DNA from: an uncultured Rikenella sp.
GTDB lineage: Bacteria; Bacteroidota; Bacteroidia; Bacteroidales; VadinHA17
NCBI GenBank assembly: GCA_964411345.1
Contig: CAYPKP010000006.1
Span: 25,942-88,179, forward strand
Length of the DNA: 62,238 bases
Reading direction: 5' to 3'
The translations under genes and the position numbers were made by a program. Below, one piece after another: positions 1 to 62,238 of the stretch. Under the pieces are notes generated by a model. The model had not been told where the DNA came from and did not search any database. It saw only the letters and a list, made by a program, of their open reading frames with translations. The stretch's first letter is position 1, and each line of letters begins with the position of its first letter.

Positions 1-26
1 CCAGGGTTCGAGTCCCTGCAACCCGA
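1..26 (+). tRNA. 3' fragment of a tRNA, probably tRNA-Pro (truncated by window start)
   Basis: T-arm CAGGG-TTCGAGT-CCCTG (2-18), acceptor strand CAACCCG (19-25), discriminator A26. G72/A73 fits Pro identity. Anticodon is outside the window; CCA is not encoded. Confidence 0.7.
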
Positions 27-32
27 TCACGG

Positions 33-60
33 AATACCGCCGATAGATGCGGTATTTTTT
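33..60 (+). terminator. Rho-independent terminator after the tRNA
   Basis: AATACCGC-8nt-GCGGTATT followed by a T run. Confidence 0.75.
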
Positions 61-103
61 CATATATTTATATCAACCTCTTTAAGCAATTAATTCTGAA
101 ATC

Positions 104-988
104 ATGATAAGACCAATCATCCTGTTATTATTAATTCTGACCACTGCAGCCATGTCAGCCCAGGATAACGCACCCGCACTGCCATGCCAGCTCGAAGAGC
201 TCACCTCTCCACAGTTTGCTGAAGCGATGGAGCTTTCGGGAGGAGTATGCATAATTCCTCTCGGCATTATCGAAAAGCATTCCAGGCATCTGCCTCTCGG
301 TACCGATCTCTATGAGGCACGTGCCGCCGTCATCTCGGCAGCCCGAAAAGAGTATGCAGTCGTTTTCCCGCCCTACTATGCAGGACAGATATTCGAGGCG
401 AAGCATCAGCCGGGAACCATTGCCTACAGCAATGACCTGATATGGCAGATGCTGGAGGAGAGCTGCGAGGAGCTGTCACGAAACGGAATGAAAAAGATCA
501 TCCTCTTCAACGGACACGGCGGGAGCACCTATTTCCTGCAATATTTCTGCCAGTCGCAACTGGCAGAGAGAAAGGACTATGTGGTTGTTCTCTTCCAACC
601 GGGAGCCGATCCCGATTATGACAAGGAGATAAACGCGATGAAGAAGGCGAAGCTGGATGGCCATGCCGGAGAGGAGGAGACGGCGATGATGTCATATATC
701 AGGCCTGACCTGGTTCATCCTGATGTCATCGGCCAGGAATCGGGTGCTGACCTCAGAAGGCTGTCGCAGATGCCCAACGCCTTTACAGGCATTCACTGGT
801 ATGCAAGGTATCCCAACCATTTCGCAGGAGACTTCATGGAACCCAACACCAGGCTCGGAGAGCTACTTATTGAAAAGGATGCCGAACAGCTGGCCGCCCT
901 TATACGTTATCTCAAGAACAACAATGACATAGAGCAACTACAGGATGAGTTCTTTGACCTGAGCGAGGCTCCTGTTAAAGCCAGGTGA
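104..988 (+). CDS. Creatininase-family amidohydrolase with Sec signal peptide
   Basis: PLGIIEKHSRHLPLGTD, NGHGG and HAGEEET motifs; hydrophobic N-terminus ending AMSA|Q. Confidence 0.85.
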   Translation: MIRPIILLLLILTTAAMSAQDNAPALPCQLEELTSPQFAEAMELSGGVCIIPLGIIEKHSRHLPLGTDLYEARAAVISAARKEYAVVFPPYYAGQIFEAKHQPGTIAYSNDLIWQMLEESCEELSRNGMKKIILFNGHGGSTYFLQYFCQSQLAERKDYVVVLFQPGADPDYDKEINAMKKAKLDGHAGEEETAMMSYIRPDLVHPDVIGQESGADLRRLSQMPNAFTGIHWYARYPNHFAGDFMEPNTRLGELLIEKDAEQLAALIRYLKNNNDIEQLQDEFFDLSEAPVKAR

Positions 989-1081
989 GAATAAACCTGT
1001 CTGAGCAGGAACCAGGTAAAGATTTTAATCAGACCATTTTTTGCAAGTGCTACTCCACCGGAAAAATAAAAACTCAATCGG

Positions 1082-2035
1082 ATGAAAAGAAGAAGGTTTA
1101 TTGCTGCTGCAGCTGCTGCCGTACCGGCCATCACCCTGTTCCCCGCGGATCTGTCGGGAATATCCAGGCAGACGGTACCGGGAAAGCTTGAGAAAAGATC
1201 CCTTGGCAGGACCGGAGAGATGCTCTCCGTAATAGGGTTCGGAGGGATCGTGGTTATGAATGCGACCCATGCAGAAGCCTCTGAGCGGGTCAGGAAGGCA
1301 ATAGATTCCGGGGTCAACTATTTTGATGTGGCCCCCTCATACGGTGATGCGGAACTAAAGCTGGGTCCTGCTCTTGAACCCTACCGGAAAGATGTTTTCC
1401 TGGCTTGCAAGACCACCATGAGAACAAGGGCCGAAGCCCGGAAGGAGCTGGAACAATCGCTCCAGAACATGCGCACAGATCACTTCGATCTTTACCAGCA
1501 TCATGCGGTGACGGAGCTGAAGGATGTTGACACCCTGCTTGGTCCGGGAGGTGCTATGGAAGCTTTCCTGGAGGCAAGAGAAGCCGGAAAGATACGGTTT
1601 ATAGGGTTCTCGGCACACTCCGTTGAGGCTGCCATGGCTCTGATGGAGAGGTTTGACTTTGACACCATACTCTTTCCGTTCAATTATACCGCTTGGCATG
1701 CCGGCAACTTCGGGCCGCAGGTGATGCAGAAAGCCAGGGAGAAGAACATGGGTATCCTGGCCCTGAAGGCAATGGCAAGAGGCCCGTGGCCTGAGGGTGC
1801 GGACCGGTCGGCCTGGCCCAAATGCTGGTATGAGCCTCTTCATACAGAAGAAGATATTATCATGGGGTTGCGGTTTACCCTCTCGCATCCGGTGACAGCA
1901 GCTATCCCACCGGGAGATGAAACCCTCTTCATGCAGGCACTGGGTCTTGCTGACAGGCTGAAGCCCCTGGACAGTTCAGAGGTGCTCGAAATAAAAGAGA
2001 AGGCCCTCAGGGGAATCCCGCTCTTCAGGGCCTGA
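1082..2035 (+). CDS. Aldo/keto reductase with twin-arginine-like leader
   Basis: LGRTG..LSVIGFGG, YFDVAPSYG, LACKT, DLYQHH, IGFSAHS; N-terminal KRRRFI plus hydrophobic stretch. Confidence 0.9.
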   Translation: MKRRRFIAAAAAAVPAITLFPADLSGISRQTVPGKLEKRSLGRTGEMLSVIGFGGIVVMNATHAEASERVRKAIDSGVNYFDVAPSYGDAELKLGPALEPYRKDVFLACKTTMRTRAEARKELEQSLQNMRTDHFDLYQHHAVTELKDVDTLLGPGGAMEAFLEAREAGKIRFIGFSAHSVEAAMALMERFDFDTILFPFNYTAWHAGNFGPQVMQKAREKNMGILALKAMARGPWPEGADRSAWPKCWYEPLHTEEDIIMGLRFTLSHPVTAAIPPGDETLFMQALGLADRLKPLDSSEVLEIKEKALRGIPLFRA

Positions 2036-2225
2036 GCCATACATGCCGTGGCCGCACCTGGCCGCAATCCGGCCTGGCAAAGCGCCGCCTCACGGTCTCT
2101 TCCTGATCAAAGTTTAACTGACCGTAAGATACGGCTTGCTATTTGACACGATTCTGCCGGTCATCGGTTAAGAAGACCTCAATTTATGATACTGATATGC
2201 CGGTTTGTTGCTGAGTGTCACTCTG

Positions 2226-3287
2226 CTATTTCTGGAAATCGAGTTTGCCCTGCATAGCCTTGCTGAAAAAGATGCCACCGTCGGTCAGCTCATAATTCCA
2301 CGACTTCAGCATCTGCGGCCACCATTCGGGATCGTATATCCAGCACATCCAGCTTATGCCGCGCTCTTCGAGGAATCGGATGATGCGATTGCCATAATCC
2401 TGGTAATCAGGCGATGCCATATCCGTATGCAGCCCGAACTCCGTGGCTACCACAGGCACAAAAGCGGCAGCAAATGCGAAGTTCTCCTCCCACCTGGGCT
2501 CCCACGGCTGACCTCGTTTAAAGGCATAAGGGTGTGTCACATAGCCTATGCCTTCGGCATTTACCGGGTCATCGCGGAGAGGGGAGAGGTCATAGGCCCA
2601 GTCGAGCCCAGCCACCAGCGGTATGGTCTCATTGTCATAAGCCCTTATAAGGCTTATCATCTGCTCATTAAGCTTTTTCCACTCCGTCCAGGGCAGTGAA
2701 CCCAGTTCACCTCTGTAGATGGTGGGCTCATTGAAGAGCTCGTAGAAGGCAACGGTATTATGCCCGGCGAAGTTGCGTGCAATGGTTCTCCAGAATTCGA
2801 AGGTCTCGGTTTTGGTTGTGTTGTACATCGGATCCTGGAAGAGCTCCATCCATAGATTCCCGATGGAATGCCAGTCGATTATCACATACATGCCCAGGTC
2901 GGTGCACCACTCCACCGCTTCCCGCAGAAGTGCAACGTATTCTTCGGGAGTACGTTCGCGCCAGGCAACGGGGTGTACAGGGATGCGGACGATCATGGCG
3001 CCGGTCTTCCTGACCTGCTCGAAATGAGCCTTGCTCCAGTGTCCCTGCCGTTCGATCTTGTCGGGGTCGGAGATCGACACTCCGCGGAACAGCACATTCT
3101 CTCCGTCCGGAGTGACGAATTTGTTGCCCTGCACCTTTATCAGGGGGAGGTTCTTTGCCTTCGGGTCAGGATCCGGACGTGACGTCGGGTCACCGAAATA
3201 CCATGGTTTGGCGTCCTGGGCGGCCAGAACCGTTGATGCAATGAATGTTATAAGCAGAAAAACAGGGAAAAGCAGTTTTGTTTTCAT
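2226..3287 (-). CDS. Glycoside hydrolase family 5 (cellulase family), exported
   Basis: VRIPVHP, IDWH, YELFNEP (acid/base), VATEFG (nucleophile); signal peptide VLAA|Q. Confidence 0.9.
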   Translation of the reverse strand: MKTKLLFPVFLLITFIASTVLAAQDAKPWYFGDPTSRPDPDPKAKNLPLIKVQGNKFVTPDGENVLFRGVSISDPDKIERQGHWSKAHFEQVRKTGAMIVRIPVHPVAWRERTPEEYVALLREAVEWCTDLGMYVIIDWHSIGNLWMELFQDPMYNTTKTETFEFWRTIARNFAGHNTVAFYELFNEPTIYRGELGSLPWTEWKKLNEQMISLIRAYDNETIPLVAGLDWAYDLSPLRDDPVNAEGIGYVTHPYAFKRGQPWEPRWEENFAFAAAFVPVVATEFGLHTDMASPDYQDYGNRIIRFLEERGISWMCWIYDPEWWPQMLKSWNYELTDGGIFFSKAMQGKLDFQK

Positions 3288-3437
3288 CTTGTTATCTGGT
3301 GTTGTTGATACATCAGTGAATTACAGGATATGAAAATAGCAAATCCGCTATTGCAATCAAAATGCCCGGCTAAAGGAACAAGCACCTTAAAACAAAAATC
3401 AACCGTCAGTGTTATCCTTATAACGCAATATAAAGTC

Positions 3438-4451
3438 ATGAAAAACATTAAGATCGCTTTTTTTGATGCCAAACCTTATGATATCGAATCATTCAACGAG
3501 GTTAATCTTGCTTACGGTTTTACAGTCAAATATTTCAAATTCCATCTGACCTCTGACAACGTTGTGCTTGCGCAGGGGTATGATGCGGTGGTCATCTTTG
3601 TGAATGACACCGTTGACTCCGGAATGATCATGAAGCTTAAGGAATACGGTGTGAAGCTCATAGCCCTCCGTTCGGCAGGATTCAACAACGTCGACCTTAA
3701 AGCGGCGCTGAACAATATCACTGTCGCACGGGTGCCTGCATATTCGCCCCACGCCATTGCGGAGCATACAGTGGCACTCATGCTGACGCTGAACCGTAAG
3801 GTTCACAGGGCATACTTCCGTACAAGGGATACCAACTTTGCCCTGAACGGGCTCCTGGGCTTTGATATGTATGGCAAGAGTGCAGGTGTGATAGGCACCG
3901 GAAGGATTGGAAGGGCGCTGGTAAAGATCCTGCGGGGGTTCGGTATGGAGGTGCTGCTCACCGACAACTACCCGGACGCCTCTTTTGCTGCGGAGACTGA
4001 AAGCAGTTATGTAAGCCTGGAGGAGCTTTACAGGAGGTCAGATATAATTTCGCTCAACTGCCCGCTGACGAAGGAAACTGAGTACATGATCAACACCTCG
4101 TCAATTGGCATGATGAAGAGAGGAGTGATGCTCATCAATACCGGTCGCGGCAAGCTGATCAGGACTGCCGACCTGATAGAGGGGCTAAAGAGCGGGCAGA
4201 TAGGGTCTGCCGGGCTTGATGTCTACGAGGAGGAGAGCCAGTTCTTCTTCGAGGATCTCTCCGACAGGGTGCTGGCTGATGATGTGCTGGCGCGGCTTCT
4301 GACATTCAACAATGTGATAATCACCTCGCACCAGGGCTTCTTCACCCGCGAGGCCATCCGCAACATCGCAGAGACCACACTTAAGAACATTGATGATTTC
4401 TTCGCAGGTCGCAAGCTGTTAAACGAGGTCTGCTACAACTGCCCTAACTGA
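3438..4451 (+). CDS. ldhA: D-lactate / D-2-hydroxyacid dehydrogenase (NAD-dependent)
   Basis: RSAGFNNVD, RVPAYSP, GTGRIG, NTGRG, DVYEEE, TSHQG. Start moved from 3330 to the ATG at 3438 (MKNIKIAFFD). Confidence 0.9.
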   Translation: MKNIKIAFFDAKPYDIESFNEVNLAYGFTVKYFKFHLTSDNVVLAQGYDAVVIFVNDTVDSGMIMKLKEYGVKLIALRSAGFNNVDLKAALNNITVARVPAYSPHAIAEHTVALMLTLNRKVHRAYFRTRDTNFALNGLLGFDMYGKSAGVIGTGRIGRALVKILRGFGMEVLLTDNYPDASFAAETESSYVSLEELYRRSDIISLNCPLTKETEYMINTSSIGMMKRGVMLINTGRGKLIRTADLIEGLKSGQIGSAGLDVYEEESQFFFEDLSDRVLADDVLARLLTFNNVIITSHQGFFTREAIRNIAETTLKNIDDFFAGRKLLNEVCYNCPN

Positions 4452-4563
4452 TCCGACTGGCAGAGGTGATGCTGTGCCGTCTGCGATGGGTCAGTATCCG
4501 GACAGACATTGGAAGAGACGCCTCGCCTCAGAAGTTCCCCCTTATATCGTTTAGCAAAACAAC

Positions 4564-4596
4564 AGAGGGGGTCACGCTGTCAACGTGTCCCCCTCT
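4564..4596. terminator. Likely bidirectional terminator hairpin between convergent ldhA and sod
   Basis: AGAGGGGGTCACG-7nt-CGTGTCCCCCTCT, 13-bp stem with one mismatch. Confidence 0.65.
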
Positions 4597-4623
4597 TTAA
4601 TCAATCGTCTTACCAGGTAACTG

Positions 4624-5307
4624 CTACTTCACGGCTTCCTTGTAGAGCTCAGCCACCTTGTTCCAGTTTACCACGTTCCAGAAGTTGCCTGCATATTCAG
4701 CCCTGCGGTTCTGATACTTCAGATAGTAAGCATGCTCCCACACATCGAGCCCGAGGATCGGTGTGCCGCGCTTGGCAGCCACGTCCATAAGCGGATTATC
4801 CTGGTTTGGGGTCTGGGAGATGAAGAGTTTGCCGTCTGCATCAACTGCCAGCCATGCCCATCCGCTTCCGAACTGTGTCTTGGCGGCATTTTCGAATTCG
4901 GCTTTGAACCTGTCAAATGATCCGAAGGTTTTGTTTATCGCATCCATCAGGGCGCCCTCAGGCTGTCCGCCTGCATCGGGGCCCATCACCTGCCAGAAAA
5001 GCATATGGTTAAAATATCCGCCTCCGTTGTTTCGGATAGCTGCCGGAAATGAACTCACCTTTGCAAAAATGTCTTCCAGCGAAAGATGATCAATCTTGTT
5101 TTCCGTTGCTGCCTTTACAAAGTTGTCGAAATATGCCCGGTGATGCTTTGTATAATGAATCTCCATCGTCTGGGCGTCAATGTAGGGCTCCAGCGCACTG
5201 TATCCGTACGGGAGCTCCGGGAATGTGTATCCTTGTGCCATAGTTCTGTTGTTTACTGTTATGAGACTGAAAATTAAAGTGATTAATAAAAGCGCTTTTG
5301 TTTTCAT
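4624..5307 (-). CDS. sodA: Mn-type superoxide dismutase with signal peptide
   Basis: [36 protein letters not shown]; leader ending TMA|Q. Confidence 0.9.
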
Positions 5308-5346
5308 TGTTTTGTTGTTTTATTTGATAAACATTGTCATTGAAGA

Positions 5347-5377
5347 TTTGTTCACAACCTCACTTTTAATAAATTTG
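5347..5377 (+). promoter_or_regulatory. Bacteroidota sigma-A promoter (-33 TTTG / -7 TAnnTTTG)
   Basis: TTTG (5347-50), 19-nt spacer, TAAATTTG (5370-77), 55 nt upstream of ATG 5433. Confidence 0.65.
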
Positions 5378-5432
5378 AAAAGATTTAGACAGCCTGATAA
5401 GGTAAAGTTACGAAATACTAAAAACTAATATC

Positions 5433-6272
5433 ATGAAATGGCAGGGACGTCGCGGCAGTGACAACATTGAAGACCGCAGGGGCATGAGTACCGGCACCAA
5501 AGTCGTTGGCGGAGGTATTGGCACGCTGGTGATTGTATTGCTGGTAATGCTTCTGGGAGGTGATCCGCAGAGTGTTATTGAGCAGATGGACCCCGGCATG
5601 GCCACCGGTCCTTATGAATCTTCAGAGGCTGAAGACCAGATGGCGCAGTTTGTCTCAGTGGTGCTGGCTGATGTTGAGGATGTCTGGGCTGAGATCTTCA
5701 GGCAGTCCGGGGCTACTTACCGCGAACCCACGCTGGTGCTTTTCCGTGACCAGGTGCAGTCGGCCTGCGGATACGCCACCGCCGCCAGCGGACCTTTTTA
5801 CTGTCCCGCTGACATGAAGATATACATAGACCTGAGTTTCTGTGATGATCTGGCAAACAAATACGGTGCACAGGGTGATTTTGCCATCGCCTACGTTATT
5901 GCTCACGAGGTGGGGCATCACGTACAGAATCTTCTCGGCATTCTGGATGAGGTCTCCAGGGAGCGCCAGCGTCTGAGCGAGGTGAGGGCCAACCAGCTTA
6001 CCGTCAGGCTCGAGCTGCAGGCCGACTTCTTTGCAGGTGTATGGGCACACCATGCCAGCAGGATGTTCAACAGCCTCGAGGAGGGAGACATAGAAGAGGC
6101 ACTCAACGCCGCGGCCTCCATCGGTGATGACGTTCTGCAGAAAAAATACCAGGGCCGGGTGATTCCCGACACCTTCACCCACGGCACTGCCGCCCAGCGT
6201 TCAAGCTGGCTCCGCAAGGGATGGGTGACAGGTGATGTTTCCCAGGGGGACACCTTTTCAGCCGCCATTTAA
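5433..6272 (+). CDS. Neutral zinc metallopeptidase (YpfJ family)
   Basis: MKWQGRRGSDNIEDRRG, SGPFYCPAD, AHEVGHHVQ, ELQADFFAG, FTHGTAAQR. Confidence 0.9.
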   Translation: MKWQGRRGSDNIEDRRGMSTGTKVVGGGIGTLVIVLLVMLLGGDPQSVIEQMDPGMATGPYESSEAEDQMAQFVSVVLADVEDVWAEIFRQSGATYREPTLVLFRDQVQSACGYATAASGPFYCPADMKIYIDLSFCDDLANKYGAQGDFAIAYVIAHEVGHHVQNLLGILDEVSRERQRLSEVRANQLTVRLELQADFFAGVWAHHASRMFNSLEEGDIEEALNAAASIGDDVLQKKYQGRVIPDTFTHGTAAQRSSWLRKGWVTGDVSQGDTFSAAI

Positions 6273-6395
6273 GTTGCGTCGAACCACCTCAATGAATAGT
6301 GGCTGAACCTTTAGTCCGGGATCAGACACCTTCAGACTTAACGTTAAACTATGCTCTGCTTCTTCTACCCGGAAGGAAAGAGCTAATCTTTTCTG

Positions 6396-8225
6396 ATGAA
6401 AATTATCTGGAAGTATCTCAAACCGTTCAAGGGCCTGCTGTTTCTTTCGATGGGTCTCGCAGCCATATCGCAGGTTCTTGAGCTTATCGACCCCATCATC
6501 TTTGGGAAGATTATTGACCTCTATGCTGTAAACACCGACGGCCGGACAGAAAGTGAGCTTATCACAGGTGCCCTCAGGTTGCTGGCCCTTGCCGTAGGCA
6601 TAGCCCTTGCCGCAAGGCTCGCACGGGCTTTTAAAGAGTATGTCACCCGGCTGGTAGTCCAGAAATTTGGCTTGTCGGTATTCGATGAGGGCCTGAAGCA
6701 CACGCTGAGGCTGCCATATCACGAATTCGAGGAGACCAGCAGCGGTCACGTGCTCTCTGTACTGCAGAAAGTCAGAAATGATAACGAGAGGTTTATAACA
6801 TCTTTCATCTCCACCCTCTTTACCACCTTCGTTGGCATTGCATTCCTGATATGGTATTCAGTCACTAAAAGCTGGATGCTGATACCTGTTTTTCTGATTG
6901 GAGTCGTGGTTCTTGGAGGGATGACCGGACTTCTGAGCAGCAAGATCAAAACGATACAACGCTCCGTCGTTCGGGAAACCAACAAGATGGGTGGCTCAAT
7001 AACGGAATCGCTGAGGAATATCGAACTGGTCAAGAGCCTGGGACTGACCTACCCGGAGATCAGGAGGCTGAAGGGATTCACCAGGAATATTTTCGACCTG
7101 GAGATAAGCAAGGTTAAGAAGATCCGTACACTTACCTTTCTTCAGAGTTCAGTATTGCTATTACTGAAAGAATCCATTCTTTTCATACTGCTGTGGCTTA
7201 TATTCCGCGATTTGCTTACCACAGGCGAACTGATATCCATGCAATTCATCTCCACCCGGATCCTCTTCCCTTTGCAGGACCTCGGAAGTATTATCCTTGC
7301 ATACCGTGAAGCTGAGGCCTCGCTGCAGATCTTCGGCGACCTCATGAAGAAGGAGCCTGAGTACCGGCCGGAAGAACCCGTCGAAATAGGAGATATTGAA
7401 AACCTCAGCTTTGACCGGGTAACATTCCGTTATAAAAACGCCGTTACTGATGCCATTGAGGACCTCTCATTCAGTGCCCGCAGAGGCGATTCCATAGCCT
7501 TCGTAGGACCGTCAGGCTGCGGCAAGTCGACGCTGGTGAAGCTTCTGGTAGGACTATATACTCCGACAGAAGGCACCATCTTTTATGACGGAGTACCTGC
7601 CCGGGATATAAGGTACAACAGGATGCGCCGGCAGCTGGGATTTGTGACGCAGGACACGCAGCTCTTTTCGGGCACCATCAGGGAGAACCTTCAGTTTGTC
7701 AAGCCGGATGCAACGGATGAGGAGATCTGTGAAGCATTGAGGAGAGCATCGGCCCTGAAGCTGGTGGAGAGCTCCCCGAACGGTCTTGACACCCTTCTCG
7801 GCGAGGGAGGTAAGATGGTCTCGGGAGGTGAGAAGCAACGGTTGGCCATCGCCAGGGCGCTGATCCGCAATCCCCGTATCCTGATCTTTGACGAGGCCAC
7901 TTCGGCGCTCGATTCCATTACAGAGGAGGAGATCACCGGTACACTGAGAGAGGTGTCAGCCGGAAAACAGCAGATCACCCTGCTGATAGCTCACCGGCTC
8001 TCCACCATCATGCATGCTGACCGCATTTATGTCCTGGAAAAGGGAAAGATAATCGAGGAGGGGACTCATGATATCCTGCTGAGCAAAAAGGGCCTCTACT
8101 ATGCCATGTGGAGGCAGCAGATAGGGGAGAGGATCACTGTTCCGGCAGCCGCCCCCGGGAGGGAAAATTTTGTCACGGAGAAATTTACAGACGGGCTGCA
8201 GGATTTTGACGGCCGCGGTCAATGA
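6396..8225 (+). CDS. ABC exporter, fused permease/ATPase
   Basis: Six-TM N-domain; Walker A GPSGCGKS, signature VSGGEKQ, Walker B ILIFDEATS. Confidence 0.92.
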   Translation: MKIIWKYLKPFKGLLFLSMGLAAISQVLELIDPIIFGKIIDLYAVNTDGRTESELITGALRLLALAVGIALAARLARAFKEYVTRLVVQKFGLSVFDEGLKHTLRLPYHEFEETSSGHVLSVLQKVRNDNERFITSFISTLFTTFVGIAFLIWYSVTKSWMLIPVFLIGVVVLGGMTGLLSSKIKTIQRSVVRETNKMGGSITESLRNIELVKSLGLTYPEIRRLKGFTRNIFDLEISKVKKIRTLTFLQSSVLLLLKESILFILLWLIFRDLLTTGELISMQFISTRILFPLQDLGSIILAYREAEASLQIFGDLMKKEPEYRPEEPVEIGDIENLSFDRVTFRYKNAVTDAIEDLSFSARRGDSIAFVGPSGCGKSTLVKLLVGLYTPTEGTIFYDGVPARDIRYNRMRRQLGFVTQDTQLFSGTIRENLQFVKPDATDEEICEALRRASALKLVESSPNGLDTLLGEGGKMVSGGEKQRLAIARALIRNPRILIFDEATSALDSITEEEITGTLREVSAGKQQITLLIAHRLSTIMHADRIYVLEKGKIIEEGTHDILLSKKGLYYAMWRQQIGERITVPAAAPGRENFVTEKFTDGLQDFDGRGQ

Positions 8226-8248
8226 GCCTCCCGCTGCCGGGGCGGTGA

Positions 8249-9571
8249 TCAGTTCTTCATGCTCACAGGTTGCCCGGTAGCTTCAAGGACATTCCACCAG
8301 AGCTCACCGCCGATATCTATCTTTTTTCGTTTTGCCACTGTGACAGGGATAGGTACAAGTGTAAACCTGTCATTCCAGAATCCCGCCACGAAATCAGTCT
8401 TGCCGGCCATGGCGGCATGGACGGCATTCTGTGCCAGCAGGCTGCAGAACTTGCTGTCGTTGGCGATGGCAGGTGCACTGCGGATAATATAGCTCGGGTC
8501 AATATATTTTATTGAATGGGGGAAGCCTGCAGCCGTGAATTCCTCCTTTATCTTCTGCTTGAGAAAGACGCCTATGTCCCTGAACCTGAGATTACCGGAA
8601 GCATCTTTCTCATTGTTCTCCTGACCGAACAGATCCTGACCAGCCCCCTCGGCCACAACCACCACTGCATGATGCCTCTCCTCCAGCCGTTTTCGCAGCA
8701 CACTCAGGAATCCCATAGGACCATGCAGGTCAAAGGGAAGCTCAGGCACCAGGACGAAATTAACCTCCTGGATGGCCAGCGCAGCACTGGCGGCTATAAA
8801 TCCCGACTCCCGGCCCATCAGCTTGACCAGGGCTATGCCGTTATAGGCCCCGGCAGCTTCATTGTGGGCGTGCCTGATGACATCATTGGCGATTGAGAAG
8901 GCCGTCTCAAATCCGAATGACTTCTGTATCAGGTCGATATCATTGTCAATTGTCTTCGGGATGCCTGCCACGGCTATCTTCAGCTTCCTCTTTTTTATCT
9001 CCTCATGTATGGCATGAGCTCCGCGCAGGGTGCCGTCACCGCCTATGCAGAAGAGGATGTTGAGGTTCATTATCTCTATGGTGTCTACCATCTTGCTAAC
9101 CTCCTGGTGACCGCGCGAGGTGCCGAGGATGGTCCCGCCGGTGAGGTGGATATAGTTTACCAGAGAAGGTGTAAGTTCAATCACCGGATGGTTGTAGTCG
9201 CAGTTAAGACCTTCATAGCCATAACGTATCCCTACTATCCTGTTTACCCCGTACCTGTAGTAGAGCTGGTTGAAGAGACTGCGGATGACGTTGTTCAGCC
9301 CGGGACACAGACCGCCGCAGGTGACAATGCCAACCTTTGTCTTGGCCGGTTCGAAGAAGATCTTCTCCTTCGGTCCGGCCTTCTCAAACGAAATGGGTGT
9401 CTGGTCGTTCCCGCGGTACCTGTTGAAGCTCTCCAGGGAGACATCGTAGAGAACCCTCTCGTCCTCGCCGACGAATTTATATACCGGGCTTCCGGGCTTC
9501 CGGTTCTGCTTCAGGGGAGAGGTCACATTGCCCCTGCCGAGGGTGGAAACGATGAAATCTTCGTATTTCAT
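8249..9571 (-). CDS. pfkA: ATP-dependent 6-phosphofructokinase (long, group X-like)
   Basis: TCGGLCPGLN, GGTILGTSRG, GGDGT, PKTIDND, LMGRESG, YIDPSYIIRS. Confidence 0.9.
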   Translation of the reverse strand: MKYEDFIVSTLGRGNVTSPLKQNRKPGSPVYKFVGEDERVLYDVSLESFNRYRGNDQTPISFEKAGPKEKIFFEPAKTKVGIVTCGGLCPGLNNVIRSLFNQLYYRYGVNRIVGIRYGYEGLNCDYNHPVIELTPSLVNYIHLTGGTILGTSRGHQEVSKMVDTIEIMNLNILFCIGGDGTLRGAHAIHEEIKKRKLKIAVAGIPKTIDNDIDLIQKSFGFETAFSIANDVIRHAHNEAAGAYNGIALVKLMGRESGFIAASAALAIQEVNFVLVPELPFDLHGPMGFLSVLRKRLEERHHAVVVVAEGAGQDLFGQENNEKDASGNLRFRDIGVFLKQKIKEEFTAAGFPHSIKYIDPSYIIRSAPAIANDSKFCSLLAQNAVHAAMAGKTDFVAGFWNDRFTLVPIPVTVAKRKKIDIGGELWWNVLEATGQPVSMKN

Positions 9572-9630
9572 GGCTGTCTGGAAAAATCGGATTTATTGAC
9601 CGGCAGCTTGTCAGAGTCTGCAGGCAACCT

Positions 9631-9638
9631 CAAATATA
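9631..9638 (-). promoter_or_regulatory. -7 element (TATATTTG) upstream of pfkA
   Basis: CAAATATA on + strand, 60 nt upstream of the start; no clear -33. Confidence 0.4.
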
Positions 9639-9893
9639 GTGAAATTTCCCGACGGCAGGGGCGGAACGCTCCGGCTGCATTGCAGGCACAAGAGGCGCTG
9701 ATGCCGGGTTTTTGCGAAAATATTCTGCCGCATCAGGGATAATTGACCGTCGACTCATTCATCAATCATTGCCCCGTCCGTAAAATTTGATATTTTTCGA
9801 CGCGAAACCCGGAGCTCTGTCACCCCCGTTATGAATGACGATCCGGAAGTGAGAAATGGCAGTAATTGAAACAATAGATCAAACGGCTATTGC

Positions 9894-11417
9894 ATGGAAA
9901 GAATATTGGCTAATTCATTGAACAGATTCATAAGCATTGTGGAGAGGGGAGGCAACGCGCTTCCTCATCCTGCCGCCCTGTTCGGAATCCTGGCTCTCCT
10001 GGTCCTTGTCATCTCATTTGTCGGGCACCTGCTGAACTGGCACGGGATAAATCCCGCAAACGGAGAAACGGTAACTGTCATTAACCTGATATCGGTGGAA
10101 GGATTGCACCGCATACTTCTCGATATGGTGGAAAACTACGTAGGTTTTGCCCCTCTCGGAATAGTGATGGTTGCCATGCTGGGGATCGGGGTGGCCGAAA
10201 GCAGCGGGCTGATCAAATCTGCGATCAACGCCCTGCTGATACGGGCTCCCCGTCACTGGGTAACCTTCATCGTAGTTTTTTCAGGCATTATGTCCAATAT
10301 AGCCTCCGACCTGGGGTACCTGGTCATAATCCCACTGGCAGGAGTAATATTTCATTCCCTGGGCCGTCATCCCGTTGCAGGGATGTCAGCTGCTTTTGCC
10401 GGCGTCAGCGGAGGTTTCAGCGCCAACCTGCTGATCGGGACCATTGACCCGTTGCTGGGCGGCCTCTCTACCGAGGCAGCAAGGATAATAGACCCGCAGT
10501 ACTATGTGATGCCTACGGCCAATTACTACTTCATGGCCGTATCGACTGTCGTTATTACCCTGGCAGGCACCTGGGTCAACAATGCATTCGTAGAACCGCG
10601 ACTGGGGAAGTACACCGGCGACGTGATATCCGAACCCATAACCAGGCTCACCCCGGACGAGAAAAAGGGACTTAAAAGGGTTTTGATCACTTTGCTTCTA
10701 TGGATAGTTCTCTTTGCTGCCGGGCTTATACCCGATCACGGCTTCCTGCGCGGAGAAGACAACTCTGTCCTGCACTCACCGCTTCTCAAGGGCTTCATTG
10801 CCGTTCTCTTCCTGGTGGCCGTCAGCTGTGGCATTGTATACGGGTACACAACCAAGACCTTCAGGAAGCATGATGATGTGATAAATGGCATGAGTGCCAG
10901 TTTCAAATCTCTTGTCGCCTTCCTGATACTTGTTTTTTTTGCATCTCAGTTTGTCGCCTGGTTCAAATGGAGCAACCTCGGGTTGATACTCGCAGTCAAG
11001 GGTGCCCATATCCTTCAAAACATGGATATAGGCCTGATTCCCCTGGTCATTCTGTTTACTCTGTTCAGTGGTTTCATCAATCTGTTTATGGGCAGCGCCT
11101 CCGCGAAATGGGCAATACTTGGCCCGGTATTTATCCCGATGTTCATGCTGCTCGGGTATTCGCCGGAACTTACACAGGCAGTATTCCGCGTAGGTGACAG
11201 CATTACGAACATAATCTCACCCATGATGAGCTTCTTTGCCCTGATTATCGTCTATTATCAGAAATACGACTCCAGGGCAGGCATCGGCAGCCTTATCGGA
11301 ACCATGCTTCCCTATTCATTCGTGTTCTTCATAGCATGGACATTATTGCTGATACTGTGGATCGTGGCAGGATTGCCACTGGGGCCCGAGGCAGGTCTTT
11401 TCTATCAGGCAGGTTAG
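9894..11417 (+). CDS. abgT: AbgT-family transporter
   Basis: ERGGNALPHPA, FAPLG, GRHPVAG..AAFAGVSGGFSAN, SASAKWA, RVGDSITNIISP, GLPLGP. Confidence 0.92.
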   Translation: MERILANSLNRFISIVERGGNALPHPAALFGILALLVLVISFVGHLLNWHGINPANGETVTVINLISVEGLHRILLDMVENYVGFAPLGIVMVAMLGIGVAESSGLIKSAINALLIRAPRHWVTFIVVFSGIMSNIASDLGYLVIIPLAGVIFHSLGRHPVAGMSAAFAGVSGGFSANLLIGTIDPLLGGLSTEAARIIDPQYYVMPTANYYFMAVSTVVITLAGTWVNNAFVEPRLGKYTGDVISEPITRLTPDEKKGLKRVLITLLLWIVLFAAGLIPDHGFLRGEDNSVLHSPLLKGFIAVLFLVAVSCGIVYGYTTKTFRKHDDVINGMSASFKSLVAFLILVFFASQFVAWFKWSNLGLILAVKGAHILQNMDIGLIPLVILFTLFSGFINLFMGSASAKWAILGPVFIPMFMLLGYSPELTQAVFRVGDSITNIISPMMSFFALIIVYYQKYDSRAGIGSLIGTMLPYSFVFFIAWTLLLILWIVAGLPLGPEAGLFYQAG

Positions 11418-11627
11418 GGGGAGAGTAAACTGTAAGGGGAGTGAATCCATTGCCCTCCTGATATCTGGAAATCTTTGCCGAGAATCGAATAGTTTTTATA
11501 ATCTAAGGCCTTTGCGCCAGGAATTTGACATAAATTTACATTCTGTTTTGGAGGCAGCTGAGTTCTTTTTCGGACAGTAGCATAATAATGCCTCATCACT
11601 TTGGGTATCCGTTAATAGGAGGGGATT

Positions 11628-12647
11628 ATGATTAAGAATTCGTTCAGATGGATTGCCTCGCATCAGGTAGCATCTTTCTTCATTATCACATTCCTGATAA
11701 CATGGGGTCTGGGATTCTCATACATAGCGGTGATGCGCGAAAAGTATCTCTTCCTGCCATTGATGTTTCTTGCAACATGCGGACCCGGACTTGCCGGAAT
11801 TATAGTTGCATGTATCACACACTCAGGGACGGAGCCGGAGAGGAAACGTTTTTCGTGGCTTGCTTTTCTCATCTCATGGATTGTTGTGACTACGGTCTTT
11901 ATTGCAAATCAGTATTTCGTCAACAAGGGGCCCGTGTCCGCACCACTTGTGGTCCTGGTAGTTGTCTCAGCGCTTCCGGTTGCATTCATAGTGAATCTTG
12001 TCTATACCCGTTACCCGGTGGTGCAGGGTTTCAGGCTGAAGTCACACACATCCGGTGTCAGGATACTCTGGGTCACAGTTGCGTTCCTGGTTTTTCCTCT
12101 TCTGACAATAATTACGGCTCTGACGGGTAAGTTGCTGGGCCACGAGTCCCCGTCACTTTCCTCTCTGCCGGCAACAGGTTTTGGCCTGGTCCTGTTGTTT
12201 AGTGTGAAATTCCTGTCACAGTTCTTTTACTTCAACGGAACCGGTGAAGAAGTTGGATGGCGGGGGTTCGTGCTTCCAAGGCTACAGTCCCGGACCAGTC
12301 CTCTTATTGCGGGCCTGTTATTGGCTCTGTTTTGGGTGCCCTGGCATCTTTTTCTCTGGATCGGGGAGGGAAGAGATGTGATGACCTTTTCATTCTGGAT
12401 CAGTTCATACCTGCTTCACGTACCTTCAGGGATAATTCTCTGCTGGTGTTATAACCGGAGTCGTGGCAGCGTACTTGCAGCAGGTGTTGCCCATGCATCT
12501 GCAAACACAGTTGTCGCGTTTGTTCAGCCCGTTGAGCCGAATATCATGATTATAGTTTTCTTTGTATTCACTGCAGCAATAGTCATGGTTGACAGGATGT
12601 GGAGACGGCTACCCGAAGAACATCCTGCAGTGCAAAAAACGATTTAA
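11628..12647 (+). CDS. CPBP/CAAX-family intramembrane glutamic protease
   Basis: GEEVGWRG, WVPWH, HASAN motifs in a multi-TM protein; preceded by an AGGAGGGG SD. Confidence 0.88.
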   Translation: MIKNSFRWIASHQVASFFIITFLITWGLGFSYIAVMREKYLFLPLMFLATCGPGLAGIIVACITHSGTEPERKRFSWLAFLISWIVVTTVFIANQYFVNKGPVSAPLVVLVVVSALPVAFIVNLVYTRYPVVQGFRLKSHTSGVRILWVTVAFLVFPLLTIITALTGKLLGHESPSLSSLPATGFGLVLLFSVKFLSQFFYFNGTGEEVGWRGFVLPRLQSRTSPLIAGLLLALFWVPWHLFLWIGEGRDVMTFSFWISSYLLHVPSGIILCWCYNRSRGSVLAAGVAHASANTVVAFVQPVEPNIMIIVFFVFTAAIVMVDRMWRRLPEEHPAVQKTI

Positions 12648-12648
12648 T

Positions 12649-13002
12649 ATGGATACACAAAGTCAGCGTATAGCCAAAATGACCTTTTCGTCTGTCTGGC
12701 CTATGTACCTGGCGAAGGTGCAGAAAAAAGGCAGGACGAAGGAAGAGTTGCACCGGGTAATAGAATGGTTAACAGGCTTTGACGGCATCAGGCTGCAGGA
12801 TCTCATAGATGAAAATGTAACCTTTGAGACTTTCTTTCAGAGAGCCTCACTGAACCGAAATGCACATCTCATCACCGGGTTGATTTGCGGTTACCGGATT
12901 GAGGAGATAGAGGATCCCCTGATCCGCCAGGTAAGGTATCTTGACAAGCTGGTTGATGAGCTGGCAAGAGGGAGAAAGATGGAGAAGATCCTGCGGCAAT
13001 AA
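12649..13002 (+). CDS. DUF2200-family protein
   Basis: MTFSSVWPMY..KVQKKGRTKEEL..VIEWLTG, ITGLICGYRIEEIED, YLDKLVDELA; start placed at ATG 12649. Confidence 0.85.
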   Translation: MDTQSQRIAKMTFSSVWPMYLAKVQKKGRTKEELHRVIEWLTGFDGIRLQDLIDENVTFETFFQRASLNRNAHLITGLICGYRIEEIEDPLIRQVRYLDKLVDELARGRKMEKILRQ

Positions 13003-13255
13003 AACAATGAATCTCAAAGAGACAACCTTTATCATAGCTTTCTCCCTCAACACTTTCACACCTGCCTTGAATAGCGTTGATGATGGACGATTGATTCTGC
13101 TGATGGGTTTCCCGGCGGCCTGTACACTCTTGACTTTGGTATAATATTGGATTAACTTTGATGTCAATGCGGGCAAATGACCTGCATTAAAATGCACTGA
13201 CCATTTTCCCCTTTGTTCTTATCATGCCGGGGTTGTTGACATAAGCCTTCATCCA

Positions 13256-14110
13256 GTGAAACGAGCATGTTTCATTTTGTCGTCTGTAAAGGTGATTTTG
13301 CTCTCGGCAATCCTTCACCTGGCAAATCCGTATACACGGGATATTTCAGCACAGGAGGACGTAAAAACACATCGTTTCTTTTTTATTCCTGGTGGAGCCT
13401 ATTTCAGCAAATACTCTCCGAATGCATTTACCCTGACTTACTGCAGTATTATGAATGAATTTCTGGGTGAGGATTTTACGATCATTGATGAACCTGTCAG
13501 CAAGTCAAGTATCAATAATGTGGTATGGGCACTCAGCAGGGGACAGAAACCTATGAGGAAGCCCGAAAAGAACAAGAAATCAGGGATTGCTTTCGTGAAG
13601 ATAATGGAGGGTCTTCATGATGATACTTCAGATATCAGCATTGTGTCATCAAGTTTCAGTACCGCCCTGACAGCACAGGTTGGGATCATGCTGGCGGACT
13701 TTTTCAGCAGGACCGGCAAGGAAGGTCCTGGTATTAACCTGGTTATGGGTGCGAGTATGGTCTCAAAGTCATCAGAGCTTTACTGGAGGCTTGAAGAACT
13801 GCAGAACGAGGGAAGGATTACCTCCATTGTGTACGATGAATTGCAGGATCCGGGGGACAACGTTACGGGAATGTGTGGTAAATCGAGGGTGGGTGCATTC
13901 GCACGGGGATTGAGGATGAGCTTTGTGATCTTCGGCAAGTATAAAGGCCAGCCCTCGATTCTGAATAACAATCCCCAGACCGGGCACCTCCATTTACAGC
14001 GCGCTCAGTCCGCAGAAAAGGCCGAAAGATATCTGGAAGTAACACTTATAGAGTACGCACTGGCAGGGGAAGAGATAAGGGAGAAGGCCATGGAAATGCT
14101 TATGAAATAG
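13256..14110 (+). CDS. Hypothetical exported protein, possibly alpha/beta-hydrolase-like
   Basis: 284-aa ORF with GTG start, leader ending DISA|Q; FFIPGG and IVSSSFS segments. Confidence 0.55.
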   Translation: MKRACFILSSVKVILLSAILHLANPYTRDISAQEDVKTHRFFFIPGGAYFSKYSPNAFTLTYCSIMNEFLGEDFTIIDEPVSKSSINNVVWALSRGQKPMRKPEKNKKSGIAFVKIMEGLHDDTSDISIVSSSFSTALTAQVGIMLADFFSRTGKEGPGINLVMGASMVSKSSELYWRLEELQNEGRITSIVYDELQDPGDNVTGMCGKSRVGAFARGLRMSFVIFGKYKGQPSILNNNPQTGHLHLQRAQSAEKAERYLEVTLIEYALAGEEIREKAMEMLMK

Positions 14111-14209
14111 CATACAGTTCTGCTTAGGCTCCGTAATTCAATGTTACGGCCCGGCCTTCATAGCTGTAAAACCTTCAGTGCACAGCTGTCAGAATAATCT
14201 CGCAGATAT

Positions 14210-14217
14210 TATATTTG
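14210..14217 (+). promoter_or_regulatory. -7 element (TATATTTG) upstream of carbonic anhydrase
   Basis: Exact TAnnTTTG 35 nt before ATG 14253. Confidence 0.45.
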
Positions 14218-14252
14218 ACCCTGGTAATAATCCTTAAAACAAACCGGGCCGC

Positions 14253-14795
14253 ATGTACAGACTGGCAGAAGTATCAACCGTTGGGGATATTTTCCCGGAA
14301 TACAGGCAGACACCGGTCGGACTGCTGCTGGAATATCATAATCTTGACAGGCCGTTCGACAGGTATGAGAGGGCAGAGATACTGGTTGGTATGTGCATGG
14401 ATAACAGAAAACACCTTCACATCCCTGACAATTTTGCCTATATCATCCGGTCAGGTGGAGCCAACCTTCGTTTCAGCGAATTCAAGGTTTCATATGCAAT
14501 CGGAGTGGGGCGGGTGCAGCAAATTGCACTTATTGCTCATAATAACTGTGCGATGGTTAACCTGGCTTCGAGGAAAGAGCAGTTTGTAAAGGGACTGGTG
14601 GAGAACGCCGGATGGACGGAGGAGCAGGCTGAGGAGCACTTCATGAGCTACGCCCCGTTGTTCGAGATCGGGAATGAGATTGATTTCGTGGTCAGTGAAT
14701 CAAAGCGTCTTTCAACGAAATACCCGAAGCTGGTAATCGCTCCCATGATGTATAAGGTTGAAGACAACCGTTTATACCTTATCAGGGAGCATTGA
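14253..14795 (+). CDS. Beta-class carbonic anhydrase
   Basis: Zn ligands CMDNR (CxDxR) and HNNC (HxxC); IRSGGAN. Confidence 0.85.
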   Translation: MYRLAEVSTVGDIFPEYRQTPVGLLLEYHNLDRPFDRYERAEILVGMCMDNRKHLHIPDNFAYIIRSGGANLRFSEFKVSYAIGVGRVQQIALIAHNNCAMVNLASRKEQFVKGLVENAGWTEEQAEEHFMSYAPLFEIGNEIDFVVSESKRLSTKYPKLVIAPMMYKVEDNRLYLIREH

Positions 14796-14817
14796 GCAGT
14801 CTCTTTTCTTCATGGAT

Positions 14818-14833
14818 GGGCAGGATCCTGCCC
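14818..14833. other. Perfect 16-bp palindrome between convergent genes
   Basis: GGGCAGGATCCTGCCC; a second small hairpin GCAGG-AAAAG-CCTGC follows. Confidence 0.6.
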
Positions 14834-14884
14834 TGAGATGGTCATCCGGGAAACATGCAGCAGGAAAAGCCTGCAATTGCCCGA

Positions 14885-15706
14885 TTACATTTTGTCAGCA
14901 GCCCTGTTGTAGTAGTCCGTGCTTTCGAAAATCTTGTCAGCATTGGCTGCAATGAATCCCGGATACTGCGTCCCGTCAGGCCGGTCGTACCTGAGGGTGA
15001 ACTCATAGAAGCACGAGGGTATCTCATGTATCCCGTCACTGAATTCAACGGGTTGGATCTCAGCCAAGGTAGCGGACTGCTCGAGAAGTTCCTCCGGCGT
15101 CCCATAGATCTCTCCTCCGACGGTTGTCAGCAGGTAACCGTTTCCTTTGATAAATTCATTGACCTCCTGCAAGGTTGAGAACTGTTTCAGTTCATTGACC
15201 TTGACGGCAAAATGGTTGGCGCGGTAGCCGTAGACCAGCAGCCATGCCGCGTATTCCGATTCTTCACGCAGTCTGTTATAGGTGGTAAATGGTATCTTGC
15301 CCCAGATGCTGCCTCCGTAGACCAGGTCGGGATCAGCATATGCGCTGTCATCCAGGCTGTTCAGGTACCCGCGGACGGTTGTCTGCAGGTATTCGCTGAA
15401 CTGATCCGTCAGCAACTCACTGATGAACACCTTTGGTGCTTTTGGATCGCTGGTGTGTTCAAAATGCATCCCCCTGAGCTTTTTGGCCTTGAATGCATAG
15501 TTCCCGCGTGCCTCATAGCCGTTTTCAGTAAACACCCGTGATATGACGTCAATGTTCATTCTCGGGTCATCGAATGTTCTGAGAGCTATATGGTCATGTA
15601 CAACCTTCTCGCCGCGGGCCGTAAAAAGATCATAGATCCGCTTTGCACCCCTGTTCTCCGTAGTATAGCGATCCCAGAACCGCTCAAATATCATTGCTGA
15701 TTCCAT
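14885..15706 (-). CDS. DUF1338 protein (2-oxoadipate dioxygenase/decarboxylase HglS-like)
   Basis: HDHIALRTF, SEYAAW...GYRANHF, EQSAT, FYEFTLR, GFIAANADKIFEST. Confidence 0.85.
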   Translation of the reverse strand: MESAMIFERFWDRYTTENRGAKRIYDLFTARGEKVVHDHIALRTFDDPRMNIDVISRVFTENGYEARGNYAFKAKKLRGMHFEHTSDPKAPKVFISELLTDQFSEYLQTTVRGYLNSLDDSAYADPDLVYGGSIWGKIPFTTYNRLREESEYAAWLLVYGYRANHFAVKVNELKQFSTLQEVNEFIKGNGYLLTTVGGEIYGTPEELLEQSATLAEIQPVEFSDGIHEIPSCFYEFTLRYDRPDGTQYPGFIAANADKIFESTDYYNRAADKM

Positions 15707-15733
15707 GGTTCATTGGTTTATCAACCGTTAAGG

Positions 15734-15741
15734 CAAATCTA
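15734..15741 (-). promoter_or_regulatory. -7 element (TAGATTTG) upstream of DUF1338 gene
   Basis: CAAATCTA on + strand, 27 nt from the start codon. Confidence 0.4.
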
Positions 15742-15912
15742 AAAGATTTCCTGACAAACAAGTGCAAACCGTGATTAATATCTTATTGTACCAGGAAGGA
15801 ATAATGGATTGATTTCATCCGGAGAGAGTGATTACTCCCCCGACAGCTCAGGGGCGGTCATTTTTTGTTGCTATTTCACTTATAAATGCAAGCATCTAAC
15901 GTTCAGACCAAC

Positions 15913-15944
15913 AAAAAAATCGCCCTCGGTTTCCCGGGGGCGAT
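15913..15944 (-). terminator. Rho-independent terminator of tRNA-Pro
   Basis: ATCGCCCTCGG-TTTC-CCGGGGGCGAT stem; A run on + strand gives a U tract on -. Confidence 0.75.
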
Positions 15945-15957
15945 CATTCTTCTTTTG

Positions 15958-16032
15958 TCGGGGTAGCAAGATTCGAACTTGCGGCCCTCTGGTCCCAAAC
16001 CAGATGCGCTAACCGGACTGCGCTATACCCCG
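15958..16032 (-). tRNA. tRNA-Pro(TGG)
   Basis: Reverse complement CGGGGTATAGCGCAGTCCGGTTAGCGCATCTGGTTTGGGACCAGAGGGCCGCAAGTTCGAATCTTGCTACCCCGA folds as a full cloverleaf; anticodon loop TTTGGGA. Confidence 0.97.
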
Positions 16033-16043
16033 AAAACGATCTG

Positions 16044-16051
16044 CAAAAGTA
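16044..16051 (-). promoter_or_regulatory. -7 element (TACTTTTG) of the tRNA-Pro promoter
   Basis: CAAAAGTA on + strand, 11 nt upstream of the mature 5' end. Confidence 0.5.
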
Positions 16052-16077
16052 GAAAAAATAATTATTACATTTCGGGT

Positions 16078-17580
16078 ATGCTAAAGATAAATGTCATCTC
16101 TGACGGTCGGACCGAAACAGTGACAGGGGAGAGGGGCTCATCCTTGCTCGATATCCTGAGGCAGAGCGGCTATGAGATATATGCCGCCTGCGGAGGCAAC
16201 GGCAGATGCGGCAAGTGCACCGTGCAGGTGAAGGGAGAGGGAACAATGCTCTCATGCTCCTGTTATCCTAACCGGGATATTGAGGTCATACTTCCCGACA
16301 GCAGAGAGACCAACATACTGACCAGTCAGACCGAATACCTCTCTGACCTTCCGTATGATGGGGAAGGGCGCCGTAACCTAACCCCGCAGCCCTACGGTAT
16401 AGCAGTGGACATAGGCACAACCACGGTGGTACTCTATTTTGTCGACCTGCTCACGGGGCAACTTGCAGGCATTGCATCACTGCTCAATCCACAGGCAGCA
16501 TACGGAGCAGACGTCATCTCAAGGATAACATGGTGCCAGACGCATGAAAAAGGAGTGCAGGAATTGCAACAGGCTATTGTGGCAGCACTGAACGGGGAGA
16601 TACGGAAGTTTGTTGCGGCAAGGAAGCTGGCAGAGGAAAACATTGAAAGGGCAGTGATTGCCGGAAACACCACCATGTTGCACATGCTGCTTGGTGAAGA
16701 TCCCGTACCCATTGCACTCGCACCCTTCAAGCCACGGTTCACAGAGAGCCAGAGGCGGACGGGCGCCGCCACCGGACTGGCAGTGAACGAGGAGGCTGAG
16801 GTGGTGACACTGCCATCGCTCTCCGCATATGTCGGTGCTGACATTATTGCCGGACTGGCAGCACTCAGCGTCAGAGAGAAGAATTACCTCTTCCTGGATA
16901 TAGGTACCAACGGCGAGATGGCCATTGTAACCGGCGATGAGATATTTGCATGTGCTGCCGCTGCCGGTCCGGCATTTGAGGGCGCAAACCTCACATGCGG
17001 CATGAACGCCTCTGAGGGTGCCATATCATCATTTACGAGCCCCGGAGAGTACAGGGTCATTGGCAACACAGGGCCCACGGGCATATGCGGATCGGGAATA
17101 GTGGATATAGTAGCCTGGCTTACGGCAAACGGCATCGTGGATGAGACGGGATTCATGCGCGACGACTTTGTGATAGACGATGCAAAGAATATCCGGGTGA
17201 CCCAGCGGGATATCCGTGAGATCCAGCTGGCCAAATCAGCCATCTATTCAGGAATGAAAATATTGACAATGAGGAGAGGCCTGAAATTCAGTGATATTGA
17301 TGCCCTTTTTCTTGCGGGGGGCTTTGGCAACTATATCAGCATTGACTCTGCCCTCCAGACAGGAGTCCTGCCGTATGAGCTTGCTGGCAGAATATACCCG
17401 GTTGGCAACAGCGCCGGCATTGGAGCCCTGCAGTATCTCAGATCGAAGGAATTTGTCACGAGAACAGATGAAATCGCTGCAAGAGCCCGTTATCTGGAGT
17501 TGTCTGATGATGAGGAGTTTCCGGTTGAGTTTGCAATGAACATGGAGTTCAGTAACCCCGGCCAACACTCCTTTGACTGA
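16078..17580 (+). CDS. ASKHA/DUF4445 ATPase with N-terminal [2Fe-2S] domain (RACo/RamA-like corrinoid reductive activator)
   Basis: CGGNGRCGKC...C, VDIGTTT, NPQAAYGADVISRI, YVGADI, LDIGTNGE, AGPAFEG, GICGSG, LAGGFG, GNSA. Start moved to 16078 because 15979 overlaps the tRNA. Confidence 0.88.
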   Translation: MLKINVISDGRTETVTGERGSSLLDILRQSGYEIYAACGGNGRCGKCTVQVKGEGTMLSCSCYPNRDIEVILPDSRETNILTSQTEYLSDLPYDGEGRRNLTPQPYGIAVDIGTTTVVLYFVDLLTGQLAGIASLLNPQAAYGADVISRITWCQTHEKGVQELQQAIVAALNGEIRKFVAARKLAEENIERAVIAGNTTMLHMLLGEDPVPIALAPFKPRFTESQRRTGAATGLAVNEEAEVVTLPSLSAYVGADIIAGLAALSVREKNYLFLDIGTNGEMAIVTGDEIFACAAAAGPAFEGANLTCGMNASEGAISSFTSPGEYRVIGNTGPTGICGSGIVDIVAWLTANGIVDETGFMRDDFVIDDAKNIRVTQRDIREIQLAKSAIYSGMKILTMRRGLKFSDIDALFLAGGFGNYISIDSALQTGVLPYELAGRIYPVGNSAGIGALQYLRSKEFVTRTDEIAARARYLELSDDEEFPVEFAMNMEFSNPGQHSFD

Positions 17581-17765
17581 CCATGGAATTTGTTGAACCA
17601 GAAAGAGATCAGAGCTGAACATGTATCCTCTTCTCCGCCGCCGGAGATTCACTTGCTGCATCTTGTTTGGACAAATTATAAATAAGCATATCCGAAATAT
17701 TATTTTGTTCCGGAACTCTTTGGCACCGGGTTTGTTATTACATTAGACACAAAACAGTAATTAAA

Positions 17766-18326
17766 ATGAAAAAGAGATTAATAACCGTTGCAGCCCTGGT
17801 GGCTTTCATTGTCGCTCCGGCATTTTCACAGGCTTCATTCTATGATTTTACCGTTGAGACCATAGACGGGGAGCAGTTCAGCTTCGCTGACCTCAGGGGC
17901 AAGAAGGTGATGATAGTAAACACGGCCTCAAAGTGCGGTCATACTCCCCAGTACAAGGATCTGGAGCTGCTTCACAAGGCATATAAGAGCAAGGTTGTGA
18001 TCCTGGGTTTTCCTGCCAACAATTTCATGAACCAGGAGCCCGGCACAAATGAGGATATCAAGGAGTTCTGTAACAGCAAGTACGGCGTCACCTTCCCGAT
18101 GATGGCAAAGATATCTGTCAAGGGGAACGACATGCACCCGCTCTACAAATGGCTGACCAGCAAGTCGGCAAACGGAGTGCTGGACTCCGATGTGGCCTGG
18201 AACTTCCAGAAATACCTCATTGATGAGAACGGTAATCTTGTCGGATTCCTGAAACCTGCCGTCAAGCCTCTCTCCGACGAGGTGGTGATGTGGGTTACCA
18301 AGGGACAGTTCACCCAGGCGAAGTAG
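17766..18326 (+). CDS. Cys-type glutathione peroxidase family protein, exported
   Basis: VNTASKCGHTPQY, GFPANNF, QEPG, WNFQKYLI; leader ending AFS|Q. Confidence 0.92.
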   Translation: MKKRLITVAALVAFIVAPAFSQASFYDFTVETIDGEQFSFADLRGKKVMIVNTASKCGHTPQYKDLELLHKAYKSKVVILGFPANNFMNQEPGTNEDIKEFCNSKYGVTFPMMAKISVKGNDMHPLYKWLTSKSANGVLDSDVAWNFQKYLIDENGNLVGFLKPAVKPLSDEVVMWVTKGQFTQAK

Positions 18327-18337
18327 GCGAGGCGGCT

Positions 18338-18487
18338 TTACCGGACCGGGGACAGTTATCCCGGGCCGGGCAGGCGAAAAGTTGATGCCGTATTCCGGAA
18401 GACAGTTCTGCCGGACCAGGAAGACGGGAAGTTGATGCCTGGAACCAGGAGACAATCCTGCCGGGCCAGGCAGCCGAGGCGTCGATG
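18338..18487 (+). repeat. Three degenerate 50-bp tandem units
   Basis: Units at 18338, 18388 and 18438 share GACA(G/A)T, CCGG(G/A)CC(G/A)GG and G(T)(T/C)GATG in register. Confidence 0.75.
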
Positions 18488-18542
18488 TGGGTAGCCGGGG
18501 TCAGCCTATACAGTTGAAGCAGAAACGAAACAGCAGTCAGAT

Positions 18543-18571
18543 ACCGGCCGGAAACACCGGCCGGTTGTTTT
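18543..18571 (+). terminator. Terminator-like hairpin
   Basis: ACCGGCCGG-AAACA-CCGGCCGGT then TGTTTT. Confidence 0.65.
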
Positions 18572-18660
18572 CGTGAAACTTGGAATCCCCGCTGTTAAAA
18601 ATGTTCATGGAGTGCAGAACTTTTTGTTTAACTGTTTGTTCTACATAAAAACCAAAAGTC

Positions 18661-19683
18661 ATGGCAGATCTGAGAACGAATTACATGGGTCTTGAACTGA
18701 AGAACCCGATTATTGCAGGTGCAAGCAACCTGGTGACTGAGATTCAGAACCTGAAAAAACTTGAGGATTCCGGTGTTGCCGCAGTGGTTTACAAATCACT
18801 TTTCGAGGAGCAGGTGCAGCTTGAGAACCTTGAATTGTTTGAGCTTAAGACCGAGTATGAGGACAGGCATGCCGAGCAGGTCACCCTCTTCCCCAACTCC
18901 CATTCGGTGCCCGAATCGCCTGACGATTATCTTCTCAATCTCAAGAAGGCCAGGGAGGCCCTTTCAATACCGCTTATTGCCAGCCTGAATGCAGTCAGCG
19001 ACGAGATCTGGCTCGAATATGCCGTTAAGGCAGCTGAGACGGGCGTTGACGGGCTTGAACTCAACTTCTACACATTGCCCAATGAACAGGCTAAGGATAG
19101 GGAGACAATAGAGAAGAAGCAGATTGAGACACTGCGCAAGGTCAAGGCGGCAGTGAAAATACCCGTTTCGGTGAAGCTCAGTCCTTTTTACACAAACCCC
19201 CTCAGTTTCATTGCAGGACTCGACAGGGCAGGAGCTGACGGAATAGTGATATTCAACAGGCTGCTCCAGCCTGACATTGACATCTATACCGAGACTCATT
19301 CCATGCCATACAACCTAAGCAATACCGAAGACAACAGGCTGCCGCTGAGGTTTGCGGGAATGCTTTACGGCAATATTGAGGCGTCGGTATCTGCCTCCAC
19401 CGGAATTTACACGGGCAATGATGTGGTGAAGATGCTGCTCGCCGGTGCCGACACGGTTCAGGTTGTCAGCACACTTTACAGGAACGGCATTGAGGTGGTT
19501 AAGTCGATGATTGAAGAGACAGGCAAGTGGATGGATGCTCACGGCTACGACACAGTAGGAAAGTTCCGTGGCAAACTGTCGCTGAAGGAGAGCGACAACA
19601 AGAAAGCCTACCAGCGTGCCCAGTACATAGACGTGATCATGAATGCCTCCGAAATCCTAAAAAAATACAAGTCACTTCAATAG
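18661..19683 (+). CDS. Dihydroorotate dehydrogenase-like flavoprotein (non-canonical subfamily)
   Basis: YMGLELKNPIIAGAS, VVYKSLFEEQ, IPLIASLN, PVSVKLSP, FNRLLQPDID; ELNFYTLP instead of ELNxSCP. Confidence 0.8.
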   Translation: MADLRTNYMGLELKNPIIAGASNLVTEIQNLKKLEDSGVAAVVYKSLFEEQVQLENLELFELKTEYEDRHAEQVTLFPNSHSVPESPDDYLLNLKKAREALSIPLIASLNAVSDEIWLEYAVKAAETGVDGLELNFYTLPNEQAKDRETIEKKQIETLRKVKAAVKIPVSVKLSPFYTNPLSFIAGLDRAGADGIVIFNRLLQPDIDIYTETHSMPYNLSNTEDNRLPLRFAGMLYGNIEASVSASTGIYTGNDVVKMLLAGADTVQVVSTLYRNGIEVVKSMIEETGKWMDAHGYDTVGKFRGKLSLKESDNKKAYQRAQYIDVIMNASEILKKYKSLQ

Positions 19684-19816
19684 TGTCAGGAACACACGAA
19701 CGCCTGCGGTGCCCCTGAAGCTGCAAAACGGTCATTAAGAAAATACAAGTCCCTGCAGTAGCAGGAGGAGCAAAAGGATGCCCGTGTGATGCCCATGAAT
19801 CTTCAGGGCAGTCATT
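19657..19816 (+). repeat. Diverged ~78-bp tandem duplication that includes the gene's 3' end
   Basis: CTAAAAAAATACAAGTCACTTCAATAG (19657-83) vs TTAAGAAAATACAAGTCCCTGCAGTAG (19735-61); the downstream ~53 nt are also similar. Confidence 0.75.
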
Positions 19817-19827
19817 GAATCAATGAA

Positions 19828-20418
19828 TTACGTTGCCGGCTGATCCTTGGGGGAGGTACCCCTGATGAAGAGCTCGGTACCCAGGAGTGTAATACGCAGG
19901 GCCTCCATATGTCCGTTTTCGCGGGTCAGAATCTTATCTGTGCCCCGTAAGATGTTAATAAAGACTATGGCATAAGCTGCCGCTTCATGATGAGACCCCG
20001 TCTCTTTCAGATATTTTCTGAAGAGCGGTGTGATGAGCTTTATCTCATCGCTGTTGAGTCGCTCCCTCAGCTTCTCAACGCGGCTGTGCCCCTGGGCAAA
20101 ATCCTTCAGCAGCAGCGGATTTCGCTCTCTCAGGTTCCAGAGCTGGGAGAGTCTCTCCGTGGCATAGTTGCGAAGCATTGTGTCAAAGTTGCAGTCTGAT
20201 CTGACTACCTCACGCAGAGGGTCCGTTATACGGCCTATTTCTCTCTCAACCACGGCTTCGTAGATATCTGCCTTATTGCTGAAATACATGTACACCGTAC
20301 GCCTGCCGCGGCTTGCTTCTGCCGCGATGGACTCCATCGTTGTCCGCCGCAATCCTTTTGTGGCAAAGAGCCTGGACGCAACGTCAACGATCATATTCCG
20401 TGTACTTTTCCTTGCCAT
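19828..20418 (-). CDS. TetR/AcrR-family transcriptional regulator
   Basis: HTH: ASRLFATKGLRRTTMESIAAEASRGRRTVYMYFSNK. Confidence 0.9.
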   Translation of the reverse strand: MARKSTRNMIVDVASRLFATKGLRRTTMESIAAEASRGRRTVYMYFSNKADIYEAVVEREIGRITDPLREVVRSDCNFDTMLRNYATERLSQLWNLRERNPLLLKDFAQGHSRVEKLRERLNSDEIKLITPLFRKYLKETGSHHEAAAYAIVFINILRGTDKILTRENGHMEALRITLLGTELFIRGTSPKDQPAT

Positions 20419-20443
20419 TGCACATTTTGGAAATTATGTGCAA
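20418..20443. promoter_or_regulatory. Candidate TetR operator overlapping the tetR start and -7 element
   Basis: TTGCACAT-N10-ATGTGCAA; -7 TAACTTTG on - strand at 20441-20448. Confidence 0.5.
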
Positions 20444-20503
20444 AGTTAGCAAACGCAATATATTATGGCTTATTTTTACGGGTTATTCAATACCTGAAAG
20501 CTG

Positions 20504-22981
20504 ATGAAACGATTTTTAATTGCCGTTTGCCTCATTATGCCCCTGGCCCTGTCAGGGCAGATAGTTGTCAACGCTCCGCTGAGCGACCGGCTGACAGGGT
20601 ATGACATGGATGTTGCCCTCGATCCTGAAACACATGCTGTCAGCGGAGACATGACAGCATTGTCCGTCCAGTTGCCTTGCGATATGCCTTCAAGGGTTTT
20701 TTCGCAGTCGAAGCAGCCAGTCCTCAAAGGCACAGACAGGGTTGCAATGTTCAGCGCCCAGGCTGAAATGAGGGCTTCTTCGCCGTATAAGGAGATGCAC
20801 TGGCAGTATATCGGCCCCACCAATATCAGCGGAAGATGCACTGATGTGGAGGCCGTCTCTCCGAGGGGAGAACAGTATGTTATCTGGGTGGGGTCAGCCA
20901 CCGGCGGAGTATGGAAGTCGGTCAATGAGGGCACCACCTTCGAGCCGGTATTTGATGATATGCCCACGGCCTCAGTCGGGGACATCGCAATTGATCCGAA
21001 GAACCCCGACGTTGTATGGGTCGGCACCGGCGAGGCCAATATCTTTCGCAGTTCCAACGCCGGGTGCGGAGTCTTCAAGACCACTGACGGCGGTCAGACA
21101 TGGAGTCTTGCAGGTCTTGAGAACACGCATACCATCGGCAGGATAAGGATAAACCCTGATAATACGGATATTGTTTATGTCGCATCCCCCGGTCATGAGT
21201 GGACGCTGAATGAGGAGAGGGGTCTTTACAAGACTGTCGACGGCGGCAGGAGCTGGACAAAGATCCTCTCAGTAAATCAGAGTACCGGTGTCTTTGATGT
21301 CGTTCTTGACCCGCGCGATCCCAACACCATTTATGCAACCACATGGGAGCGGATCAGGCTCAAGTGGAATGATCCCCGCACCACGCCCGACACCCGTCAC
21401 TGCGGGGTCTGGAAGTCGGTTGACGCCGGCAAAAGCTGGAAGGAGATAAACGTTGGGCTTCCGGCTCCGGAGTATCGCGGACGCATAGGCATTGACATTT
21501 CGCTCTCCAATCCTGATGTGCTCTACCTGTTGCTTGACAACTACGAGACAGCCTACAAGGCCGCCCCCGGTGAGCTCGATTCCTACGGGAGGCAGAAGCA
21601 GGATGTCATCAGAGGGGCCACCGTCTACCGCAGTGATGATGCCGGAGCCTCATGGCGGCAGGTCAGCGGACTCACTGAAGAGACGAAGGTTTACATGGAG
21701 CGCCACTCGGCTACCTACGGCTGGGTGTTCGGTCAGATCAGGGTTGACCCGCAGGATGAGAATACAGTCTACTCGATGGGCATCCAGCTCCACCAGTCTG
21801 TCGACGGCGGTGCCACCTTCAAGCCTCTGCGTGGTCCTCATGCCGACCATCACGGTCTCTGGATCGATCCGGACAACCCCGATTACCTGCTCAACGTACA
21901 GGACGGCGGCCTTACCATCTCATACGACAGAGGTGCAACATGGAAGTATCCCATTGATGTGCTTCCCCTTGCACAGTTTTACAACATAGCCTATGACTTC
22001 AGCGTGCCTTTCAGGGTCTTTGGCTCAATCCAGGATCATCACAGCTTCTACGGCAGCGTAGATCTGTCACGCGGACGCGACAGGGTGATGCCGGTGGAGT
22101 TCACCAATACCCTGGGGGCTGAGGGCAGCTCCCATGCCGTAGACCCGCGAGATAACAACACAGTCTACTCCAGCACATTCTACGGAGCTCTTGCGCGGGC
22201 TGAGATAGACAACTACCCTGCCAGCCGCAAGGATCTGCTTCCGTTGAGGTATGCTGACGAGCCGAGGCTGAGAGGTCAGTGGGTAGCCCCCACGCTGCTC
22301 TCACCCCATAATCCCGATGTCGTTTATCACGGCATGCAGTATGTGATGATGTCACGCGACAGGGGAAACACCTGGGAATTCATCAGTCCTGACCTTACCT
22401 TCAATGACCCGAAGAAGAGTGGCGACATCAACTACCAGACAATCCAGACGCTCGATGAGTCGCCGCTCAGGGCGGGACTGCTCTATGCGGGGACGGATGA
22501 CGGCCGGATCTGGCGTACCAGGGACGGGGGCAAGGTCTGGACAGAGCTGAAGCCGAAAAACGTTCCGGTCAGATGGGTGTCACGTCTCGTGGCATCGAAA
22601 TATAACCTCGGCACGGTCTATATGACTCAAACGGGAAGGCGCGATGACGATTTCCAGGTCTATATCTGGAAATCAACCGATTTCGGGGAGACGTGGAACG
22701 ATATTTCCGGCAACATACCCGTGGGACCGGTTAACGTGATAAGGGAGGACCCCGTGAGGGAAGATATTCTTTATGTTGGCACGGATGCTTCAGTTTATGT
22801 CAGTAAGGACGGCGGAGCGGTATGGGACGTGCTCGGCGACCTGCCTTTTGCCTATGTACATGACCTGCAGGTGCACCCCCGTGACAACATGATAATCATT
22901 GCCACTCACGGACGCGGCATGTTCGTCCTTGACGCCAACCCGATAAACGAAAAGGACAAGATGAGGAGGCCTCGCTGGTAG
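20504..22981 (+). CDS. VPS10/BNR (Asp-box) repeat beta-propeller protein with an apparently chimeric N-terminus
   Basis: WQYIGPTNISGR; about 11 S/TxDxGxTW boxes (KTTDGGQTW, KSVDAGKSW, RSDDAGASW, KSTDFGETW...); ATHGRG end motif. Confidence 0.85.
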   Translation: MKRFLIAVCLIMPLALSGQIVVNAPLSDRLTGYDMDVALDPETHAVSGDMTALSVQLPCDMPSRVFSQSKQPVLKGTDRVAMFSAQAEMRASSPYKEMHWQYIGPTNISGRCTDVEAVSPRGEQYVIWVGSATGGVWKSVNEGTTFEPVFDDMPTASVGDIAIDPKNPDVVWVGTGEANIFRSSNAGCGVFKTTDGGQTWSLAGLENTHTIGRIRINPDNTDIVYVASPGHEWTLNEERGLYKTVDGGRSWTKILSVNQSTGVFDVVLDPRDPNTIYATTWERIRLKWNDPRTTPDTRHCGVWKSVDAGKSWKEINVGLPAPEYRGRIGIDISLSNPDVLYLLLDNYETAYKAAPGELDSYGRQKQDVIRGATVYRSDDAGASWRQVSGLTEETKVYMERHSATYGWVFGQIRVDPQDENTVYSMGIQLHQSVDGGATFKPLRGPHADHHGLWIDPDNPDYLLNVQDGGLTISYDRGATWKYPIDVLPLAQFYNIAYDFSVPFRVFGSIQDHHSFYGSVDLSRGRDRVMPVEFTNTLGAEGSSHAVDPRDNNTVYSSTFYGALARAEIDNYPASRKDLLPLRYADEPRLRGQWVAPTLLSPHNPDVVYHGMQYVMMSRDRGNTWEFISPDLTFNDPKKSGDINYQTIQTLDESPLRAGLLYAGTDDGRIWRTRDGGKVWTELKPKNVPVRWVSRLVASKYNLGTVYMTQTGRRDDDFQVYIWKSTDFGETWNDISGNIPVGPVNVIREDPVREDILYVGTDASVYVSKDGGAVWDVLGDLPFAYVHDLQVHPRDNMIIIATHGRGMFVLDANPINEKDKMRRPRW

Positions 22982-23100
22982 CCGGCACCGGGGCGGGGAG
23001 AGCGGTCGTGAAGCCCGGCTTTCAGCCATAGACGGCACCGGAGCGGTAACCGTTGTTGCGAAGCCCGGCTTTCAGCCATAGCCGGTACCGGGGCGCAAGA
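22979..23100 (+). repeat. ~2.4 tandem 50-bp units starting at the stop codon
   Basis: TAG(C/A)CGG(C/T)ACCGG-18 variable nt-GAAGCCCGGCTTTCAGCCA at 22979, 23029 and partial 23079. Confidence 0.85.
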
Positions 23101-23153
23101 ATTACCCGTTAAGCTGTGGTTGCCGTCTGCCGGCAGGGGGCTGTTCCGCTATG

Positions 23154-24752
23154 TTACCATTGAGGTGATAGGTAATAAAATGAGGTCAGCGAGAAGCTGA
23201 CGGTGGTTTTTACCCAGTGCCACATCTCGAGGTCGGCTTTCAGTGATTCTCCGAACGGTATTGCATCCAGGAGGCGATACCTCATGTTGACGCTCATGCC
23301 GGGATGAAAGTTGCCGTAACCTGCAGGCTGAGCAATCAGCGGGTGGTCAAAACGCTCGGGACGGCACCAGGCATAGCCGAAATAGTCCTCCGTTCCGGTT
23401 CCGAACGAGGAGGGGAATGACTCGCCGTCGACATATATCTTTTCGTCGCCTTCGCCCCACCAGGCGTCGGCACTGTTGAATATTGTCATTGCATCACCGG
23501 CATAGACTCCCCGTCCGCTGAGCTCAGTCATGTTAACATCCCGGTGCAACCCGGTACCCCCGGTGCGCACTGCCCCGGCAGTCTCAAAATCCGGATACTC
23601 CCGCCACGATGCTCCGAAGTGCATTGAGGATTCATCCCACAGGTACGGTGTCAGGCTCACTTCAGCCTTTATGCCGAGGCTGTCACGGGTTCCGTTGCAG
23701 ATGCTGACCGTGCAGCTGTCACGGAAGGGCATGAGCCGGGATGTGCACATTATGCCGTCTGCACCGGCGGATGTGAAGAGCGTCCGGTAGCTGTTGAAGG
23801 CATAACCTGTGCCGAAGAAGTTACCGGCAGGTACCTCGGCAGTTATGCGGCCGTCGAAGGAGAGGCGGATGACTGCCCCTCTCAGCGCCGCTGCCGTGTC
23901 CGCGGCTGAGAGCGACAGTGTCAGGCTGCCTATGGCGAGGTCTTTACCGGAGATCCTGAAGGAGCAGTCACTGCCGGGAGCAAAGATGCCTTCAGCGGAT
24001 CTTGTCATCTCATCATTCGTGCCGTTGCCGCAGCTGCCATGAGAGAGAAGCGAGGATGCACATTCCGATATCGCCAGGGTATCTGACAGAAAAGTCTCAT
24101 GCCTGGCAGACTCGACCCTTGTCCCCTCCCCGTAAAGCCTCGTGCCTATATTGTAATATATTGAAGGGGTTCGTCTTTCAGGTGTAATAACAATAGAATC
24201 GTTTTCCAGGGTAATCCTGCATTTTTCAGCAAAGGGAATTGGGAGATAGAGGTTGTATCCCCGGCGCTGCGGTTCGGTCAGGGGTGAGACGGAACCGCTC
24301 AGCGGCCAGGGTGCCAGGAGGCCCTCGCCCAGCAGGGCCGGGGCCATGCCTTCAATGACAGGCTCAGTCGCGTCATCGATATAGACCCTGATATATGAGT
24401 TCAGGGCGTTGGCGTTGCCAAAGGTCATCCACCACCGGACTACTGCACCCGGACCCTCGGCCTCAAGCATGACATACTCGCGCCGGCCGTCGGTGACCTC
24501 CTCCCTGATGAAGTGCGTAAAATCATTGTTTGCAAACCAGCCGGTGCTGTCAGGGTGAATGCTGAGCCTGTCATAGGAACTGAACTGCACCAGCCGGTAG
24601 TCCGGATCGGGGAGGCGGGTTATGGCCTCCGGGTCCGCCATCTCCTTCAGGAGCGACCTGAAAGTAATCACCCTGTCATTTCTGCACGAGGCAGTTGCCA
24701 GCAGGCAAAACATACCCGCAGCGATCACGGTTACCGGTATTCTCTTTTTCAT
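23154..24752 (-). CDS. DUF2961 / GH172-like glycoside hydrolase, lipoprotein
   Basis: GPGAVVRWW, WWGEGDEKIYVDGE, GTGTEDYFGYAW, LDAIPF; lipobox TASC. Confidence 0.85.
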   Translation of the reverse strand: MKKRIPVTVIAAGMFCLLATASCRNDRVITFRSLLKEMADPEAITRLPDPDYRLVQFSSYDRLSIHPDSTGWFANNDFTHFIREEVTDGRREYVMLEAEGPGAVVRWWMTFGNANALNSYIRVYIDDATEPVIEGMAPALLGEGLLAPWPLSGSVSPLTEPQRRGYNLYLPIPFAEKCRITLENDSIVITPERRTPSIYYNIGTRLYGEGTRVESARHETFLSDTLAISECASSLLSHGSCGNGTNDEMTRSAEGIFAPGSDCSFRISGKDLAIGSLTLSLSAADTAAALRGAVIRLSFDGRITAEVPAGNFFGTGYAFNSYRTLFTSAGADGIMCTSRLMPFRDSCTVSICNGTRDSLGIKAEVSLTPYLWDESSMHFGASWREYPDFETAGAVRTGGTGLHRDVNMTELSGRGVYAGDAMTIFNSADAWWGEGDEKIYVDGESFPSSFGTGTEDYFGYAWCRPERFDHPLIAQPAGYGNFHPGMSVNMRYRLLDAIPFGESLKADLEMWHWVKTTVSFSLTSFYYLSPQW

Positions 24753-25002
24753 ATGATTAATTACTATTTTATTGGTCTGAAGGAATTTACATAAAATAAA
24801 ACAATCATTCGCTTTTGTGATTTTCTGCTCCTGTAAGGTCTTTTCACCTGCTCTGTTTGCAGGATGGAACTTGTATTATGAACATTGATCATATCCCTGT
24901 CTGAGTGGCTGCTGATGAAGGCATCCCCGGGCATGCTCCGGGACTAAAGTTACACATTCGGGCAAAATATTTAAATTGCAATCCGGATTTAAAGCAGCAG
25001 AG

Positions 25003-26205
25003 ATGAAAAAAGCAGTGGTATTGCTGGCAGTTGTCGGCATGATGGTCTCATGCAGGCCCTCATCAGAAGGATTCCTTCATTCGGATGGCAGGCATATGGT
25101 AAACGGAGAAGGTGAATTTGTTTTATTGAGGGGAATTGGCCTGGGAGGCTGGATGCTGCAGGAGCCTTACATGCTCAGGCTCTCCGGGGTGGCTTCCGCG
25201 CAGTATGATATCAGGAAGAGGATAGCCGCCCTGACGGGAGAGGAGAGATGTGCGGAGTTTTACGATGCCTGGCTGGCCAACATGGTCACGCGCAGGGATA
25301 TCGACTCCCTTAAGGCATGGGGATTTAATTCGGTGAGGCTTGCCATGCACTACAACCTGTTTACCCCGCCGGTTGAGGAGGAGCCCGTGGCAGGAGAGAA
25401 CAGCTGGCTGGAGAAGGGCTTTTTGATGACTGATTCCCTTCTGAGCTGGTGCGCGGCGAATGAGATCTACCTGATTCTCGATCTCCATGCGGCACCGGGA
25501 GGACAGGGGAATGACATTCCCATTGCCGATGTCGACACCACAAAGGCAAATCTGTGGGAGAGTGAGCTGAACCGGAAGAAGACCGTTGCCCTCTGGGGCA
25601 AGCTTGCAGGGAGGTACAGTGATGAACCGTGGATTGGAGGCTATGACCTGATAAATGAAACAAATTATCCTCTTGAGGACAATGTTGAGCTCCGCCGGCT
25701 CTTTCTCGAAATCACCGAGGCAATACGGGCCGTTGACACCAACCACATCATTTTCATCGAAGGCAATCATTTTGCCACTGATTTCAGGGGCGTGACCCCT
25801 CCGTGGGATAACAATATGGTCTATAGCTTTCACAAGTACTGGAACCCCACAACTGTTGAAACCATTCAGAAGTATCTTGATATCAGGGATGAGTACAATG
25901 TCCCCCTCTGGATGGGCGAGTCAGGCGAGAACAACAACGAATGGTACCGGTCAGCCGTGGAGCTTTTTGAAGCTGACAGCATAGGGTGGGCGTGGTGGAC
26001 GCTCAAGAAGCTTGATTCCGAAAGCGGCATCATGAATGTCACTCCGCCTGAAGGTTACCGGCAGATCATCGATTACTGGAAGGGCCACGGCCCGGCCCCT
26101 GAACCTGACGAGGCACACCGTACGCTGATGCAACTCACTGAGAACATACGTATTGAGAACTGCGATGTCAACTACGGAGTGCTGAATGCATTGTTAGCAC
26201 GGTAG
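25003..26205 (+). CDS. Glycoside hydrolase family 5, lipoprotein
   Basis: GIGLGGWMLQEPYM, GFNSVRLAMHY, LDLHAAPGGQ, GYDLINE, LWMGESGEN; lipobox MVSC; start at 25003. Confidence 0.9.
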   Translation: MKKAVVLLAVVGMMVSCRPSSEGFLHSDGRHMVNGEGEFVLLRGIGLGGWMLQEPYMLRLSGVASAQYDIRKRIAALTGEERCAEFYDAWLANMVTRRDIDSLKAWGFNSVRLAMHYNLFTPPVEEEPVAGENSWLEKGFLMTDSLLSWCAANEIYLILDLHAAPGGQGNDIPIADVDTTKANLWESELNRKKTVALWGKLAGRYSDEPWIGGYDLINETNYPLEDNVELRRLFLEITEAIRAVDTNHIIFIEGNHFATDFRGVTPPWDNNMVYSFHKYWNPTTVETIQKYLDIRDEYNVPLWMGESGENNNEWYRSAVELFEADSIGWAWWTLKKLDSESGIMNVTPPEGYRQIIDYWKGHGPAPEPDEAHRTLMQLTENIRIENCDVNYGVLNALLAR

Positions 26206-26215
26206 TCTCCATATT

Positions 26216-26403
26216 CAGTCTACAGTCTTCAGTCTCCAGCCGGCAGTCAGCACTCAGCAGCCGGCAGTCAGCAATCAGCAGCCGCCAGCCGGCAGTCAGC
26301 ACTCAGCATCTTGCCAACCTAAGTACCCGATTATGAATTCTTAATTCTTATTTCTTAATTCCTCTCACTACTGCCTATTGCCTATTCGCTACTCCCTGAT
26401 TCC
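26216..26403. repeat. Heptanucleotide-period tandem repeat tract
   Basis: 14 in-register CA-initial heptamers (cagtcta, cagtctt, cagtctc, cagccgg, cagtcag, cactcag...) at 26216-26313, then 10 T-rich heptamers (ttaattc, ttatttc, tactgcc, tattgcc...) at 26334-26403. Confidence 0.9.
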
Positions 26404-26503
26404 TAAGTATAAATACTAATGGAAAAATAGGCTAAAAGCCCGTTCCCGCCCTCCCCGGTCATTGTTAATTTTGAACTTCCCAAAAAGGGCAACTACGGAA
26501 CTT

Positions 26504-27253
26504 ATGGAAGATCTCTATTCGAGGCTAATGCAGGATGTCCGTTTCGAGGAGGGGCTGAACGCATGCATGAACTGCGGCATCTGCACCGGCATCTGTCCGG
26601 CAGCCGAATATTACAGCTATGACCCGCGCAGGGTGGTGGATCTTGTTCAGACACGCAACAATGACGTTATCAGGGAGTTGCTGAAGAGCGAAACCATTTG
26701 GTACTGCGGGCAGTGCATGAGCTGCAAAACCCGCTGTCCCAGGGGCAACACCCCCGGCATGGTTATCATGGCACTGCGCAAACTGTCGCAGGAGCTGGGA
26801 TACTTTACCGACTCCGAGAAGGGGAGACAGCAGTTTGCCATCAAGAGAACGGTGGGCGACAATGTGCTTAAGCACGGATACTGTGTCGTCTCCTATGACG
26901 TTGACCCGGCCACGCACCCGGAGCAGGGCCCGGCATGGGAGCATTACTATAACCATCTCGACGATTCGCTTGCGAGGCTGGGCGGTGAGCTCAACGGCAA
27001 GGAGGGGCCCACGCGCAAGATAGCCGATGATGTGCTTGACGAACTCAGAAGCATTTTTGAGGTGACGGGCGGCAAGGATCTCTATGATGCCATCGAGGAG
27101 GCTTCGGAACAGAAGGCAGAGGAGATGGGCATGGAGTTTAAGAAGGAGGGCCGGGACTTTGAATACTTCAGGCATGTGGTGTCTGCAGACAACGGCACTC
27201 ATCAGTGCGAAACGGTAGACGTGAGGAGGGACATATATGAAACCAGAGGGTAA
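26504..27253 (+). CDS. hdrC: HdrC-like 2x[4Fe-4S] protein with long C-terminal extension
   Basis: CMNCGICTGICP and IWYCGQCMSCKTRCP; start at ATG 26504. Confidence 0.8.
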   Translation: MEDLYSRLMQDVRFEEGLNACMNCGICTGICPAAEYYSYDPRRVVDLVQTRNNDVIRELLKSETIWYCGQCMSCKTRCPRGNTPGMVIMALRKLSQELGYFTDSEKGRQQFAIKRTVGDNVLKHGYCVVSYDVDPATHPEQGPAWEHYYNHLDDSLARLGGELNGKEGPTRKIADDVLDELRSIFEVTGGKDLYDAIEEASEQKAEEMGMEFKKEGRDFEYFRHVVSADNGTHQCETVDVRRDIYETRG

Positions 27254-28298
27254 GAAGCGCATCTGGGCCGAGTACCAGAAGGAGATACCGGACGACCACT
27301 TCTTCTACGTCAGGTCTTGCATCCGGCAGACATTCTATGCCGGGTCGGAACAGTATTTCCTGAAGATCCTCCGGGAGGACCTGGGCAAGGATGTCTTCGA
27401 GGACCCGCGTCACACCACCTGCACCGGCATCGGGTATCACGGTGACGTGGTGCCCTTTGAGACTATCCAGACGGTGGTGGCGCGTCATTTTGCGCTGGCC
27501 ACCGAGGCCGGGTACAGGCATATTGCCATCTCGTGCGTCACCTCTTTCGGCATCTACTCTGAGATACTGGAGACCTGGAAACACTTTCCTGAAACCCTGG
27601 CCCGCACGCGTGAGGATCTCTACAAAGCCACGGGCCGCACCTTTGAGGTGCCTGAGACCATTTCGCATACCAGTGACATAATATATAAATTCAGGGATGA
27701 GATAGCCCGCAAGGCGAAGTACAACCTTGTCGACATCAAAACCGGCAAACCCCTGAAGGTGGTGGAGCACATCGGCTGTCACTATTCAAAGATGTTTCCG
27801 AAGTACGGCGTCGGCGGGGCCGAATTCCCCCATGTCCTGATAGGCATGATAGAGGCATGGGGCGGAGATGTCATTGACTACCCGGAGCGGCGTCACTGCT
27901 GCGGCTTCGGCTTCAGGCAGTACCTGGTGCAGGCCAACAGGGGATATTCCCTCTTTGCCTCACGCAAGAAGTTCGAGTCGATGGAGCCATATCAGCCTGA
28001 TCTCATCATTGCCAACTGTCCGGGATGCACCATGTTCATGGACCGCTGGCAGTATACAATAAAGGAGATTGACGGCATCACTTACGGTGCTGACGGCCAG
28101 GGAATACCAGTCCTGACCTATGAGGAGGTAGCCGGGCTGGTGCTTGGCTACGATCCCTGGGATATGGGTCTCCAGTACCACAATGTGCAGTCGTTGCCTC
28201 TGCTTCGCAGGATGGGTATCAAGGCTGATCCGGCACGTCGTTTTTTGGCAAAGGACGGCACTCCGTTGCCCGAGCCTGCCAATCTTATCAACGGATGA
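27237..28298 (+). CDS. hdrB: HdrB-like CCG-domain protein
   Basis: C-terminal HIGC-X39-CCG-...-CPGC, PVLTYEEVAGLVLG; N-terminal CCG motif degenerate. Confidence 0.82.
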   Translation: MKPEGKKRIWAEYQKEIPDDHFFYVRSCIRQTFYAGSEQYFLKILREDLGKDVFEDPRHTTCTGIGYHGDVVPFETIQTVVARHFALATEAGYRHIAISCVTSFGIYSEILETWKHFPETLARTREDLYKATGRTFEVPETISHTSDIIYKFRDEIARKAKYNLVDIKTGKPLKVVEHIGCHYSKMFPKYGVGGAEFPHVLIGMIEAWGGDVIDYPERRHCCGFGFRQYLVQANRGYSLFASRKKFESMEPYQPDLIIANCPGCTMFMDRWQYTIKEIDGITYGADGQGIPVLTYEEVAGLVLGYDPWDMGLQYHNVQSLPLLRRMGIKADPARRFLAKDGTPLPEPANLING

Positions 28299-29326
28299 AG
28301 GAGAAGAAAAAGCATGTAATTGTAGCCGGTGGCGGTGTGGCTGGCATGGAAGCCGCAGGGTCGCTGGCAGAGATGGGCATCAGGGTTACCCTTGTTGAAA
28401 GGGGGGAGGATCCCGGCGGCCACGTCCTGCAGTGGCACGCGCTGTTCCCCGGACGCAGGCCGGCGGAGGAGGTAAGGAAGTATCTCCGGAAGAGGATCGC
28501 CCATGAGAACATAAATGTAATCACCAGGACCACAGTTGAAAAAGTCAGGCATCATGGCCATGAGATAATAGCAGATCTCTCCGGTGGCACACAGGAGAGG
28601 GCTGATGCCCTCATCGTGGCAACCGGCTTTGACCTCTTTGATGCCCACCGTAAGGAGGAGTACGGATACGGTATATATGACAACGTAATCACCTCGGCTG
28701 ATCTCGAGGAGATGTTCAACAGGAAGAGGGTTGTCAGGGCTGACGGCTCCGTCCCCTCGCGTATCGGCTTCATTCACTGCGTGGGCTCGCGCGATGAGAA
28801 GGTAAACAACAATCACTGCTCGAAAGTATGCTGCGTCACGGCCGTCAAGCAGGCCATAGAGGTGCGCAAGCTTCTTCCGGAATCTGAGGTCTTCTGTTTC
28901 TACATGGACATGAGGATGTTTGGTCCGTATTATGAAGAGCTCTACCGTGAATCACAGGAGAAGCATAACGTCAACTACATCAGGGGCAAGGTCTCCGAAG
29001 CCTCTGTAAACATTAACAACAGGCTGGTTATCAAGGTTGAAGACACCCTTGCGGGGCGGCCCCTGAAGATGGAGCTCGACCTGATGGTGCTGATGGTGGG
29101 CATGGAAATGTCGAAGCCGGGGGCACGGCTGGCGGAGGCGTCGGGACTGGTCACAGGCATCAACAGGTTCCTTGAGTCTGCTGACCATCACTACGGAAGC
29201 AACAGGAGTGGCGTGTCAGGTATTTTTTATGCCGGCACATGCACTGCTCCCATGAACATCACGGACACAATTTCACATTCGCGTGCGGCTGTGGAAGAAA
29301 CGATAAGATATCTCGCCGGCAAATGA
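28295..29326 (+). CDS. hdrA: Short HdrA-like FAD/[4Fe-4S] protein
   Basis: VAGGGVAG, ATGFDLFDA..KEEYGYG.YDNVIT, HCVGSRD, HCSKVCC, MDMRMFG..YEELY, YIRGK. Confidence 0.85.
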   Translation: MKEKKKHVIVAGGGVAGMEAAGSLAEMGIRVTLVERGEDPGGHVLQWHALFPGRRPAEEVRKYLRKRIAHENINVITRTTVEKVRHHGHEIIADLSGGTQERADALIVATGFDLFDAHRKEEYGYGIYDNVITSADLEEMFNRKRVVRADGSVPSRIGFIHCVGSRDEKVNNNHCSKVCCVTAVKQAIEVRKLLPESEVFCFYMDMRMFGPYYEELYRESQEKHNVNYIRGKVSEASVNINNRLVIKVEDTLAGRPLKMELDLMVLMVGMEMSKPGARLAEASGLVTGINRFLESADHHYGSNRSGVSGIFYAGTCTAPMNITDTISHSRAAVEETIRYLAGK

Positions 29327-29682
29327 GTGAACAAAGTGCAAACAGGTTCGGATTCGCCATTAACCGCAGCAGGGCCATCAACTATGACACCTCTGACCGA
29401 AAGGTCAGGGAGTATGTCACCAGGCGGGAGCCGAGCTTCAGGCTCTGTTTTGCCTGCGGAGGATGCACGGCCGCCTGTACTGCCGGGCAGCATGCCCCCT
29501 TCAACCTGAGAAGGATGAATACCTTAATCCGCCGTGGCGAGATAGACTCCCTTCGTGAGGAGGTGACGCGATGCATGCTGTGCGGCAAATGCCTGCTCGT
29601 CTGTCCTCGCGGTGTCAACACCCGGAATGTGGTTGCGGCGACAGCCGAAGCGTTACGAAAACTGGACAGAAATGAACTCTGA
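29323..29682 (+). CDS. Small HdrC-like 2x[4Fe-4S] protein
   Basis: CFACGGCTAAC and CMLCGKCLLVCPRGVNTR; ATGA overlap with hdrA. Confidence 0.8.
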   Translation: MSEQSANRFGFAINRSRAINYDTSDRKVREYVTRREPSFRLCFACGGCTAACTAGQHAPFNLRRMNTLIRRGEIDSLREEVTRCMLCGKCLLVCPRGVNTRNVVAATAEALRKLDRNEL

Positions 29683-31567
29683 AATATTTATCTGGCCGTT
29701 TAATCTGGGTCTCTATTTCATACTTATCTACAGTGTCGTAAGGAGCACCATATGGTTCCGTACCCTGTCGCGGGCAGACAAGCTGCGGCTGCAGCGCGGT
29801 TTCTTCGGCATGCCCTTCATGCAGAGCATCAGGGAGATATTCATGGAGAGCCTGCTGCATCGCCGGATCTTCAAAAAGAATCCTGTACTGGGTTACATGC
29901 ACATGAGTCTCGCTTTCGGCTGGTTCCTGCTGATAGTATTCGGTACCATTGAAGCAGACTTTTTCGGGGAGCGGCATCTTAATCCGCCCTCCCATGCCAT
30001 CTTCTTCCGCTGGTTCAATCCCGGACACGGCACATCCGGTCTGGCTGCCGTCTACGGTCACTGGATGGATTTCCTACTTGCCTTCATCCTGTCAGGACTG
30101 CTGCTGGCGATAGTCAAGAGGTTTATCCCCGGCATGATGGGCATGAAGAAGACTACCAGGCATACCTGGAGTGACCGCATAGCACTCACGAGCCTCTGGC
30201 TCATCTTCCCCTCGCGGCTGCTGGCGGAGAGCTTCACCTGCGGAGCCCACGGCAGCGGTGGCTTCCTCACCGGCAATCTCGGGGCTGCACTGGCATCCTT
30301 TCTTCCGGCAGCTGACATTGCCCCCTGGTTCTGGTGGCTCTACTCCCTCTCACTGGGAACTTTTTTCTTCCTTCTGCCGGTAACGCGCTACTTTCACATA
30401 CCCGTGGAGCTGCTCCTCATATTCATGCGCAACTCCGGCATCACCACAGCTGACCGGTGGTCTGCCTATACCGAGGTGCAGACCCACGCCTGTTCGTCAT
30501 GCGGCGTCTGCATCAGCGTCTGCCAGATGAGCCGGGCGGCAGGCATAAACGACATGCAGTCAGCTTACTTTATCAAAGGCCTGAGAAATGAAAGGGATAT
30601 AGCTGCAATAACGGCCAACTGCCTGATGTGCGGGCGTTGTGATGAGGTATGTCCCGTAGGTATTGAACTCGGCCCGCTGCGTCTTATTGAGAGGCGCCAG
30701 GGGGAGAGAGCGGCATCCAGGCTGAAATTCTTTGACAGATACGGGCTTATGCGGCAAAAGGAGCACATTGAGAGAGAGCCGACACAGTCATACTGCTACC
30801 TGAAGCCCGAGGAGGAACAGCCGGCAGATGTTCTCTTCTTTGCAGGCTGCATGACCCATCTGACCCCTTCGGTCATCGTTGCCATGAAAAAGATAATGGA
30901 CAGTGCAGGGGTGAGGTACCGTTTTATGGATGAGCAGGGCGGAGTCTGCTGCGGCAGGCCTCTGATGCTTGCCGGCAGGGACAGGGAGGCGCGGGAGCTT
31001 ATCAACCATAACTCCGACATCATCTGGAAGTCGGGAGCAAAGACCCTTGTTACCTCATGCCCCATCTGCTACAAGGTATTCAGGGAGAGCTATTACCTCG
31101 AGGCAGAGGTGATGCATCACTCCGAATTCATCAACCTCCTCATTGAGGAGGGGTCGTTGAGGCTGGGATACCTTCATCGCAGGGTAGTCTATCATGATCC
31201 CTGTGACCTTGGCCGCGGATCGGGCATATACGAGGAGCCGAGGTCCGTCATCAGTTATGTGGCGGAGCTTCAGCCGGTCCCGGAGGAGAAATCCATGTCG
31301 CTCTGCTGCGGAGGCAGCCTGGGAAACCTTACCCTCTCATCGGGAAAACGTTCCCTGATAGCTGCTGATGCTGCCGGAATCCTCACACGGTCGGATCCTG
31401 ACGCACTTATAACTGCCTGTCCCCTCTGCAAGAAAACCTTTGCGCAGGCCACTGAGACCAGGGTCAGTGATATCGCCGAACTGGTTGCCGCAGCCCTCCC
31501 TAAGCCAGCCAGGAAGAGCAGTAACCGGGCCTCACTCGCCGCCGTCAGGACGCTGGCTGGCAGTTGA
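29672..31567 (+). CDS. Membrane-bound HdrF/HdrED-like protein: TM domain + 2x[4Fe-4S] + two CCG domains
   Basis: About 6 hydrophobic helices with His residues; CSSCGVCISVC, CLMCGRCDEVCP; AGC..VCCG..SCPIC and HDPC..LCCGG..ACPLC. Confidence 0.82.
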   Translation: MNSEIFIWPFNLGLYFILIYSVVRSTIWFRTLSRADKLRLQRGFFGMPFMQSIREIFMESLLHRRIFKKNPVLGYMHMSLAFGWFLLIVFGTIEADFFGERHLNPPSHAIFFRWFNPGHGTSGLAAVYGHWMDFLLAFILSGLLLAIVKRFIPGMMGMKKTTRHTWSDRIALTSLWLIFPSRLLAESFTCGAHGSGGFLTGNLGAALASFLPAADIAPWFWWLYSLSLGTFFFLLPVTRYFHIPVELLLIFMRNSGITTADRWSAYTEVQTHACSSCGVCISVCQMSRAAGINDMQSAYFIKGLRNERDIAAITANCLMCGRCDEVCPVGIELGPLRLIERRQGERAASRLKFFDRYGLMRQKEHIEREPTQSYCYLKPEEEQPADVLFFAGCMTHLTPSVIVAMKKIMDSAGVRYRFMDEQGGVCCGRPLMLAGRDREARELINHNSDIIWKSGAKTLVTSCPICYKVFRESYYLEAEVMHHSEFINLLIEEGSLRLGYLHRRVVYHDPCDLGRGSGIYEEPRSVISYVAELQPVPEEKSMSLCCGGSLGNLTLSSGKRSLIAADAAGILTRSDPDALITACPLCKKTFAQATETRVSDIAELVAAALPKPARKSSNRASLAAVRTLAGS

Positions 31568-31707
31568 TAACTTTTTCTCACTTTTAATTAATTGATTATT
31601 TGACGTTTCATATATCAGGAAATTACATTTACTTTGAGGCTGTCTTTTCCGATTGAACATTGGAATGGTTTTTGTTGTTTTTTTTATGTTTCAAAAGGAC
31701 CCGTAGG

Positions 31708-32262
31708 ATGAAATCAATTATCAGGATAACAGGCGTATTTGCCTTTGCTGTGCTTATAGGCATGACCTCCTGCAACCAGGGGGGGTCATCGGCCGATGCC
31801 GGCAAACAGGGCAGGAGTGACAAGATAGCCCTGAACGACGGTGGGGTAGTTCTCAGGATAGAAGATGCTGATCTGCTCCAGGTAGATTACAATCCACAGT
31901 ATAACACTGCTGAGTGGCAGTTCACCGTTGAGGAACCCGGACGTTATGACGTCTGGCTCTCCAGTCTAACCTGCGACACTTCGCATCTCAGCTATGAGGA
32001 CAATGTCATCATCACAGCCGGAGACACCAGGCTGGCCAAGATGCCGGTGGGCGATCAGATCGTGAAGGATGACAAGAGTGTCACCAAGCCCTGGTACAGG
32101 GCCGATTCACATATGGGATCAATTTTTTTCAGCCAGCCGGGTGAATACCAGGTACAGGTTATCAGCGACAGGGTGGAGCCGCATCCCTCGGATGTATCCA
32201 GGCTGAGTGTCGACAAGCACACGCTTATAAGCTCAGTGATCCTGAAACCGAAAGTCAACTGA
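31708..32262 (+). CDS. Hypothetical lipoprotein, possible beta-sandwich/CBM-like
   Basis: Lipobox GMTSC; AEWQFTVEEPGRYDVWL segment; start at 31708. Confidence 0.6.
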   Translation: MKSIIRITGVFAFAVLIGMTSCNQGGSSADAGKQGRSDKIALNDGGVVLRIEDADLLQVDYNPQYNTAEWQFTVEEPGRYDVWLSSLTCDTSHLSYEDNVIITAGDTRLAKMPVGDQIVKDDKSVTKPWYRADSHMGSIFFSQPGEYQVQVISDRVEPHPSDVSRLSVDKHTLISSVILKPKVN

Positions 32263-32297
32263 CCGGATCCGGGGTCACCTGCTGGTAGCAGAAAATC

Positions 32298-35200
32298 CTA
32301 TCTTGCCACATCGGTTTTTTCTTCCACCCATTTCCTTGCATTGATAAAGGCCTGCATCCATGGTGTGACCTGGTCATTGAGTCTCTCTGACGGGTAGTAT
32401 GCGCACTGCCACGGAAAATATGCCCTTTCGAGGTGAGGCATCATGGCCAGGTGCCTGCCATCAGGCGAGCAGATTCCTGCTGTATCGTACATTGAGCCGT
32501 TAGGGTTGGCGGGATAGACGCTGCTGTTATACTTCATGGCTATGTTGTAGCTCTCCTCAGCTCCCGGAAAAACAAACCGTCCCTCTCCGTGCGCCACCCA
32601 AATGCCGAGCTGCATTCCCTCAAGCCCGGCGAGCATGACAGAGGCTGACGGAAGAATTCTCACCCCCAGGAAGTCAGATTCAAACTTGTGTGAGGCATTA
32701 TGATCCAGGCGCGGCATCTGACCTTCATCAGGGACAATAAGTCCCAGTTCAGCCATCAGCTGGCAGCCGTTGCAGACTCCGAGCGACAGGGTATCGTCCC
32801 TGCTGTAGAATTTCTCAAGTGCCAGGCGGGCCTTCTCATTGTACCTGAAGGCTCCGGCCCACCCTTTTGCTGATCCAAGCACGTCGGAGTTGGAAAACCC
32901 TCCCACGAAGACAATCATGTTGATCTCTTCCAGGGTCTCGCGCCCAGAGATCAGGTCAGTCATGTGCACATCCTTCACATCAAAACCGGCGAGCCAGAGT
33001 GCATAAGCCATCTCCCTGTCTCCGTTGACACCCTTCTCCCTGATAATGGCAGCTCTGACGCCGCTGACAGGCTTGCGGTCAGGTGTTATGCCCAGTGATG
33101 AGAAGCTGCCGCCAAAATCCTTGAGATCAAATTCAACTCTCTTGTTTCCGTGGTTCTCAAATCTCTCTCTTGCCAGCTCGTTGCCGCTCTGCCTCCTGTC
33201 GAGCAGGTATGAGCTGCGGTACCATGATGACCGGCATCCGTCAATGTCAAACTCAAAACGTGATTCACCGTTGGCTACAAAGATCTTCCTCTCTGCTACC
33301 GGGTGGCCTATGGAGAAAAAGCTGATCATCCTTTCGTACAGATACTCCTCTGCATCCATCTCATCAGATACCTGGATTATAACACCGGGGTTCTGGCTGT
33401 AGAGCATCCGAACAGTATCACGCTCACCGATCTCTGTCAGGTTCACTGCCAGGCCTCCTTCACGGTTTGCGAAGCACATCTCCAGAAGGGTGGTGATCAT
33501 TCCTCCGGCTGAGATATCATGGCCGGCGATGATCATTTTCCTGTCGATCATATCCTGCAGCGTCTCAAAGACCGTTGCGAAGTATTCCGGATCACTCACC
33601 CCGGGTGCGGTGGTGCCCGGGCTTCCCAGGATCTGTGACAGCGAGCTGCCGCCCAGGGCCGGACTCATCCTGCTCATGTCGATATAGAAGAGGGCTGTTG
33701 AGGGGTCATTACGCAGCACCGGTTCAACGATGCCGCGAATATCCTTCACCCCGGCGGCAGAGGTTATGATGACCGTCCCCGGACTGTAGACCACGCCATC
33801 AGGGTATTTCTGTGTCATGGAGAGGCTGTCCTTGCCCGTGGGGATATTTATGCCGAGGGCTATGGCAAAGTCGCTTGCCGCCCTGACGGCTTCATAGAGT
33901 CTGGCATCTTCGCCGGGGTTTTTGCATGGCCACATCCAGTTGGCTGAGAGGGAGACGCTCCTCAGTCCGTCGGCCAGCGGAGCCCATACAATGTTGGTAA
34001 GAGCTTCTGCTATTGAGAGCACGGAGCCTGCCGCCGCGCTGACAAGACCTGCTGCCGGCGCATGTCCCAGTGCCGTGGCCATGCCTCTTGTGCCGCGGTA
34101 GTCAAGTGCTATTGCTCCCAGATTGTTCAGTGGCAGCTGCAGCTCGCCGGCGCACTGCTGTTTTGCTATGCGGCCCGTGACGGAGCGGTCGACCTTATTG
34201 GTCAGCCAGTCCTTGCAGGCCACCTCCTCAAGCTGCAGCACGGCATCTATATACCTGACGGGATCTGACGGGTCATATGCCAGTTCACTGAACTGTATTT
34301 TCGTAGCGGTGTCCGTCATGACCGTCCGTGGCGGCTCTCCGAAGAAGTCGCTCAGCTGCAGGTCTATAGGCTTCTCTCCGGTGGCGGCGTTAAAGAATGT
34401 AAACTGGTTGTCGCCGGTCACCTCCCCGATGATATAGAGGGGGGCACGTTCACGTGCAGCAACTCCTGACAGTGTGTCCACATCGCCGGGTTTAATCACC
34501 AGGCCCATTCTCTCCTGGGATTCGTTGCCTATTATCTCCCGCGCCGAGAGGGTTGGGTCGCCCACCGGCAGCCTGGCGATGTCAACCTTGCCGCCTGTCT
34601 CCTCGACAAGCTCAGAGAGGCAGTTGAGGTGGCCGCCGGCACCGTGGTCGTGCAGCGATATCACCGGGTTGCCGTCGCTCTCCGTCATGGCGCGCAGTGC
34701 GTTGTAGACTCTCTTCTGCATTTCGGGGTTGGCGCGCTGTACTGCATTGAGTTCAATGGCGCTCTCGTAGGCGCCGGTATCTACTGACGATACTGCTCCG
34801 CCGCCCATTCCTATGCGGTAGTTGTCGCCACCCAGAAGCACTATCAGGTCACCCTTCCGAGGCCGGTCCTTTGTGCTGTCTCTCTTTTTCCCCAGCCCTA
34901 TGCCGCCGGCGAGCATGATAACCTTGTCATAACCGTAGCGTCGCATCTCTCCGAAGTGTTCAAAGGTCAGCAGTGACCCGCAGATGAGCGGCTGGCCGAA
35001 CTTGTTCCCGAAGTCGCTGGCTCCGTTGGAGGCTTTGATGAGTATCTCTTCCGGTGTCTGGTAGAGCCATTGACGGGGCTCTGTATGCCGTTCCCACTCC
35101 CTCGGCCCGTCAGGCCTGGGATAGGAGGTCATGTATACTGCCGTACCGGCTATGGGCATGGCCCCCTTGCCTCCTGCAATACGGTCGCGTATCTCACCGC

Positions 35201-36008
35201 CGGTGCCGGTGGAGGCCCCGTTGAAGGGCTCAACTGTCGTGGGGAAGTTATGGGTCTCGGCCTTGAGCGAGAGAACAGCATCGAAATCGCTCACCGCAAA
35301 CCAGTCAGGTTTATCCTGTGTGGCCGGCGCAAACTGCTCGGCATGCGGCCCGTCAAGAAAGGCACAGTTGTCACGGTAGGCCGAGGCTACATGGTTGGGA
35401 TTCTCCCGGGTGGTCTTTTTGATCAGGCTGAAGAGCGAGTGGGGATGCTCCTTCCCGTCAATGATGAAGGTGCCGTTGAATATCTTGTGCCGGCAGTGCT
35501 CGGAGTTGACCTGGGAGAAGCCGAAGACTTCACTGTCAGTAAGCTTTCTGCCAAGCCTCCGGCTCAGTTGCCGGAGATACTCTATCTCTTCGGTGCTTAA
35601 CGCCAGACCCTCACGGAGATTGTAGGCGGCAATGTCATCTATTTCCGTCACTGGCTCCGGTTCATGGTGAACGGTGAATATCTCCCGGTCAAGGCCGTGG
35701 TAGACCCTCTGCAGCATAGGATCGTGAAGGGGATTCTCCTCCTCTGCAGCAATGAACTCTTCCATCCGTGAGATGCCTGTTATGGCCATGTTCTGGGTTA
35801 TCTCCACGGCGTTGGTACTCCAGGGGGTTATCATCTCCCGCCGCGGGCCGATGAAGGTGCCCTCAACCGTGTCCATGCCTGTCGGGCTGGCATTGCCCAA
35901 CAGCCATGAGAGCCTGTCGGTCTCTCCGGCAGAGAGCTGCCTGTCTGCCTCGACGGCGACAATGTTTCCCGCGGAGGTTCTGAAGAAAAGTAGAGTCTTG
36001 CTGGTCAT
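32298..36008 (-). CDS. purL: Phosphoribosylformylglycinamidine synthase (large fused PurL)
   Basis: NSEHCRHKIFN, KAETHNFPT, GTGGEIRD, DHGAGG, GNESQERM, GVNGDREMA, GVCNGCQ, AHGEGR, MMPHLER. Confidence 0.97.
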   Translation of the reverse strand: MTSKTLLFFRTSAGNIVAVEADRQLSAGETDRLSWLLGNASPTGMDTVEGTFIGPRREMITPWSTNAVEITQNMAITGISRMEEFIAAEEENPLHDPMLQRVYHGLDREIFTVHHEPEPVTEIDDIAAYNLREGLALSTEEIEYLRQLSRRLGRKLTDSEVFGFSQVNSEHCRHKIFNGTFIIDGKEHPHSLFSLIKKTTRENPNHVASAYRDNCAFLDGPHAEQFAPATQDKPDWFAVSDFDAVLSLKAETHNFPTTVEPFNGASTGTGGEIRDRIAGGKGAMPIAGTAVYMTSYPRPDGPREWERHTEPRQWLYQTPEEILIKASNGASDFGNKFGQPLICGSLLTFEHFGEMRRYGYDKVIMLAGGIGLGKKRDSTKDRPRKGDLIVLLGGDNYRIGMGGGAVSSVDTGAYESAIELNAVQRANPEMQKRVYNALRAMTESDGNPVISLHDHGAGGHLNCLSELVEETGGKVDIARLPVGDPTLSAREIIGNESQERMGLVIKPGDVDTLSGVAARERAPLYIIGEVTGDNQFTFFNAATGEKPIDLQLSDFFGEPPRTVMTDTATKIQFSELAYDPSDPVRYIDAVLQLEEVACKDWLTNKVDRSVTGRIAKQQCAGELQLPLNNLGAIALDYRGTRGMATALGHAPAAGLVSAAAGSVLSIAEALTNIVWAPLADGLRSVSLSANWMWPCKNPGEDARLYEAVRAASDFAIALGINIPTGKDSLSMTQKYPDGVVYSPGTVIITSAAGVKDIRGIVEPVLRNDPSTALFYIDMSRMSPALGGSSLSQILGSPGTTAPGVSDPEYFATVFETLQDMIDRKMIIAGHDISAGGMITTLLEMCFANREGGLAVNLTEIGERDTVRMLYSQNPGVIIQVSDEMDAEEYLYERMISFFSIGHPVAERKIFVANGESRFEFDIDGCRSSWYRSSYLLDRRQSGNELARERFENHGNKRVEFDLKDFGGSFSSLGITPDRKPVSGVRAAIIREKGVNGDREMAYALWLAGFDVKDVHMTDLISGRETLEEINMIVFVGGFSNSDVLGSAKGWAGAFRYNEKARLALEKFYSRDDTLSLGVCNGCQLMAELGLIVPDEGQMPRLDHNASHKFESDFLGVRILPSASVMLAGLEGMQLGIWVAHGEGRFVFPGAEESYNIAMKYNSSVYPANPNGSMYDTAGICSPDGRHLAMMPHLERAYFPWQCAYYPSERLNDQVTPWMQAFINARKWVEEKTDVAR

Positions 36009-36063
36009 AATATGCTGATGGATAGGGTTATGGCGATTCAAGTGCTGCTTCTGCCGTCACCAT

Positions 36064-36071
36064 CAAAGATA
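36064..36071 (-). promoter_or_regulatory. -7 element (TATCTTTG) upstream of purL
   Basis: CAAAGATA on + strand, 55 nt upstream of the start. Confidence 0.45.
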
Positions 36072-36096
36072 ATAAAACAACTGTTGCGGCTTCGCC

Positions 36097-36141
36097 GAAA
36101 CAAGCACCTGGGGCAGAAACAATCACCTGGGGCAGAAACAA
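36097..36141. repeat. 19-bp-period direct repeat (~2.4 copies) upstream of the purL promoter
   Basis: CACCTGGGGCAGAAACAA at 36105 and 36124; GAAACAA also at 36097. Confidence 0.85.
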
Positions 36142-36203
36142 AACCTCCCTCATGATAAATGCTATCCGCCGGGTGACACAGTGACGCTCCTCACTGCTCA
36201 GAT

Positions 36204-37532
36204 TCAGTTACCGAATCTGGGATTGACAATGTTGTTGTAGATTGAACCGAAAGTATAGGATAGTCCTATTCCGGTTTCAATCTGATAACCCGTTGCCTGT
36301 TCCCTCAGTCTCAGGAGTCTTTCGGCTTCTGACAGATCTCCCTTGCGCAGGCTGAGCTGGTCATTTATGCGGGCAGCCTCCACGTTCAGTGTGAGAGAGA
36401 GTCCCTTGAATACCCTTATGCGGGTGAAGAGGTCTGCGGCTATCATGTTTTTGGTGAAGTCATGGAAGTAATTAAGTCCCCGGAGAGAAAAGTAGATAGA
36501 ACCCCATTTCTTCTGCACCTGGTATGCGACTCTGAGCTGATGTCCGAAAAGATTCTCGCTGGTCTTGTTGTAGATGGTGGTGTCTGCGTAATTACTGTAT
36601 TGGTAGCCAATGCTGTAGAGGAACCTGAGCTGACGGTGGGTTGCCTCGGCGTAGGGAAAGAGGTCATACTCTATTGAGGGCATGATCGTAGTATTGAAAT
36701 CGTAGTTCTCGGATGTCGAAGAATTCATCTCCCAGATCAGTCCGGCAGACCAGTGGTCACCAAGACTCTTTACAATGAGGTTCTCCAGTCTTTCGTAACT
36801 TCTGAGGTAGGTCGTGTCGAGGTCATCCTCGATGAATCTCTGTTTCGTGTATCTCTGATCGAAATCGATTTCAAGCTTGATATCCGGGGTGATTTTTGTG
36901 ATCCGGAGTGAATTCTCAAGTTCCAGCCGCTTATAGGATTCTTCAGAATTATACTGCGGGCTTGTTGAGATCTCAAACACCCAGTTTCTCCATTTGTCGG
37001 TGACCTCCTCCTGCTCAATGGCACTGCCGTGTGTTATATCTATCTCATGAATGACCGGTGTCCTGCTGGCGAACCTCAGCAGTCCGGCCTTCAGAAGATT
37101 GGTGCGCCGCTCCCTGATCTCCGTTGAGGTTTCGTACGGGTTGCTGATGTAGGTCAGCGTATCGTCCATACCTGCAAAAATGTCCATGCCGTGAAACACA
37201 TAGGTATAAAGGTTGCCGCCATTGCCGGAATTCTGTCTGGTGACAAGCACGTATACCTGCGCTTCCCGGACATCCCTGACATAATTTATCCACGGGATCT
37301 CCTGACGTGTAAAACTCATGTCGCAGCTGCTGCAATCGATAAATACCCTGGCGGCATCCTGTCTCAGTTTGATGGCAGGTTGGGGAGCCTGCTCCGCGGG
37401 GATGCCCGTTTCCGGAGAGTCATTTTGCCTCAGGTTTCTGCCAGTGGCAGGATTATCCTGTGAGGCTGCGGTGAATGTAAGGAGGGTTGTAAGCAGAAAA
37501 ATAAGCAGCAGTCTGATGTTGTTTTGGATCAT
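36204..37532 (-). CDS. Conserved hypothetical, probable outer-membrane beta-barrel protein
   Basis: Leader TAAS|Q; alternating aromatic strands; C-terminal GLSYTFGSIYNNIVNPRF. Confidence 0.6.
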   Translation of the reverse strand: MIQNNIRLLLIFLLTTLLTFTAASQDNPATGRNLRQNDSPETGIPAEQAPQPAIKLRQDAARVFIDCSSCDMSFTRQEIPWINYVRDVREAQVYVLVTRQNSGNGGNLYTYVFHGMDIFAGMDDTLTYISNPYETSTEIRERRTNLLKAGLLRFASRTPVIHEIDITHGSAIEQEEVTDKWRNWVFEISTSPQYNSEESYKRLELENSLRITKITPDIKLEIDFDQRYTKQRFIEDDLDTTYLRSYERLENLIVKSLGDHWSAGLIWEMNSSTSENYDFNTTIMPSIEYDLFPYAEATHRQLRFLYSIGYQYSNYADTTIYNKTSENLFGHQLRVAYQVQKKWGSIYFSLRGLNYFHDFTKNMIAADLFTRIRVFKGLSLTLNVEAARINDQLSLRKGDLSEAERLLRLREQATGYQIETGIGLSYTFGSIYNNIVNPRFGN

Positions 37533-37807
37533 AAGGTGTTGTGGCTGAATTTAGCAGCCGCAAATATATTCAAAAGAAAAGAGCAGGGAGATGTTTTATG
37601 GCAAATGCATCAGTTGAATGCTGCCGGTGCGGTTTGAGCAAGCCCGGCAAAAGGCGCATATGGTTTTGAAATGAACACTTTTAGCAGGTTGTAGCTCTCT
37701 GCACGGTTTAATATTTTTTAACATAGTGCGGGTGTCCTCGTAGCGGTAACCATAGCTGAGCGGGGTGTATGTAAATCAGGCAAGAGTATTTCCGGGGGTT
37801 GCAGTCG

Positions 37808-38785
37808 TCAGCGTGGCATAAGAGTGGCACTGTCGCCGAAGATCTCGATGCTTCCGTTCCTTCCCTTGCCGCTGAAGATGACGCGGTCTGTGCCTCTCTC
37901 GGTGAGTGTCAGGCTGATGACCGAGGTCATGCTCTCCTCTATGCGGCCGTCCATCAGTCCCCTGACGGGGGCTGCCAGTCCTGTTGCAGCATCAACGGGG
38001 GCAGTAACGCTCAGTGTGCCTAACCTGTTGCTGAACCGGATTTCAACTTCAGAGCCGTCAAATGAAAGTCTGCTGAGCCGCGACCTGTTGTATTCAGTAA
38101 AGCGGTACAGCCGGTTTTCGAGCCAGAAACCGGCAATAAATCCCGTGAAGTTGCCTGTAACCCACGGGATACGTGCAACGGAAGCCTTGAATGAGATACC
38201 GGGCCTCTCAAAGTGGTTAGACTGCATCCATATGTATGCTGAAGGAAAGGAGTGCCCCCAGTCTTTTTCAATATAACCTCTGCCACCGGAAAAGTCAATC
38301 TCCTCGCCGTTGATGACCAGGGAACCGGTGATACCGTGGTCCATGCTTACGATGCCGTGATTGCACTCCATGAAGGGTGCGAAGGTATAGGGGCCCATGA
38401 TGCCGGGAGAGTACCACCGCGATGGCCACGGAACAGTGTCAGAGAAGTGGAGTGTTCCCCTGGCATCCGGCAGGTCAAGTGTCATGCTGCAGGCGGAAAA
38501 ACTGTTGCCGGCCAGAGTAAGCCCGAACTTTCTGTCAGAGGGGGTGAACAGTGCTGCATCAAAGGAATGGTACCGTGATTTTTTTTCTGTACCGTCGAGA
38601 AGCTGTACGAAGGCATGGCTCTTCCCTTCTTCGTCCATTGCTATTCCCGGGATGAAGGCATATGCTCTTGATCCTGAGGCATTCACCACCTTGAAGTACC
38701 AACCTTCAAAGTATTTCCTCCTGTTGCCCCAGCCCTGGTACATGGCTGGATCAAAGAGTGATCTGATTTTGGCGGTCAGGTTCAT
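37808..38785 (-). CDS. Tocopherol cyclase-like protein
   Basis: YFEGWYFK, GIMGPYTF.PFMECNHG, GRGYIEKDWG.SFP..YIW.QSN, SVARIPW. Confidence 0.85.
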   Translation of the reverse strand: MNLTAKIRSLFDPAMYQGWGNRRKYFEGWYFKVVNASGSRAYAFIPGIAMDEEGKSHAFVQLLDGTEKKSRYHSFDAALFTPSDRKFGLTLAGNSFSACSMTLDLPDARGTLHFSDTVPWPSRWYSPGIMGPYTFAPFMECNHGIVSMDHGITGSLVINGEEIDFSGGRGYIEKDWGHSFPSAYIWMQSNHFERPGISFKASVARIPWVTGNFTGFIAGFWLENRLYRFTEYNRSRLSRLSFDGSEVEIRFSNRLGTLSVTAPVDAATGLAAPVRGLMDGRIEESMTSVISLTLTERGTDRVIFSGKGRNGSIEIFGDSATLMPR

Positions 38786-38810
38786 AGGCCTGTCTGTGGA
38801 GGTTGAAGTT

Positions 38811-38818
38811 CAAACATA
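38811..38818 (-). promoter_or_regulatory. -7 element (TATGTTTG) upstream of the tocopherol cyclase-like gene
   Basis: CAAACATA on + strand, 25 nt upstream of the start. Confidence 0.45.
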
Positions 38819-38921
38819 CAAATTTCAGCTGATCGTAGATATGAAAAAACAAGGGCTGTCCCTTTTTCCCCATCCGTCAGGGAAACAACCGTGACGGAGA
38901 AAGGTTGTCGGGTTGCCGAAA

Positions 38922-40232
38922 TTACCGAAGACCCTCTTTATAGGTTTTCAGGGCTCTCTCCCTTGCCAGGGCATGTTCAACGATAACCCCCGGGTATTCG
39001 GGGGTTTCAAGTTCGGGCACCCATCTCCTGACATATGCCATGTCGGGGTCAAACTTCCTTGTCTGTTCCGAAGGGTTAAAGACCCTGAAGTACGGGGCGG
39101 CGTCGCATCCGGATCCTGCCGCCCACTGCCAGTTGCCGTTGTTTGATGAGAGCTCGTAGTCGAGAAGCCTGGACGCGAACCAGGCCTCTCCCCAGCGCCA
39201 GTCGGTGAGCAGGTGTTTGGCAAGAAAGCTGGCTGTGATCATTCTCACCCTGTTATGCATGAAGCCGGTGGCGTTGAGCTCGCGCATGCCGGCATCAACA
39301 ATCGGGTATCCGGTCATCCCGTTGCACCAGCGCTCAAACTCCTCCTCGTTATTGCGCCAGATGATGTTGTCATACTTTATTCTGAAGGAGTTGTCGACTA
39401 CACGGGGGAAGTGCCACAGTATGCTCATGAAGAACTCCCGCCATATCAGTTCATTGAGCCATGCCTCACTCAGCGGTACGGCGGCAGCGACCAGCCTGCG
39501 GATGCTGACCGTGCCGAAACGGAGGTGTATTCCCAGTCGTGTTGTGCCTTCGATTGACGGAATATTGCGTGTTGTGTGATAGCCGGCAATGATGCCGGTA
39601 TCGATAACAGGTGGTTTGAACTGCATGTCCGTCGCGGCAAAGCCTGTCTCTTCAAGTGACGGCAACGGGAAAGGACCGGTTTTTACAAGTTTGTCCATCA
39701 GTTGCTCCGACGGGCTGACAGTCAGATCATCCTGTGTGAGCTTCTTCTTCCAGGCTTTGGAATAGGGAGTGAAAACGGTATAGGGTGTCCCGTCCGACTT
39801 CACCACCTCGTTTTTTTCGAATATAACCTGGTCTTTGAAAGAGTGGAACGGGACTCCGGATTTTTCGAGCATCGTCCTGATCTGCCGGTCGCGCTCCAGG
39901 GCATAGGGTTCATAGTCGCTGTTGGCATAGAGAGCCCTGACATCATATTCTGCAAGCAGTTGGCGTATGGCCTGTTCCGGTGTGCCGTGCATCACCCGCA
40001 GTGAGGATCCTGCTGCAGTGATTTCTTGCTGCAGTGCTTCAAGGGCACCATGGATGAAGGAGATCCGGCGGTCTCGCCTCTCTTCAAGTTTTCCGAGGAT
40101 ATTCTTGTCAAAAATGAATACCGGCAGCACACTGTATCCCGACTTCAGGGCATGGGCAAGTCCCACGTTGTCATCCAGCCGCAGGTCGCGCCTTAACCAG
40201 AAGAGGGCTACAGGTTCTTTACTCCTTGTCAT
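38922..40232 (-). CDS. phr: Deoxyribodipyrimidine (CPD) photolyase
   Basis: WLRRDLRLDDN, HLRFGTVS, WREFF, TGYPIVDAGMREL..TGFMHNRVRM, DWRWGE, NNGNWQW, PYFRVFNP. Confidence 0.93.
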   Translation of the reverse strand: MTRSKEPVALFWLRRDLRLDDNVGLAHALKSGYSVLPVFIFDKNILGKLEERRDRRISFIHGALEALQQEITAAGSSLRVMHGTPEQAIRQLLAEYDVRALYANSDYEPYALERDRQIRTMLEKSGVPFHSFKDQVIFEKNEVVKSDGTPYTVFTPYSKAWKKKLTQDDLTVSPSEQLMDKLVKTGPFPLPSLEETGFAATDMQFKPPVIDTGIIAGYHTTRNIPSIEGTTRLGIHLRFGTVSIRRLVAAAVPLSEAWLNELIWREFFMSILWHFPRVVDNSFRIKYDNIIWRNNEEEFERWCNGMTGYPIVDAGMRELNATGFMHNRVRMITASFLAKHLLTDWRWGEAWFASRLLDYELSSNNGNWQWAAGSGCDAAPYFRVFNPSEQTRKFDPDMAYVRRWVPELETPEYPGVIVEHALARERALKTYKEGLR

Positions 40233-40824
40233 ACATGTCAGCTCTTGCCTCCTTTTGCGTCTGTTTTTTTCTGAGCTTACGCCGTATACGGGTGAAGACG
40301 AAGAGAATCAGAAGCAGGAAGACGGCAATAACAAAGAATGGTATTACAAGCGAGAGGAGGGAGGTGCCTGTGGCGGCGACATTCTCGACGGTAGCCACCA
40401 CGGGATTTCCTAATCCGGCTGTCAGTTTGGTGGAGGTGAGCCTGGTCAGGGCGCTGCCGCTCTGGACGACGGCGGCACTGCCACCGCCCACGGCAGCACC
40501 GGTGATCCACCTCATCAGCTCACTGTCAATAGGCAAAACGCTGGTCAGGAGCAGCGTCCCGGCAACGACAGCCAGTGGAGTGGCAATGGTATCAAGCAGG
40601 TTGTCGACCACGGGGATGTAATAGGCAATGATCTCCACCAGGGTGGCTGTGGCAAGTATGACAATGGAGGTCCATGATGCAAGCCACATGAAGCTCTCAT
40701 TCAGCGGCAGGAAGCCTGCCTTTGCCGCCACGGCGGCAACGAGCATCGGAACGAAGACCCGGAAGCCGGTGCTGGCAGCCAGCCCGATACCTATTGCCAC
40801 TGCCGTGATTAACTCAGCACTCAT
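40219..40824 (-). CDS. DUF4126 membrane protein
   Basis: GIGLAASTGFRVFVP, YYIPVVDNLLD, GLGNPVVATVE. Confidence 0.85.
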   Translation of the reverse strand: MSAELITAVAIGIGLAASTGFRVFVPMLVAAVAAKAGFLPLNESFMWLASWTSIVILATATLVEIIAYYIPVVDNLLDTIATPLAVVAGTLLLTSVLPIDSELMRWITGAAVGGGSAAVVQSGSALTRLTSTKLTAGLGNPVVATVENVAATGTSLLSLVIPFFVIAVFLLLILFVFTRIRRKLRKKQTQKEARADMYDKE

Positions 40825-40870
40825 AGTACGTGTATCTTTTTATACTGGTTGTTCATATACAATTGTCATT

Positions 40871-42133
40871 TTACCTGCAAGGGAGAAGAGAGTTCTCGCG
40901 GAGAGCTTTCAGGACTGCCTCCTGAAAATCATAAAATGAGTGTGAGGGCTTTTTGAACACCCCGTCGCGTATGCCGTTCATTATTATGATGAATCCGTAT
41001 TTTCCTGCGGGATCAAAAAAGAGGGCCGAAAATAATCCGTATGCAGAACCAGTATGCCCGATCATCCGTACTCCTTCAGGCAGGGGTTCATCGGATGCCG
41101 GTTCGGGAAGTATGTGAACACTGAGGCCCCGGCTGAAGCTCCGTGCCTCTTCAGCTTCACCGTTGCTTCCGTCGGATGTCCACTGGGGTTTCTGCATCAT
41201 TTTTATGCTTTTGCGGGAGACGATCCGCTCGCCGCCGTACTTGCCTCCGTCAATGTGGAGAATCATAATCCGCGCCAGCTCTGCTGCGGAGATCCTCAGT
41301 CCTCCCTGCGGGGAGAAGACCGCACCGTTGGTGCCTGTTTTATATCCTGAGAAATCACGCGGGGAACTCATCACCCCCCTGAAGTCATCTGTCTGGGGGG
41401 TCCATGCACCGTCAATGTACCTGTAAATCACTGCCATGTTGTTTATGTCAGTCACTCCCTCGGGAATGTAGGAACCGGTTATACCAAGAGGAACAAAAAG
41501 GTTCTGTTGGATGAAATCTTCAAACCTCTGACCCGTGATCCTCTCAATGATGGTACCTGCCAGTCCGAAATTGGCGTTGCAGTAGGAGTAGTAGACACCC
41601 GGAGCCTCTTTTCTCCACATGTCTTCAGTGTAGTAGCTGCCTCCGGGCGACAGCATCTCAGTAAAGGAGGGAGGATTGCTGACATTTTCATAAGTATACA
41701 TGAGGAACGGATCATATCCGCTGCCCTCATTGATGGAGCTTGTATGCAGCAGGAGCATCCTGACGGTTATGGGTTTGTCGGGGTGGTTGGGGTTTCTGAC
41801 GGGGAACCCCAGGTATGTGCCTATGTCCTCATCCAGGTTCAGCATCCTGCTGTCACGCAGCTTCATCATGGCGGTGGTCATGACGAACTTCGAGATTGAG
41901 GCGATGCGGTATTTGGTGCTCTCGTTAACCGGCAGGTTCCTTTCATAGTCCCTGAGCCCTGCATGCCATGTTCCGGTCAGCTTCCCGTCACAGACCACGG
42001 CAACGGATAGTCCCATTATGTTGAAATCGTCCCTGATACTTTCCACTGCCGTCTGCATCTGTGCGTTCAGGCTCTGCATCAGGCCGCCAAACAGCACTAC
42101 TGACACAATAGTTTTAACTGCTGTGTTTATCAT
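40871..42133 (-). CDS. Serine hydrolase, beta-lactamase/PBP (class C-like) family, exported
   Basis: SxxK (IASISK), YxN-like (YSYCNANF), HTG triad; leader SLNA|Q. Confidence 0.85.
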   Translation of the reverse strand: MINTAVKTIVSVVLFGGLMQSLNAQMQTAVESIRDDFNIMGLSVAVVCDGKLTGTWHAGLRDYERNLPVNESTKYRIASISKFVMTTAMMKLRDSRMLNLDEDIGTYLGFPVRNPNHPDKPITVRMLLLHTSSINEGSGYDPFLMYTYENVSNPPSFTEMLSPGGSYYTEDMWRKEAPGVYYSYCNANFGLAGTIIERITGQRFEDFIQQNLFVPLGITGSYIPEGVTDINNMAVIYRYIDGAWTPQTDDFRGVMSSPRDFSGYKTGTNGAVFSPQGGLRISAAELARIMILHIDGGKYGGERIVSRKSIKMMQKPQWTSDGSNGEAEEARSFSRGLSVHILPEPASDEPLPEGVRMIGHTGSAYGLFSALFFDPAGKYGFIIIMNGIRDGVFKKPSHSFYDFQEAVLKALRENSLLPCR

Positions 42134-43686
42134 CTTCCTGTTATTACTGCAAATTTACATACTGATCGCCCGGTTTCGGTCTGCAGCACGCAGAAATATA
42201 TCCCCGGGGGGTAGTCACCGGCATAAAGTGTTATGCTGTAGATTCCCGGTTGCATAATCCCGTCTGCCAGTGAGGCGACGAGTCTGCCGTCAGTGCCGTA
42301 GACCTGCATGACTGCACGTGATCTGCGGAGGATGCGGTAATCGATTACTGCGATGTCACTTACCGGGCTGGGAGTAACGGTGATGATCTGACCCTCATCA
42401 TCTGTGAATGTTCCCTCATCTGAAGAGGTAGTTCCCGTGATGGCTGCTTTCAGGCCGTTCCACAGCTCGTCGCGGCCTGCCTCATAGCTCAGGGCCCATA
42501 TGCCTATCCCTGCCAGGTGGAGGTCCATAGCCAGATTGTTCTTTATCTGGAGGCTGAGGCTGTCATCGTACCACATCTGCCGCCATTGCCCGGAGCTCTG
42601 GTAGCTTATCCACGGCACGCCGGTTGTCTGATCAAAGATTACAGTGTGACTGGCTGCCAGGTTGAGGGCGTTGTTGTAGAGTCGCGATGTACCCGTGCCG
42701 GTGGTGGCGGCTTTTCTGTTGCTGCTGGTCACGGGCCAGTCGTAGCCGTACCATGGCACCCCGAGCAGCAGTTTGCCGGGGGGCACGCCGTCGTTGATAT
42801 AATCCTCATTCAGGCTTCGGGTGATGTTGTAGTTCTCACCGGAAACGGGGGCTACCGGTCCGGCAGTGGAAGACCCGCTCCAGTAATAGTTGTAGCCCAT
42901 CATTATAAGATAGTCGCATATCCCTGCCAGTGCTGCAAGGTCCCATCCGTCAGACCAGTTTACTGCCGGCGTTGCGAGTGATATCTCGGCAGAGGGCAGG
43001 GCACTCCTGATGCCTCTTACGGCCCGGCGGCAGAAGCTTACCATATTGGCCTTCTGGGCTGAAGGCACGCTCTCGAAGTCGAAATTGACACCGTCACCGT
43101 TGCGTGACTGCAGCTGAAAAGCCAGGTTGTTGATGAGGTTCCACTGCTTGACGGTGTCGGTGAGCAGCGCGGTGTTGCGTGCAGAGCCGAAGTTGGTTAC
43201 AGTGAGAATCACCTTAACGCCTCTCTGGTGTGCGTAGCTGATGACTGAGGTGGTGTCCCACCCTCTCAGTGTTGTATATCCCCCGGTGGCTGTATCTACC
43301 TCGTAACTGAAGTAAGCTATGTGTGTCAGCACATCGTAATCATAATGTGTAAACGCAGCCGGAGAGGCCCAGTAGGGATGCCATCCGAAGACCATGGTAT
43401 TTTCGCCTCCGTTCTTGATGACGGTCAGCGGTGCAGGCTTCTCGCCGGCTTTTAAAGAGTATTGCCGACTGTGGACTGTGGTCCCGACGAACTGCGTAGT
43501 CGGGATTGAGTCTCCCCCGATGTCGGAGCCCCAAACTGCTGATTGGTACAGGGAGTCATATTTCTTGCCATAGTATTCGTTCTCAACCTGATGTATGCCT
43601 TTGACATCAGGCACAGGATCCTGGCCGGCAGCATTCACCATGATGAATGCGGAGAGTATCAGGGCCGGTATGATCTTGACGGGCAT
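42130..43686 (-). CDS. GH18 glycoside hydrolase with T9SS C-terminal sorting domain
   Basis: DGVNFDFE (DxDxE), MGYNY, LGVPWYG, GIGIWALSYE; C-terminal TPSPV...VYGTDGRLV...PPGIYFC..KF; start moved to 43686. Confidence 0.85.
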   Translation of the reverse strand: MPVKIIPALILSAFIMVNAAGQDPVPDVKGIHQVENEYYGKKYDSLYQSAVWGSDIGGDSIPTTQFVGTTVHSRQYSLKAGEKPAPLTVIKNGGENTMVFGWHPYWASPAAFTHYDYDVLTHIAYFSYEVDTATGGYTTLRGWDTTSVISYAHQRGVKVILTVTNFGSARNTALLTDTVKQWNLINNLAFQLQSRNGDGVNFDFESVPSAQKANMVSFCRRAVRGIRSALPSAEISLATPAVNWSDGWDLAALAGICDYLIMMGYNYYWSGSSTAGPVAPVSGENYNITRSLNEDYINDGVPPGKLLLGVPWYGYDWPVTSSNRKAATTGTGTSRLYNNALNLAASHTVIFDQTTGVPWISYQSSGQWRQMWYDDSLSLQIKNNLAMDLHLAGIGIWALSYEAGRDELWNGLKAAITGTTSSDEGTFTDDEGQIITVTPSPVSDIAVIDYRILRRSRAVMQVYGTDGRLVASLADGIMQPGIYSITLYAGDYPPGIYFCVLQTETGRSVCKFAVITGR

Positions 43687-43708
43687 GCGGGCAGGGAGGA
43701 GGCAATTG

Positions 43709-44434
43709 TCAGGTTGCCTTGAAATACTTCTTATAAATCTCCATATTGCGCTCAAGCAGGGTTACGGAGACCTCATAAGCCTTCTGGCTGTCCTGTTTCC
43801 TGAGGGCATCAAGGAGCTCTCTCTGGTACTTCATGGTGTACTCCTTCTCACCTTCAATATTTCCGTAGATGAGGTTTCTCATGCGGGGGAGGAGTGAATA
43901 GACGGGTTCCAGGCTTATTATGACGATGGGATTTCCGGTAGCCTTTGAGAGGTTCATATGGAACCGGTTGATGAGGTCGACCTCAAGCTGGGTGTTGTCA
44001 GGATTGCATTTTTCAAGATCCGCCTGGTTTTTCTGGAGGGTACGTATGTCCTCGTCACGCCTGTTGCGTGCAGCGAGCCTTGCCACCTCTGGCTCAAAGA
44101 GCCTGCGCACCTCTATGATCTGCAGTATGAGGTCCGAGTTGAACCTGAGGTCATAGAAGAGATGGAGCGAGTTGATTGCATCCTCTATCTTCAGCTCCGT
44201 GATATACATGCCGCTTCCTTTTCGGATATCGATAAGTCCGCGTGCACTCAGGCGTCGCAATGCCTCACGCAGGGCGGTGCGGCTAACCGCAAACTGGGCG
44301 CATAACTCCTTTTCCGTGGGAAGCTTCGATCCGGGCAGCAACTTCTTCTGCCTTATAGCTTCTTCAATTCTCCTCTCTATTTTCTGGCTGAGAGTGAGTC
44401 CCGAGCCGATTTTACTGAAGACGTCTTCTGCCAT
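43709..44434 (-). CDS. GntR/FadR-family transcriptional regulator
   Basis: PGSKLPTEKEL..FAVSRTALREAL..L.ARGLI..RKGSG plus an FCD-like domain. Confidence 0.92.
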   Translation of the reverse strand: MAEDVFSKIGSGLTLSQKIERRIEEAIRQKKLLPGSKLPTEKELCAQFAVSRTALREALRRLSARGLIDIRKGSGMYITELKIEDAINSLHLFYDLRFNSDLILQIIEVRRLFEPEVARLAARNRRDEDIRTLQKNQADLEKCNPDNTQLEVDLINRFHMNLSKATGNPIVIISLEPVYSLLPRMRNLIYGNIEGEKEYTMKYQRELLDALRKQDSQKAYEVSVTLLERNMEIYKKYFKAT

Positions 44435-44445
44435 GTCAGTGGTTG

Positions 44446-44464
44446 TTTGTCAGATCAGGACAAA
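44446..44464. promoter_or_regulatory. Candidate GntR operator directly upstream of gntR
   Basis: TTTGTC-AGATCAG-GACAAA inverted repeat. Confidence 0.45.
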
Positions 44465-44488
44465 GATGTTTTGTCCCGGTCATTATGT

Positions 44489-45343
44489 TTATTTATAGTG
44501 TTCCCTGTAAAACTCCAGGGCTTTTTTCACCGATCCCTGCTCCATCAGAAGTATGCGGGCTGCCTCCCTCTGGATGTCAAGCTCCTCAACTATCATCCTG
44601 GTGCCGCGCTCTATCAGCTTCTTGTTGGTGAGCTGCATGTTGACCATCTTGTTGCCTTTTACCCTGCCAAGCTTGATCATGAGCGTTGTGGTTATCATGT
44701 TCAGCACCATCTTCTGTGCGGTACCGGCCTTAAGCCGTGTGCTTCCCGTTAAAAACTCGGGTCCGACAACCACCACGACGGGGTGTTCAGCTACCTTCAC
44801 TATCGGGCTGTCAGGGTTGCATGTGATGCACCCGGTCAGGATGCCGTTCTCCCTTGCTCTCTGTACCCCTCCGATGACATATGGCGTTGTGCCGGAGGCA
44901 GCAATTCCGATAACCGAATCCTTGGTGTTGATGTTGAAAATCTCCAGCTCGCTCCACGCCTTGGCGGGGTCATCCTCGGCAGACTCCACAGCCTTGCGAA
45001 GCGCGGTCTCTCCTCCGGCAATCAGCCCGATAACCACGGTATCGGGCACACCAAAGGATGGAGGCACCTCTGAGGCGTCCAGCACCCCCAGCCTGCCGCT
45101 GGTGCCTGCCCCGAGATAGAAGAGCCTGCCGCCCTTCTGCATCCTTCCGTAAATCTGGTTGATGAGAGTCTCAATCTGAGGTATCGCCTCCCTGACGGCA
45201 AGGTGTACCTTTGCATCTTCCTGATTTATGTTGGTCAGCAACTCATTGACTGTCATCTTGTCAATATCCTCAAAGTTGGAGGGCGACTCGGTAATGCTTA
45301 GCTGTTGTCTTGTGAGACCTGCTTTACTGGTGCTTCGGTACAT
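44489..45343 (-). CDS. murQ: N-acetylmuramic acid 6-phosphate etherase
   Basis: GRLFYLGAGTSGRLGVLDASEVPPSFG, GPEFLTGSTRLKAGTAQKMVLNM, GNKMV. Confidence 0.95.
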   Translation of the reverse strand: MYRSTSKAGLTRQQLSITESPSNFEDIDKMTVNELLTNINQEDAKVHLAVREAIPQIETLINQIYGRMQKGGRLFYLGAGTSGRLGVLDASEVPPSFGVPDTVVIGLIAGGETALRKAVESAEDDPAKAWSELEIFNINTKDSVIGIAASGTTPYVIGGVQRARENGILTGCITCNPDSPIVKVAEHPVVVVVGPEFLTGSTRLKAGTAQKMVLNMITTTLMIKLGRVKGNKMVNMQLTNKKLIERGTRMIVEELDIQREAARILLMEQGSVKKALEFYREHYK

Positions 45344-46184
45344 CTGGATTCTGAATATGATATTTAACGAGGTTGTCCATCGGAGAGAGGGAGAAAATTC
45401 CCGGCTGCAACCTGTGCTCTATAAGCAGCTTCTCGAGAAATGGCCTGAAATGATATGCAATACTGCCTGTAAAATGGACAGGGAAATCCCTGGCCTCCGG
45501 ATAGGAGAGCACATTCCTTACGATGAACTCATCAAAACTGGATGTTATTATCGCCTGCAGTTCCGGTACATGCAGGTTGTCAGCGATGAAGCGCGAAAAC
45601 TGACCAAGAAATTTATTTGGGAAAGGCATGTTGTACACTCTCTCAAGTATCTGTGCGGGAGTATAGTTGTAAGTCCTGAAGAAGGTATCTATCACCTCAT
45701 CCGGGAACTGCTTCTTCAGTATGCCTGATACCAGTTTCCTGCCTATGACGGCACCGCCTCCCTCGTCGCCAAGGATATAACCAAGCGGAGAGACATTCTC
45801 GACAATATTTCTTCCGTCATAGTAGCATGAGTTGGACCCTGTGCCAATTATGCATGCAATACCTGGCTTGTCCATGCAGAGCGACCTCGCTGCACCCAGC
45901 AGGTCACTGCCGATAAACAGGTCTTCAATGCCAAAAAAGGAGGTCAGAGCTCCCTTTACCACGTCAACCTTTGAGGCGTTGCTGACCCCGGTACAGTAAA
46001 AAAAGAGTTTGCTGACACCCGCATTTGCAAGCTCAGGTATCTCCCTGCCCAGCAAACCGGTAATCTCCTCACGGTTAACAAAAAAAGGATTTATACCGGA
46101 AGATGTGTATGACTTCCCGTTACCGGTCTCTGCAACCTCTCTCCATTCAGTCTTGGTGGAGCCACTGTCAGCGATCAGTATCAT
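45324..46184 (-). CDS. BadF/BadG/BcrA/BcrD-type amino-sugar kinase (MurK/GlcNAc kinase-like)
   Basis: ILIADSGSTKTEW, SDLLGAARS, ACIIGTGSNSC, LGYILGDEGGG; directly upstream of murQ. Confidence 0.85.
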   Translation of the reverse strand: MILIADSGSTKTEWREVAETGNGKSYTSSGINPFFVNREEITGLLGREIPELANAGVSKLFFYCTGVSNASKVDVVKGALTSFFGIEDLFIGSDLLGAARSLCMDKPGIACIIGTGSNSCYYDGRNIVENVSPLGYILGDEGGGAVIGRKLVSGILKKQFPDEVIDTFFRTYNYTPAQILERVYNMPFPNKFLGQFSRFIADNLHVPELQAIITSSFDEFIVRNVLSYPEARDFPVHFTGSIAYHFRPFLEKLLIEHRLQPGIFSLSPMDNLVKYHIQNPDVPKHQ

Positions 46185-46308
46185 GTCCGGATAATGATGT
46201 CTATTTCCCTGTTAACCAATTTATTATACACCATGCACAAATGTGACCTGTTAAACCTGATCCCTGTTTTGTTACAGGTGTATGTAAATATACCGAAATA
46301 TACAGATT

Positions 46309-46326
46309 TTTGTCAGATGTATGACA
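46309..46326. promoter_or_regulatory. Candidate GntR operator in the divergent promoter region
   Basis: TGTCAGAT|GTATGACA pseudo-palindrome; shares TTTGTCAGAT with the 44446 site. Confidence 0.5.
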
Positions 46327-46388
46327 CATTTATAAAAACTTTCTATTTTTGAATCATATTTACTAATTTAAACAAAAAAATACCAGAG

Positions 46389-49300
46389 ATGCGAAGATCC
46401 AGTCTCCTCTTTTCTCTCCTCTTATTCCTTGTTGCGCCCGTAATGTTTCAGCCTCTGTCGGGGCAGAAGCCCGGCAGGATGCAGCGAATAGCCGAATCAA
46501 GGCTGAGTGAGTGGGTCACCCCCATCCCGGAGTGGCTTTTCCCGGAAGAGATGAGGATCGATTCCGTGAGTGTTGATGACGGGCAGCGGGAGGTCAGCAT
46601 CTGGCTGCCGGCCGAGGCAGCGCAGAATCCGGTCAGGGAAGAGACTCACGCCCGGCTTGTCAACTCTGTGAGGGAGAGCCTGGGAAGGAGGTTCTCCGGG
46701 TACGGTATCACAGTCCTGTGCGGTGTACAGCCTCTTGAGGAGCTCATACCGAACTACTTCAGGTATGAGCTTCCCCGTGACGCCGGGAGGATACTTCCCG
46801 CACCGGAGTTGAGGCCCCGGCTGGTAGAGCGGATCGGGTCGCCTGAGTCTCCGGAAGGTCTTGACGGCAGGTATATTGCCCTGTGGCACAGTCACGGATA
46901 CTATTTCGACATGACCCTCGACCGCTGGGAGTGGCAGCGTGCGAAGCTCTTCGGCAGTGTGGAGGATCTTTCGGTCATGGCCTACGTAATTCCATACCTT
47001 GTACCCATGCTTGAGAATTCCGGAGCAACGGTATTTCTGCCGCGCGAAAGAGACATACAGGTCAATGAAGTTATCGTTGACAACGACGGTTCTACTGGCA
47101 ACTCCGAGTTTGTATTGCAGGTATCCGAACCTCCTGCTGAGGCGGGATCCGGTTTCACGGTCAGGGATACGCTCTTCAGCGGTGACAATCCCTTCCTCAT
47201 GGGCACTGCCCTGACCATCAGCGACGGCTCAGCGCTGTTCGTTCCCGAGATACCCGAAAGGGGATCATACGGTGTCACGGTCTCCTGGCCGCGTCTCACT
47301 GACGGAGCGGGCAAGGTGCTTTTCAGGGTAGCTCACACCGGCGGGGTGACTGAATTTATTGCAGACCAGTCGGTGGGAGGCGGCACCTGGGTCTGGCTTG
47401 GCTCCTTCATATTCGATAAGGGTCTTGACCGCGACAGAGGCTCTGTCACCATCACCTCTGCCGACGGTTCACCGGTGGCCGTTGATGTTGTCCGTTTCGG
47501 AGGCGGCATGGGCAACGTAGCCCGCCGCCCCTCAGCAACGGTGATAGCCAACCAGTGGTCGCTCAATGCCGGCGAACAGGCTGCTGACGACGAGAGCCAC
47601 GCCTCCGCCGAAAGCTTCAGATGGAAACTGAGCGGCAAGCCGCGGTATCTTGAGGCCGCCCGCTACTGGCTTCAGTTTGCAGGCATGCCTGACACCCTGG
47701 TTTATACGGTCAATCATGGGAGAAACGATTACAATGACGACTACATGTCGCGGTCCGAATGGGTCAACTACCTGCACCGCAAGCCTGACAGTACCGGCGG
47801 CAACGGCATGGGTATCCCCGTGGACCTCTCCTTTGCATTTCATACTGATGCCGGCATCACACCGGATGATTCCATCATCGGCACGCTCGGCATCTATTCA
47901 ACGGCAACCAACGAAGGCAGATTCCCCGACGGCACCAGTCGTCTTGCCAGCCGTGACCTTACTGATATTGTCCAGACCCAGATCGTAGAAGACATATATG
48001 TTATCTTCAATCCCGACTGGACCAGGCGTGCCATGTGGGACCGTTCCTATTATGAGGCACGCAAGCCCGATGTGCCTGCCATGCTCCTGGAACTGCTCTC
48101 TCATCAGAACCTTGCCGACCAGCGTTACGGGTTTGACCCACGCTTTCGCTTCCATGTGAGCCGTGCCGTCTACAAGGGTATCCTCCGCTATCTGGCCACC
48201 GCCTCTGGCACGGAGTATACCGTTCATCCGCTGCCCGTCTCTCACCTGGAGCTTGCTCCCCTGGGCACCAAGAGCATCAGGCTGAAATGGACGCCGGTAA
48301 CTGATCCCCTGGAGTCGACCGCTGACCCGCTCTCATACAAGGTCTACATGGCTGTCGGCGACAACGGCTTTGACAACGGCAGGGAGGTGACCGGCACCAC
48401 CCTTGACATCGAGCTTCCGTCATTCAACATGCTCTACCGGTTCAGGGTCACCGCACTGAATGAAGGGGGAGAGAGCTTCCCCTCGGAGACGCTGTCGACA
48501 GGCTTTGTAGCGGACTCCGGGGAGACCGTGCTTGTTGTCAACGGTTTTGACCGTATCTCCGGTCCCTCGTGGTTTGACCGCGGCGGCATGGGCGGCGTGG
48601 CATGGTGGGATGACCGCGGGGTGGCTGACGGCTACAATTTTTCGAGCATAGGCGACCAGTATGACTTTAACCGCAGGTCGCCCTGGACCGATGATGACAA
48701 TCCGGGATGGGGCGCTTCATGGTCTGACGGCGAGGGAAAGATCATCCCTGGTAACACATTCGACTTTTCTGCGATCCACGGCAGTTCAATCATGGCCGCC
48801 GGCAGGTCGTTCATCTCGGTCAGCGATGAGGTATTCAACAGTGCCGGATTCGATCTCAGACCATACGCTGCCGTTGACCTGCTCTTCGGTGAAGAGAAGA
48901 GCATCCCTTCAGTTTATGATCCGGAAAAGAAGGAGTTTCAGATATACACTCCTGAGTTCGTGCGGAGCCTGGAGAGACTCTCCGAGGCTTCCATGCCACT
49001 GTTCATGTCCGGGGCCTACGTCGGCACCGATCTTGTGATCGCGGCTGACAGTGCCGTCACTGCAAAGGTGATGCAGATCCTTCATTTCAAACCCCGTACC
49101 AACCACGCCGTAAGAACAGGTGAATTCTACGCCACCGACATCGCAGGGCCTGACCTCTCAGGCAGGTTTTCATTCAACACCGGATCCTGTACTGGTATCT
49201 ACGCAGCCGAATCACCCGATGCCATCGAGCCGGCCGACAGGAGATCGCACACAGCATTCCGCTATTCGGAGAACAATACGTCAGCTGCCGTCAGGCATAA

Positions 49301-49409
49301 TGGAGAGGTGAGAACCGTTGTCACCGGCTTCCCGTTTGAAACTGTAACCTCGCAGGAAGAGAGAGACAGTCTGATGAAGCAGATACTGGATTTCATCCTG
49401 AAGAAATAA
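46389..49409 (+). CDS. Multidomain Zn amidase (Amidase_3-like) + golvesin/Xly-CBD-like + fibronectin III protein
   Basis: IALWHSHG, VEDL, FHTDAG, LLELLSHQN; GGTWVWLGSF..AVDVVRFGGG; FN3 KWTP..SYKVY..YRFRVTALNEGGES. Confidence 0.75.
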   Translation: MRRSSLLFSLLLFLVAPVMFQPLSGQKPGRMQRIAESRLSEWVTPIPEWLFPEEMRIDSVSVDDGQREVSIWLPAEAAQNPVREETHARLVNSVRESLGRRFSGYGITVLCGVQPLEELIPNYFRYELPRDAGRILPAPELRPRLVERIGSPESPEGLDGRYIALWHSHGYYFDMTLDRWEWQRAKLFGSVEDLSVMAYVIPYLVPMLENSGATVFLPRERDIQVNEVIVDNDGSTGNSEFVLQVSEPPAEAGSGFTVRDTLFSGDNPFLMGTALTISDGSALFVPEIPERGSYGVTVSWPRLTDGAGKVLFRVAHTGGVTEFIADQSVGGGTWVWLGSFIFDKGLDRDRGSVTITSADGSPVAVDVVRFGGGMGNVARRPSATVIANQWSLNAGEQAADDESHASAESFRWKLSGKPRYLEAARYWLQFAGMPDTLVYTVNHGRNDYNDDYMSRSEWVNYLHRKPDSTGGNGMGIPVDLSFAFHTDAGITPDDSIIGTLGIYSTATNEGRFPDGTSRLASRDLTDIVQTQIVEDIYVIFNPDWTRRAMWDRSYYEARKPDVPAMLLELLSHQNLADQRYGFDPRFRFHVSRAVYKGILRYLATASGTEYTVHPLPVSHLELAPLGTKSIRLKWTPVTDPLESTADPLSYKVYMAVGDNGFDNGREVTGTTLDIELPSFNMLYRFRVTALNEGGESFPSETLSTGFVADSGETVLVVNGFDRISGPSWFDRGGMGGVAWWDDRGVADGYNFSSIGDQYDFNRRSPWTDDDNPGWGASWSDGEGKIIPGNTFDFSAIHGSSIMAAGRSFISVSDEVFNSAGFDLRPYAAVDLLFGEEKSIPSVYDPEKKEFQIYTPEFVRSLERLSEASMPLFMSGAYVGTDLVIAADSAVTAKVMQILHFKPRTNHAVRTGEFYATDIAGPDLSGRFSFNTGSCTGIYAAESPDAIEPADRRSHTAFRYSENNTSAAVRHNGEVRTVVTGFPFETVTSQEERDSLMKQILDFILKK

Positions 49410-49418
49410 TCCGACATC

Positions 49419-50891
49419 ATGGAGAGAAAAATAACATGCTTTTTGCCCTGGTCTGACTCCGGCTCAGTGGCAGCAACAGTAAGATCACTCAGGAGTTCAG
49501 AAGCAGTCAGCAGGATCTTCATCGTAGTACCCCCTGACCATACTGGTGATATCGGGATACAGGAGACACAGATTCTTCGGTCAGCAGGATTTGCATCCAC
49601 CGACGCCCTGAAGAAAATGGCAGCGGTGACTGACACCGATTTTGTATTGATATACAGCAAGGGCTTCCCGCTCGATCCGGGGAGATTTGCCTTCGAGCGG
49701 CTGATACAGGTTTGCGAAGGCACAGGTGCCGGCATGGTCTACTCAGACTACTTCGAGAAAAAGAGTGAGAAGCTCTCACCCCATCCTCTGATAGATTACC
49801 AGGAGGGCAGCCTTCGCGACGACTTCAATTTCGGCTCGGTCATCCTTTACAGTGCCGACGCCTTCAGGAAAGCCTGCAGCGCCATGAACGAAGATTACAG
49901 CTTTGCCGGGCAGTACGATCTGAGGCTCAGGGTCTCGCAGTCCTATCCCGTGGTCCATATCCCGGAGATGCTCTATACAGAGGTGGAGACGGACACCCGC
50001 AGGTCGGGTGAGAAGATGTTTGATTATGTCGATCCGCGCAACAGGGAGGTTCAGAAGGAGATGGAGAGAGCCTGTACGGATCACCTCAGGGAGGTCGGCG
50101 CCTGGCTTGGACCGCAGTTCAGGGAGATGGCATTCGATGATGAGACCTTTGAATACGATGCCTCTGTCATCATTCCTGTGCGAAACAGGGTCAAAACCAT
50201 AGGTGATGCCATCGAATCGGTGCTGAGCCAGAAATCGCACTACAGCTTTAACCTGATACTCGTTGACAACCACTCCACCGACGGTACAACTGACGTTGTC
50301 AGGTCGTTTGCAGGCGACAGCAGGGTGGTGCATATCATACCGGAAAGAGATGATCTGGGGATCGGAGGATGCTGGAACGAGGCTATTTTCAGTGATAAGT
50401 GCGGCAAGTTTGCCATACAGCTTGACAGTGACGACCTTTATATCGACGACTCGGTGGTGACAAGGATCGTTGACGCCTTTCATGAGCAGCAGTGCGGCAT
50501 GGTGGTAGGCTCCTACAGGATGGTCAACTTTGAGCTGAAGGATATCCCTCCGGGGCTTATAGACCACAGGGAGTGGACTCCCGACAACGGCAGGAACAAT
50601 GCGTTGAGGATCAACGGCCTCGGGGCTCCCCGGGCCTTCTACACGCCTCTCCTGCGCAGTGTCAGGGTCCCCAACGTCAGCTACGGCGAAGATTATGCCG
50701 TCGGCCTCGCAATAAGCCGGCACTACAGGATAGGACGGATATATGAACCCCTTTATCTCTGCCGCCGCTGGGATGAAAACTCAGATGCCCTTCTGGATGT
50801 CGGAAGGATGAATGCACATAATCTCTATAAGGACAGGATACGCACGATGGAGCTTCTTGCCAGGAGACGTTTGATCAGCAGCGGAAGGTGA
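49419..50891 (+). CDS. Glycosyltransferase family 2 protein (two GT-A-like domains)
   Basis: SVIIPVRNR, LVDNHSTDGT, QLDSDD, YGEDY; N-domain with VYSDY..PLIDYQ.GSLRDDF. Confidence 0.88.
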   Translation: MERKITCFLPWSDSGSVAATVRSLRSSEAVSRIFIVVPPDHTGDIGIQETQILRSAGFASTDALKKMAAVTDTDFVLIYSKGFPLDPGRFAFERLIQVCEGTGAGMVYSDYFEKKSEKLSPHPLIDYQEGSLRDDFNFGSVILYSADAFRKACSAMNEDYSFAGQYDLRLRVSQSYPVVHIPEMLYTEVETDTRRSGEKMFDYVDPRNREVQKEMERACTDHLREVGAWLGPQFREMAFDDETFEYDASVIIPVRNRVKTIGDAIESVLSQKSHYSFNLILVDNHSTDGTTDVVRSFAGDSRVVHIIPERDDLGIGGCWNEAIFSDKCGKFAIQLDSDDLYIDDSVVTRIVDAFHEQQCGMVVGSYRMVNFELKDIPPGLIDHREWTPDNGRNNALRINGLGAPRAFYTPLLRSVRVPNVSYGEDYAVGLAISRHYRIGRIYEPLYLCRRWDENSDALLDVGRMNAHNLYKDRIRTMELLARRRLISSGR

Positions 50892-51032
50892 AACCGGAAA
50901 GCATAGGCAATAAGGACTGAGGAACATATTCGCCCTGAAAATTATTCGCAGGTAAAACTGAAAACCAGATGCTGGGTAAGCTGAAGAGCAGATTTAAGCT
51001 GAGGAGTATTCACAGGGGAAATTGAAAATCAT

Positions 51033-51971
51033 ATGCACGATCACTCAAATATGGTAAATGATCTCTTCGAGAGTCAGTTCATGGAGTGGCCTCTGGCGCG
51101 CGACAACTATGGTCAGCTTGACGGTGTGAGGGTAAGGAAGATACCTTTCCCGGGCTACGAGATCGCCGTGCAGTTTAATCCCGGGAGGATCGTCTCATCA
51201 GCGGCGAAGGTGGATGCCGGCTCCATCAAAGCGAGACCCTGCTTCCTCTGTGAGGATAACAGGCCGCCGGAGCAGAGGGGAGTGCCCTTTGGCAGCGACT
51301 ACATCATACTGATCAATCCCTTTCCGATATTCAGGCGTCATCTTACCATCGTTAACAGGGCACATACACCGCAGCAGATTGAAGGCAACTTTGCCTCAAT
51401 GCTCTCTCTGGCAGAGGCACTGCCCGATTTTGTCATCTTCTACAACGGCCCGCAATGCGGAGCCTCAGCTCCCGACCACCTCCATTTCCAGGCCGGCAAC
51501 AGGGGTTTTCTGCCGGTGGAGAAAGATTTCGGCAAACCTGACCTCGGCACTGCCGCGGTCTCCTCAGAAGGTGTTGAACTACGTCTGTGGAGCGGCTATG
51601 GCAGGGGGATGCTGACTCTTGCGGGGAGTGACAGCAGGGCTATCGACAATGCCTTTTCCCGTTTTTACGGTACGTTTGCCGCCACACAGCCTGAACGGCC
51701 GGAACCCATGCTTAACATGCTTGCTTACCACTCCGCGGGCAGATGGACAGTGCATATAGTACCCCGAAGGGTTCACAGGCCGTCGTGCTACTTTGCCGCG
51801 GAGCAGGAAAGGATTCTGCTGAGCCCGGCGTCAGTTGACATGGGAGGGGTGTTCATCACCCCCAGGGAAGAGGATTACAACAAGATCACCGCCGCTGATA
51901 TCAGCAGCATCCTCGGAGAGGTATGCCTTAGCGACGGTGAGATGAAATCATTAACGGAAGTACTATTATGA
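51033..51971 (+). CDS. DUF4922 protein (HIT/GalT-like HxHxQ nucleotidyl transferase/phosphorylase)
   Basis: QFNPGRIVSS.AKVD, RPCFLC, NPFPIF..HLTI, FYNGPQCGASAPDHLHFQAG. Confidence 0.82.
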   Translation: MHDHSNMVNDLFESQFMEWPLARDNYGQLDGVRVRKIPFPGYEIAVQFNPGRIVSSAAKVDAGSIKARPCFLCEDNRPPEQRGVPFGSDYIILINPFPIFRRHLTIVNRAHTPQQIEGNFASMLSLAEALPDFVIFYNGPQCGASAPDHLHFQAGNRGFLPVEKDFGKPDLGTAAVSSEGVELRLWSGYGRGMLTLAGSDSRAIDNAFSRFYGTFAATQPERPEPMLNMLAYHSAGRWTVHIVPRRVHRPSCYFAAEQERILLSPASVDMGGVFITPREEDYNKITAADISSILGEVCLSDGEMKSLTEVLL

Positions 51972-53311
51972 AGGAGAGAAGCTTTCCCGAAATAAGCGTG
52001 GGCATAGTGTCAGGCAAGGCACTGACGGTCACTCTCAACGGAGAGTATAATGTCTCAGGGGCTGAGCGAAGCATTCAAGGCCAGTGGACTGCAGCATTCA
52101 GTGAAGGCAGAGTCGTGCTCACAGGTGACGGAGCCCCCGTACAGGCAGGCCGGGAGCTGATACTGGTGCCGGCAGATCACCGGCGCTGCAGCTTCACCCT
52201 CCATGCCGTGACCATAGGCGTAGCCTTTCACTGGGAGCGCAACGAAGACCAGACCTTCGTGGGCAAGCTGAAGTTCATGATCATTGAAGAGCGGGTTACG
52301 GCAGTAAATCTGGTGCCTGTTGAGGATTACCTTGCCAGTGTGATCTCCTCGGAGATGAGTGCCACATCATCGGTGGAGCTGCTGAAGGCGCACGCCGTGA
52401 TATCAAGGAGCTGGCTGCTGGCGCAGATCGACAAAACCGCACGCCTCGAAGCAGGAGGAAAGCGGCATGCTGCAAACCAGGTTACCGCAGGTGAAATCAT
52501 CCGTTGGTATGACCGGGAAGACCACAGGGAGTATGATGTTTGCGCTGATGATCACTGCCAGCGTTACCAGGGGATCACCAGGGCAACAACTCCGGAGGTG
52601 GAGAGCGCTGTGCGGGAGACAGCCGGAGAGGTGCTCATGTCAGGCGATGCACTGTGTGATGCACGTTACTCCAAGTGCTGCGGCGGCATCACTGAACTGT
52701 TTGAAAACGTTTGGGAGCCGGTAAGCCACGACTGTCTGCAGAGCGTCACGGATGCTGTCCGTCCGCCCGAGGGCTTCAACACGGATCTCACCACAGAGGA
52801 GAATGCTGTCAGATGGATAAAAGGTAATCCAGGAGCCTTCTGCAACAGCAATGACAGGGCGGTCCTGTCGCAGGTGCTCAACAGCTATGACCAGGAGACC
52901 AACGACTTCTTCCGTTGGAAGGTGGCATACAGGCAGGAGGAGCTCAGTGCCCTGGTGAGGGAGCGCACCGGCATCGATTTTGGCTTGATAACGGCCATGG
53001 AACCGCTGGAACGCGGCACCTCCGGGCGCATCATAAAACTGAAGATCACGGGTGACAGGAAGAGTATGATAATTGGCAAGGAGCTGGAGATCAGAAAGGC
53101 ACTCTCAACGTCGCATCTTTACAGCTCGGCCTTCTTTGTAGAGACAGAAGATGACGAACAGGGCAGATCCTTTATACTTCACGGCGCCGGATGGGGCCAC
53201 GGGGTGGGACTCTGCCAGATAGGAGCCGCGGTTATGGGCTCTCTGGGCTTCGGGTACACGGAGATCCTCTCGCACTATTTTGTACATTCAGTGCTTCAAA
53301 AGATATACTAA
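51968..53311 (+). CDS. SpoIID/LytB-domain protein (putative lytic transglycosylase)
   Basis: EDYLASVISSEM, KAHAVISRS, DDHCQRYQG, GAGWGHGVGLCQIGA, ILSHYF. Confidence 0.9.
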   Translation: MKERSFPEISVGIVSGKALTVTLNGEYNVSGAERSIQGQWTAAFSEGRVVLTGDGAPVQAGRELILVPADHRRCSFTLHAVTIGVAFHWERNEDQTFVGKLKFMIIEERVTAVNLVPVEDYLASVISSEMSATSSVELLKAHAVISRSWLLAQIDKTARLEAGGKRHAANQVTAGEIIRWYDREDHREYDVCADDHCQRYQGITRATTPEVESAVRETAGEVLMSGDALCDARYSKCCGGITELFENVWEPVSHDCLQSVTDAVRPPEGFNTDLTTEENAVRWIKGNPGAFCNSNDRAVLSQVLNSYDQETNDFFRWKVAYRQEELSALVRERTGIDFGLITAMEPLERGTSGRIIKLKITGDRKSMIIGKELEIRKALSTSHLYSSAFFVETEDDEQGRSFILHGAGWGHGVGLCQIGAAVMGSLGFGYTEILSHYFVHSVLQKIY

Positions 53312-53312
53312 G

Positions 53313-55781
53313 ATGAAAAGCATTATTTCACTTGCATTGCTGTTATGCCTGCCTTTTTTTACCGCAGAGGCAGACTCATGGATAAGGATCAACCAGCTGG
53401 GATACCTTCCGCAGTCGGTGAAGGTGGCAGTATACATCTCGCAGGAGCCGGGGGCCAAACCTACATTCACGGTCTGTGATGCCCTGACGGGAAAGAGGGT
53501 ATTCACCGGCAAGGCATCCCTATATGACGGTTCGGCATGGGGTATGGGTGCCGCAGCCAGGCTTGACTTCTCGGCACTGACATCTCCGGGAGGCTATTAT
53601 ATCAGGTACGGAAACACCATCTCGGAGACATTTCGCATAGGCCATGGGGTCTATGACGGTACGGCTGACTTCATTCTGAACTATATCAGGCAGCAGCGTT
53701 GCGGGTACAATCCCTTCCTGGCCGACACATGTCATGCCCATGACGGGGTCATTGTGGATCATCCTGCCCTTACAGGAACGGTCATTGATGTCAGGGGAGG
53801 GTATCATGATGCCAGTGATCACCTGAGATACACAGCCACCACATCCACTTCGGTCTACCAGATGATGTTCGCCTGGGAGAGATCGCCGGAGATCTACGGC
53901 GACAGCCATGATGCTGCCGGTATGCCCGGCAGCAACGGTATTCCCGATATCCTTGATGAGGCAAGGTGGGGCCTGGAGTGGCTGCTGAAGATGAACCCCG
54001 ACAGCGGGATGATGTTCAACCAGGTGGCTGACGACCGTGACCACCGGGGATTCAGGCTGCCGAACCTCGACAGGGCCGACTACGGGCTGGGGCCCTACAG
54101 GCCGGTTTACTTTGTCACAGGCAAGCCGCAGGGACTGGCCAGGTTCAAGAACCGCACCGAGGGAGTAGCCTCCACGGCAGGCAAATTTGCCTCGGTCTTT
54201 GCCATGGGGGCACGCATCTTTGCCGGCAGTGATCCCTCATTTGCCGCTCTAATGAAGTCAAGGGCTGCCGATGCCCTGGAGTATGCCCGTACTGACCCCG
54301 GTGCCACACAGACAGCCTGCAACGTCTCTCCCTATTTCTATGAGGAGGACAACTATGTTGATGACATGCAGCTGGCAGCATGGGAACTGTGGTCCCTCAC
54401 CGGTGATCAGGAGCTCCTGGCCGAGGCCGACTACTGGGGGACGCTCGAACCATTCACTCCGTGGATAGAGAAAGACACGGCACGCCATTACCAGTTTTAC
54501 CCGTTTGTTAACCTGGGGCACGCCCGGCTCGCCATGTCAGACACGCAGTATTCCCAAAAATATATTGACTTCATGCGGAAGGGGCTCGACCTTATCAACG
54601 CCCGCGATCAGCATGATGTCTTCCAGGTGAAGATACCCTTTGTGTGGTGCTCCAACAACTATGTGGCCGCAGCCCTGACACAGTGCAGGCTCTACCGCGA
54701 AATTACGGGAGACGGCAGGTTTGATCATATGGAGGCGGCGATGCGCGACTGGCTCTTCGGGTGCAACCCGTGGGGGACATCGATGATATGCGGGCTGCCG
54801 TCCGGAGGCGACTACCCCCTATATCCCCACTCGGCCGTTACAGTATACCTTGGCCAGACGACAACGGGAGGACTGGTTGACGGGCCGGTATACAGGGGCA
54901 TCTATGAGAGCCGCAAAGGGATCACCTTGCTAAATCCGGATCCCTATGCCGCCTTCCAGAACGGTCCTGTAGTCTATCACGATGACATCGGCGACTACAG
55001 CACGAACGAGCCTACGCTCGACGGTACTGCCAGCCTCAGCTATTACCTCTCCACGCTGGAGAAGGAGGGAAGGCAGGGTCGCGACCTGGCTTCGGGCGAT
55101 ATCCGGGATGATCACGGCGCCCTCATCAGGAAGAGCTCCGGAGAAAAGGCAATATACCTGCTCTTCTCCGCTGATGAGTATGGAGAAGGGTTTGATCACA
55201 TACTCAATGTGCTTGACCGCAAGATGATCAAAGGCTCTTTCTTTCTGACAGGCAATTTTCTCAGGAACAAACAGTTTGCGTCTGTAATTAAACGGCTGAT
55301 TTCCGGTGGTCACTACCTCGGGCCACACTCGGACGGACACCTTCTGTATATACCCTGGGAGAACCGCGATACCCTGCTGGTCACCAAGGATCAGTTCAAC
55401 CAGGATATGAGAAAGAACATCATTGAGCTGGGACGGGCAGGAGTCAGGGAGAAACCCCGCTGGTTCCTGGCGCCCTATGAATGGTACAACAGTGCCATCA
55501 GCCGGTGGAGTGAAGAGCTGGGGCTTACACTGGTGAACATCACTCCGGGCACCGGTACAGGCGCAGACTACACCACACCCGGGATGGCGAACTACAGGTC
55601 ATCGGAGTTTCTGATTGAGAGGCTTGCCAGGTTTGAGGAGAACTCACCCCTGGGACTGAACGGGGCGCTGCTGCTGATCCACCCGGGCACTGATCCGGCG
55701 CGGGAGGACAAGCTCTACCTGAAGCTGGAAGAGCTGATTGAATATTATCAGGAAAAAGGTTACACATTCAAAAAGTTATAA
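53313..55781 (+). CDS. GH9 (Ig-like + catalytic) fused to a C-terminal CE4 polysaccharide deacetylase
   Basis: IRINQLGY, DVRGGYHDASD, STNEPTLDG; then LLFSADE, GPHSDGHL, FLAPYE, LLIHPG; start at 53313. Confidence 0.82.
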   Translation: MKSIISLALLLCLPFFTAEADSWIRINQLGYLPQSVKVAVYISQEPGAKPTFTVCDALTGKRVFTGKASLYDGSAWGMGAAARLDFSALTSPGGYYIRYGNTISETFRIGHGVYDGTADFILNYIRQQRCGYNPFLADTCHAHDGVIVDHPALTGTVIDVRGGYHDASDHLRYTATTSTSVYQMMFAWERSPEIYGDSHDAAGMPGSNGIPDILDEARWGLEWLLKMNPDSGMMFNQVADDRDHRGFRLPNLDRADYGLGPYRPVYFVTGKPQGLARFKNRTEGVASTAGKFASVFAMGARIFAGSDPSFAALMKSRAADALEYARTDPGATQTACNVSPYFYEEDNYVDDMQLAAWELWSLTGDQELLAEADYWGTLEPFTPWIEKDTARHYQFYPFVNLGHARLAMSDTQYSQKYIDFMRKGLDLINARDQHDVFQVKIPFVWCSNNYVAAALTQCRLYREITGDGRFDHMEAAMRDWLFGCNPWGTSMICGLPSGGDYPLYPHSAVTVYLGQTTTGGLVDGPVYRGIYESRKGITLLNPDPYAAFQNGPVVYHDDIGDYSTNEPTLDGTASLSYYLSTLEKEGRQGRDLASGDIRDDHGALIRKSSGEKAIYLLFSADEYGEGFDHILNVLDRKMIKGSFFLTGNFLRNKQFASVIKRLISGGHYLGPHSDGHLLYIPWENRDTLLVTKDQFNQDMRKNIIELGRAGVREKPRWFLAPYEWYNSAISRWSEELGLTLVNITPGTGTGADYTTPGMANYRSSEFLIERLARFEENSPLGLNGALLLIHPGTDPAREDKLYLKLEELIEYYQEKGYTFKKL

Positions 55782-55783
55782 GC

Positions 55784-57454
55784 ATGGCAGGCAAGAATGC
55801 CAACCGCTCCCCGTGGGCATGGGTTCCTTCGCTCTATTTCTACCAGGGTATTCCCTACAGCATAGTGATGACCACCTCCGGGCTCATTTACAAGACCATG
55901 GGTGTCTCTGTGGCTTCGTTTGCCTTCTGGACGAGCATCCTCTATCTGCCCTGGGCGCTGAAGCCACTCTGGAGTCCCTATATAGATGTCGTATCGACAA
56001 AGCGCAACTGGGTGGTATGGACACAGCTGCTGATAGCGGCCACCTTCATCGGCGCAGGCCTGGCGATGCAGCTGCCGATGTTCTATCCCATCACCATAGC
56101 GATCTTTGCCATCATCGCTATCTCCTCTGCGAGCCATGATATTGCCGCCGACGGTTTCTACATGTATGCCCTCAACCAGCACAAGCAGGCCTATTTTGTA
56201 GGTATACGAAGCACCTTCTACCGTTTTGCCATGCTCACGGCGCTGGGCCTTATCCCGCTGGTTGCCGGGATAGTACAGAAGAACACCGGTCTTGAGCCTC
56301 TCGCTTTTGAGGCGAGATCAGTAAGCCTGGCCGACTATCAGCCTTTTGATCCTGCAACCATAGAGATCAAGGAAGAACCGGGAGAACCCCGGCTGCTTCT
56401 GTACCCTGAAGAGATTACCGTGCCGATGTGGGAGGCAGGGGTCTCCGAGCTCGACTCGGCAGTTGTCTTCATAGCCCTCTCCGCTCCCCCGGAAGAGGGG
56501 GAGACCATCGTTGTCAACATCGCCCGCGAAGGCGGAAGCAAGGATATCGATATACCCAGGAACCAGGTAAGCAGGTTCGAGTTCACCGGCAGCAACTGGG
56601 ACGTTCCTGCCGCCGTTTCGCTGAAAACGCACCATAACCTCAAGGAGGCCACAACGGCGGAGTTTGGCATCACCGCCGGGAATATAGCCTTCAGCTGGAC
56701 AGTCTCGCTGGGGGTGCTGGGGCTGCTGCTCCTCCTGCTGGCGCTCTACAACCGCTATATTCTTCCCCGGCCTGCGGAGAATGACATCCGTGAGAAGGTG
56801 AGCCTGAAGGTCTTTGTTGAGGTCTTCGTCTCCTTCTTCACCAAGCCTGGTGTTGTCGCCGCCCTGGCCTTCTTCCTGCTTTACAGGCTTGGCGAGGCAC
56901 AGCTGGTGAAGATTGCCACACCCTTCCTGGTCGATTCCAGAAGCATGGGAGGCATAGGTCTTACCTCGGCACAGTACGGCATCATCTACGGCACCCTGGG
57001 CATGGTCTGCCTGACCATAGGGGGCATCCTGGGCGGCATCCTGGCGGCGAAATACGGACTGAAGAAGCTGATCTGGTACATGGCTGTGGCAATGAACCTT
57101 CCCAACCTTGTATATGTCTATCTTGCCTATGCTCAGCCGATGCCCGGCGACCTGGGTGTCTATCTCTCCGTCGCCACCGAGCAGCTGGGTTACGGTTTCG
57201 GGTTCACGGCCTATTCTCTCTTCATGCTCTATTATGTGGGCGAGAGCAAATACAAGACCGCCGAGTTCGCCATAGGTACGTCACTGATGGCCCTGGGAAT
57301 GATGCTGCCGGGCATGGTGTCGGGAAAGATATTCGAGGCGATAGGCTATGAACACTTCTTTATCTGGGTGTTGATATGCACCATTCCGGGGATGCTCTCA
57401 ATACTGTTCCTGAAGATCGATCCCGGGTTTGGACTCAAGAAGAACGAAGGATAA
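55784..57454 (+). CDS. ampG: AmpG-family muropeptide MFS permease with ~129-aa insertion
   Basis: PWAWVPSLYF.QGIPY, LPWALKPLWSP, SASHDIAADGFY, GIRSTFYR, YRLGEAQL, EQLGYGFG, MMLPGMVSG. Confidence 0.88.
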   Translation: MAGKNANRSPWAWVPSLYFYQGIPYSIVMTTSGLIYKTMGVSVASFAFWTSILYLPWALKPLWSPYIDVVSTKRNWVVWTQLLIAATFIGAGLAMQLPMFYPITIAIFAIIAISSASHDIAADGFYMYALNQHKQAYFVGIRSTFYRFAMLTALGLIPLVAGIVQKNTGLEPLAFEARSVSLADYQPFDPATIEIKEEPGEPRLLLYPEEITVPMWEAGVSELDSAVVFIALSAPPEEGETIVVNIAREGGSKDIDIPRNQVSRFEFTGSNWDVPAAVSLKTHHNLKEATTAEFGITAGNIAFSWTVSLGVLGLLLLLLALYNRYILPRPAENDIREKVSLKVFVEVFVSFFTKPGVVAALAFFLLYRLGEAQLVKIATPFLVDSRSMGGIGLTSAQYGIIYGTLGMVCLTIGGILGGILAAKYGLKKLIWYMAVAMNLPNLVYVYLAYAQPMPGDLGVYLSVATEQLGYGFGFTAYSLFMLYYVGESKYKTAEFAIGTSLMALGMMLPGMVSGKIFEAIGYEHFFIWVLICTIPGMLSILFLKIDPGFGLKKNEG

Positions 57455-57471
57455 CAGTATCGGGGAGCGAC

Positions 57472-60400
57472 ATGGTAACGGAAGAGAAGTTCAGAAAGCT
57501 TGCGGAAGAGATCACCGGTGATCTCTATACTGACATTACACAGCGTATACTCTATGCCACGGATGCCTCGGCATACAGGGAGGTGCCCCTGGCAGTGACC
57601 AGGCCTGCCGGCCGTGATGATATAAAAAAGATAATTGCCTTTGCCCGTCGCGAGGGCACATCGGTCATCCCCCGCGGGGCCGGCACCTCGCTGGCAGGCC
57701 AGGTGGTGGGGCCGGGGATCGTCATGGACATCTCAAAACATCTGAACCGTATCCTTGAGTTCAACCCGGGGGAGCGCTGGGTTACGGTGGAACCCGGCGT
57801 GGTACTGGCGGAGCTGAACCGGTATGTGGCTCCTCACCGCCTGCAGTTCGGTCCCGAGACATCCACCGCAAACCGCTGCTGCATGGGAGGCATGCTGGGC
57901 AACAACTCATGCGGTGCTCACTCCATCATCCATGGCAGCGTGAGAGACCACATCCTCGAGGTTGATGCCGTTCTGTCCGACGGGTCAGAGGTCCATTTTG
58001 GCGCTCTCACCAGGGAGGAGTTCAACGCAAAGTGCGACGGTGACCCCGGACTGCTGGAGACGCAGATTTACAGAAATCTCCGAGACATCCTCTCCGATCA
58101 GCGAAATGCGGAGGAGATAGAGAGGGAGTTCCCTCATCCGGAGCTGCGGCGGCGAAACAACGGTTATGCCCTCGACATAATGCTGAGGACGGATCCATTT
58201 ACCGGTAACGGTGAGAAGATAAACGTTTGCAGGCTCCTGGCAGGTTCGGAAGGTACCCTGGCCTTCACCACGGTCATGAAGCTGAACCTGGTACCAGTCA
58301 CTGAACAGAAGACCGGGTTGCTCTGCGCCCACTTCAACAGCCTGCAGGATGCCGTCAGGGCTAACATTATCGTGCTTAAGCACTCGCCTGCCGCCGTGGA
58401 GCTGATAGATGACTATATCGTCAACTGCACCGGCGACAACATTGAGCAGAGCAAAAACCGCTTCTTCATCAAGGGCGATCCGAAGGCAATACTGCTGATT
58501 GAGATCATCCGGCCGACTTTTCAGGAGATAGAGAAGACAGCTTCGGCTATGGAGAGGGATATGATTGCTGCAGGCTACGGCTACCATTTTCCGCTTTATA
58601 CCGGTGCCGAAGAGATGGCGAGGGTGTGGGAGCTGCGCAGGGCCGGCCTGGGGGTGCTGCTCAATATCCCCGGCAGGAAGAAGAGCGTTCAGGTCATAGA
58701 GGATACCGCCGTGCTGCCGGAGCTCTTTCCCGGTTACCTGGAGGATGTCACTACCGTACTTGAGAAATACGGGCTGAGCTGCGCATACTACGCACATATT
58801 GCCACCGGAGAGCTGCATCTCAGTCCCCTGCTTGACCTGAAAGACCCTGCCGACATAGAGATATTTCACGGTCTGGCCAGGGATATAGCCCTTCTTGTAA
58901 AGAAGTACCGCGGTTCGCTCAGCGGCGAGCACGGCGACGGCAGGCTGAGGGGTGAGTTTATCCCCCTGATGCTCGGGGAGCATAACTACGAGCTGCTGAA
59001 GGCGATAAAGAAAACGTGGGATCCGGCTTCTGTATTCAATCCGGGAAAAATTACCGACACTCCCCCCATAACCGGCAACCTGAGGTATCCGGCAGGAGTC
59101 AGGATGAAGGTGCCGGGGATAGTCTTTGACTTTCCGGAGGAGGAGGGGCTGCTCTATGCCACGGAGAAGTGCAGCGGCTCGGCCGACTGCCGCAAGAGCG
59201 CCCTTGTGGGAGGCGCCATGTGCCCGACTTTCATGGCAACGGGCGACGAGGATAAGTCGACACGCGCCAGGGCAAATATCCTGAGGGAGTTCCTGACGAG
59301 ATCGGAAAAAACGAACCGGTTTGACCATGAGGAGATATACCGGGTGATGGATCTCTGCCTCTCATGCAAGGCATGCAAGGCCGAGTGTCCTTCAAACGTC
59401 GATGTGGCCAAGCTCAAGGCCGAGTTCCTGCAGCATTATTATGATATCCACCACGTGCCTTTCCGTGCATGGCTCATAGCATGGCTGCCACGGCTGTACA
59501 TCCCCGGCATGATGGTTCGTCCGCTTACCAACCTGGTGACCTCAACGGCTCTCTTCAAGCGCATCATTGGCTTCTCGGTGAAACGACCCATCCCTGCCCT
59601 CTCGCCCGTCACGTTAAGAGCATGGCAGAGACGTCACATCAGAAATAGCGTCGGATTTAATGGCAGTGCGGATGGAGCCGGGAGAAAATCGGTCACTGCT
59701 GCTACCGTCGGTTCCGGCACTGAAGATCACCTGCTGGGCAGCAGAGACCATCTCATATCGAAAGGCACCGTCTGCCTCTTTGCCGATGAGTTCACCAACT
59801 ACAACGAGAGCGACATTGGCATCAAGGCGGTGATGCTGCTTGAGAGACTGGGATACAATGTCATCATCCCGCGCCACAGGGAGAGCGGACGCACCTTCCT
59901 CTCCAAGGGACTGATACGGTCGGCACGCAGGCTGGCCCTGAAAAATATACTGATGCTGAAGGATGTTGTCTCCGAAGAACGGCCGCTGATAGGCATCGAG
60001 CCGTCAGCGCTCCTGACCTTCCGGGACGAGTATCCTGACATGGCAGGAGAGTCACTGGCTGAAGATGCGCGTAACATTGCGCGCAACGCACTCCTCTTTG
60101 AGGAATTCATCTCCCGCGAGGCGGACAGGGGTAATATCACGCCGGACCAGTTTACGGACCGGTCCCTGAAGATACTGCTGCACGGCCACTGCCAGCAGAA
60201 GGCGGTGGCATCGACTGCTCCCACCGTCACGATGCTGTCGCTGCCCCGCAACTACAGCGTTGAGGAGATAAATGACGGCTGCTGCGGCATGGCAGGAGCC
60301 TTCGGCTACGAAAAGGAGCACTATGACCTGAGCATGAAGATAGGCGAAATGGTGCTCTTTCCGGCTGTGCGGGCTGCAGAGGCTGAGACTGTAATAGCTG

Positions 60401-60501
60401 CACCGGGCACATCCTGCCGGCACCACATCGCTGACGGCACGGGACGCCGGGCGCTGCATCCGGTTGAGATAATGTATGACGCTCTTGAGAAACAGGATTG
60501 A
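57472..60501 (+). CDS. FAD-linked oxidase + [4Fe-4S] + CCG protein (YdiJ/GlcD-like D-2-hydroxyacid dehydrogenase)
   Basis: YATDASAY, PRGAGTSLAGQ, GGMLGNNSCG, GSEGTL, SGEHGDG, CSGSADC, CLSCKACKAECP, HGHCQQKA, CCGMAGAFG. Confidence 0.9.
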   Translation: MVTEEKFRKLAEEITGDLYTDITQRILYATDASAYREVPLAVTRPAGRDDIKKIIAFARREGTSVIPRGAGTSLAGQVVGPGIVMDISKHLNRILEFNPGERWVTVEPGVVLAELNRYVAPHRLQFGPETSTANRCCMGGMLGNNSCGAHSIIHGSVRDHILEVDAVLSDGSEVHFGALTREEFNAKCDGDPGLLETQIYRNLRDILSDQRNAEEIEREFPHPELRRRNNGYALDIMLRTDPFTGNGEKINVCRLLAGSEGTLAFTTVMKLNLVPVTEQKTGLLCAHFNSLQDAVRANIIVLKHSPAAVELIDDYIVNCTGDNIEQSKNRFFIKGDPKAILLIEIIRPTFQEIEKTASAMERDMIAAGYGYHFPLYTGAEEMARVWELRRAGLGVLLNIPGRKKSVQVIEDTAVLPELFPGYLEDVTTVLEKYGLSCAYYAHIATGELHLSPLLDLKDPADIEIFHGLARDIALLVKKYRGSLSGEHGDGRLRGEFIPLMLGEHNYELLKAIKKTWDPASVFNPGKITDTPPITGNLRYPAGVRMKVPGIVFDFPEEEGLLYATEKCSGSADCRKSALVGGAMCPTFMATGDEDKSTRARANILREFLTRSEKTNRFDHEEIYRVMDLCLSCKACKAECPSNVDVAKLKAEFLQHYYDIHHVPFRAWLIAWLPRLYIPGMMVRPLTNLVTSTALFKRIIGFSVKRPIPALSPVTLRAWQRRHIRNSVGFNGSADGAGRKSVTAATVGSGTEDHLLGSRDHLISKGTVCLFADEFTNYNESDIGIKAVMLLERLGYNVIIPRHRESGRTFLSKGLIRSARRLALKNILMLKDVVSEERPLIGIEPSALLTFRDEYPDMAGESLAEDARNIARNALLFEEFISREADRGNITPDQFTDRSLKILLHGHCQQKAVASTAPTVTMLSLPRNYSVEEINDGCCGMAGAFGYEKEHYDLSMKIGEMVLFPAVRAAEAETVIAAPGTSCRHHIADGTGRRALHPVEIMYDALEKQD

Positions 60502-60659
60502 CATGATTAATTGAGGATTGCAGCTTCCCGGAAAAGAGTCTGCATAAACAAACAGAGGGGATCGATGAAACCTGCCTGAGAGTAACCTCACAGGATCGAA
60601 TGATTATAATTTTTCATTCAGGTTGCATTCGAACAATGAAACAAAAACAAACCAATAGT

Positions 60660-62238
60660 ATGAAAACTGCAGTTTTGAGCAAGGTGGAACAGTCGTTCTT
60701 CGAACGGTCGGGCAGGAGAGAGCCAACGACAAAACTGCCATACGTGGTGGTCCCCAATTTTCCGGGTCTTGGCCTGCTGACGGCGCTGAGATTCCTGGAA
60801 TGGGTCGCCGCCAACCCTGACGGGGTGATAAGCCTCCCCACCGGCAAGACGCCGGAGTACTTCATCAAGTGGACGCAGTACCTGCTGAAGAACTGGAGTA
60901 AGGCTGAAGCCGTAAAGATACGTGAGGAGAACGGACTTTTCCTGGATGAGAAGCCTTCACTGCGAGGCCTTCACTTCGTGCAGATAGATGAGTTTTATCC
61001 CATTGACCCGCGCCAGCACAACAGCTTCTTTGATTATGTGAGCAAATATTACATAAAGGGCTTTGAGCTCGATCCTTCCAAAGCACTGCTGATCAACAGC
61101 GAAGAGATACCACTGGCAGAGGGCAGGCACTATTCGGAGGTTTTTCCTGACAGCCTTATAGACCTGAGCCTGAGGAACAGGGAGCCGCTCAGCCCGCTGG
61201 AGAGGCTGCAGCAGGCATCGATCTTCAGCATTGACAACTGGTGCACCAGATACGAGAAGAAGATCCGCGATCTTGGAGGGATAGGCTTCTTCCTGGGAGG
61301 AATAGGGCCTGACGGACATATAGCGTTCAACACACGGGGCAGTGACCATAACTCTGCCACCAGGCTCACGGCAACCAACTTCGAAACGCAGGCGGCATCG
61401 GCCGGCGACCTGGGAGGGATAGAGGTCTCCCGTACCAGGCTGGTGATCACAATAGGACTGGGGACGATTACCTGTGATCCGGATGCGGTATCGATTATAT
61501 TCGCCGCCGGCGATGCCAAGGCACATGTAGTCAGGGATGCTCTTGAGAACGGACCTGACAACCTTTATCCCGCCACCGTGCTCCAGGGACAGAAGAATGC
61601 ACGCTTTTACATCACTGACGGTGCTTCCGTTCAGCTTCACGATACCGTTGAGAGATACTACAGGGAGGGCGAGTGGACCTTCGAAAAGACCGAGAGAGCC
61701 ATCCATGACCTCTGCCGGAAGATCGACAAATATGCGCATAAGCTGGTTCTGGAAGATCTGCAGAACGATGAATACTGCTCGCTGATACCTGACCTTAGCC
61801 TGGACAGGGTCAGTGATGTGATAGAATCGACCAAAAGCAAGATTGAGTCGGGACTGAAGCGGGAGCGCAATGCCACGTTCTTCCATACCGGGCCGCACCA
61901 TGACGACATCATGCTCGGCATCTTTCCTGCAATCATACCACAACTGAGAGAGATAACCAACAAATTTCATTTTTCGGTTCTGACATCAGGATTCACCGCC
62001 GTTACCAACAGCATGCTGCTCGGACTGCTTGAGGAGACCCGGAGGCTGATAGGAATTGGCAAGGTGCAGATGCTGGAATACCCTGATTTCTTTGACCAGG
62101 GCTACAGGTTCAAGTGGGACAAGGATGTCAGCCACTATCTCGACAAGGTGGCTGACAAGGATGAGGCCGGCAAGCTGAGGGGAGTATGCCACCGGATTGT
62201 GAGGGCGATGGTAGATATTTACCGGCTGAAGTCGAAGG
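60660..62238 (+). CDS. nagB: Long glucosamine-6-phosphate deaminase (NagB) fused to a PIG-L/LmbE-like domain; truncated by window end and absent from the ORF track
   Basis: Hand translation: SLPTGKTP, VQIDEFYP, FLGGIGPDGHIAFN, ITIGLGTI, then HTGPHHDDIMLG (61893-61907) and SVLTSGFTAV; no stop before 62238. Confidence 0.85.
   Translation, partial: MKTAVLSKVEQSFFERSGRREPTTKLPYVVVPNFPGLGLLTALRFLEWVAANPDGVISLPTGKTPEYFIKWTQYLLKNWSKAEAVKIREENGLFLDEKPSLRGLHFVQIDEFYPIDPRQHNSFFDYVSKYYIKGFELDPSKALLINSEEIPLAEGRHYSEVFPDSLIDLSLRNREPLSPLERLQQASIFSIDNWCTRYEKKIRDLGGIGFFLGGIGPDGHIAFNTRGSDHNSATRLTATNFETQAASAGDLGGIEVSRTRLVITIGLGTITCDPDAVSIIFAAGDAKAHVVRDALENGPDNLYPATVLQGQKNARFYITDGASVQLHDTVERYYREGEWTFEKTERAIHDLCRKIDKYAHKLVLEDLQNDEYCSLIPDLSLDRVSDVIESTKSKIESGLKRERNATFFHTGPHHDDIMLGIFPAIIPQLREITNKFHFSVLTSGFTAVTNSMLLGLLEETRRLIGIGKVQMLEYPDFFDQGYRFKWDKDVSHYLDKVADKDEAGKLRGVCHRIVRAMVDIYRLKSK

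Follow-up and report, generated by a model that had tools for sequence, protein, structure and literature searches.

A YdiJ/Dld-II-type dehydrogenase in a peptidoglycan recycling operon of Rikenella sp. may oxidize the D-lactate released by MurQ

In the 62,238-nt stretch of the uncultured Rikenella sp. genome analyzed here (the window), a peptidoglycan recycling operon carries the gene of a FAD- and iron-sulfur-containing dehydrogenase, type A, which we read as a membrane- or quinone-linked D-lactate dehydrogenase disposing of the by-product of the MurNAc-6-phosphate etherase MurQ. We give this reading, in which we infer the substrate, a probability of roughly 0.55; the first-pass annotation had also favored D-lactate, and the comparisons below support it. 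To our knowledge, schemes of peptidoglycan recycling stop the lactyl branch at D-lactate and do not mention its fate. If the reading is correct, that branch would be completed by a respiratory D-lactate dehydrogenase that the whole genus encodes in the operon, wall salvage in an anaerobe would be connected with its quinone pool, and thousands of genes named by domain content as 'FAD-binding and (Fe-S)-binding domain-containing protein' could be better annotated; if type A is an ordinary D-2-hydroxyglutarate (D-2-HG) dehydrogenase, its placement is a mere curiosity of gene order.

Table 1. Features of the window, with the domains and the distal-subsite codon of the type-A gene
Feature	Position	Strand	Basis or remark
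NAD-type D-LDH-like gene	3330-4451		
Short DUF1338/HGLS protein, 273 aa	14885..15706	-	PF07063, 89.7 bits
GntR/FCD regulator	43709..44434	-	Pfam; NCBIfam NanR, PdhR, LldR and GlcC all below cut-off
MurQ (MurNAc-6-phosphate etherase)	44489..45343	-	TIGR00274, 312.9 vs cut-off 302; NF003915, 370 vs 168
BadF/BcrA-type kinase-like gene (MurK-like)	45324..46184	-	Weak Pfam match; adjoins murQ
Upstream block: Golvesin_C/fn3, GT2, DUF4922, SpoIID/LytB, GH9+CE4 fusion	46389..55781	+	Pfam
AmpG-like MFS muropeptide permease	55784..57454	+	TIGR00901, 151 bits, below cut-off 350
Type-A YdiJ-family FAD/Fe-S 2-hydroxyacid dehydrogenase	57472..60501	+	1009 aa; Pfam and NCBIfam
Flavin and substrate domains (FAD_binding_4, FAD-oxidase_C)	57586..59052	+	Hold R389, H442, H449, E486, H487
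Ser451 codon	58822..58824	+	Two residues past metal-binding His449
Two-cluster ferredoxin-like domain, Cys567/573/584/629/632/635/639	59164..59403	+	Fer4_17/Fer4_8 matches
Low-complexity disordered insert, residues 729-760 (32 aa)	59656..59751	+	pLDDT < 50
GlpC-like C-terminal domain, CCG-type C907, C937, C938, C982	59758..60489	+	NCBIfam
Long NagB-like gene	60600..62237	+	NCBIfam PRK02122 and nagB matches, below cut-offs

The type-A frame runs from an ATG at 57472 to a TGA at 60499-60501, and this start is supported because homologues align from its residues 1-7; a longer ORF from 57376 would run into the AmpG-like ORF and is not preferred. Exactly 17 nt separate the stop codon of the AmpG-like ORF (57452-57454) from the ATG, and 98 nt lie between type A and the long NagB-like gene, in agreement with the first-pass annotation, which had placed the gene 17 nt after ampG and before nagB. 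The NagB-like gene runs off the contig end here; in relatives it encodes 776 aa and is kept downstream of type A. No terminator-like site was found on the plus strand from the AmpG-like gene to the contig end, and we infer that the three genes are co-transcribed. At all 16 type-A loci examined (13 genomes of the genus plus L119, L097 and L098), at identities down to 68%, type A stands between an upstream AmpG-like permease and the NagB-like gene. It had been suggested that linkage to murQ/ampG be weighed against linkage to DUF1338; the outcome is that type A accompanies AmpG in 16/16 loci and DUF1338 adjoins the ancestral type of gene only.

The wider locus holds genes for MurQ, a MurK-like kinase, NamZ, an NlpC/P60 peptidase and an L-Ala-D/L-Glu epimerase-like protein. 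MurQ is present in every dehydrogenase-linked locus, and twice in that of Rikenella sp. Its gene lies 12 kb upstream of type A on the opposite strand, in a divergent operon that forms a separate transcription unit, which counts against the D-lactate reading, as does the NAD-type D-LDH-like gene in the window. The kinase-like gene of the BadF/BcrA type accompanies murQ in other families as well (MurK of T. forsythia is described in PMC5790795). The GntR/FCD regulator of the murQ operon is the genome's only LldR-like sequence in a tblastn search with E. coli LldR, and the likeness is distant. Of 20 other Bacteroidales families, 14 keep the core of the upstream block (Golvesin-GT2-DUF4922-SpoIID) together with AmpG, without the dehydrogenase.

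The architecture of type A is that of YdiJ/Dld-II proteins, with FAD_binding_4 at residues 39-176, FAD-oxidase_C at 282-527, Fer4_17/Fer4_8 at 565-644 and the GlpC-like region at 618-1006 (NCBIfam GlpC models match 618-1006 and 766-1005); this is the one-chain arrangement of about 1000 aa of the YdiJ type, with a 4Fe-4S dicluster and a GlpC/CCG domain, and equally the multidomain FAD plus Fe-S composition of the Fe-S D-lactate dehydrogenases (Dld-II / Fe-S D-iLDH). The ferredoxin-domain cysteines are invariant in two homologue alignments, and the CCG-type cysteines are invariant in homologue alignments too; electrons presumably leave through the GlpC-like domain for the membrane or the quinone pool, and from this domain quinone is assumed to be the acceptor. 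The AlphaFold2 model has a mean pLDDT of 89.8 and a pTM of 0.88, and at the disordered insert the BLAST alignments of most relatives break. Foldseek recovers the flavin and cap domains of the VAO/PCMH fold, and the N-terminal half matches mouse LDHD (mLDHD) with E 6e-25 and a TM-score (target) of 0.86-0.87, against 0.80 for human D2HGDH (hD2HGDH). This ranking was discarded as evidence on the substrate, the gap being small and the catalytic core common to both.

The catalytic residues R389, H442, H449, E486 and H487 align with R347, H398, H405, E442 and H443 of mLDHD (phmmer, 8jdc; reference residues from PMC10589216) and are invariant in all homologues examined, giving the full signature of VAO/PCMH-fold D-2-hydroxyacid dehydrogenases: an Arg for the C1 carboxylate, a His/His/Glu metal site and a His base. 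The subsite for the distal group of the substrate departs from the YdiJ type. Position 451, which corresponds to mLDHD Ile407 and hD2HGDH Asn443, is Ser in 120/120 type-A proteins; all 39 sequences of copy B and other Bacteroidales have Arg or Lys there, and E. coli YdiJ, a dehydrogenase strict for D-2-HG (PMC9504171), has Arg, while 79 other Bacteroidota loci have Arg/Lys (69), Glu (8) or Leu (2). Type A is thus without the basic residue, two after the second metal-binding His, that is the presumed distal-carboxylate ligand of YdiJ-type enzymes. The substitutions S397L, V438A and R451S are specific to the type-A clade and stand in register with the distal-group-binding residues of mLDHD and hD2HGDH (PMC10589216, PMC7801405), the roles of residues 397, 438 and 451 being assigned by homology at about 22% identity. 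Ser451 is polar whereas known D-lactate enzymes are hydrophobic at this position, and this counts against D-lactate. At position 562, where the alignment to E. coli is unstable, most Bacteroidota have Arg and type A has Tyr, His or Asn.

The genome carries two YdiJ-like copies, type A in the cell-wall recycling operon and copy B on contig C79 at 5355-8297. Copy B occupies the ancestral locus: in 11/11 genomes it and pta-ackA-ptb-buk are oriented divergently, and likewise in about 12 other families. The type-A sequences group in a clade of their own (support 100), which is sister to the G101 orthologue, not to copy B; the tree (type A plus that orthologue, support 100) rules out a recent duplication of copy B within the genus as its source. 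Type A is a xenolog-like extra copy, laterally acquired or anciently diverged. Its gene is under purifying selection, with a dN/dS of about 0.09 (0.042/0.484) against the closest relative. If type A does act on D-lactate, types A (Ser451) and B (Arg451) are a natural paralogue pair in which one pocket residue may set the specificity for D-lactate or D-2-HG.

Beyond the genus, linkage of such a gene to recycling genes is uncommon. The dehydrogenase gene was found in 0/20 AmpG clusters of other Bacteroidales, and among 92 Flavobacteriaceae a YdiJ-like gene is linked to a recycling operon in 3 and unlinked in 89, which bears out the earlier remark that a D-lactate step is rare in such operons. 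This restriction to one genus-level clade of Bacteroidales and 3/92 Flavobacteriaceae itself counts against the D-lactate reading. The flavobacterial operons have the orders SSF-MurQ-AnmK-YdiJ-like, with a 17-nt gap, and SSF-MurQ-GH3-GH18-NamZ-YdiJ-like-NagB/PIG-L; these placements arose independently of type A and count in favor of the D-lactate reading. Algibacter miyuki CECT 8300 is a cultivable example of a carrier. Their YdiJ-like genes are single-copy and keep Arg451, and the change from Arg to Ser is therefore dispensable for association with murQ; either Arg451 permits D-lactate, or the operons have another meaning. It is possible, though we would lean against it, that the ancestral YdiJ-like enzymes of Bacteroidota were bifunctional (D-2-HG and D-lactate) and that the genus shows subfunctionalization, with Arg451Ser as the switch.

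Among characterized enzymes, E. coli and Pantoea YdiJ and P. putida PP_4493 (PMC9504171, bioRxiv 10.1101/450254) share the four-part architecture of type A and are about as long. E. coli YdiJ shares with it the catalytic Arg/His/His/Glu/His and all cluster cysteines, but is only 28% identical and has Arg where type A has Ser451; in contrast to the YdiJ and PP_4493 genes, type A is unlinked to DUF1338, ppsA and menI and sits in a peptidoglycan recycling operon. Dld-II of Shewanella oneidensis and the Fe-S D-iLDH of P. putida KT2440 (Jiang et al. 2017, as cited in PMC8827060) likewise combine a FAD_binding_4-family flavin domain with Fe-S clusters and pass electrons from D-lactate to quinone, and by analogy we propose that type A works in the same way, the likeness to Dld-II (SO_1521) and to PP_4737 being one of architecture. 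Their genes lie beside a lactate permease and LldR-type regulators and serve external lactate, whereas type A has no such neighbors: E. coli LldP, LldR and LldD gave no tblastn matches in the approximately 200 loci compared, and no lactate permease, LldD or Dld was found in the Rikenella sp. genome. A D-lactate enzyme in this genome would therefore serve D-lactate made internally.

Mouse LDHD (8jde) and human D2HGDH (6lpp) (PMC10589216, PMC7801405) have the fold and the metal- and substrate-binding residues of type A, but are soluble proteins of about 460 aa without Fe-S domains, about 21% identical to it, and differ in subsite B, where type A has Leu393, Leu397, Ile409, Tyr440 and Ser451. The ampG-murT-murK-murQ cluster of Tannerella forsythia (PMC7670621, PMC5388701, PMC5790795) resembles the present locus in its AmpG, MurK-type kinase, MurQ and NamZ; the nine-gene cluster as described has no dehydrogenase, the paper never mentions lactate, and it is the genus of Rikenella sp. 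that has added the dehydrogenase and the long NagB-like gene. In Corynebacterium glutamicum engineered with a heterologous MurQ, D-lactate accumulates when D-lactate dehydrogenase is insufficient (PMC6165865), and the quinone-dependent, respiratory Dld is needed against accumulation (PMC6165865, PMC3022706); this Dld is of an unrelated type (PF09330, absent from the Rikenella sp. genome), and the coupling is engineered rather than a natural operon.

We hypothesize that type A is a cytoplasmic, membrane-associated flavin/iron-sulfur D-2-hydroxyacid dehydrogenase fixed in the recycling operon. The AmpG-like permease would import wall fragments, trimming would lead to MurNAc-6-phosphate, and the GlcNAc-6-phosphate arising from it would go to the NagB-like enzyme. 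Type A would oxidize D-lactate to pyruvate with transfer of hydride to FAD, His442, His449 and Glu486 forming the predicted metal site, His487 acting as base and Arg389 gripping the carboxylate; electrons would pass through two [4Fe-4S] clusters to the GlpC-like domain and then probably to menaquinone. Copy B, at the ancestral locus, would remain a D-2-HG enzyme.

Of the alternatives to D-lactate, the one that survives best, although we think it unlikely, is that type A oxidizes another 2-hydroxy or ether acid of amino-sugar or wall catabolism, such as glycolate, D-glycerate, D-malate or the lactyl group still attached to MurNAc(-6P). Leu397, Ala438 and Ser451 are unlike the D-2-HG enzymes and also unlike the known D-lactate enzymes with their hydrophobic pocket, and a NagB/PIG-L-type gene recurs as a neighbor as much as murQ does; yet peptidoglycan breakdown yields no other known 2-hydroxyacid, and the constant presence of MurQ also counts against this alternative. 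The lactyl variant, in which a flavin-dependent oxidative etherase would turn MurNAc or MurNAc-6P into GlcNAc(-6P) and pyruvate independently of MurQ, draws on same-fold flavoenzymes that perform ether chemistry, e.g. alkyl-DHAP synthase, and on a mycobacterial lactyl-etherase awaiting identification (PMC6572805). Type A has precisely the catalytic set of 2-hydroxyacid dehydrogenases, enzymes that require a free 2-OH, and we regard the variant as highly improbable, more so than a bifunctional ancestor; if it were true, the sole ether cleavage known from wall recycling would have a second route, a redox one, and type A would suggest what kind of protein the mycobacterial enzyme may be.

That type A has remained a D-2-HG dehydrogenase, as E. 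coli YdiJ and P. putida PP_4493 are, fed by SerA or by a DUF1338 (HglS-like) enzyme and placed in its operon without metabolic meaning, appears quite improbable. The best curated match is the NCBIfam YdiJ equivalog NF049975, a model of an enzyme strict for D-2-HG (PMC9504171), but the score of 538 bits falls far under the cut-off of 1350. PP_4493 works with DUF1338 (bioRxiv 10.1101/450254), the window contains a DUF1338 gene, and DUF1338 adjoins related single-copy genes of the ancestral type in 15/127 loci (8/47 Bacteroidales and 7/80 Bacteroidota); the gene in the window, however, is unlinked, 42 kb from type A, and DUF1338 was never seen next to type A at the loci examined, leaving type A uncoupled from this D-2-HG source. 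Further points against D-2-HG as the substrate are that copy B, with its Arg451, is able to do that job, that Arg451 is lost throughout type A, and that purifying selection has preserved its place in the operon at identities down to 68%. The idea of a decaying or functionless duplicate that hitch-hikes in the operon, suggested by the extra copy and the disordered insert, deserves almost no credence, being contradicted already by the conservation data (the low dN/dS, intact catalytic residues and cluster cysteines, and 120 distinct clusters of type-A sequences at 67-93% identity) and by the high-confidence structure model.

Homologues also occur on plasmids: tblastn against a plasmid collection returned 345, and those inspected (two from Pseudoalteromonas, one each from Klebsiella and Vibrio) were of the YdiJ type beside ppsA/menI or stood in an uninformative context.

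The most economical explanation of the comparative evidence is that copy A, the dehydrogenase under study, is the D-lactate dehydrogenase of its operon, and that the second copy in the same genome (copy B) stays with D-2-hydroxyglutarate (D-2-HG); to this reading we assign a probability of roughly 0.55. Copy A would oxidise the D-lactate freed by MurQ in wall recycling, and copy B would retain the D-2-HG role. D-lactate is a unique by-product of MurQ, and it builds up when MurQ makes it faster than it is oxidised (PMC6165865). The genome was found to lack a lactate permease, LldD and Dld, and a D-lactate enzyme would thus act on D-lactate made inside the cell. The first-pass annotation had proposed such recovery, which the comparative evidence supports without proving it.

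The neighbourhood of copy A is a peptidoglycan recycling island. As first described, the gene lies between ampG and nagB: it begins 17 nt downstream of the stop codon of an AmpG-like MFS permease gene and finishes 98 nt upstream of a long NagB-like gene, with no terminator-like hairpin found on the + strand between AmpG and the end of the contig. The window MurQ passes the TIGR00274 cut-off. In close relatives the locus goes on with NamZ, an NlpC/P60 peptidase, an L-Ala-D/L-Glu-epimerase-like enolase and a second MurQ-like SIS protein (more than 556 aa, an etherase-like N-terminus plus an extension), which ends the island and, as regards the window, falls past the contig end.

Features of the copy A locus and of related loci (window positions unless a contig, locus or residue range is named)
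Feature	Position	Strand	Remarks
Copy A dehydrogenase	57472-60501	+	1009-aa frame
FAD_binding_4	residues 39-176		copy A; Pfam
FAD-oxidase_C	residues 282-527		copy A; Pfam
4Fe-4S dicluster domain	residues 565-644		copy A; Pfam
GlpC-like C-terminal part	residues 618-1006		copy A; NCBIfam
Gly/Ser/Ala-rich insert	residues 729-760 (59656-59751)		copy A; 32 aa
Golvesin_C/fn3 protein, GT2, DUF4922, SpoIID/LytB, GH9+CE4 fusion, AmpG, copy A, NagB-like		+	Pfam
BadF-type kinase-like, MurQ, GntR/FCD regulator, GH18, beta-lactamase-fold protein		opposite	divergent genes
Long NagB-like gene	60600-62237; L026:6028-8358 (relative)		runs past contig end; 776 aa in relatives
GntR/FCD regulator	43709-44434	-	murQ operon
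DUF1338/HGLS gene	14885-15706		42 kb from copy A
DUF1338 with RACo-like gene	14885-17580		divergent, 272 nt apart
2-hydroxyacid dehydrogenase-like gene	3330-4451	+	373 aa
Second MurQ-like SIS protein	L026:1-1668; L119:17337-18920		relatives
Copy B	C79:5355-8297		outside window; 980 aa, Arg451
Algibacter miyuki cluster	L194:1173-12895	one strand	
Flavobacteriaceae genome G150 cluster	L201:5700-12857		

AmpG and the NagB-like gene flank copy A in all 13 genus genomes, in a relative 81% identical (L119, named 'uncultured Rikenellaceae bacterium'; order Bacteroidales) and in the two A-type members furthest removed among those looked up (68% identity). Linkage to murQ/ampG or to DUF1338 had been suggested as a check, and it favours the former: copy A always sits between AmpG and NagB-like, and DUF1338, the partner named by the competing hypothesis, is 42 kb off. 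Many other families have the AmpG core cluster, and neither the dehydrogenase nor the long NagB-like gene was present in any of the 20 such clusters examined, which bears out the earlier remark that this oxidation step is unusual in recycling operons. Copy B, 51% identical to copy A and present in the window genome and nearly every genus genome, is divergent from pta-ackA-ptb-ptb-buk in 11/11 genus genomes (loci including L084-L093). The dehydrogenase is single-copy in 85 of 121 Bacteroidales families; among 47 single-copy loci, DUF1338 adjoins in 8, pta-ackA in about twelve, and AmpG, MurQ or NagB-like in none, and because of this copy B is the positional orthologue. In the maximum-likelihood tree the copy A clade is monophyletic (support 100) and its sister is the orthologue of another family (G101), not copy B; its origin was therefore by transfer or old duplication, and a recent duplication within the genus is ruled out by that placement.

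By sequence copy A belongs, as a divergent member, to the YdiJ-like group. The sole full-length curated model to match it is YdiJ (D-2-hydroxyglutarate dehydrogenase; NCBIfam), at 538 bits where the cut-off is 1350, and copy A is therefore a relative rather than an equivalog; of the defining YdiJ features tested it fails three, namely the score threshold, the basic residue in the pocket and the linkage to DUF1338. A confident AlphaFold2 model (pLDDT 89.8, pTM 0.88) places its N-terminal half closer to D-lactate dehydrogenase structures (TM 0.86-0.87) than to human D-2-hydroxyglutarate dehydrogenase (D2HGDH; 0.80), a ranking that does not settle the substrate. The insert listed in the table, which the model shows as disordered, separates the membrane-proximal helices from the GlpC-like domain; it is confined to the window genome and its closest relative.

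Residues R389, H442, H449, E486 and H487 align (phmmer) to R347, H398, H405, E442 and H443 of mouse D-lactate dehydrogenase (mLDHD, 8jdc), which form the carboxylate ligand, metal site and base (PMC10589216), and are invariant across all homologues examined. The rest of the substrate is read by mLDHD W351, S365 and I407 and by D2HGDH T390, K401, Y432 and N443 (PMC7801405), matched by copy A positions 393, 409, 440 and 451. E. coli YdiJ, an enzyme that oxidises D-2-HG only (PMC9504171), has Arg at position 451. The residue there is Arg or Lys in each of the 39 sequences from copy B and other Bacteroidales and in 69/79 further Bacteroidota loci, and Ser in all 120 A-type proteins from the protein search. 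Among sites that are conserved elsewhere, clade A differs from all other sequences at only five (S397L, V438A, R451S, R562Y/H/N and S935D). Three of them are in register with parts of the pocket (the helix following R389, the strand preceding H442 and the one following H449); judged by homology at ~22% identity, the pocket changes look as loss of a distal-carboxylate site would.

Association with N-acetylmuramic acid (MurNAc) genes is also seen elsewhere. In a survey of 80 named Bacteroidota loci, Algibacter miyuki carries, with few-base gaps, SSF transporter-MurQ-GH3-GH18-NamZ-YdiJ-like-NagB/PIG-L. Of 101 Flavobacteriaceae sampled, 99 carry murQ and 92 a single YdiJ-like gene; the two lie 1-5 kb apart in three genomes (3/92), the nearby murQ being a second copy in all three, and compact murQ plus YdiJ-like operons are confined to genomes with such a copy. 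One of the three, G150, reads DeoR | SSF-MurQ-AnmK-YdiJ-like, with a 17-nt gap. In one further MAG AmpG and AnmK are divergent from the YdiJ-like gene, and in two Aquirufa that gene is convergent with NagB/PIG-L. As the linkage is found in the genus and separately in other Bacteroidota, the dehydrogenase became associated with MurNAc catabolism on at least two occasions. The MurNAc-linked dehydrogenase genes outside clade A are single-copy and keep Arg451; Ser451 is confined to the one lineage in which a second copy is retained as well.

That copy A takes another substrate, including by oxidative attack on the lactyl ether itself, is unlikely though the strongest of the rivals: its pocket (Leu, Ala, Ser) is unlike any characterised enzyme, and NagB/PIG-L recurs beside the dehydrogenase as much as murQ does. 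We doubt still more that copy A keeps a D-2-HG role, which fits the curated YdiJ model but clashes with the lost Arg451, the second copy and the operon linkage. Given the conservation data (a dN/dS of 0.042/0.484 relative to the nearest relative), copy A cannot be a dead duplicate.

As an operon's D-lactate dehydrogenase, copy A is proposed to work in the manner of the Fe-S D-lactate dehydrogenases known from Pseudomonas and Shewanella. The closest described operon, the T. forsythia ampG-murTKQ cluster, lacks such a dehydrogenase gene, and lactate is not mentioned where the cluster is described; a limited literature search found no published case of a D-lactate dehydrogenase encoded in an operon for recycling MurNAc or peptidoglycan.

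Several further features were observed. The YdiJ family seems to diversify at exactly positions 397, 438 and 451: Larkinella and Arsenicibacter members carry a Leu451/Tyr397/Glu438 pocket, and a 'charge-swapped' Arg397/Ser438/Glu451 group includes Sphingobacterium, Pedobacter, Flectobacillus and others (altered-pocket loci L155, L168; L156, L162, L172, L175, L177, L179, L181, L182). The long NagB-like protein has zero Pfam matches and a sole NCBIfam match, PRK02122, below cut-off; it shares only 24% identity with the NagB+PIG-L protein that takes the same place after the dehydrogenase in Flavobacteriaceae. The GntR/FCD regulator is the sole match to E. coli LldR in the genome (27% identity), and its best curated matches (NanR, PdhR, LldR and GlcC) all sense small carboxylates. 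The NAD-dependent D-lactate dehydrogenase/VanH-like 2-hydroxyacid dehydrogenase, under all curated cut-offs, might serve as an alternative sink for D-lactate or as a source of it. The pairing of copy B with the acetate/butyrate kinase cluster is conserved across the genus and about a dozen other Bacteroidales families. The window DUF1338/HGLS protein is short (273 aa vs ~450 for HglS) and its divergent neighbour is a RACo-like Fer2+ASKHA protein; DUF1338 of this type adjoins the Arg451 dehydrogenase in other Bacteroidota.

Follow-up and report, generated by a model that had tools for sequence, protein, structure and literature searches.

A long-form NagB with a predicted LmbE/PIG-L-type extension closes a peptidoglycan-salvage operon in an uncultured Rikenella sp.

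A "long version" of nagB, whose product is extended at the C-terminus by about 500 conserved residues, has been described from several bacteria and protists, with no fold or function given for the extension (Andersson et al, 2006; BMC Evol Biol 6:27, PMC1484493). According to a 2026 study, "nagB-PIGL" is one of the genes that ciliates acquired by transfer, and an RNAi paper on the E. histolytica Gln6Pi follows a 37-kDa band and is silent on the long form. A related family of shorter proteins (about 653 residues) is known as NF002557 or PRK02122 and named "glucosamine-6-phosphate deaminase-like protein". We take BT_0258 of B. thetaiotaomicron to be a member of this family. In a CRISPRi study of that species, BT_0258 was treated as a mucin/GlcNAc-induced isozyme of GlcN-6P deaminase, whose knock-down was neutral. 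An enzymatic assay of the deacetylase domain of any NagB-LmbE or NagB-PIG-L protein was not found in the searchable literature.

Two further systems are relevant for comparison. The solved deacetylases of the LmbE/PIG-L superfamily, such as BshB (6p2t), BC1534 (2ixd), Pyrococcus Dac (8bgo/3we7), and MshB (1q74), all remove N-acetyl groups from GlcNAc-containing substrates. The MurNAc-6P etherase MurQ yields GlcNAc-6P and D-lactate, and in the E. coli MurNAc pathway the step after MurQ is taken by NagA (TIGR00221), an amidohydrolase whose fold is unrelated to that of LmbE/PIG-L proteins. The reaction that we propose below for the PIG-L domain of long NagB is the same as that of NagA, at the same step.

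The gene analyzed here lies at the 3' end of a 62,238-nt stretch of DNA from an uncultured Rikenella sp. (the window), which ends where its contig (C6) ends, in an assembly of 110 contigs that is 90.6% complete. On the plus strand, a frame is open from 60600 to 62237, with no stop before the window end. It begins with an ATG that would add 20 codons (60600–60659, plus strand), but this in-frame extension is probably untranslated, as the relatives start at the position of nucleotide 60660: their N-terminus, MKTAVLSK, is encoded from there, and they span 96% of the longer ORF. The ATG at 60660 is thus the likely start, and the 5' fragment of the long nagB gene extends from 60660 to 62237, comprising 526 of about 776 codons. 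These 526 residues align without gaps to residues 1–526 of a 776-residue ortholog (P0002), with 94.7% identity. In total, 7485 database proteins match the frame, the best of which have 776 residues and are 93–95% identical, so it is not a chance open frame; full-length relatives of 775–776 residues share 75–95% identity, and in the databases the relatives carry the name glucosamine-6-phosphate deaminase or isomerase. An earlier, sequence-only reading of the window had noted an ORF from 60660 with NagB motifs and a PHHDD motif at residues 412–416, and our analysis located all of these at the same positions. Residues 520–776 of the ortholog match nothing in the genome's own 90.6%-complete assembly; therefore, the 3' remainder of the gene is simply unassembled, and the gene is not completable from this genome. 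Taken by itself, it is a truncated, ordinary member of a large family, which has been catalogued since 2006 as long NagB and to which the window protein adds another member.

The domain architecture was derived from AlphaFold2 models of the 95%-identical ortholog P0002, which stand in for the window's own sequence. The full-length model has a pLDDT of 93.3 and a pTM of 0.90, values that suggest a rigid packing of the two domains against each other, and the C-terminal 432 residues modeled separately gave a pLDDT of 92.1 and a pTM of 0.91. According to these models, together with a partial TIGR00502 match and alignments to NagB structures in the PDB, a NagB-like deaminase domain spans approximately residues 26–340 (60735–61679, plus strand) and contains two family-specific insertions, at residues ~70–100 and ~152–190. 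Residues 26–330 of the model superimpose on Bacillus subtilis NagB (2bkv) with a VIA Z score of 31.1 and an rmsd of 1.6 Å over 242 of 242 residues, and NagB entries (Z 26–31) rank above 6-phosphogluconolactonases (Z 20–23). The secondary structure of the full-length model shows a helical interdomain linker at residues ~341–400 (61680–61859, plus strand). It is followed by the first third of a domain with a predicted LmbE/PIG-L fold (61860–62237, plus strand), which includes strand 1, the PHHDD motif, strand 2 with a TSG motif, and the start of a helical insert; the remainder, with the distal histidine, lies beyond the contig end. Residues ~404–758 of the ortholog model match BshB (6p2t) with a VIA Z score of 19.8 and an rmsd of 2.5 Å over 207 of 232 residues. 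The 22 top entries in the fold search are all LmbE/PIG-L proteins, with Z scores of 14–20 (BshB, BC1534, Dac, LnmX, TT1542, Orf2*, and MshB), the next unrelated entry scores 7.5, and the Foldseek probability is 1.00. A helical insert of about 100 residues (450–555) separates the TSG strand from the R..E helix. The fusion of a NagB to a PIG-L domain, which the sequence-only reading had drawn from a five-residue motif, is thus borne out at the level of the ortholog model, which contains both folds.

Profile searches recognize the protein only in part. The TIGR00502 (nagB) profile matches with 89.3 bits (E 2e-25), below its cut-off of 236.9, and this match is partial: it covers model positions 114–256 and residues 211–355 of the 546-residue translation (P0001) that starts 20 codons upstream of 60660. 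PF01182 (Glucosamine_iso) scores 17.7 bits against a cut-off of 27, and NF002557 scores 116.4 bits on the window fragment and 186.1 bits on full-length P0002, where 384 would be needed. For the Pfam PIG-L profile PF02585 (threshold 28.2 bits), there was no match at E ≤ 0.1 on the window fragment and none at E ≤ 1 on three full-length orthologs, and more distant relatives gave sub-threshold matches of 17–22 bits. A profile search of the C-terminal domain against the PDB found Pyrococcus Dac as the best match, with an E-value of only about 0.04–0.05, which made the fold search necessary. The genome also encodes a stand-alone PIG-L protein; an hhalign comparison of the family's C-domain profile with this protein covered only the PHxDD-TxG segment and was set aside as too weak (E 0.14, probability 0.4%).

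A library of 1.8 billion proteins yielded 267 diverse representatives at E ≤ 1e-30, many of which have 740–850 residues and align end to end. The conservation counts given below are based on an alignment of 37 diverse relatives, in which both domains align. Within the NagB domain, the IDE motif (residues 109–111; 60984–60992, plus strand) aligns D110 with the aspartate of the NagB "MDEY" motif, presumably Asp72 of the E. coli enzyme, and an aspartate occupies this column in 26 of the 37 relatives. In the GPDGHIAFN motif (residues 216–224; 61305–61331, plus strand), the alignment to solved NagBs shows that D218 and H220 of the Asp-x-His pair are kept, as is the phosphate-binding K287 in AGDAKA; we take these three to be E. 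coli Asp141, His143, and Lys208. Two canonical NagB active-site residues are absent family-wide. The residue after FN is Thr225 in place of the canonical glutamate, presumably Glu148 in E. coli, which occurs in none of the 37 relatives, and the arginine of the DTR motif, which we equate with E. coli Arg172, is replaced by Gln244. The role of the lost arginine might fall to Lys63, a conserved residue of the PTGKTP loop.

The most conserved positions of the protein are found in the PIG-L domain: H409, P412, H413, H414, D415, D416, T442-S443-G444, K557, R561, E562, E564, H581, D601, D622, P623, H631, and Y659-R660-N661. The PHHDD motif (residues 412–416; 61893–61907, plus strand) aligns with PHPDD of a Bacteroidales short-form protein, whose PIG-L and Glucosamine_iso domains both pass the Pfam thresholds and which served as the reference for motif pairing, and also with the corresponding motif of Pyrococcus Dac. 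By this alignment, H413 and D416 are putative metal ligands and D415 is a putative general base; they are conserved in 32/37, 36/37, and 34/37 relatives, respectively. Further along the same pairwise alignment, DPEGSGPDTH of the long form pairs with DPHG----TH, and T-H631 with T-H. The first histidine of the HxxH (HPDH) motif is thereby replaced by Glu624, followed by a four-residue insertion, and a glutamate is present in this column in most long forms. The sequence-only reading had left the distal zinc-ligand histidine to be checked: the 95%-identical ortholog has it (H631), as do 33 of the 37 relatives, and the window's own residues 527–776 belong to the unassembled part.

These features allow long NagB to be placed relative to the described proteins. 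It agrees with the long version of Andersson et al (2006), as described in that paper, in its NagB-type N-terminal domain, its long conserved C-terminal extension, and a total length of ~775 residues, and it goes beyond that description in that the extension is assigned here, from the ortholog model, to an LmbE/PIG-L fold with a helical insert. With the NF002557 short form it shares the domain order, a collinear BLASTP alignment over residues 194–678 (25% identity, E 1e-22), and the PHxDD, TSG, R..E, and distal T-H motifs; it differs in the ~100-residue helical insert of the PIG-L domain, the two inserts of the NagB domain, and the glutamate in place of the first histidine of HxxH. The NagB domain is also more divergent in the long forms, which score 75–90 bits with TIGR00502 compared with 124–271 bits for the short forms. 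The solved LmbE/PIG-L deacetylases resemble the C-terminal domain in fold (Z 14–20) and in the PH(x)DD metal/base motif, as well as in the distal histidine seen in the ortholog and most relatives. The long form stands apart from them in its low sequence identity (12–18%), its helical insert and changed HxxH, and its being fused to NagB. We class it as a divergent branch of the NagB-LmbE fusion family, distinguished by its inserts, and not as a new kind of system. The neighborhoods of three distant long-form members were found to be short contigs with unrelated genes.

Long nagB is the last visible gene of a peptidoglycan-salvage operon. Directly upstream of it lies a gene for an FAD/Fe-S 2-hydroxyacid dehydrogenase (57472–60501, plus strand; Pfam FAD_binding_4, FAD-oxidase_C, and Fer4), a candidate D-lactate dehydrogenase, and no terminator-like hairpin was found in the 158-nt gap between the two genes; sigma-70 promoter scans are uninformative in Bacteroidota. 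Further upstream on the same strand are genes for a 1006-residue Golvesin_C protein, a GT2 protein, a DUF4922 protein, a SpoIID-like protein, a GH9-CE4 fusion, and an MFS permease. A divergently transcribed set contains murQ (44489–45343, minus strand), which matches TIGR00274 above cut-off with 312 bits and has SIS domains, a BadF/BadG-type sugar kinase-like gene upstream of it (MurK-like; 45324–46184, minus strand; a weak PF01869 match), and genes for a GntR/FCD regulator, a GH18 protein, and a beta-lactamase-fold protein. Since MurQ gives GlcNAc-6P and D-lactate, it is biochemically plausible that the operon should end with genes for a D-lactate dehydrogenase and an enzyme that processes GlcNAc-6P. 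A locus with a 94%-identical ortholog (L010) has a gene order identical to that of the window, beyond which it encodes NamZ, an NlpC/P60 peptidase, an MR/MLE-family epimerase, a 593-residue SIS protein, and SusC/D. The assignment of the gene to a MurQ pathway, made earlier from the window, is thus in line with an operon setting that includes murQ.

The window itself lacks nagA, as had been noted earlier: NagA-family matches in the genome all lie on contigs other than C6, namely C18, C87, C70, and C4. However, the further claim that the fusion supplies a missing GlcNAc-6P deacetylase does not hold, as the genome contains a canonical nagA on C18 (380 residues; TIGR00221 293 bits, cut-off 225.65), with a gene for a ROK-family sugar kinase immediately downstream of it. 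A second nagA-like gene, on C87, is flanked by an SSS transporter gene and a gene for a NagX-like acetyltransferase. With canonical NagA present alongside long NagB, the deacetylase domain is not needed to close the pathway in this genome. In the genus, 14 of 15 other genomes encode a NagA homolog and 12 of 15 a long NagB, and the genomes in which either is absent are 68–89% complete. NagA and long NagB thus coexist stably across the genus, which argues against simple redundancy as well as against the "missing enzyme" framing and hints at distinct roles for the two proteins. The genome contains four copies of a candidate GntR operator, TGTCAGAT-N-GACA, two at the locus and two within long ORFs (on C2 and C10). 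None was found near nagA in this genome-wide search, which is weak evidence given that the operator is itself predicted, and co-regulation of nagA with the locus is unsupported but may still occur. A canonical NagB above cut-off is absent from the genome, in which the only other NagB candidate is a 257-residue protein (111–122 bits) encoded beside a heparinase-like gene. Of the sequence-only interpretation as a whole, the fusion, the PIG-L ligand pattern (as seen in the ortholog and the family), and the operon setting stand, and the deacetylase is not missing from the genome.

The distribution across the order is different. Among 121 mutually related genomes, sampled at one per family, only seven yielded a NagA homolog (HMM and protein query agree, and control genomes were detected), and it is rare with or without the fusion. 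A C-domain profile detected the fusion in 49 of the 121 genomes, as a long form (~775–830 residues) in 22 and as a short PRK02122-like form (~630–700 residues) in 27, and 44 of these 49 genomes lack NagA. Canonical NagB (> 390 bits) is encoded in 23 genomes, 20 of which also have the fusion and three NagA; short forms often adjoin canonical nagB, whereas long forms usually do not. In one genome without NagA (G067), a kinase-like gene, murQ, and long nagB follow each other in tandem, the first two being 47% and 70% identical to their counterparts in the window. Eight murQ-positive genomes have neither NagA nor the fusion, so another deacetylase may exist in the order. In most of the other sampled genomes, the fusion is the only candidate GlcNAc-6P deacetylase, and the scarcity of NagA together with the pattern of the fusion is as expected if the PIG-L domain has this activity there. 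We tentatively propose, as a distinct possibility, that most members of the order use the PIG-L domain of long and short fusions as their GlcNAc-6P deacetylase, a non-orthologous replacement of NagA.

For the window, where the genome has its own nagA and the claim of a missing deacetylase fails, the result is modest; the wider interest comes from how scarce NagA is across the order, a reason to assay the deacetylase hypothesis. If the PIG-L domain acts on GlcNAc-6P, one polypeptide would carry out the final two steps in the catabolism of amino sugars and cell-wall sugars. This would explain how many Bacteroidales without NagA use GlcNAc-6P and would call for correcting pathway reconstructions in which nagA counts as indispensable, as nagA-based scoring would misjudge much of the Bacteroidales. 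It would also be the first sugar-phosphate substrate for the LmbE/PIG-L superfamily, for which we know of none that is documented.

Our main reading, to which we assign a probability of about 50%, is that long NagB is a bifunctional GlcNAc-6P deacetylase/GlcN-6P deaminase that serves the MurQ branch beside NagA and does not replace it. MurNAc imported through the locus would be phosphorylated by the MurK-like kinase, and MurQ would split MurNAc-6P into D-lactate, to be handled by the neighboring FAD/Fe-S dehydrogenase, and GlcNAc-6P. The latter would be deacetylated by the PIG-L domain, with a metal site formed by His413, Asp416, and His631 and with Asp415 as base, and the NagB domain (Asp110, Asp218, His220, and Lys287) would convert the resulting GlcN-6P to fructose-6-phosphate and ammonium. 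This reading is favored by the presence of both folds, the motif match to a Pfam-positive PIG-L protein, the conservation of the PIG-L residues (the highest in the family, and kept where the NagB catalytic residues are lost), the shared operon with murQ, and the NagA-poor phyletic pattern. On the other side are the retention of NagA in this genome and in 14 of 15 congeners, the loss of the Glu148 and Arg172 equivalents, the altered HxxH, the PIG-L, Glucosamine_iso, and NF002557 scores below cut-off, and the eight murQ genomes without NagA or fusion.

An alternative is that the PIG-L domain actively deacetylates another N-acetyl substrate and that NagA takes GlcNAc-6P in the genus; the stable pair of NagA and long NagB, which suggests non-redundant roles, speaks for it. 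Candidate substrates would be unphosphorylated GlcNAc or chitobiose, in an archaeal Dac-type route with the kinase acting afterward, or else MurNAc, MurNAc-6P, or a different phosphorylated N-acetylhexosamine. Among the closest matches in both sequence and structure are diacetylchitobiose deacetylases, whose substrates are unphosphorylated sugars, and the altered HxxH and the large helical insert could reflect such a change of substrate. The ROK-family kinase genes that abut long nagB in six of 22 loci fit either order of steps. GlcNAc-6P is nevertheless the most economical substrate for a domain fused to one that acts on GlcN-6P; moreover, MurQ, which is encoded in the same locus and directly upstream of long nagB in G067, delivers GlcNAc-6P already phosphorylated, and most fusion-bearing genomes have no other candidate enzyme for its deacetylation. 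We therefore regard a different substrate as doubtful, and the bifunctional GlcNAc-6P reading remains the preferred one.

It is also conceivable, if rather unlikely, that only one of the two domains is catalytic and that the other binds ligands or regulates. The protein would then be either simply the GlcN-6P deaminase of the cell, its PIG-L-like part sensing sugars, or a deacetylase whose NagB-like domain has degenerated. The family-wide absence of the Glu148 and Arg172 equivalents and the fact that NCBI names the related family only "deaminase-like" would fit this reading, and in a genome without canonical NagB above cut-off a deaminase role for long NagB would be needed. The family also tolerates the loss of either site: the NagB Asp/His pair is missing and the PIG-L residues are kept in some relatives (P0214, P0226, P0256, and P0190) and in a short form from G029 (GQLGNLGFNE), and P0134 is the reverse case, with NagB residues kept and PIG-L residues lost. 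The window protein and its close relatives, however, keep D110, D218, H220, and K287 as well as H413, D415, D416, and H631, the last of which is seen in the ortholog and relatives, as the window sequence ends at residue 526. Both residue sets are retained in most family members, including the lineage of the window, as selection on two active sites predicts.

The Rikenella genome (G000) contains a canonical nagA, which lies outside the window on the minus strand of contig C18 (G000:C18:42248-43336, equivalent to L002:1480-2622). Its product shares no more than 32% identity with any of the few NagA proteins detected across 120 other genomes of the order. Even so, NagA is present in 14 of 15 genomes of the genus versus 7 of the 121 sampled across the order, so it appears to be a trait at the level of the genus, this deacetylase being otherwise rare across the order. 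A second NagA-like gene, scoring 184 bits and thus below the cut-off, is found on contig C87 (locus L003, G000:C87:1-3628). On one side it has a fragment of an SSS-family transporter and on the other a transmembrane glucosamine N-acetyltransferase that is NagX-like (367 bits); together they form a separate amino-sugar module. The sole stand-alone NagB-like gene of the genome, on contig C62 (L006:1312-2085), encodes 257 aa, scores below every NagB cut-off (111-122 bits) and is directly followed by a heparinase-like gene.

In G067, a genome of the order in which the order-wide survey found no NagA, a MurK-like kinase gene, murQ and long nagB form a compact tandem (about 6491-10660 of L039, G067:C6:93300-108884), oriented divergently to the orthologs of three window genes, those for the 1006-aa protein, GT2 and DUF4922. 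Eight genomes sampled in the same survey (G007, G009, G021, G042, G068, G079, G093, and G111) contain murQ but neither NagA nor any NagB-PIG-L fusion, which implies that there is a further GlcNAc-6P deacetylase or that the MurQ product meets a different fate.

The short-form NagB-PIG-L genes often adjoin a canonical nagB (loci L015:983-2959 in G029; L016:1433-3439 and L016:3709-4521 in G086). In the G029 short form, GQLGNLGFNE replaces GxDGHIAFNE, so that the NagB-like domain has lost its Asp/His pair, while the PIG-L domain scores above the Pfam threshold; the deaminase-like half of this protein may therefore be a pseudoenzyme. On a metagenome contig (L045), the N-domain of long NagB (L045:1408-2472; 44% identical over a 354-aa product) and its C-domain (L045:2514-3767; 417 aa) are encoded by neighbouring genes separated by 41 nt, which reflects a frameshift or else a form that is split in nature, and L044 carries a stand-alone C-domain gene (440 aa) among unrelated neighbours.

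Within the window, the motif TGTCAGAT-N(3-4)-GACA is located upstream of the gntR gene (44448-44462) and in the divergent intergenic gap between the genes for the MurK-like kinase and the 1006-aa protein (46311-46326). Only two other copies are present in the 3.3-Mb genome, both within long ORFs; this distribution is consistent with a locus-specific candidate GntR operator.
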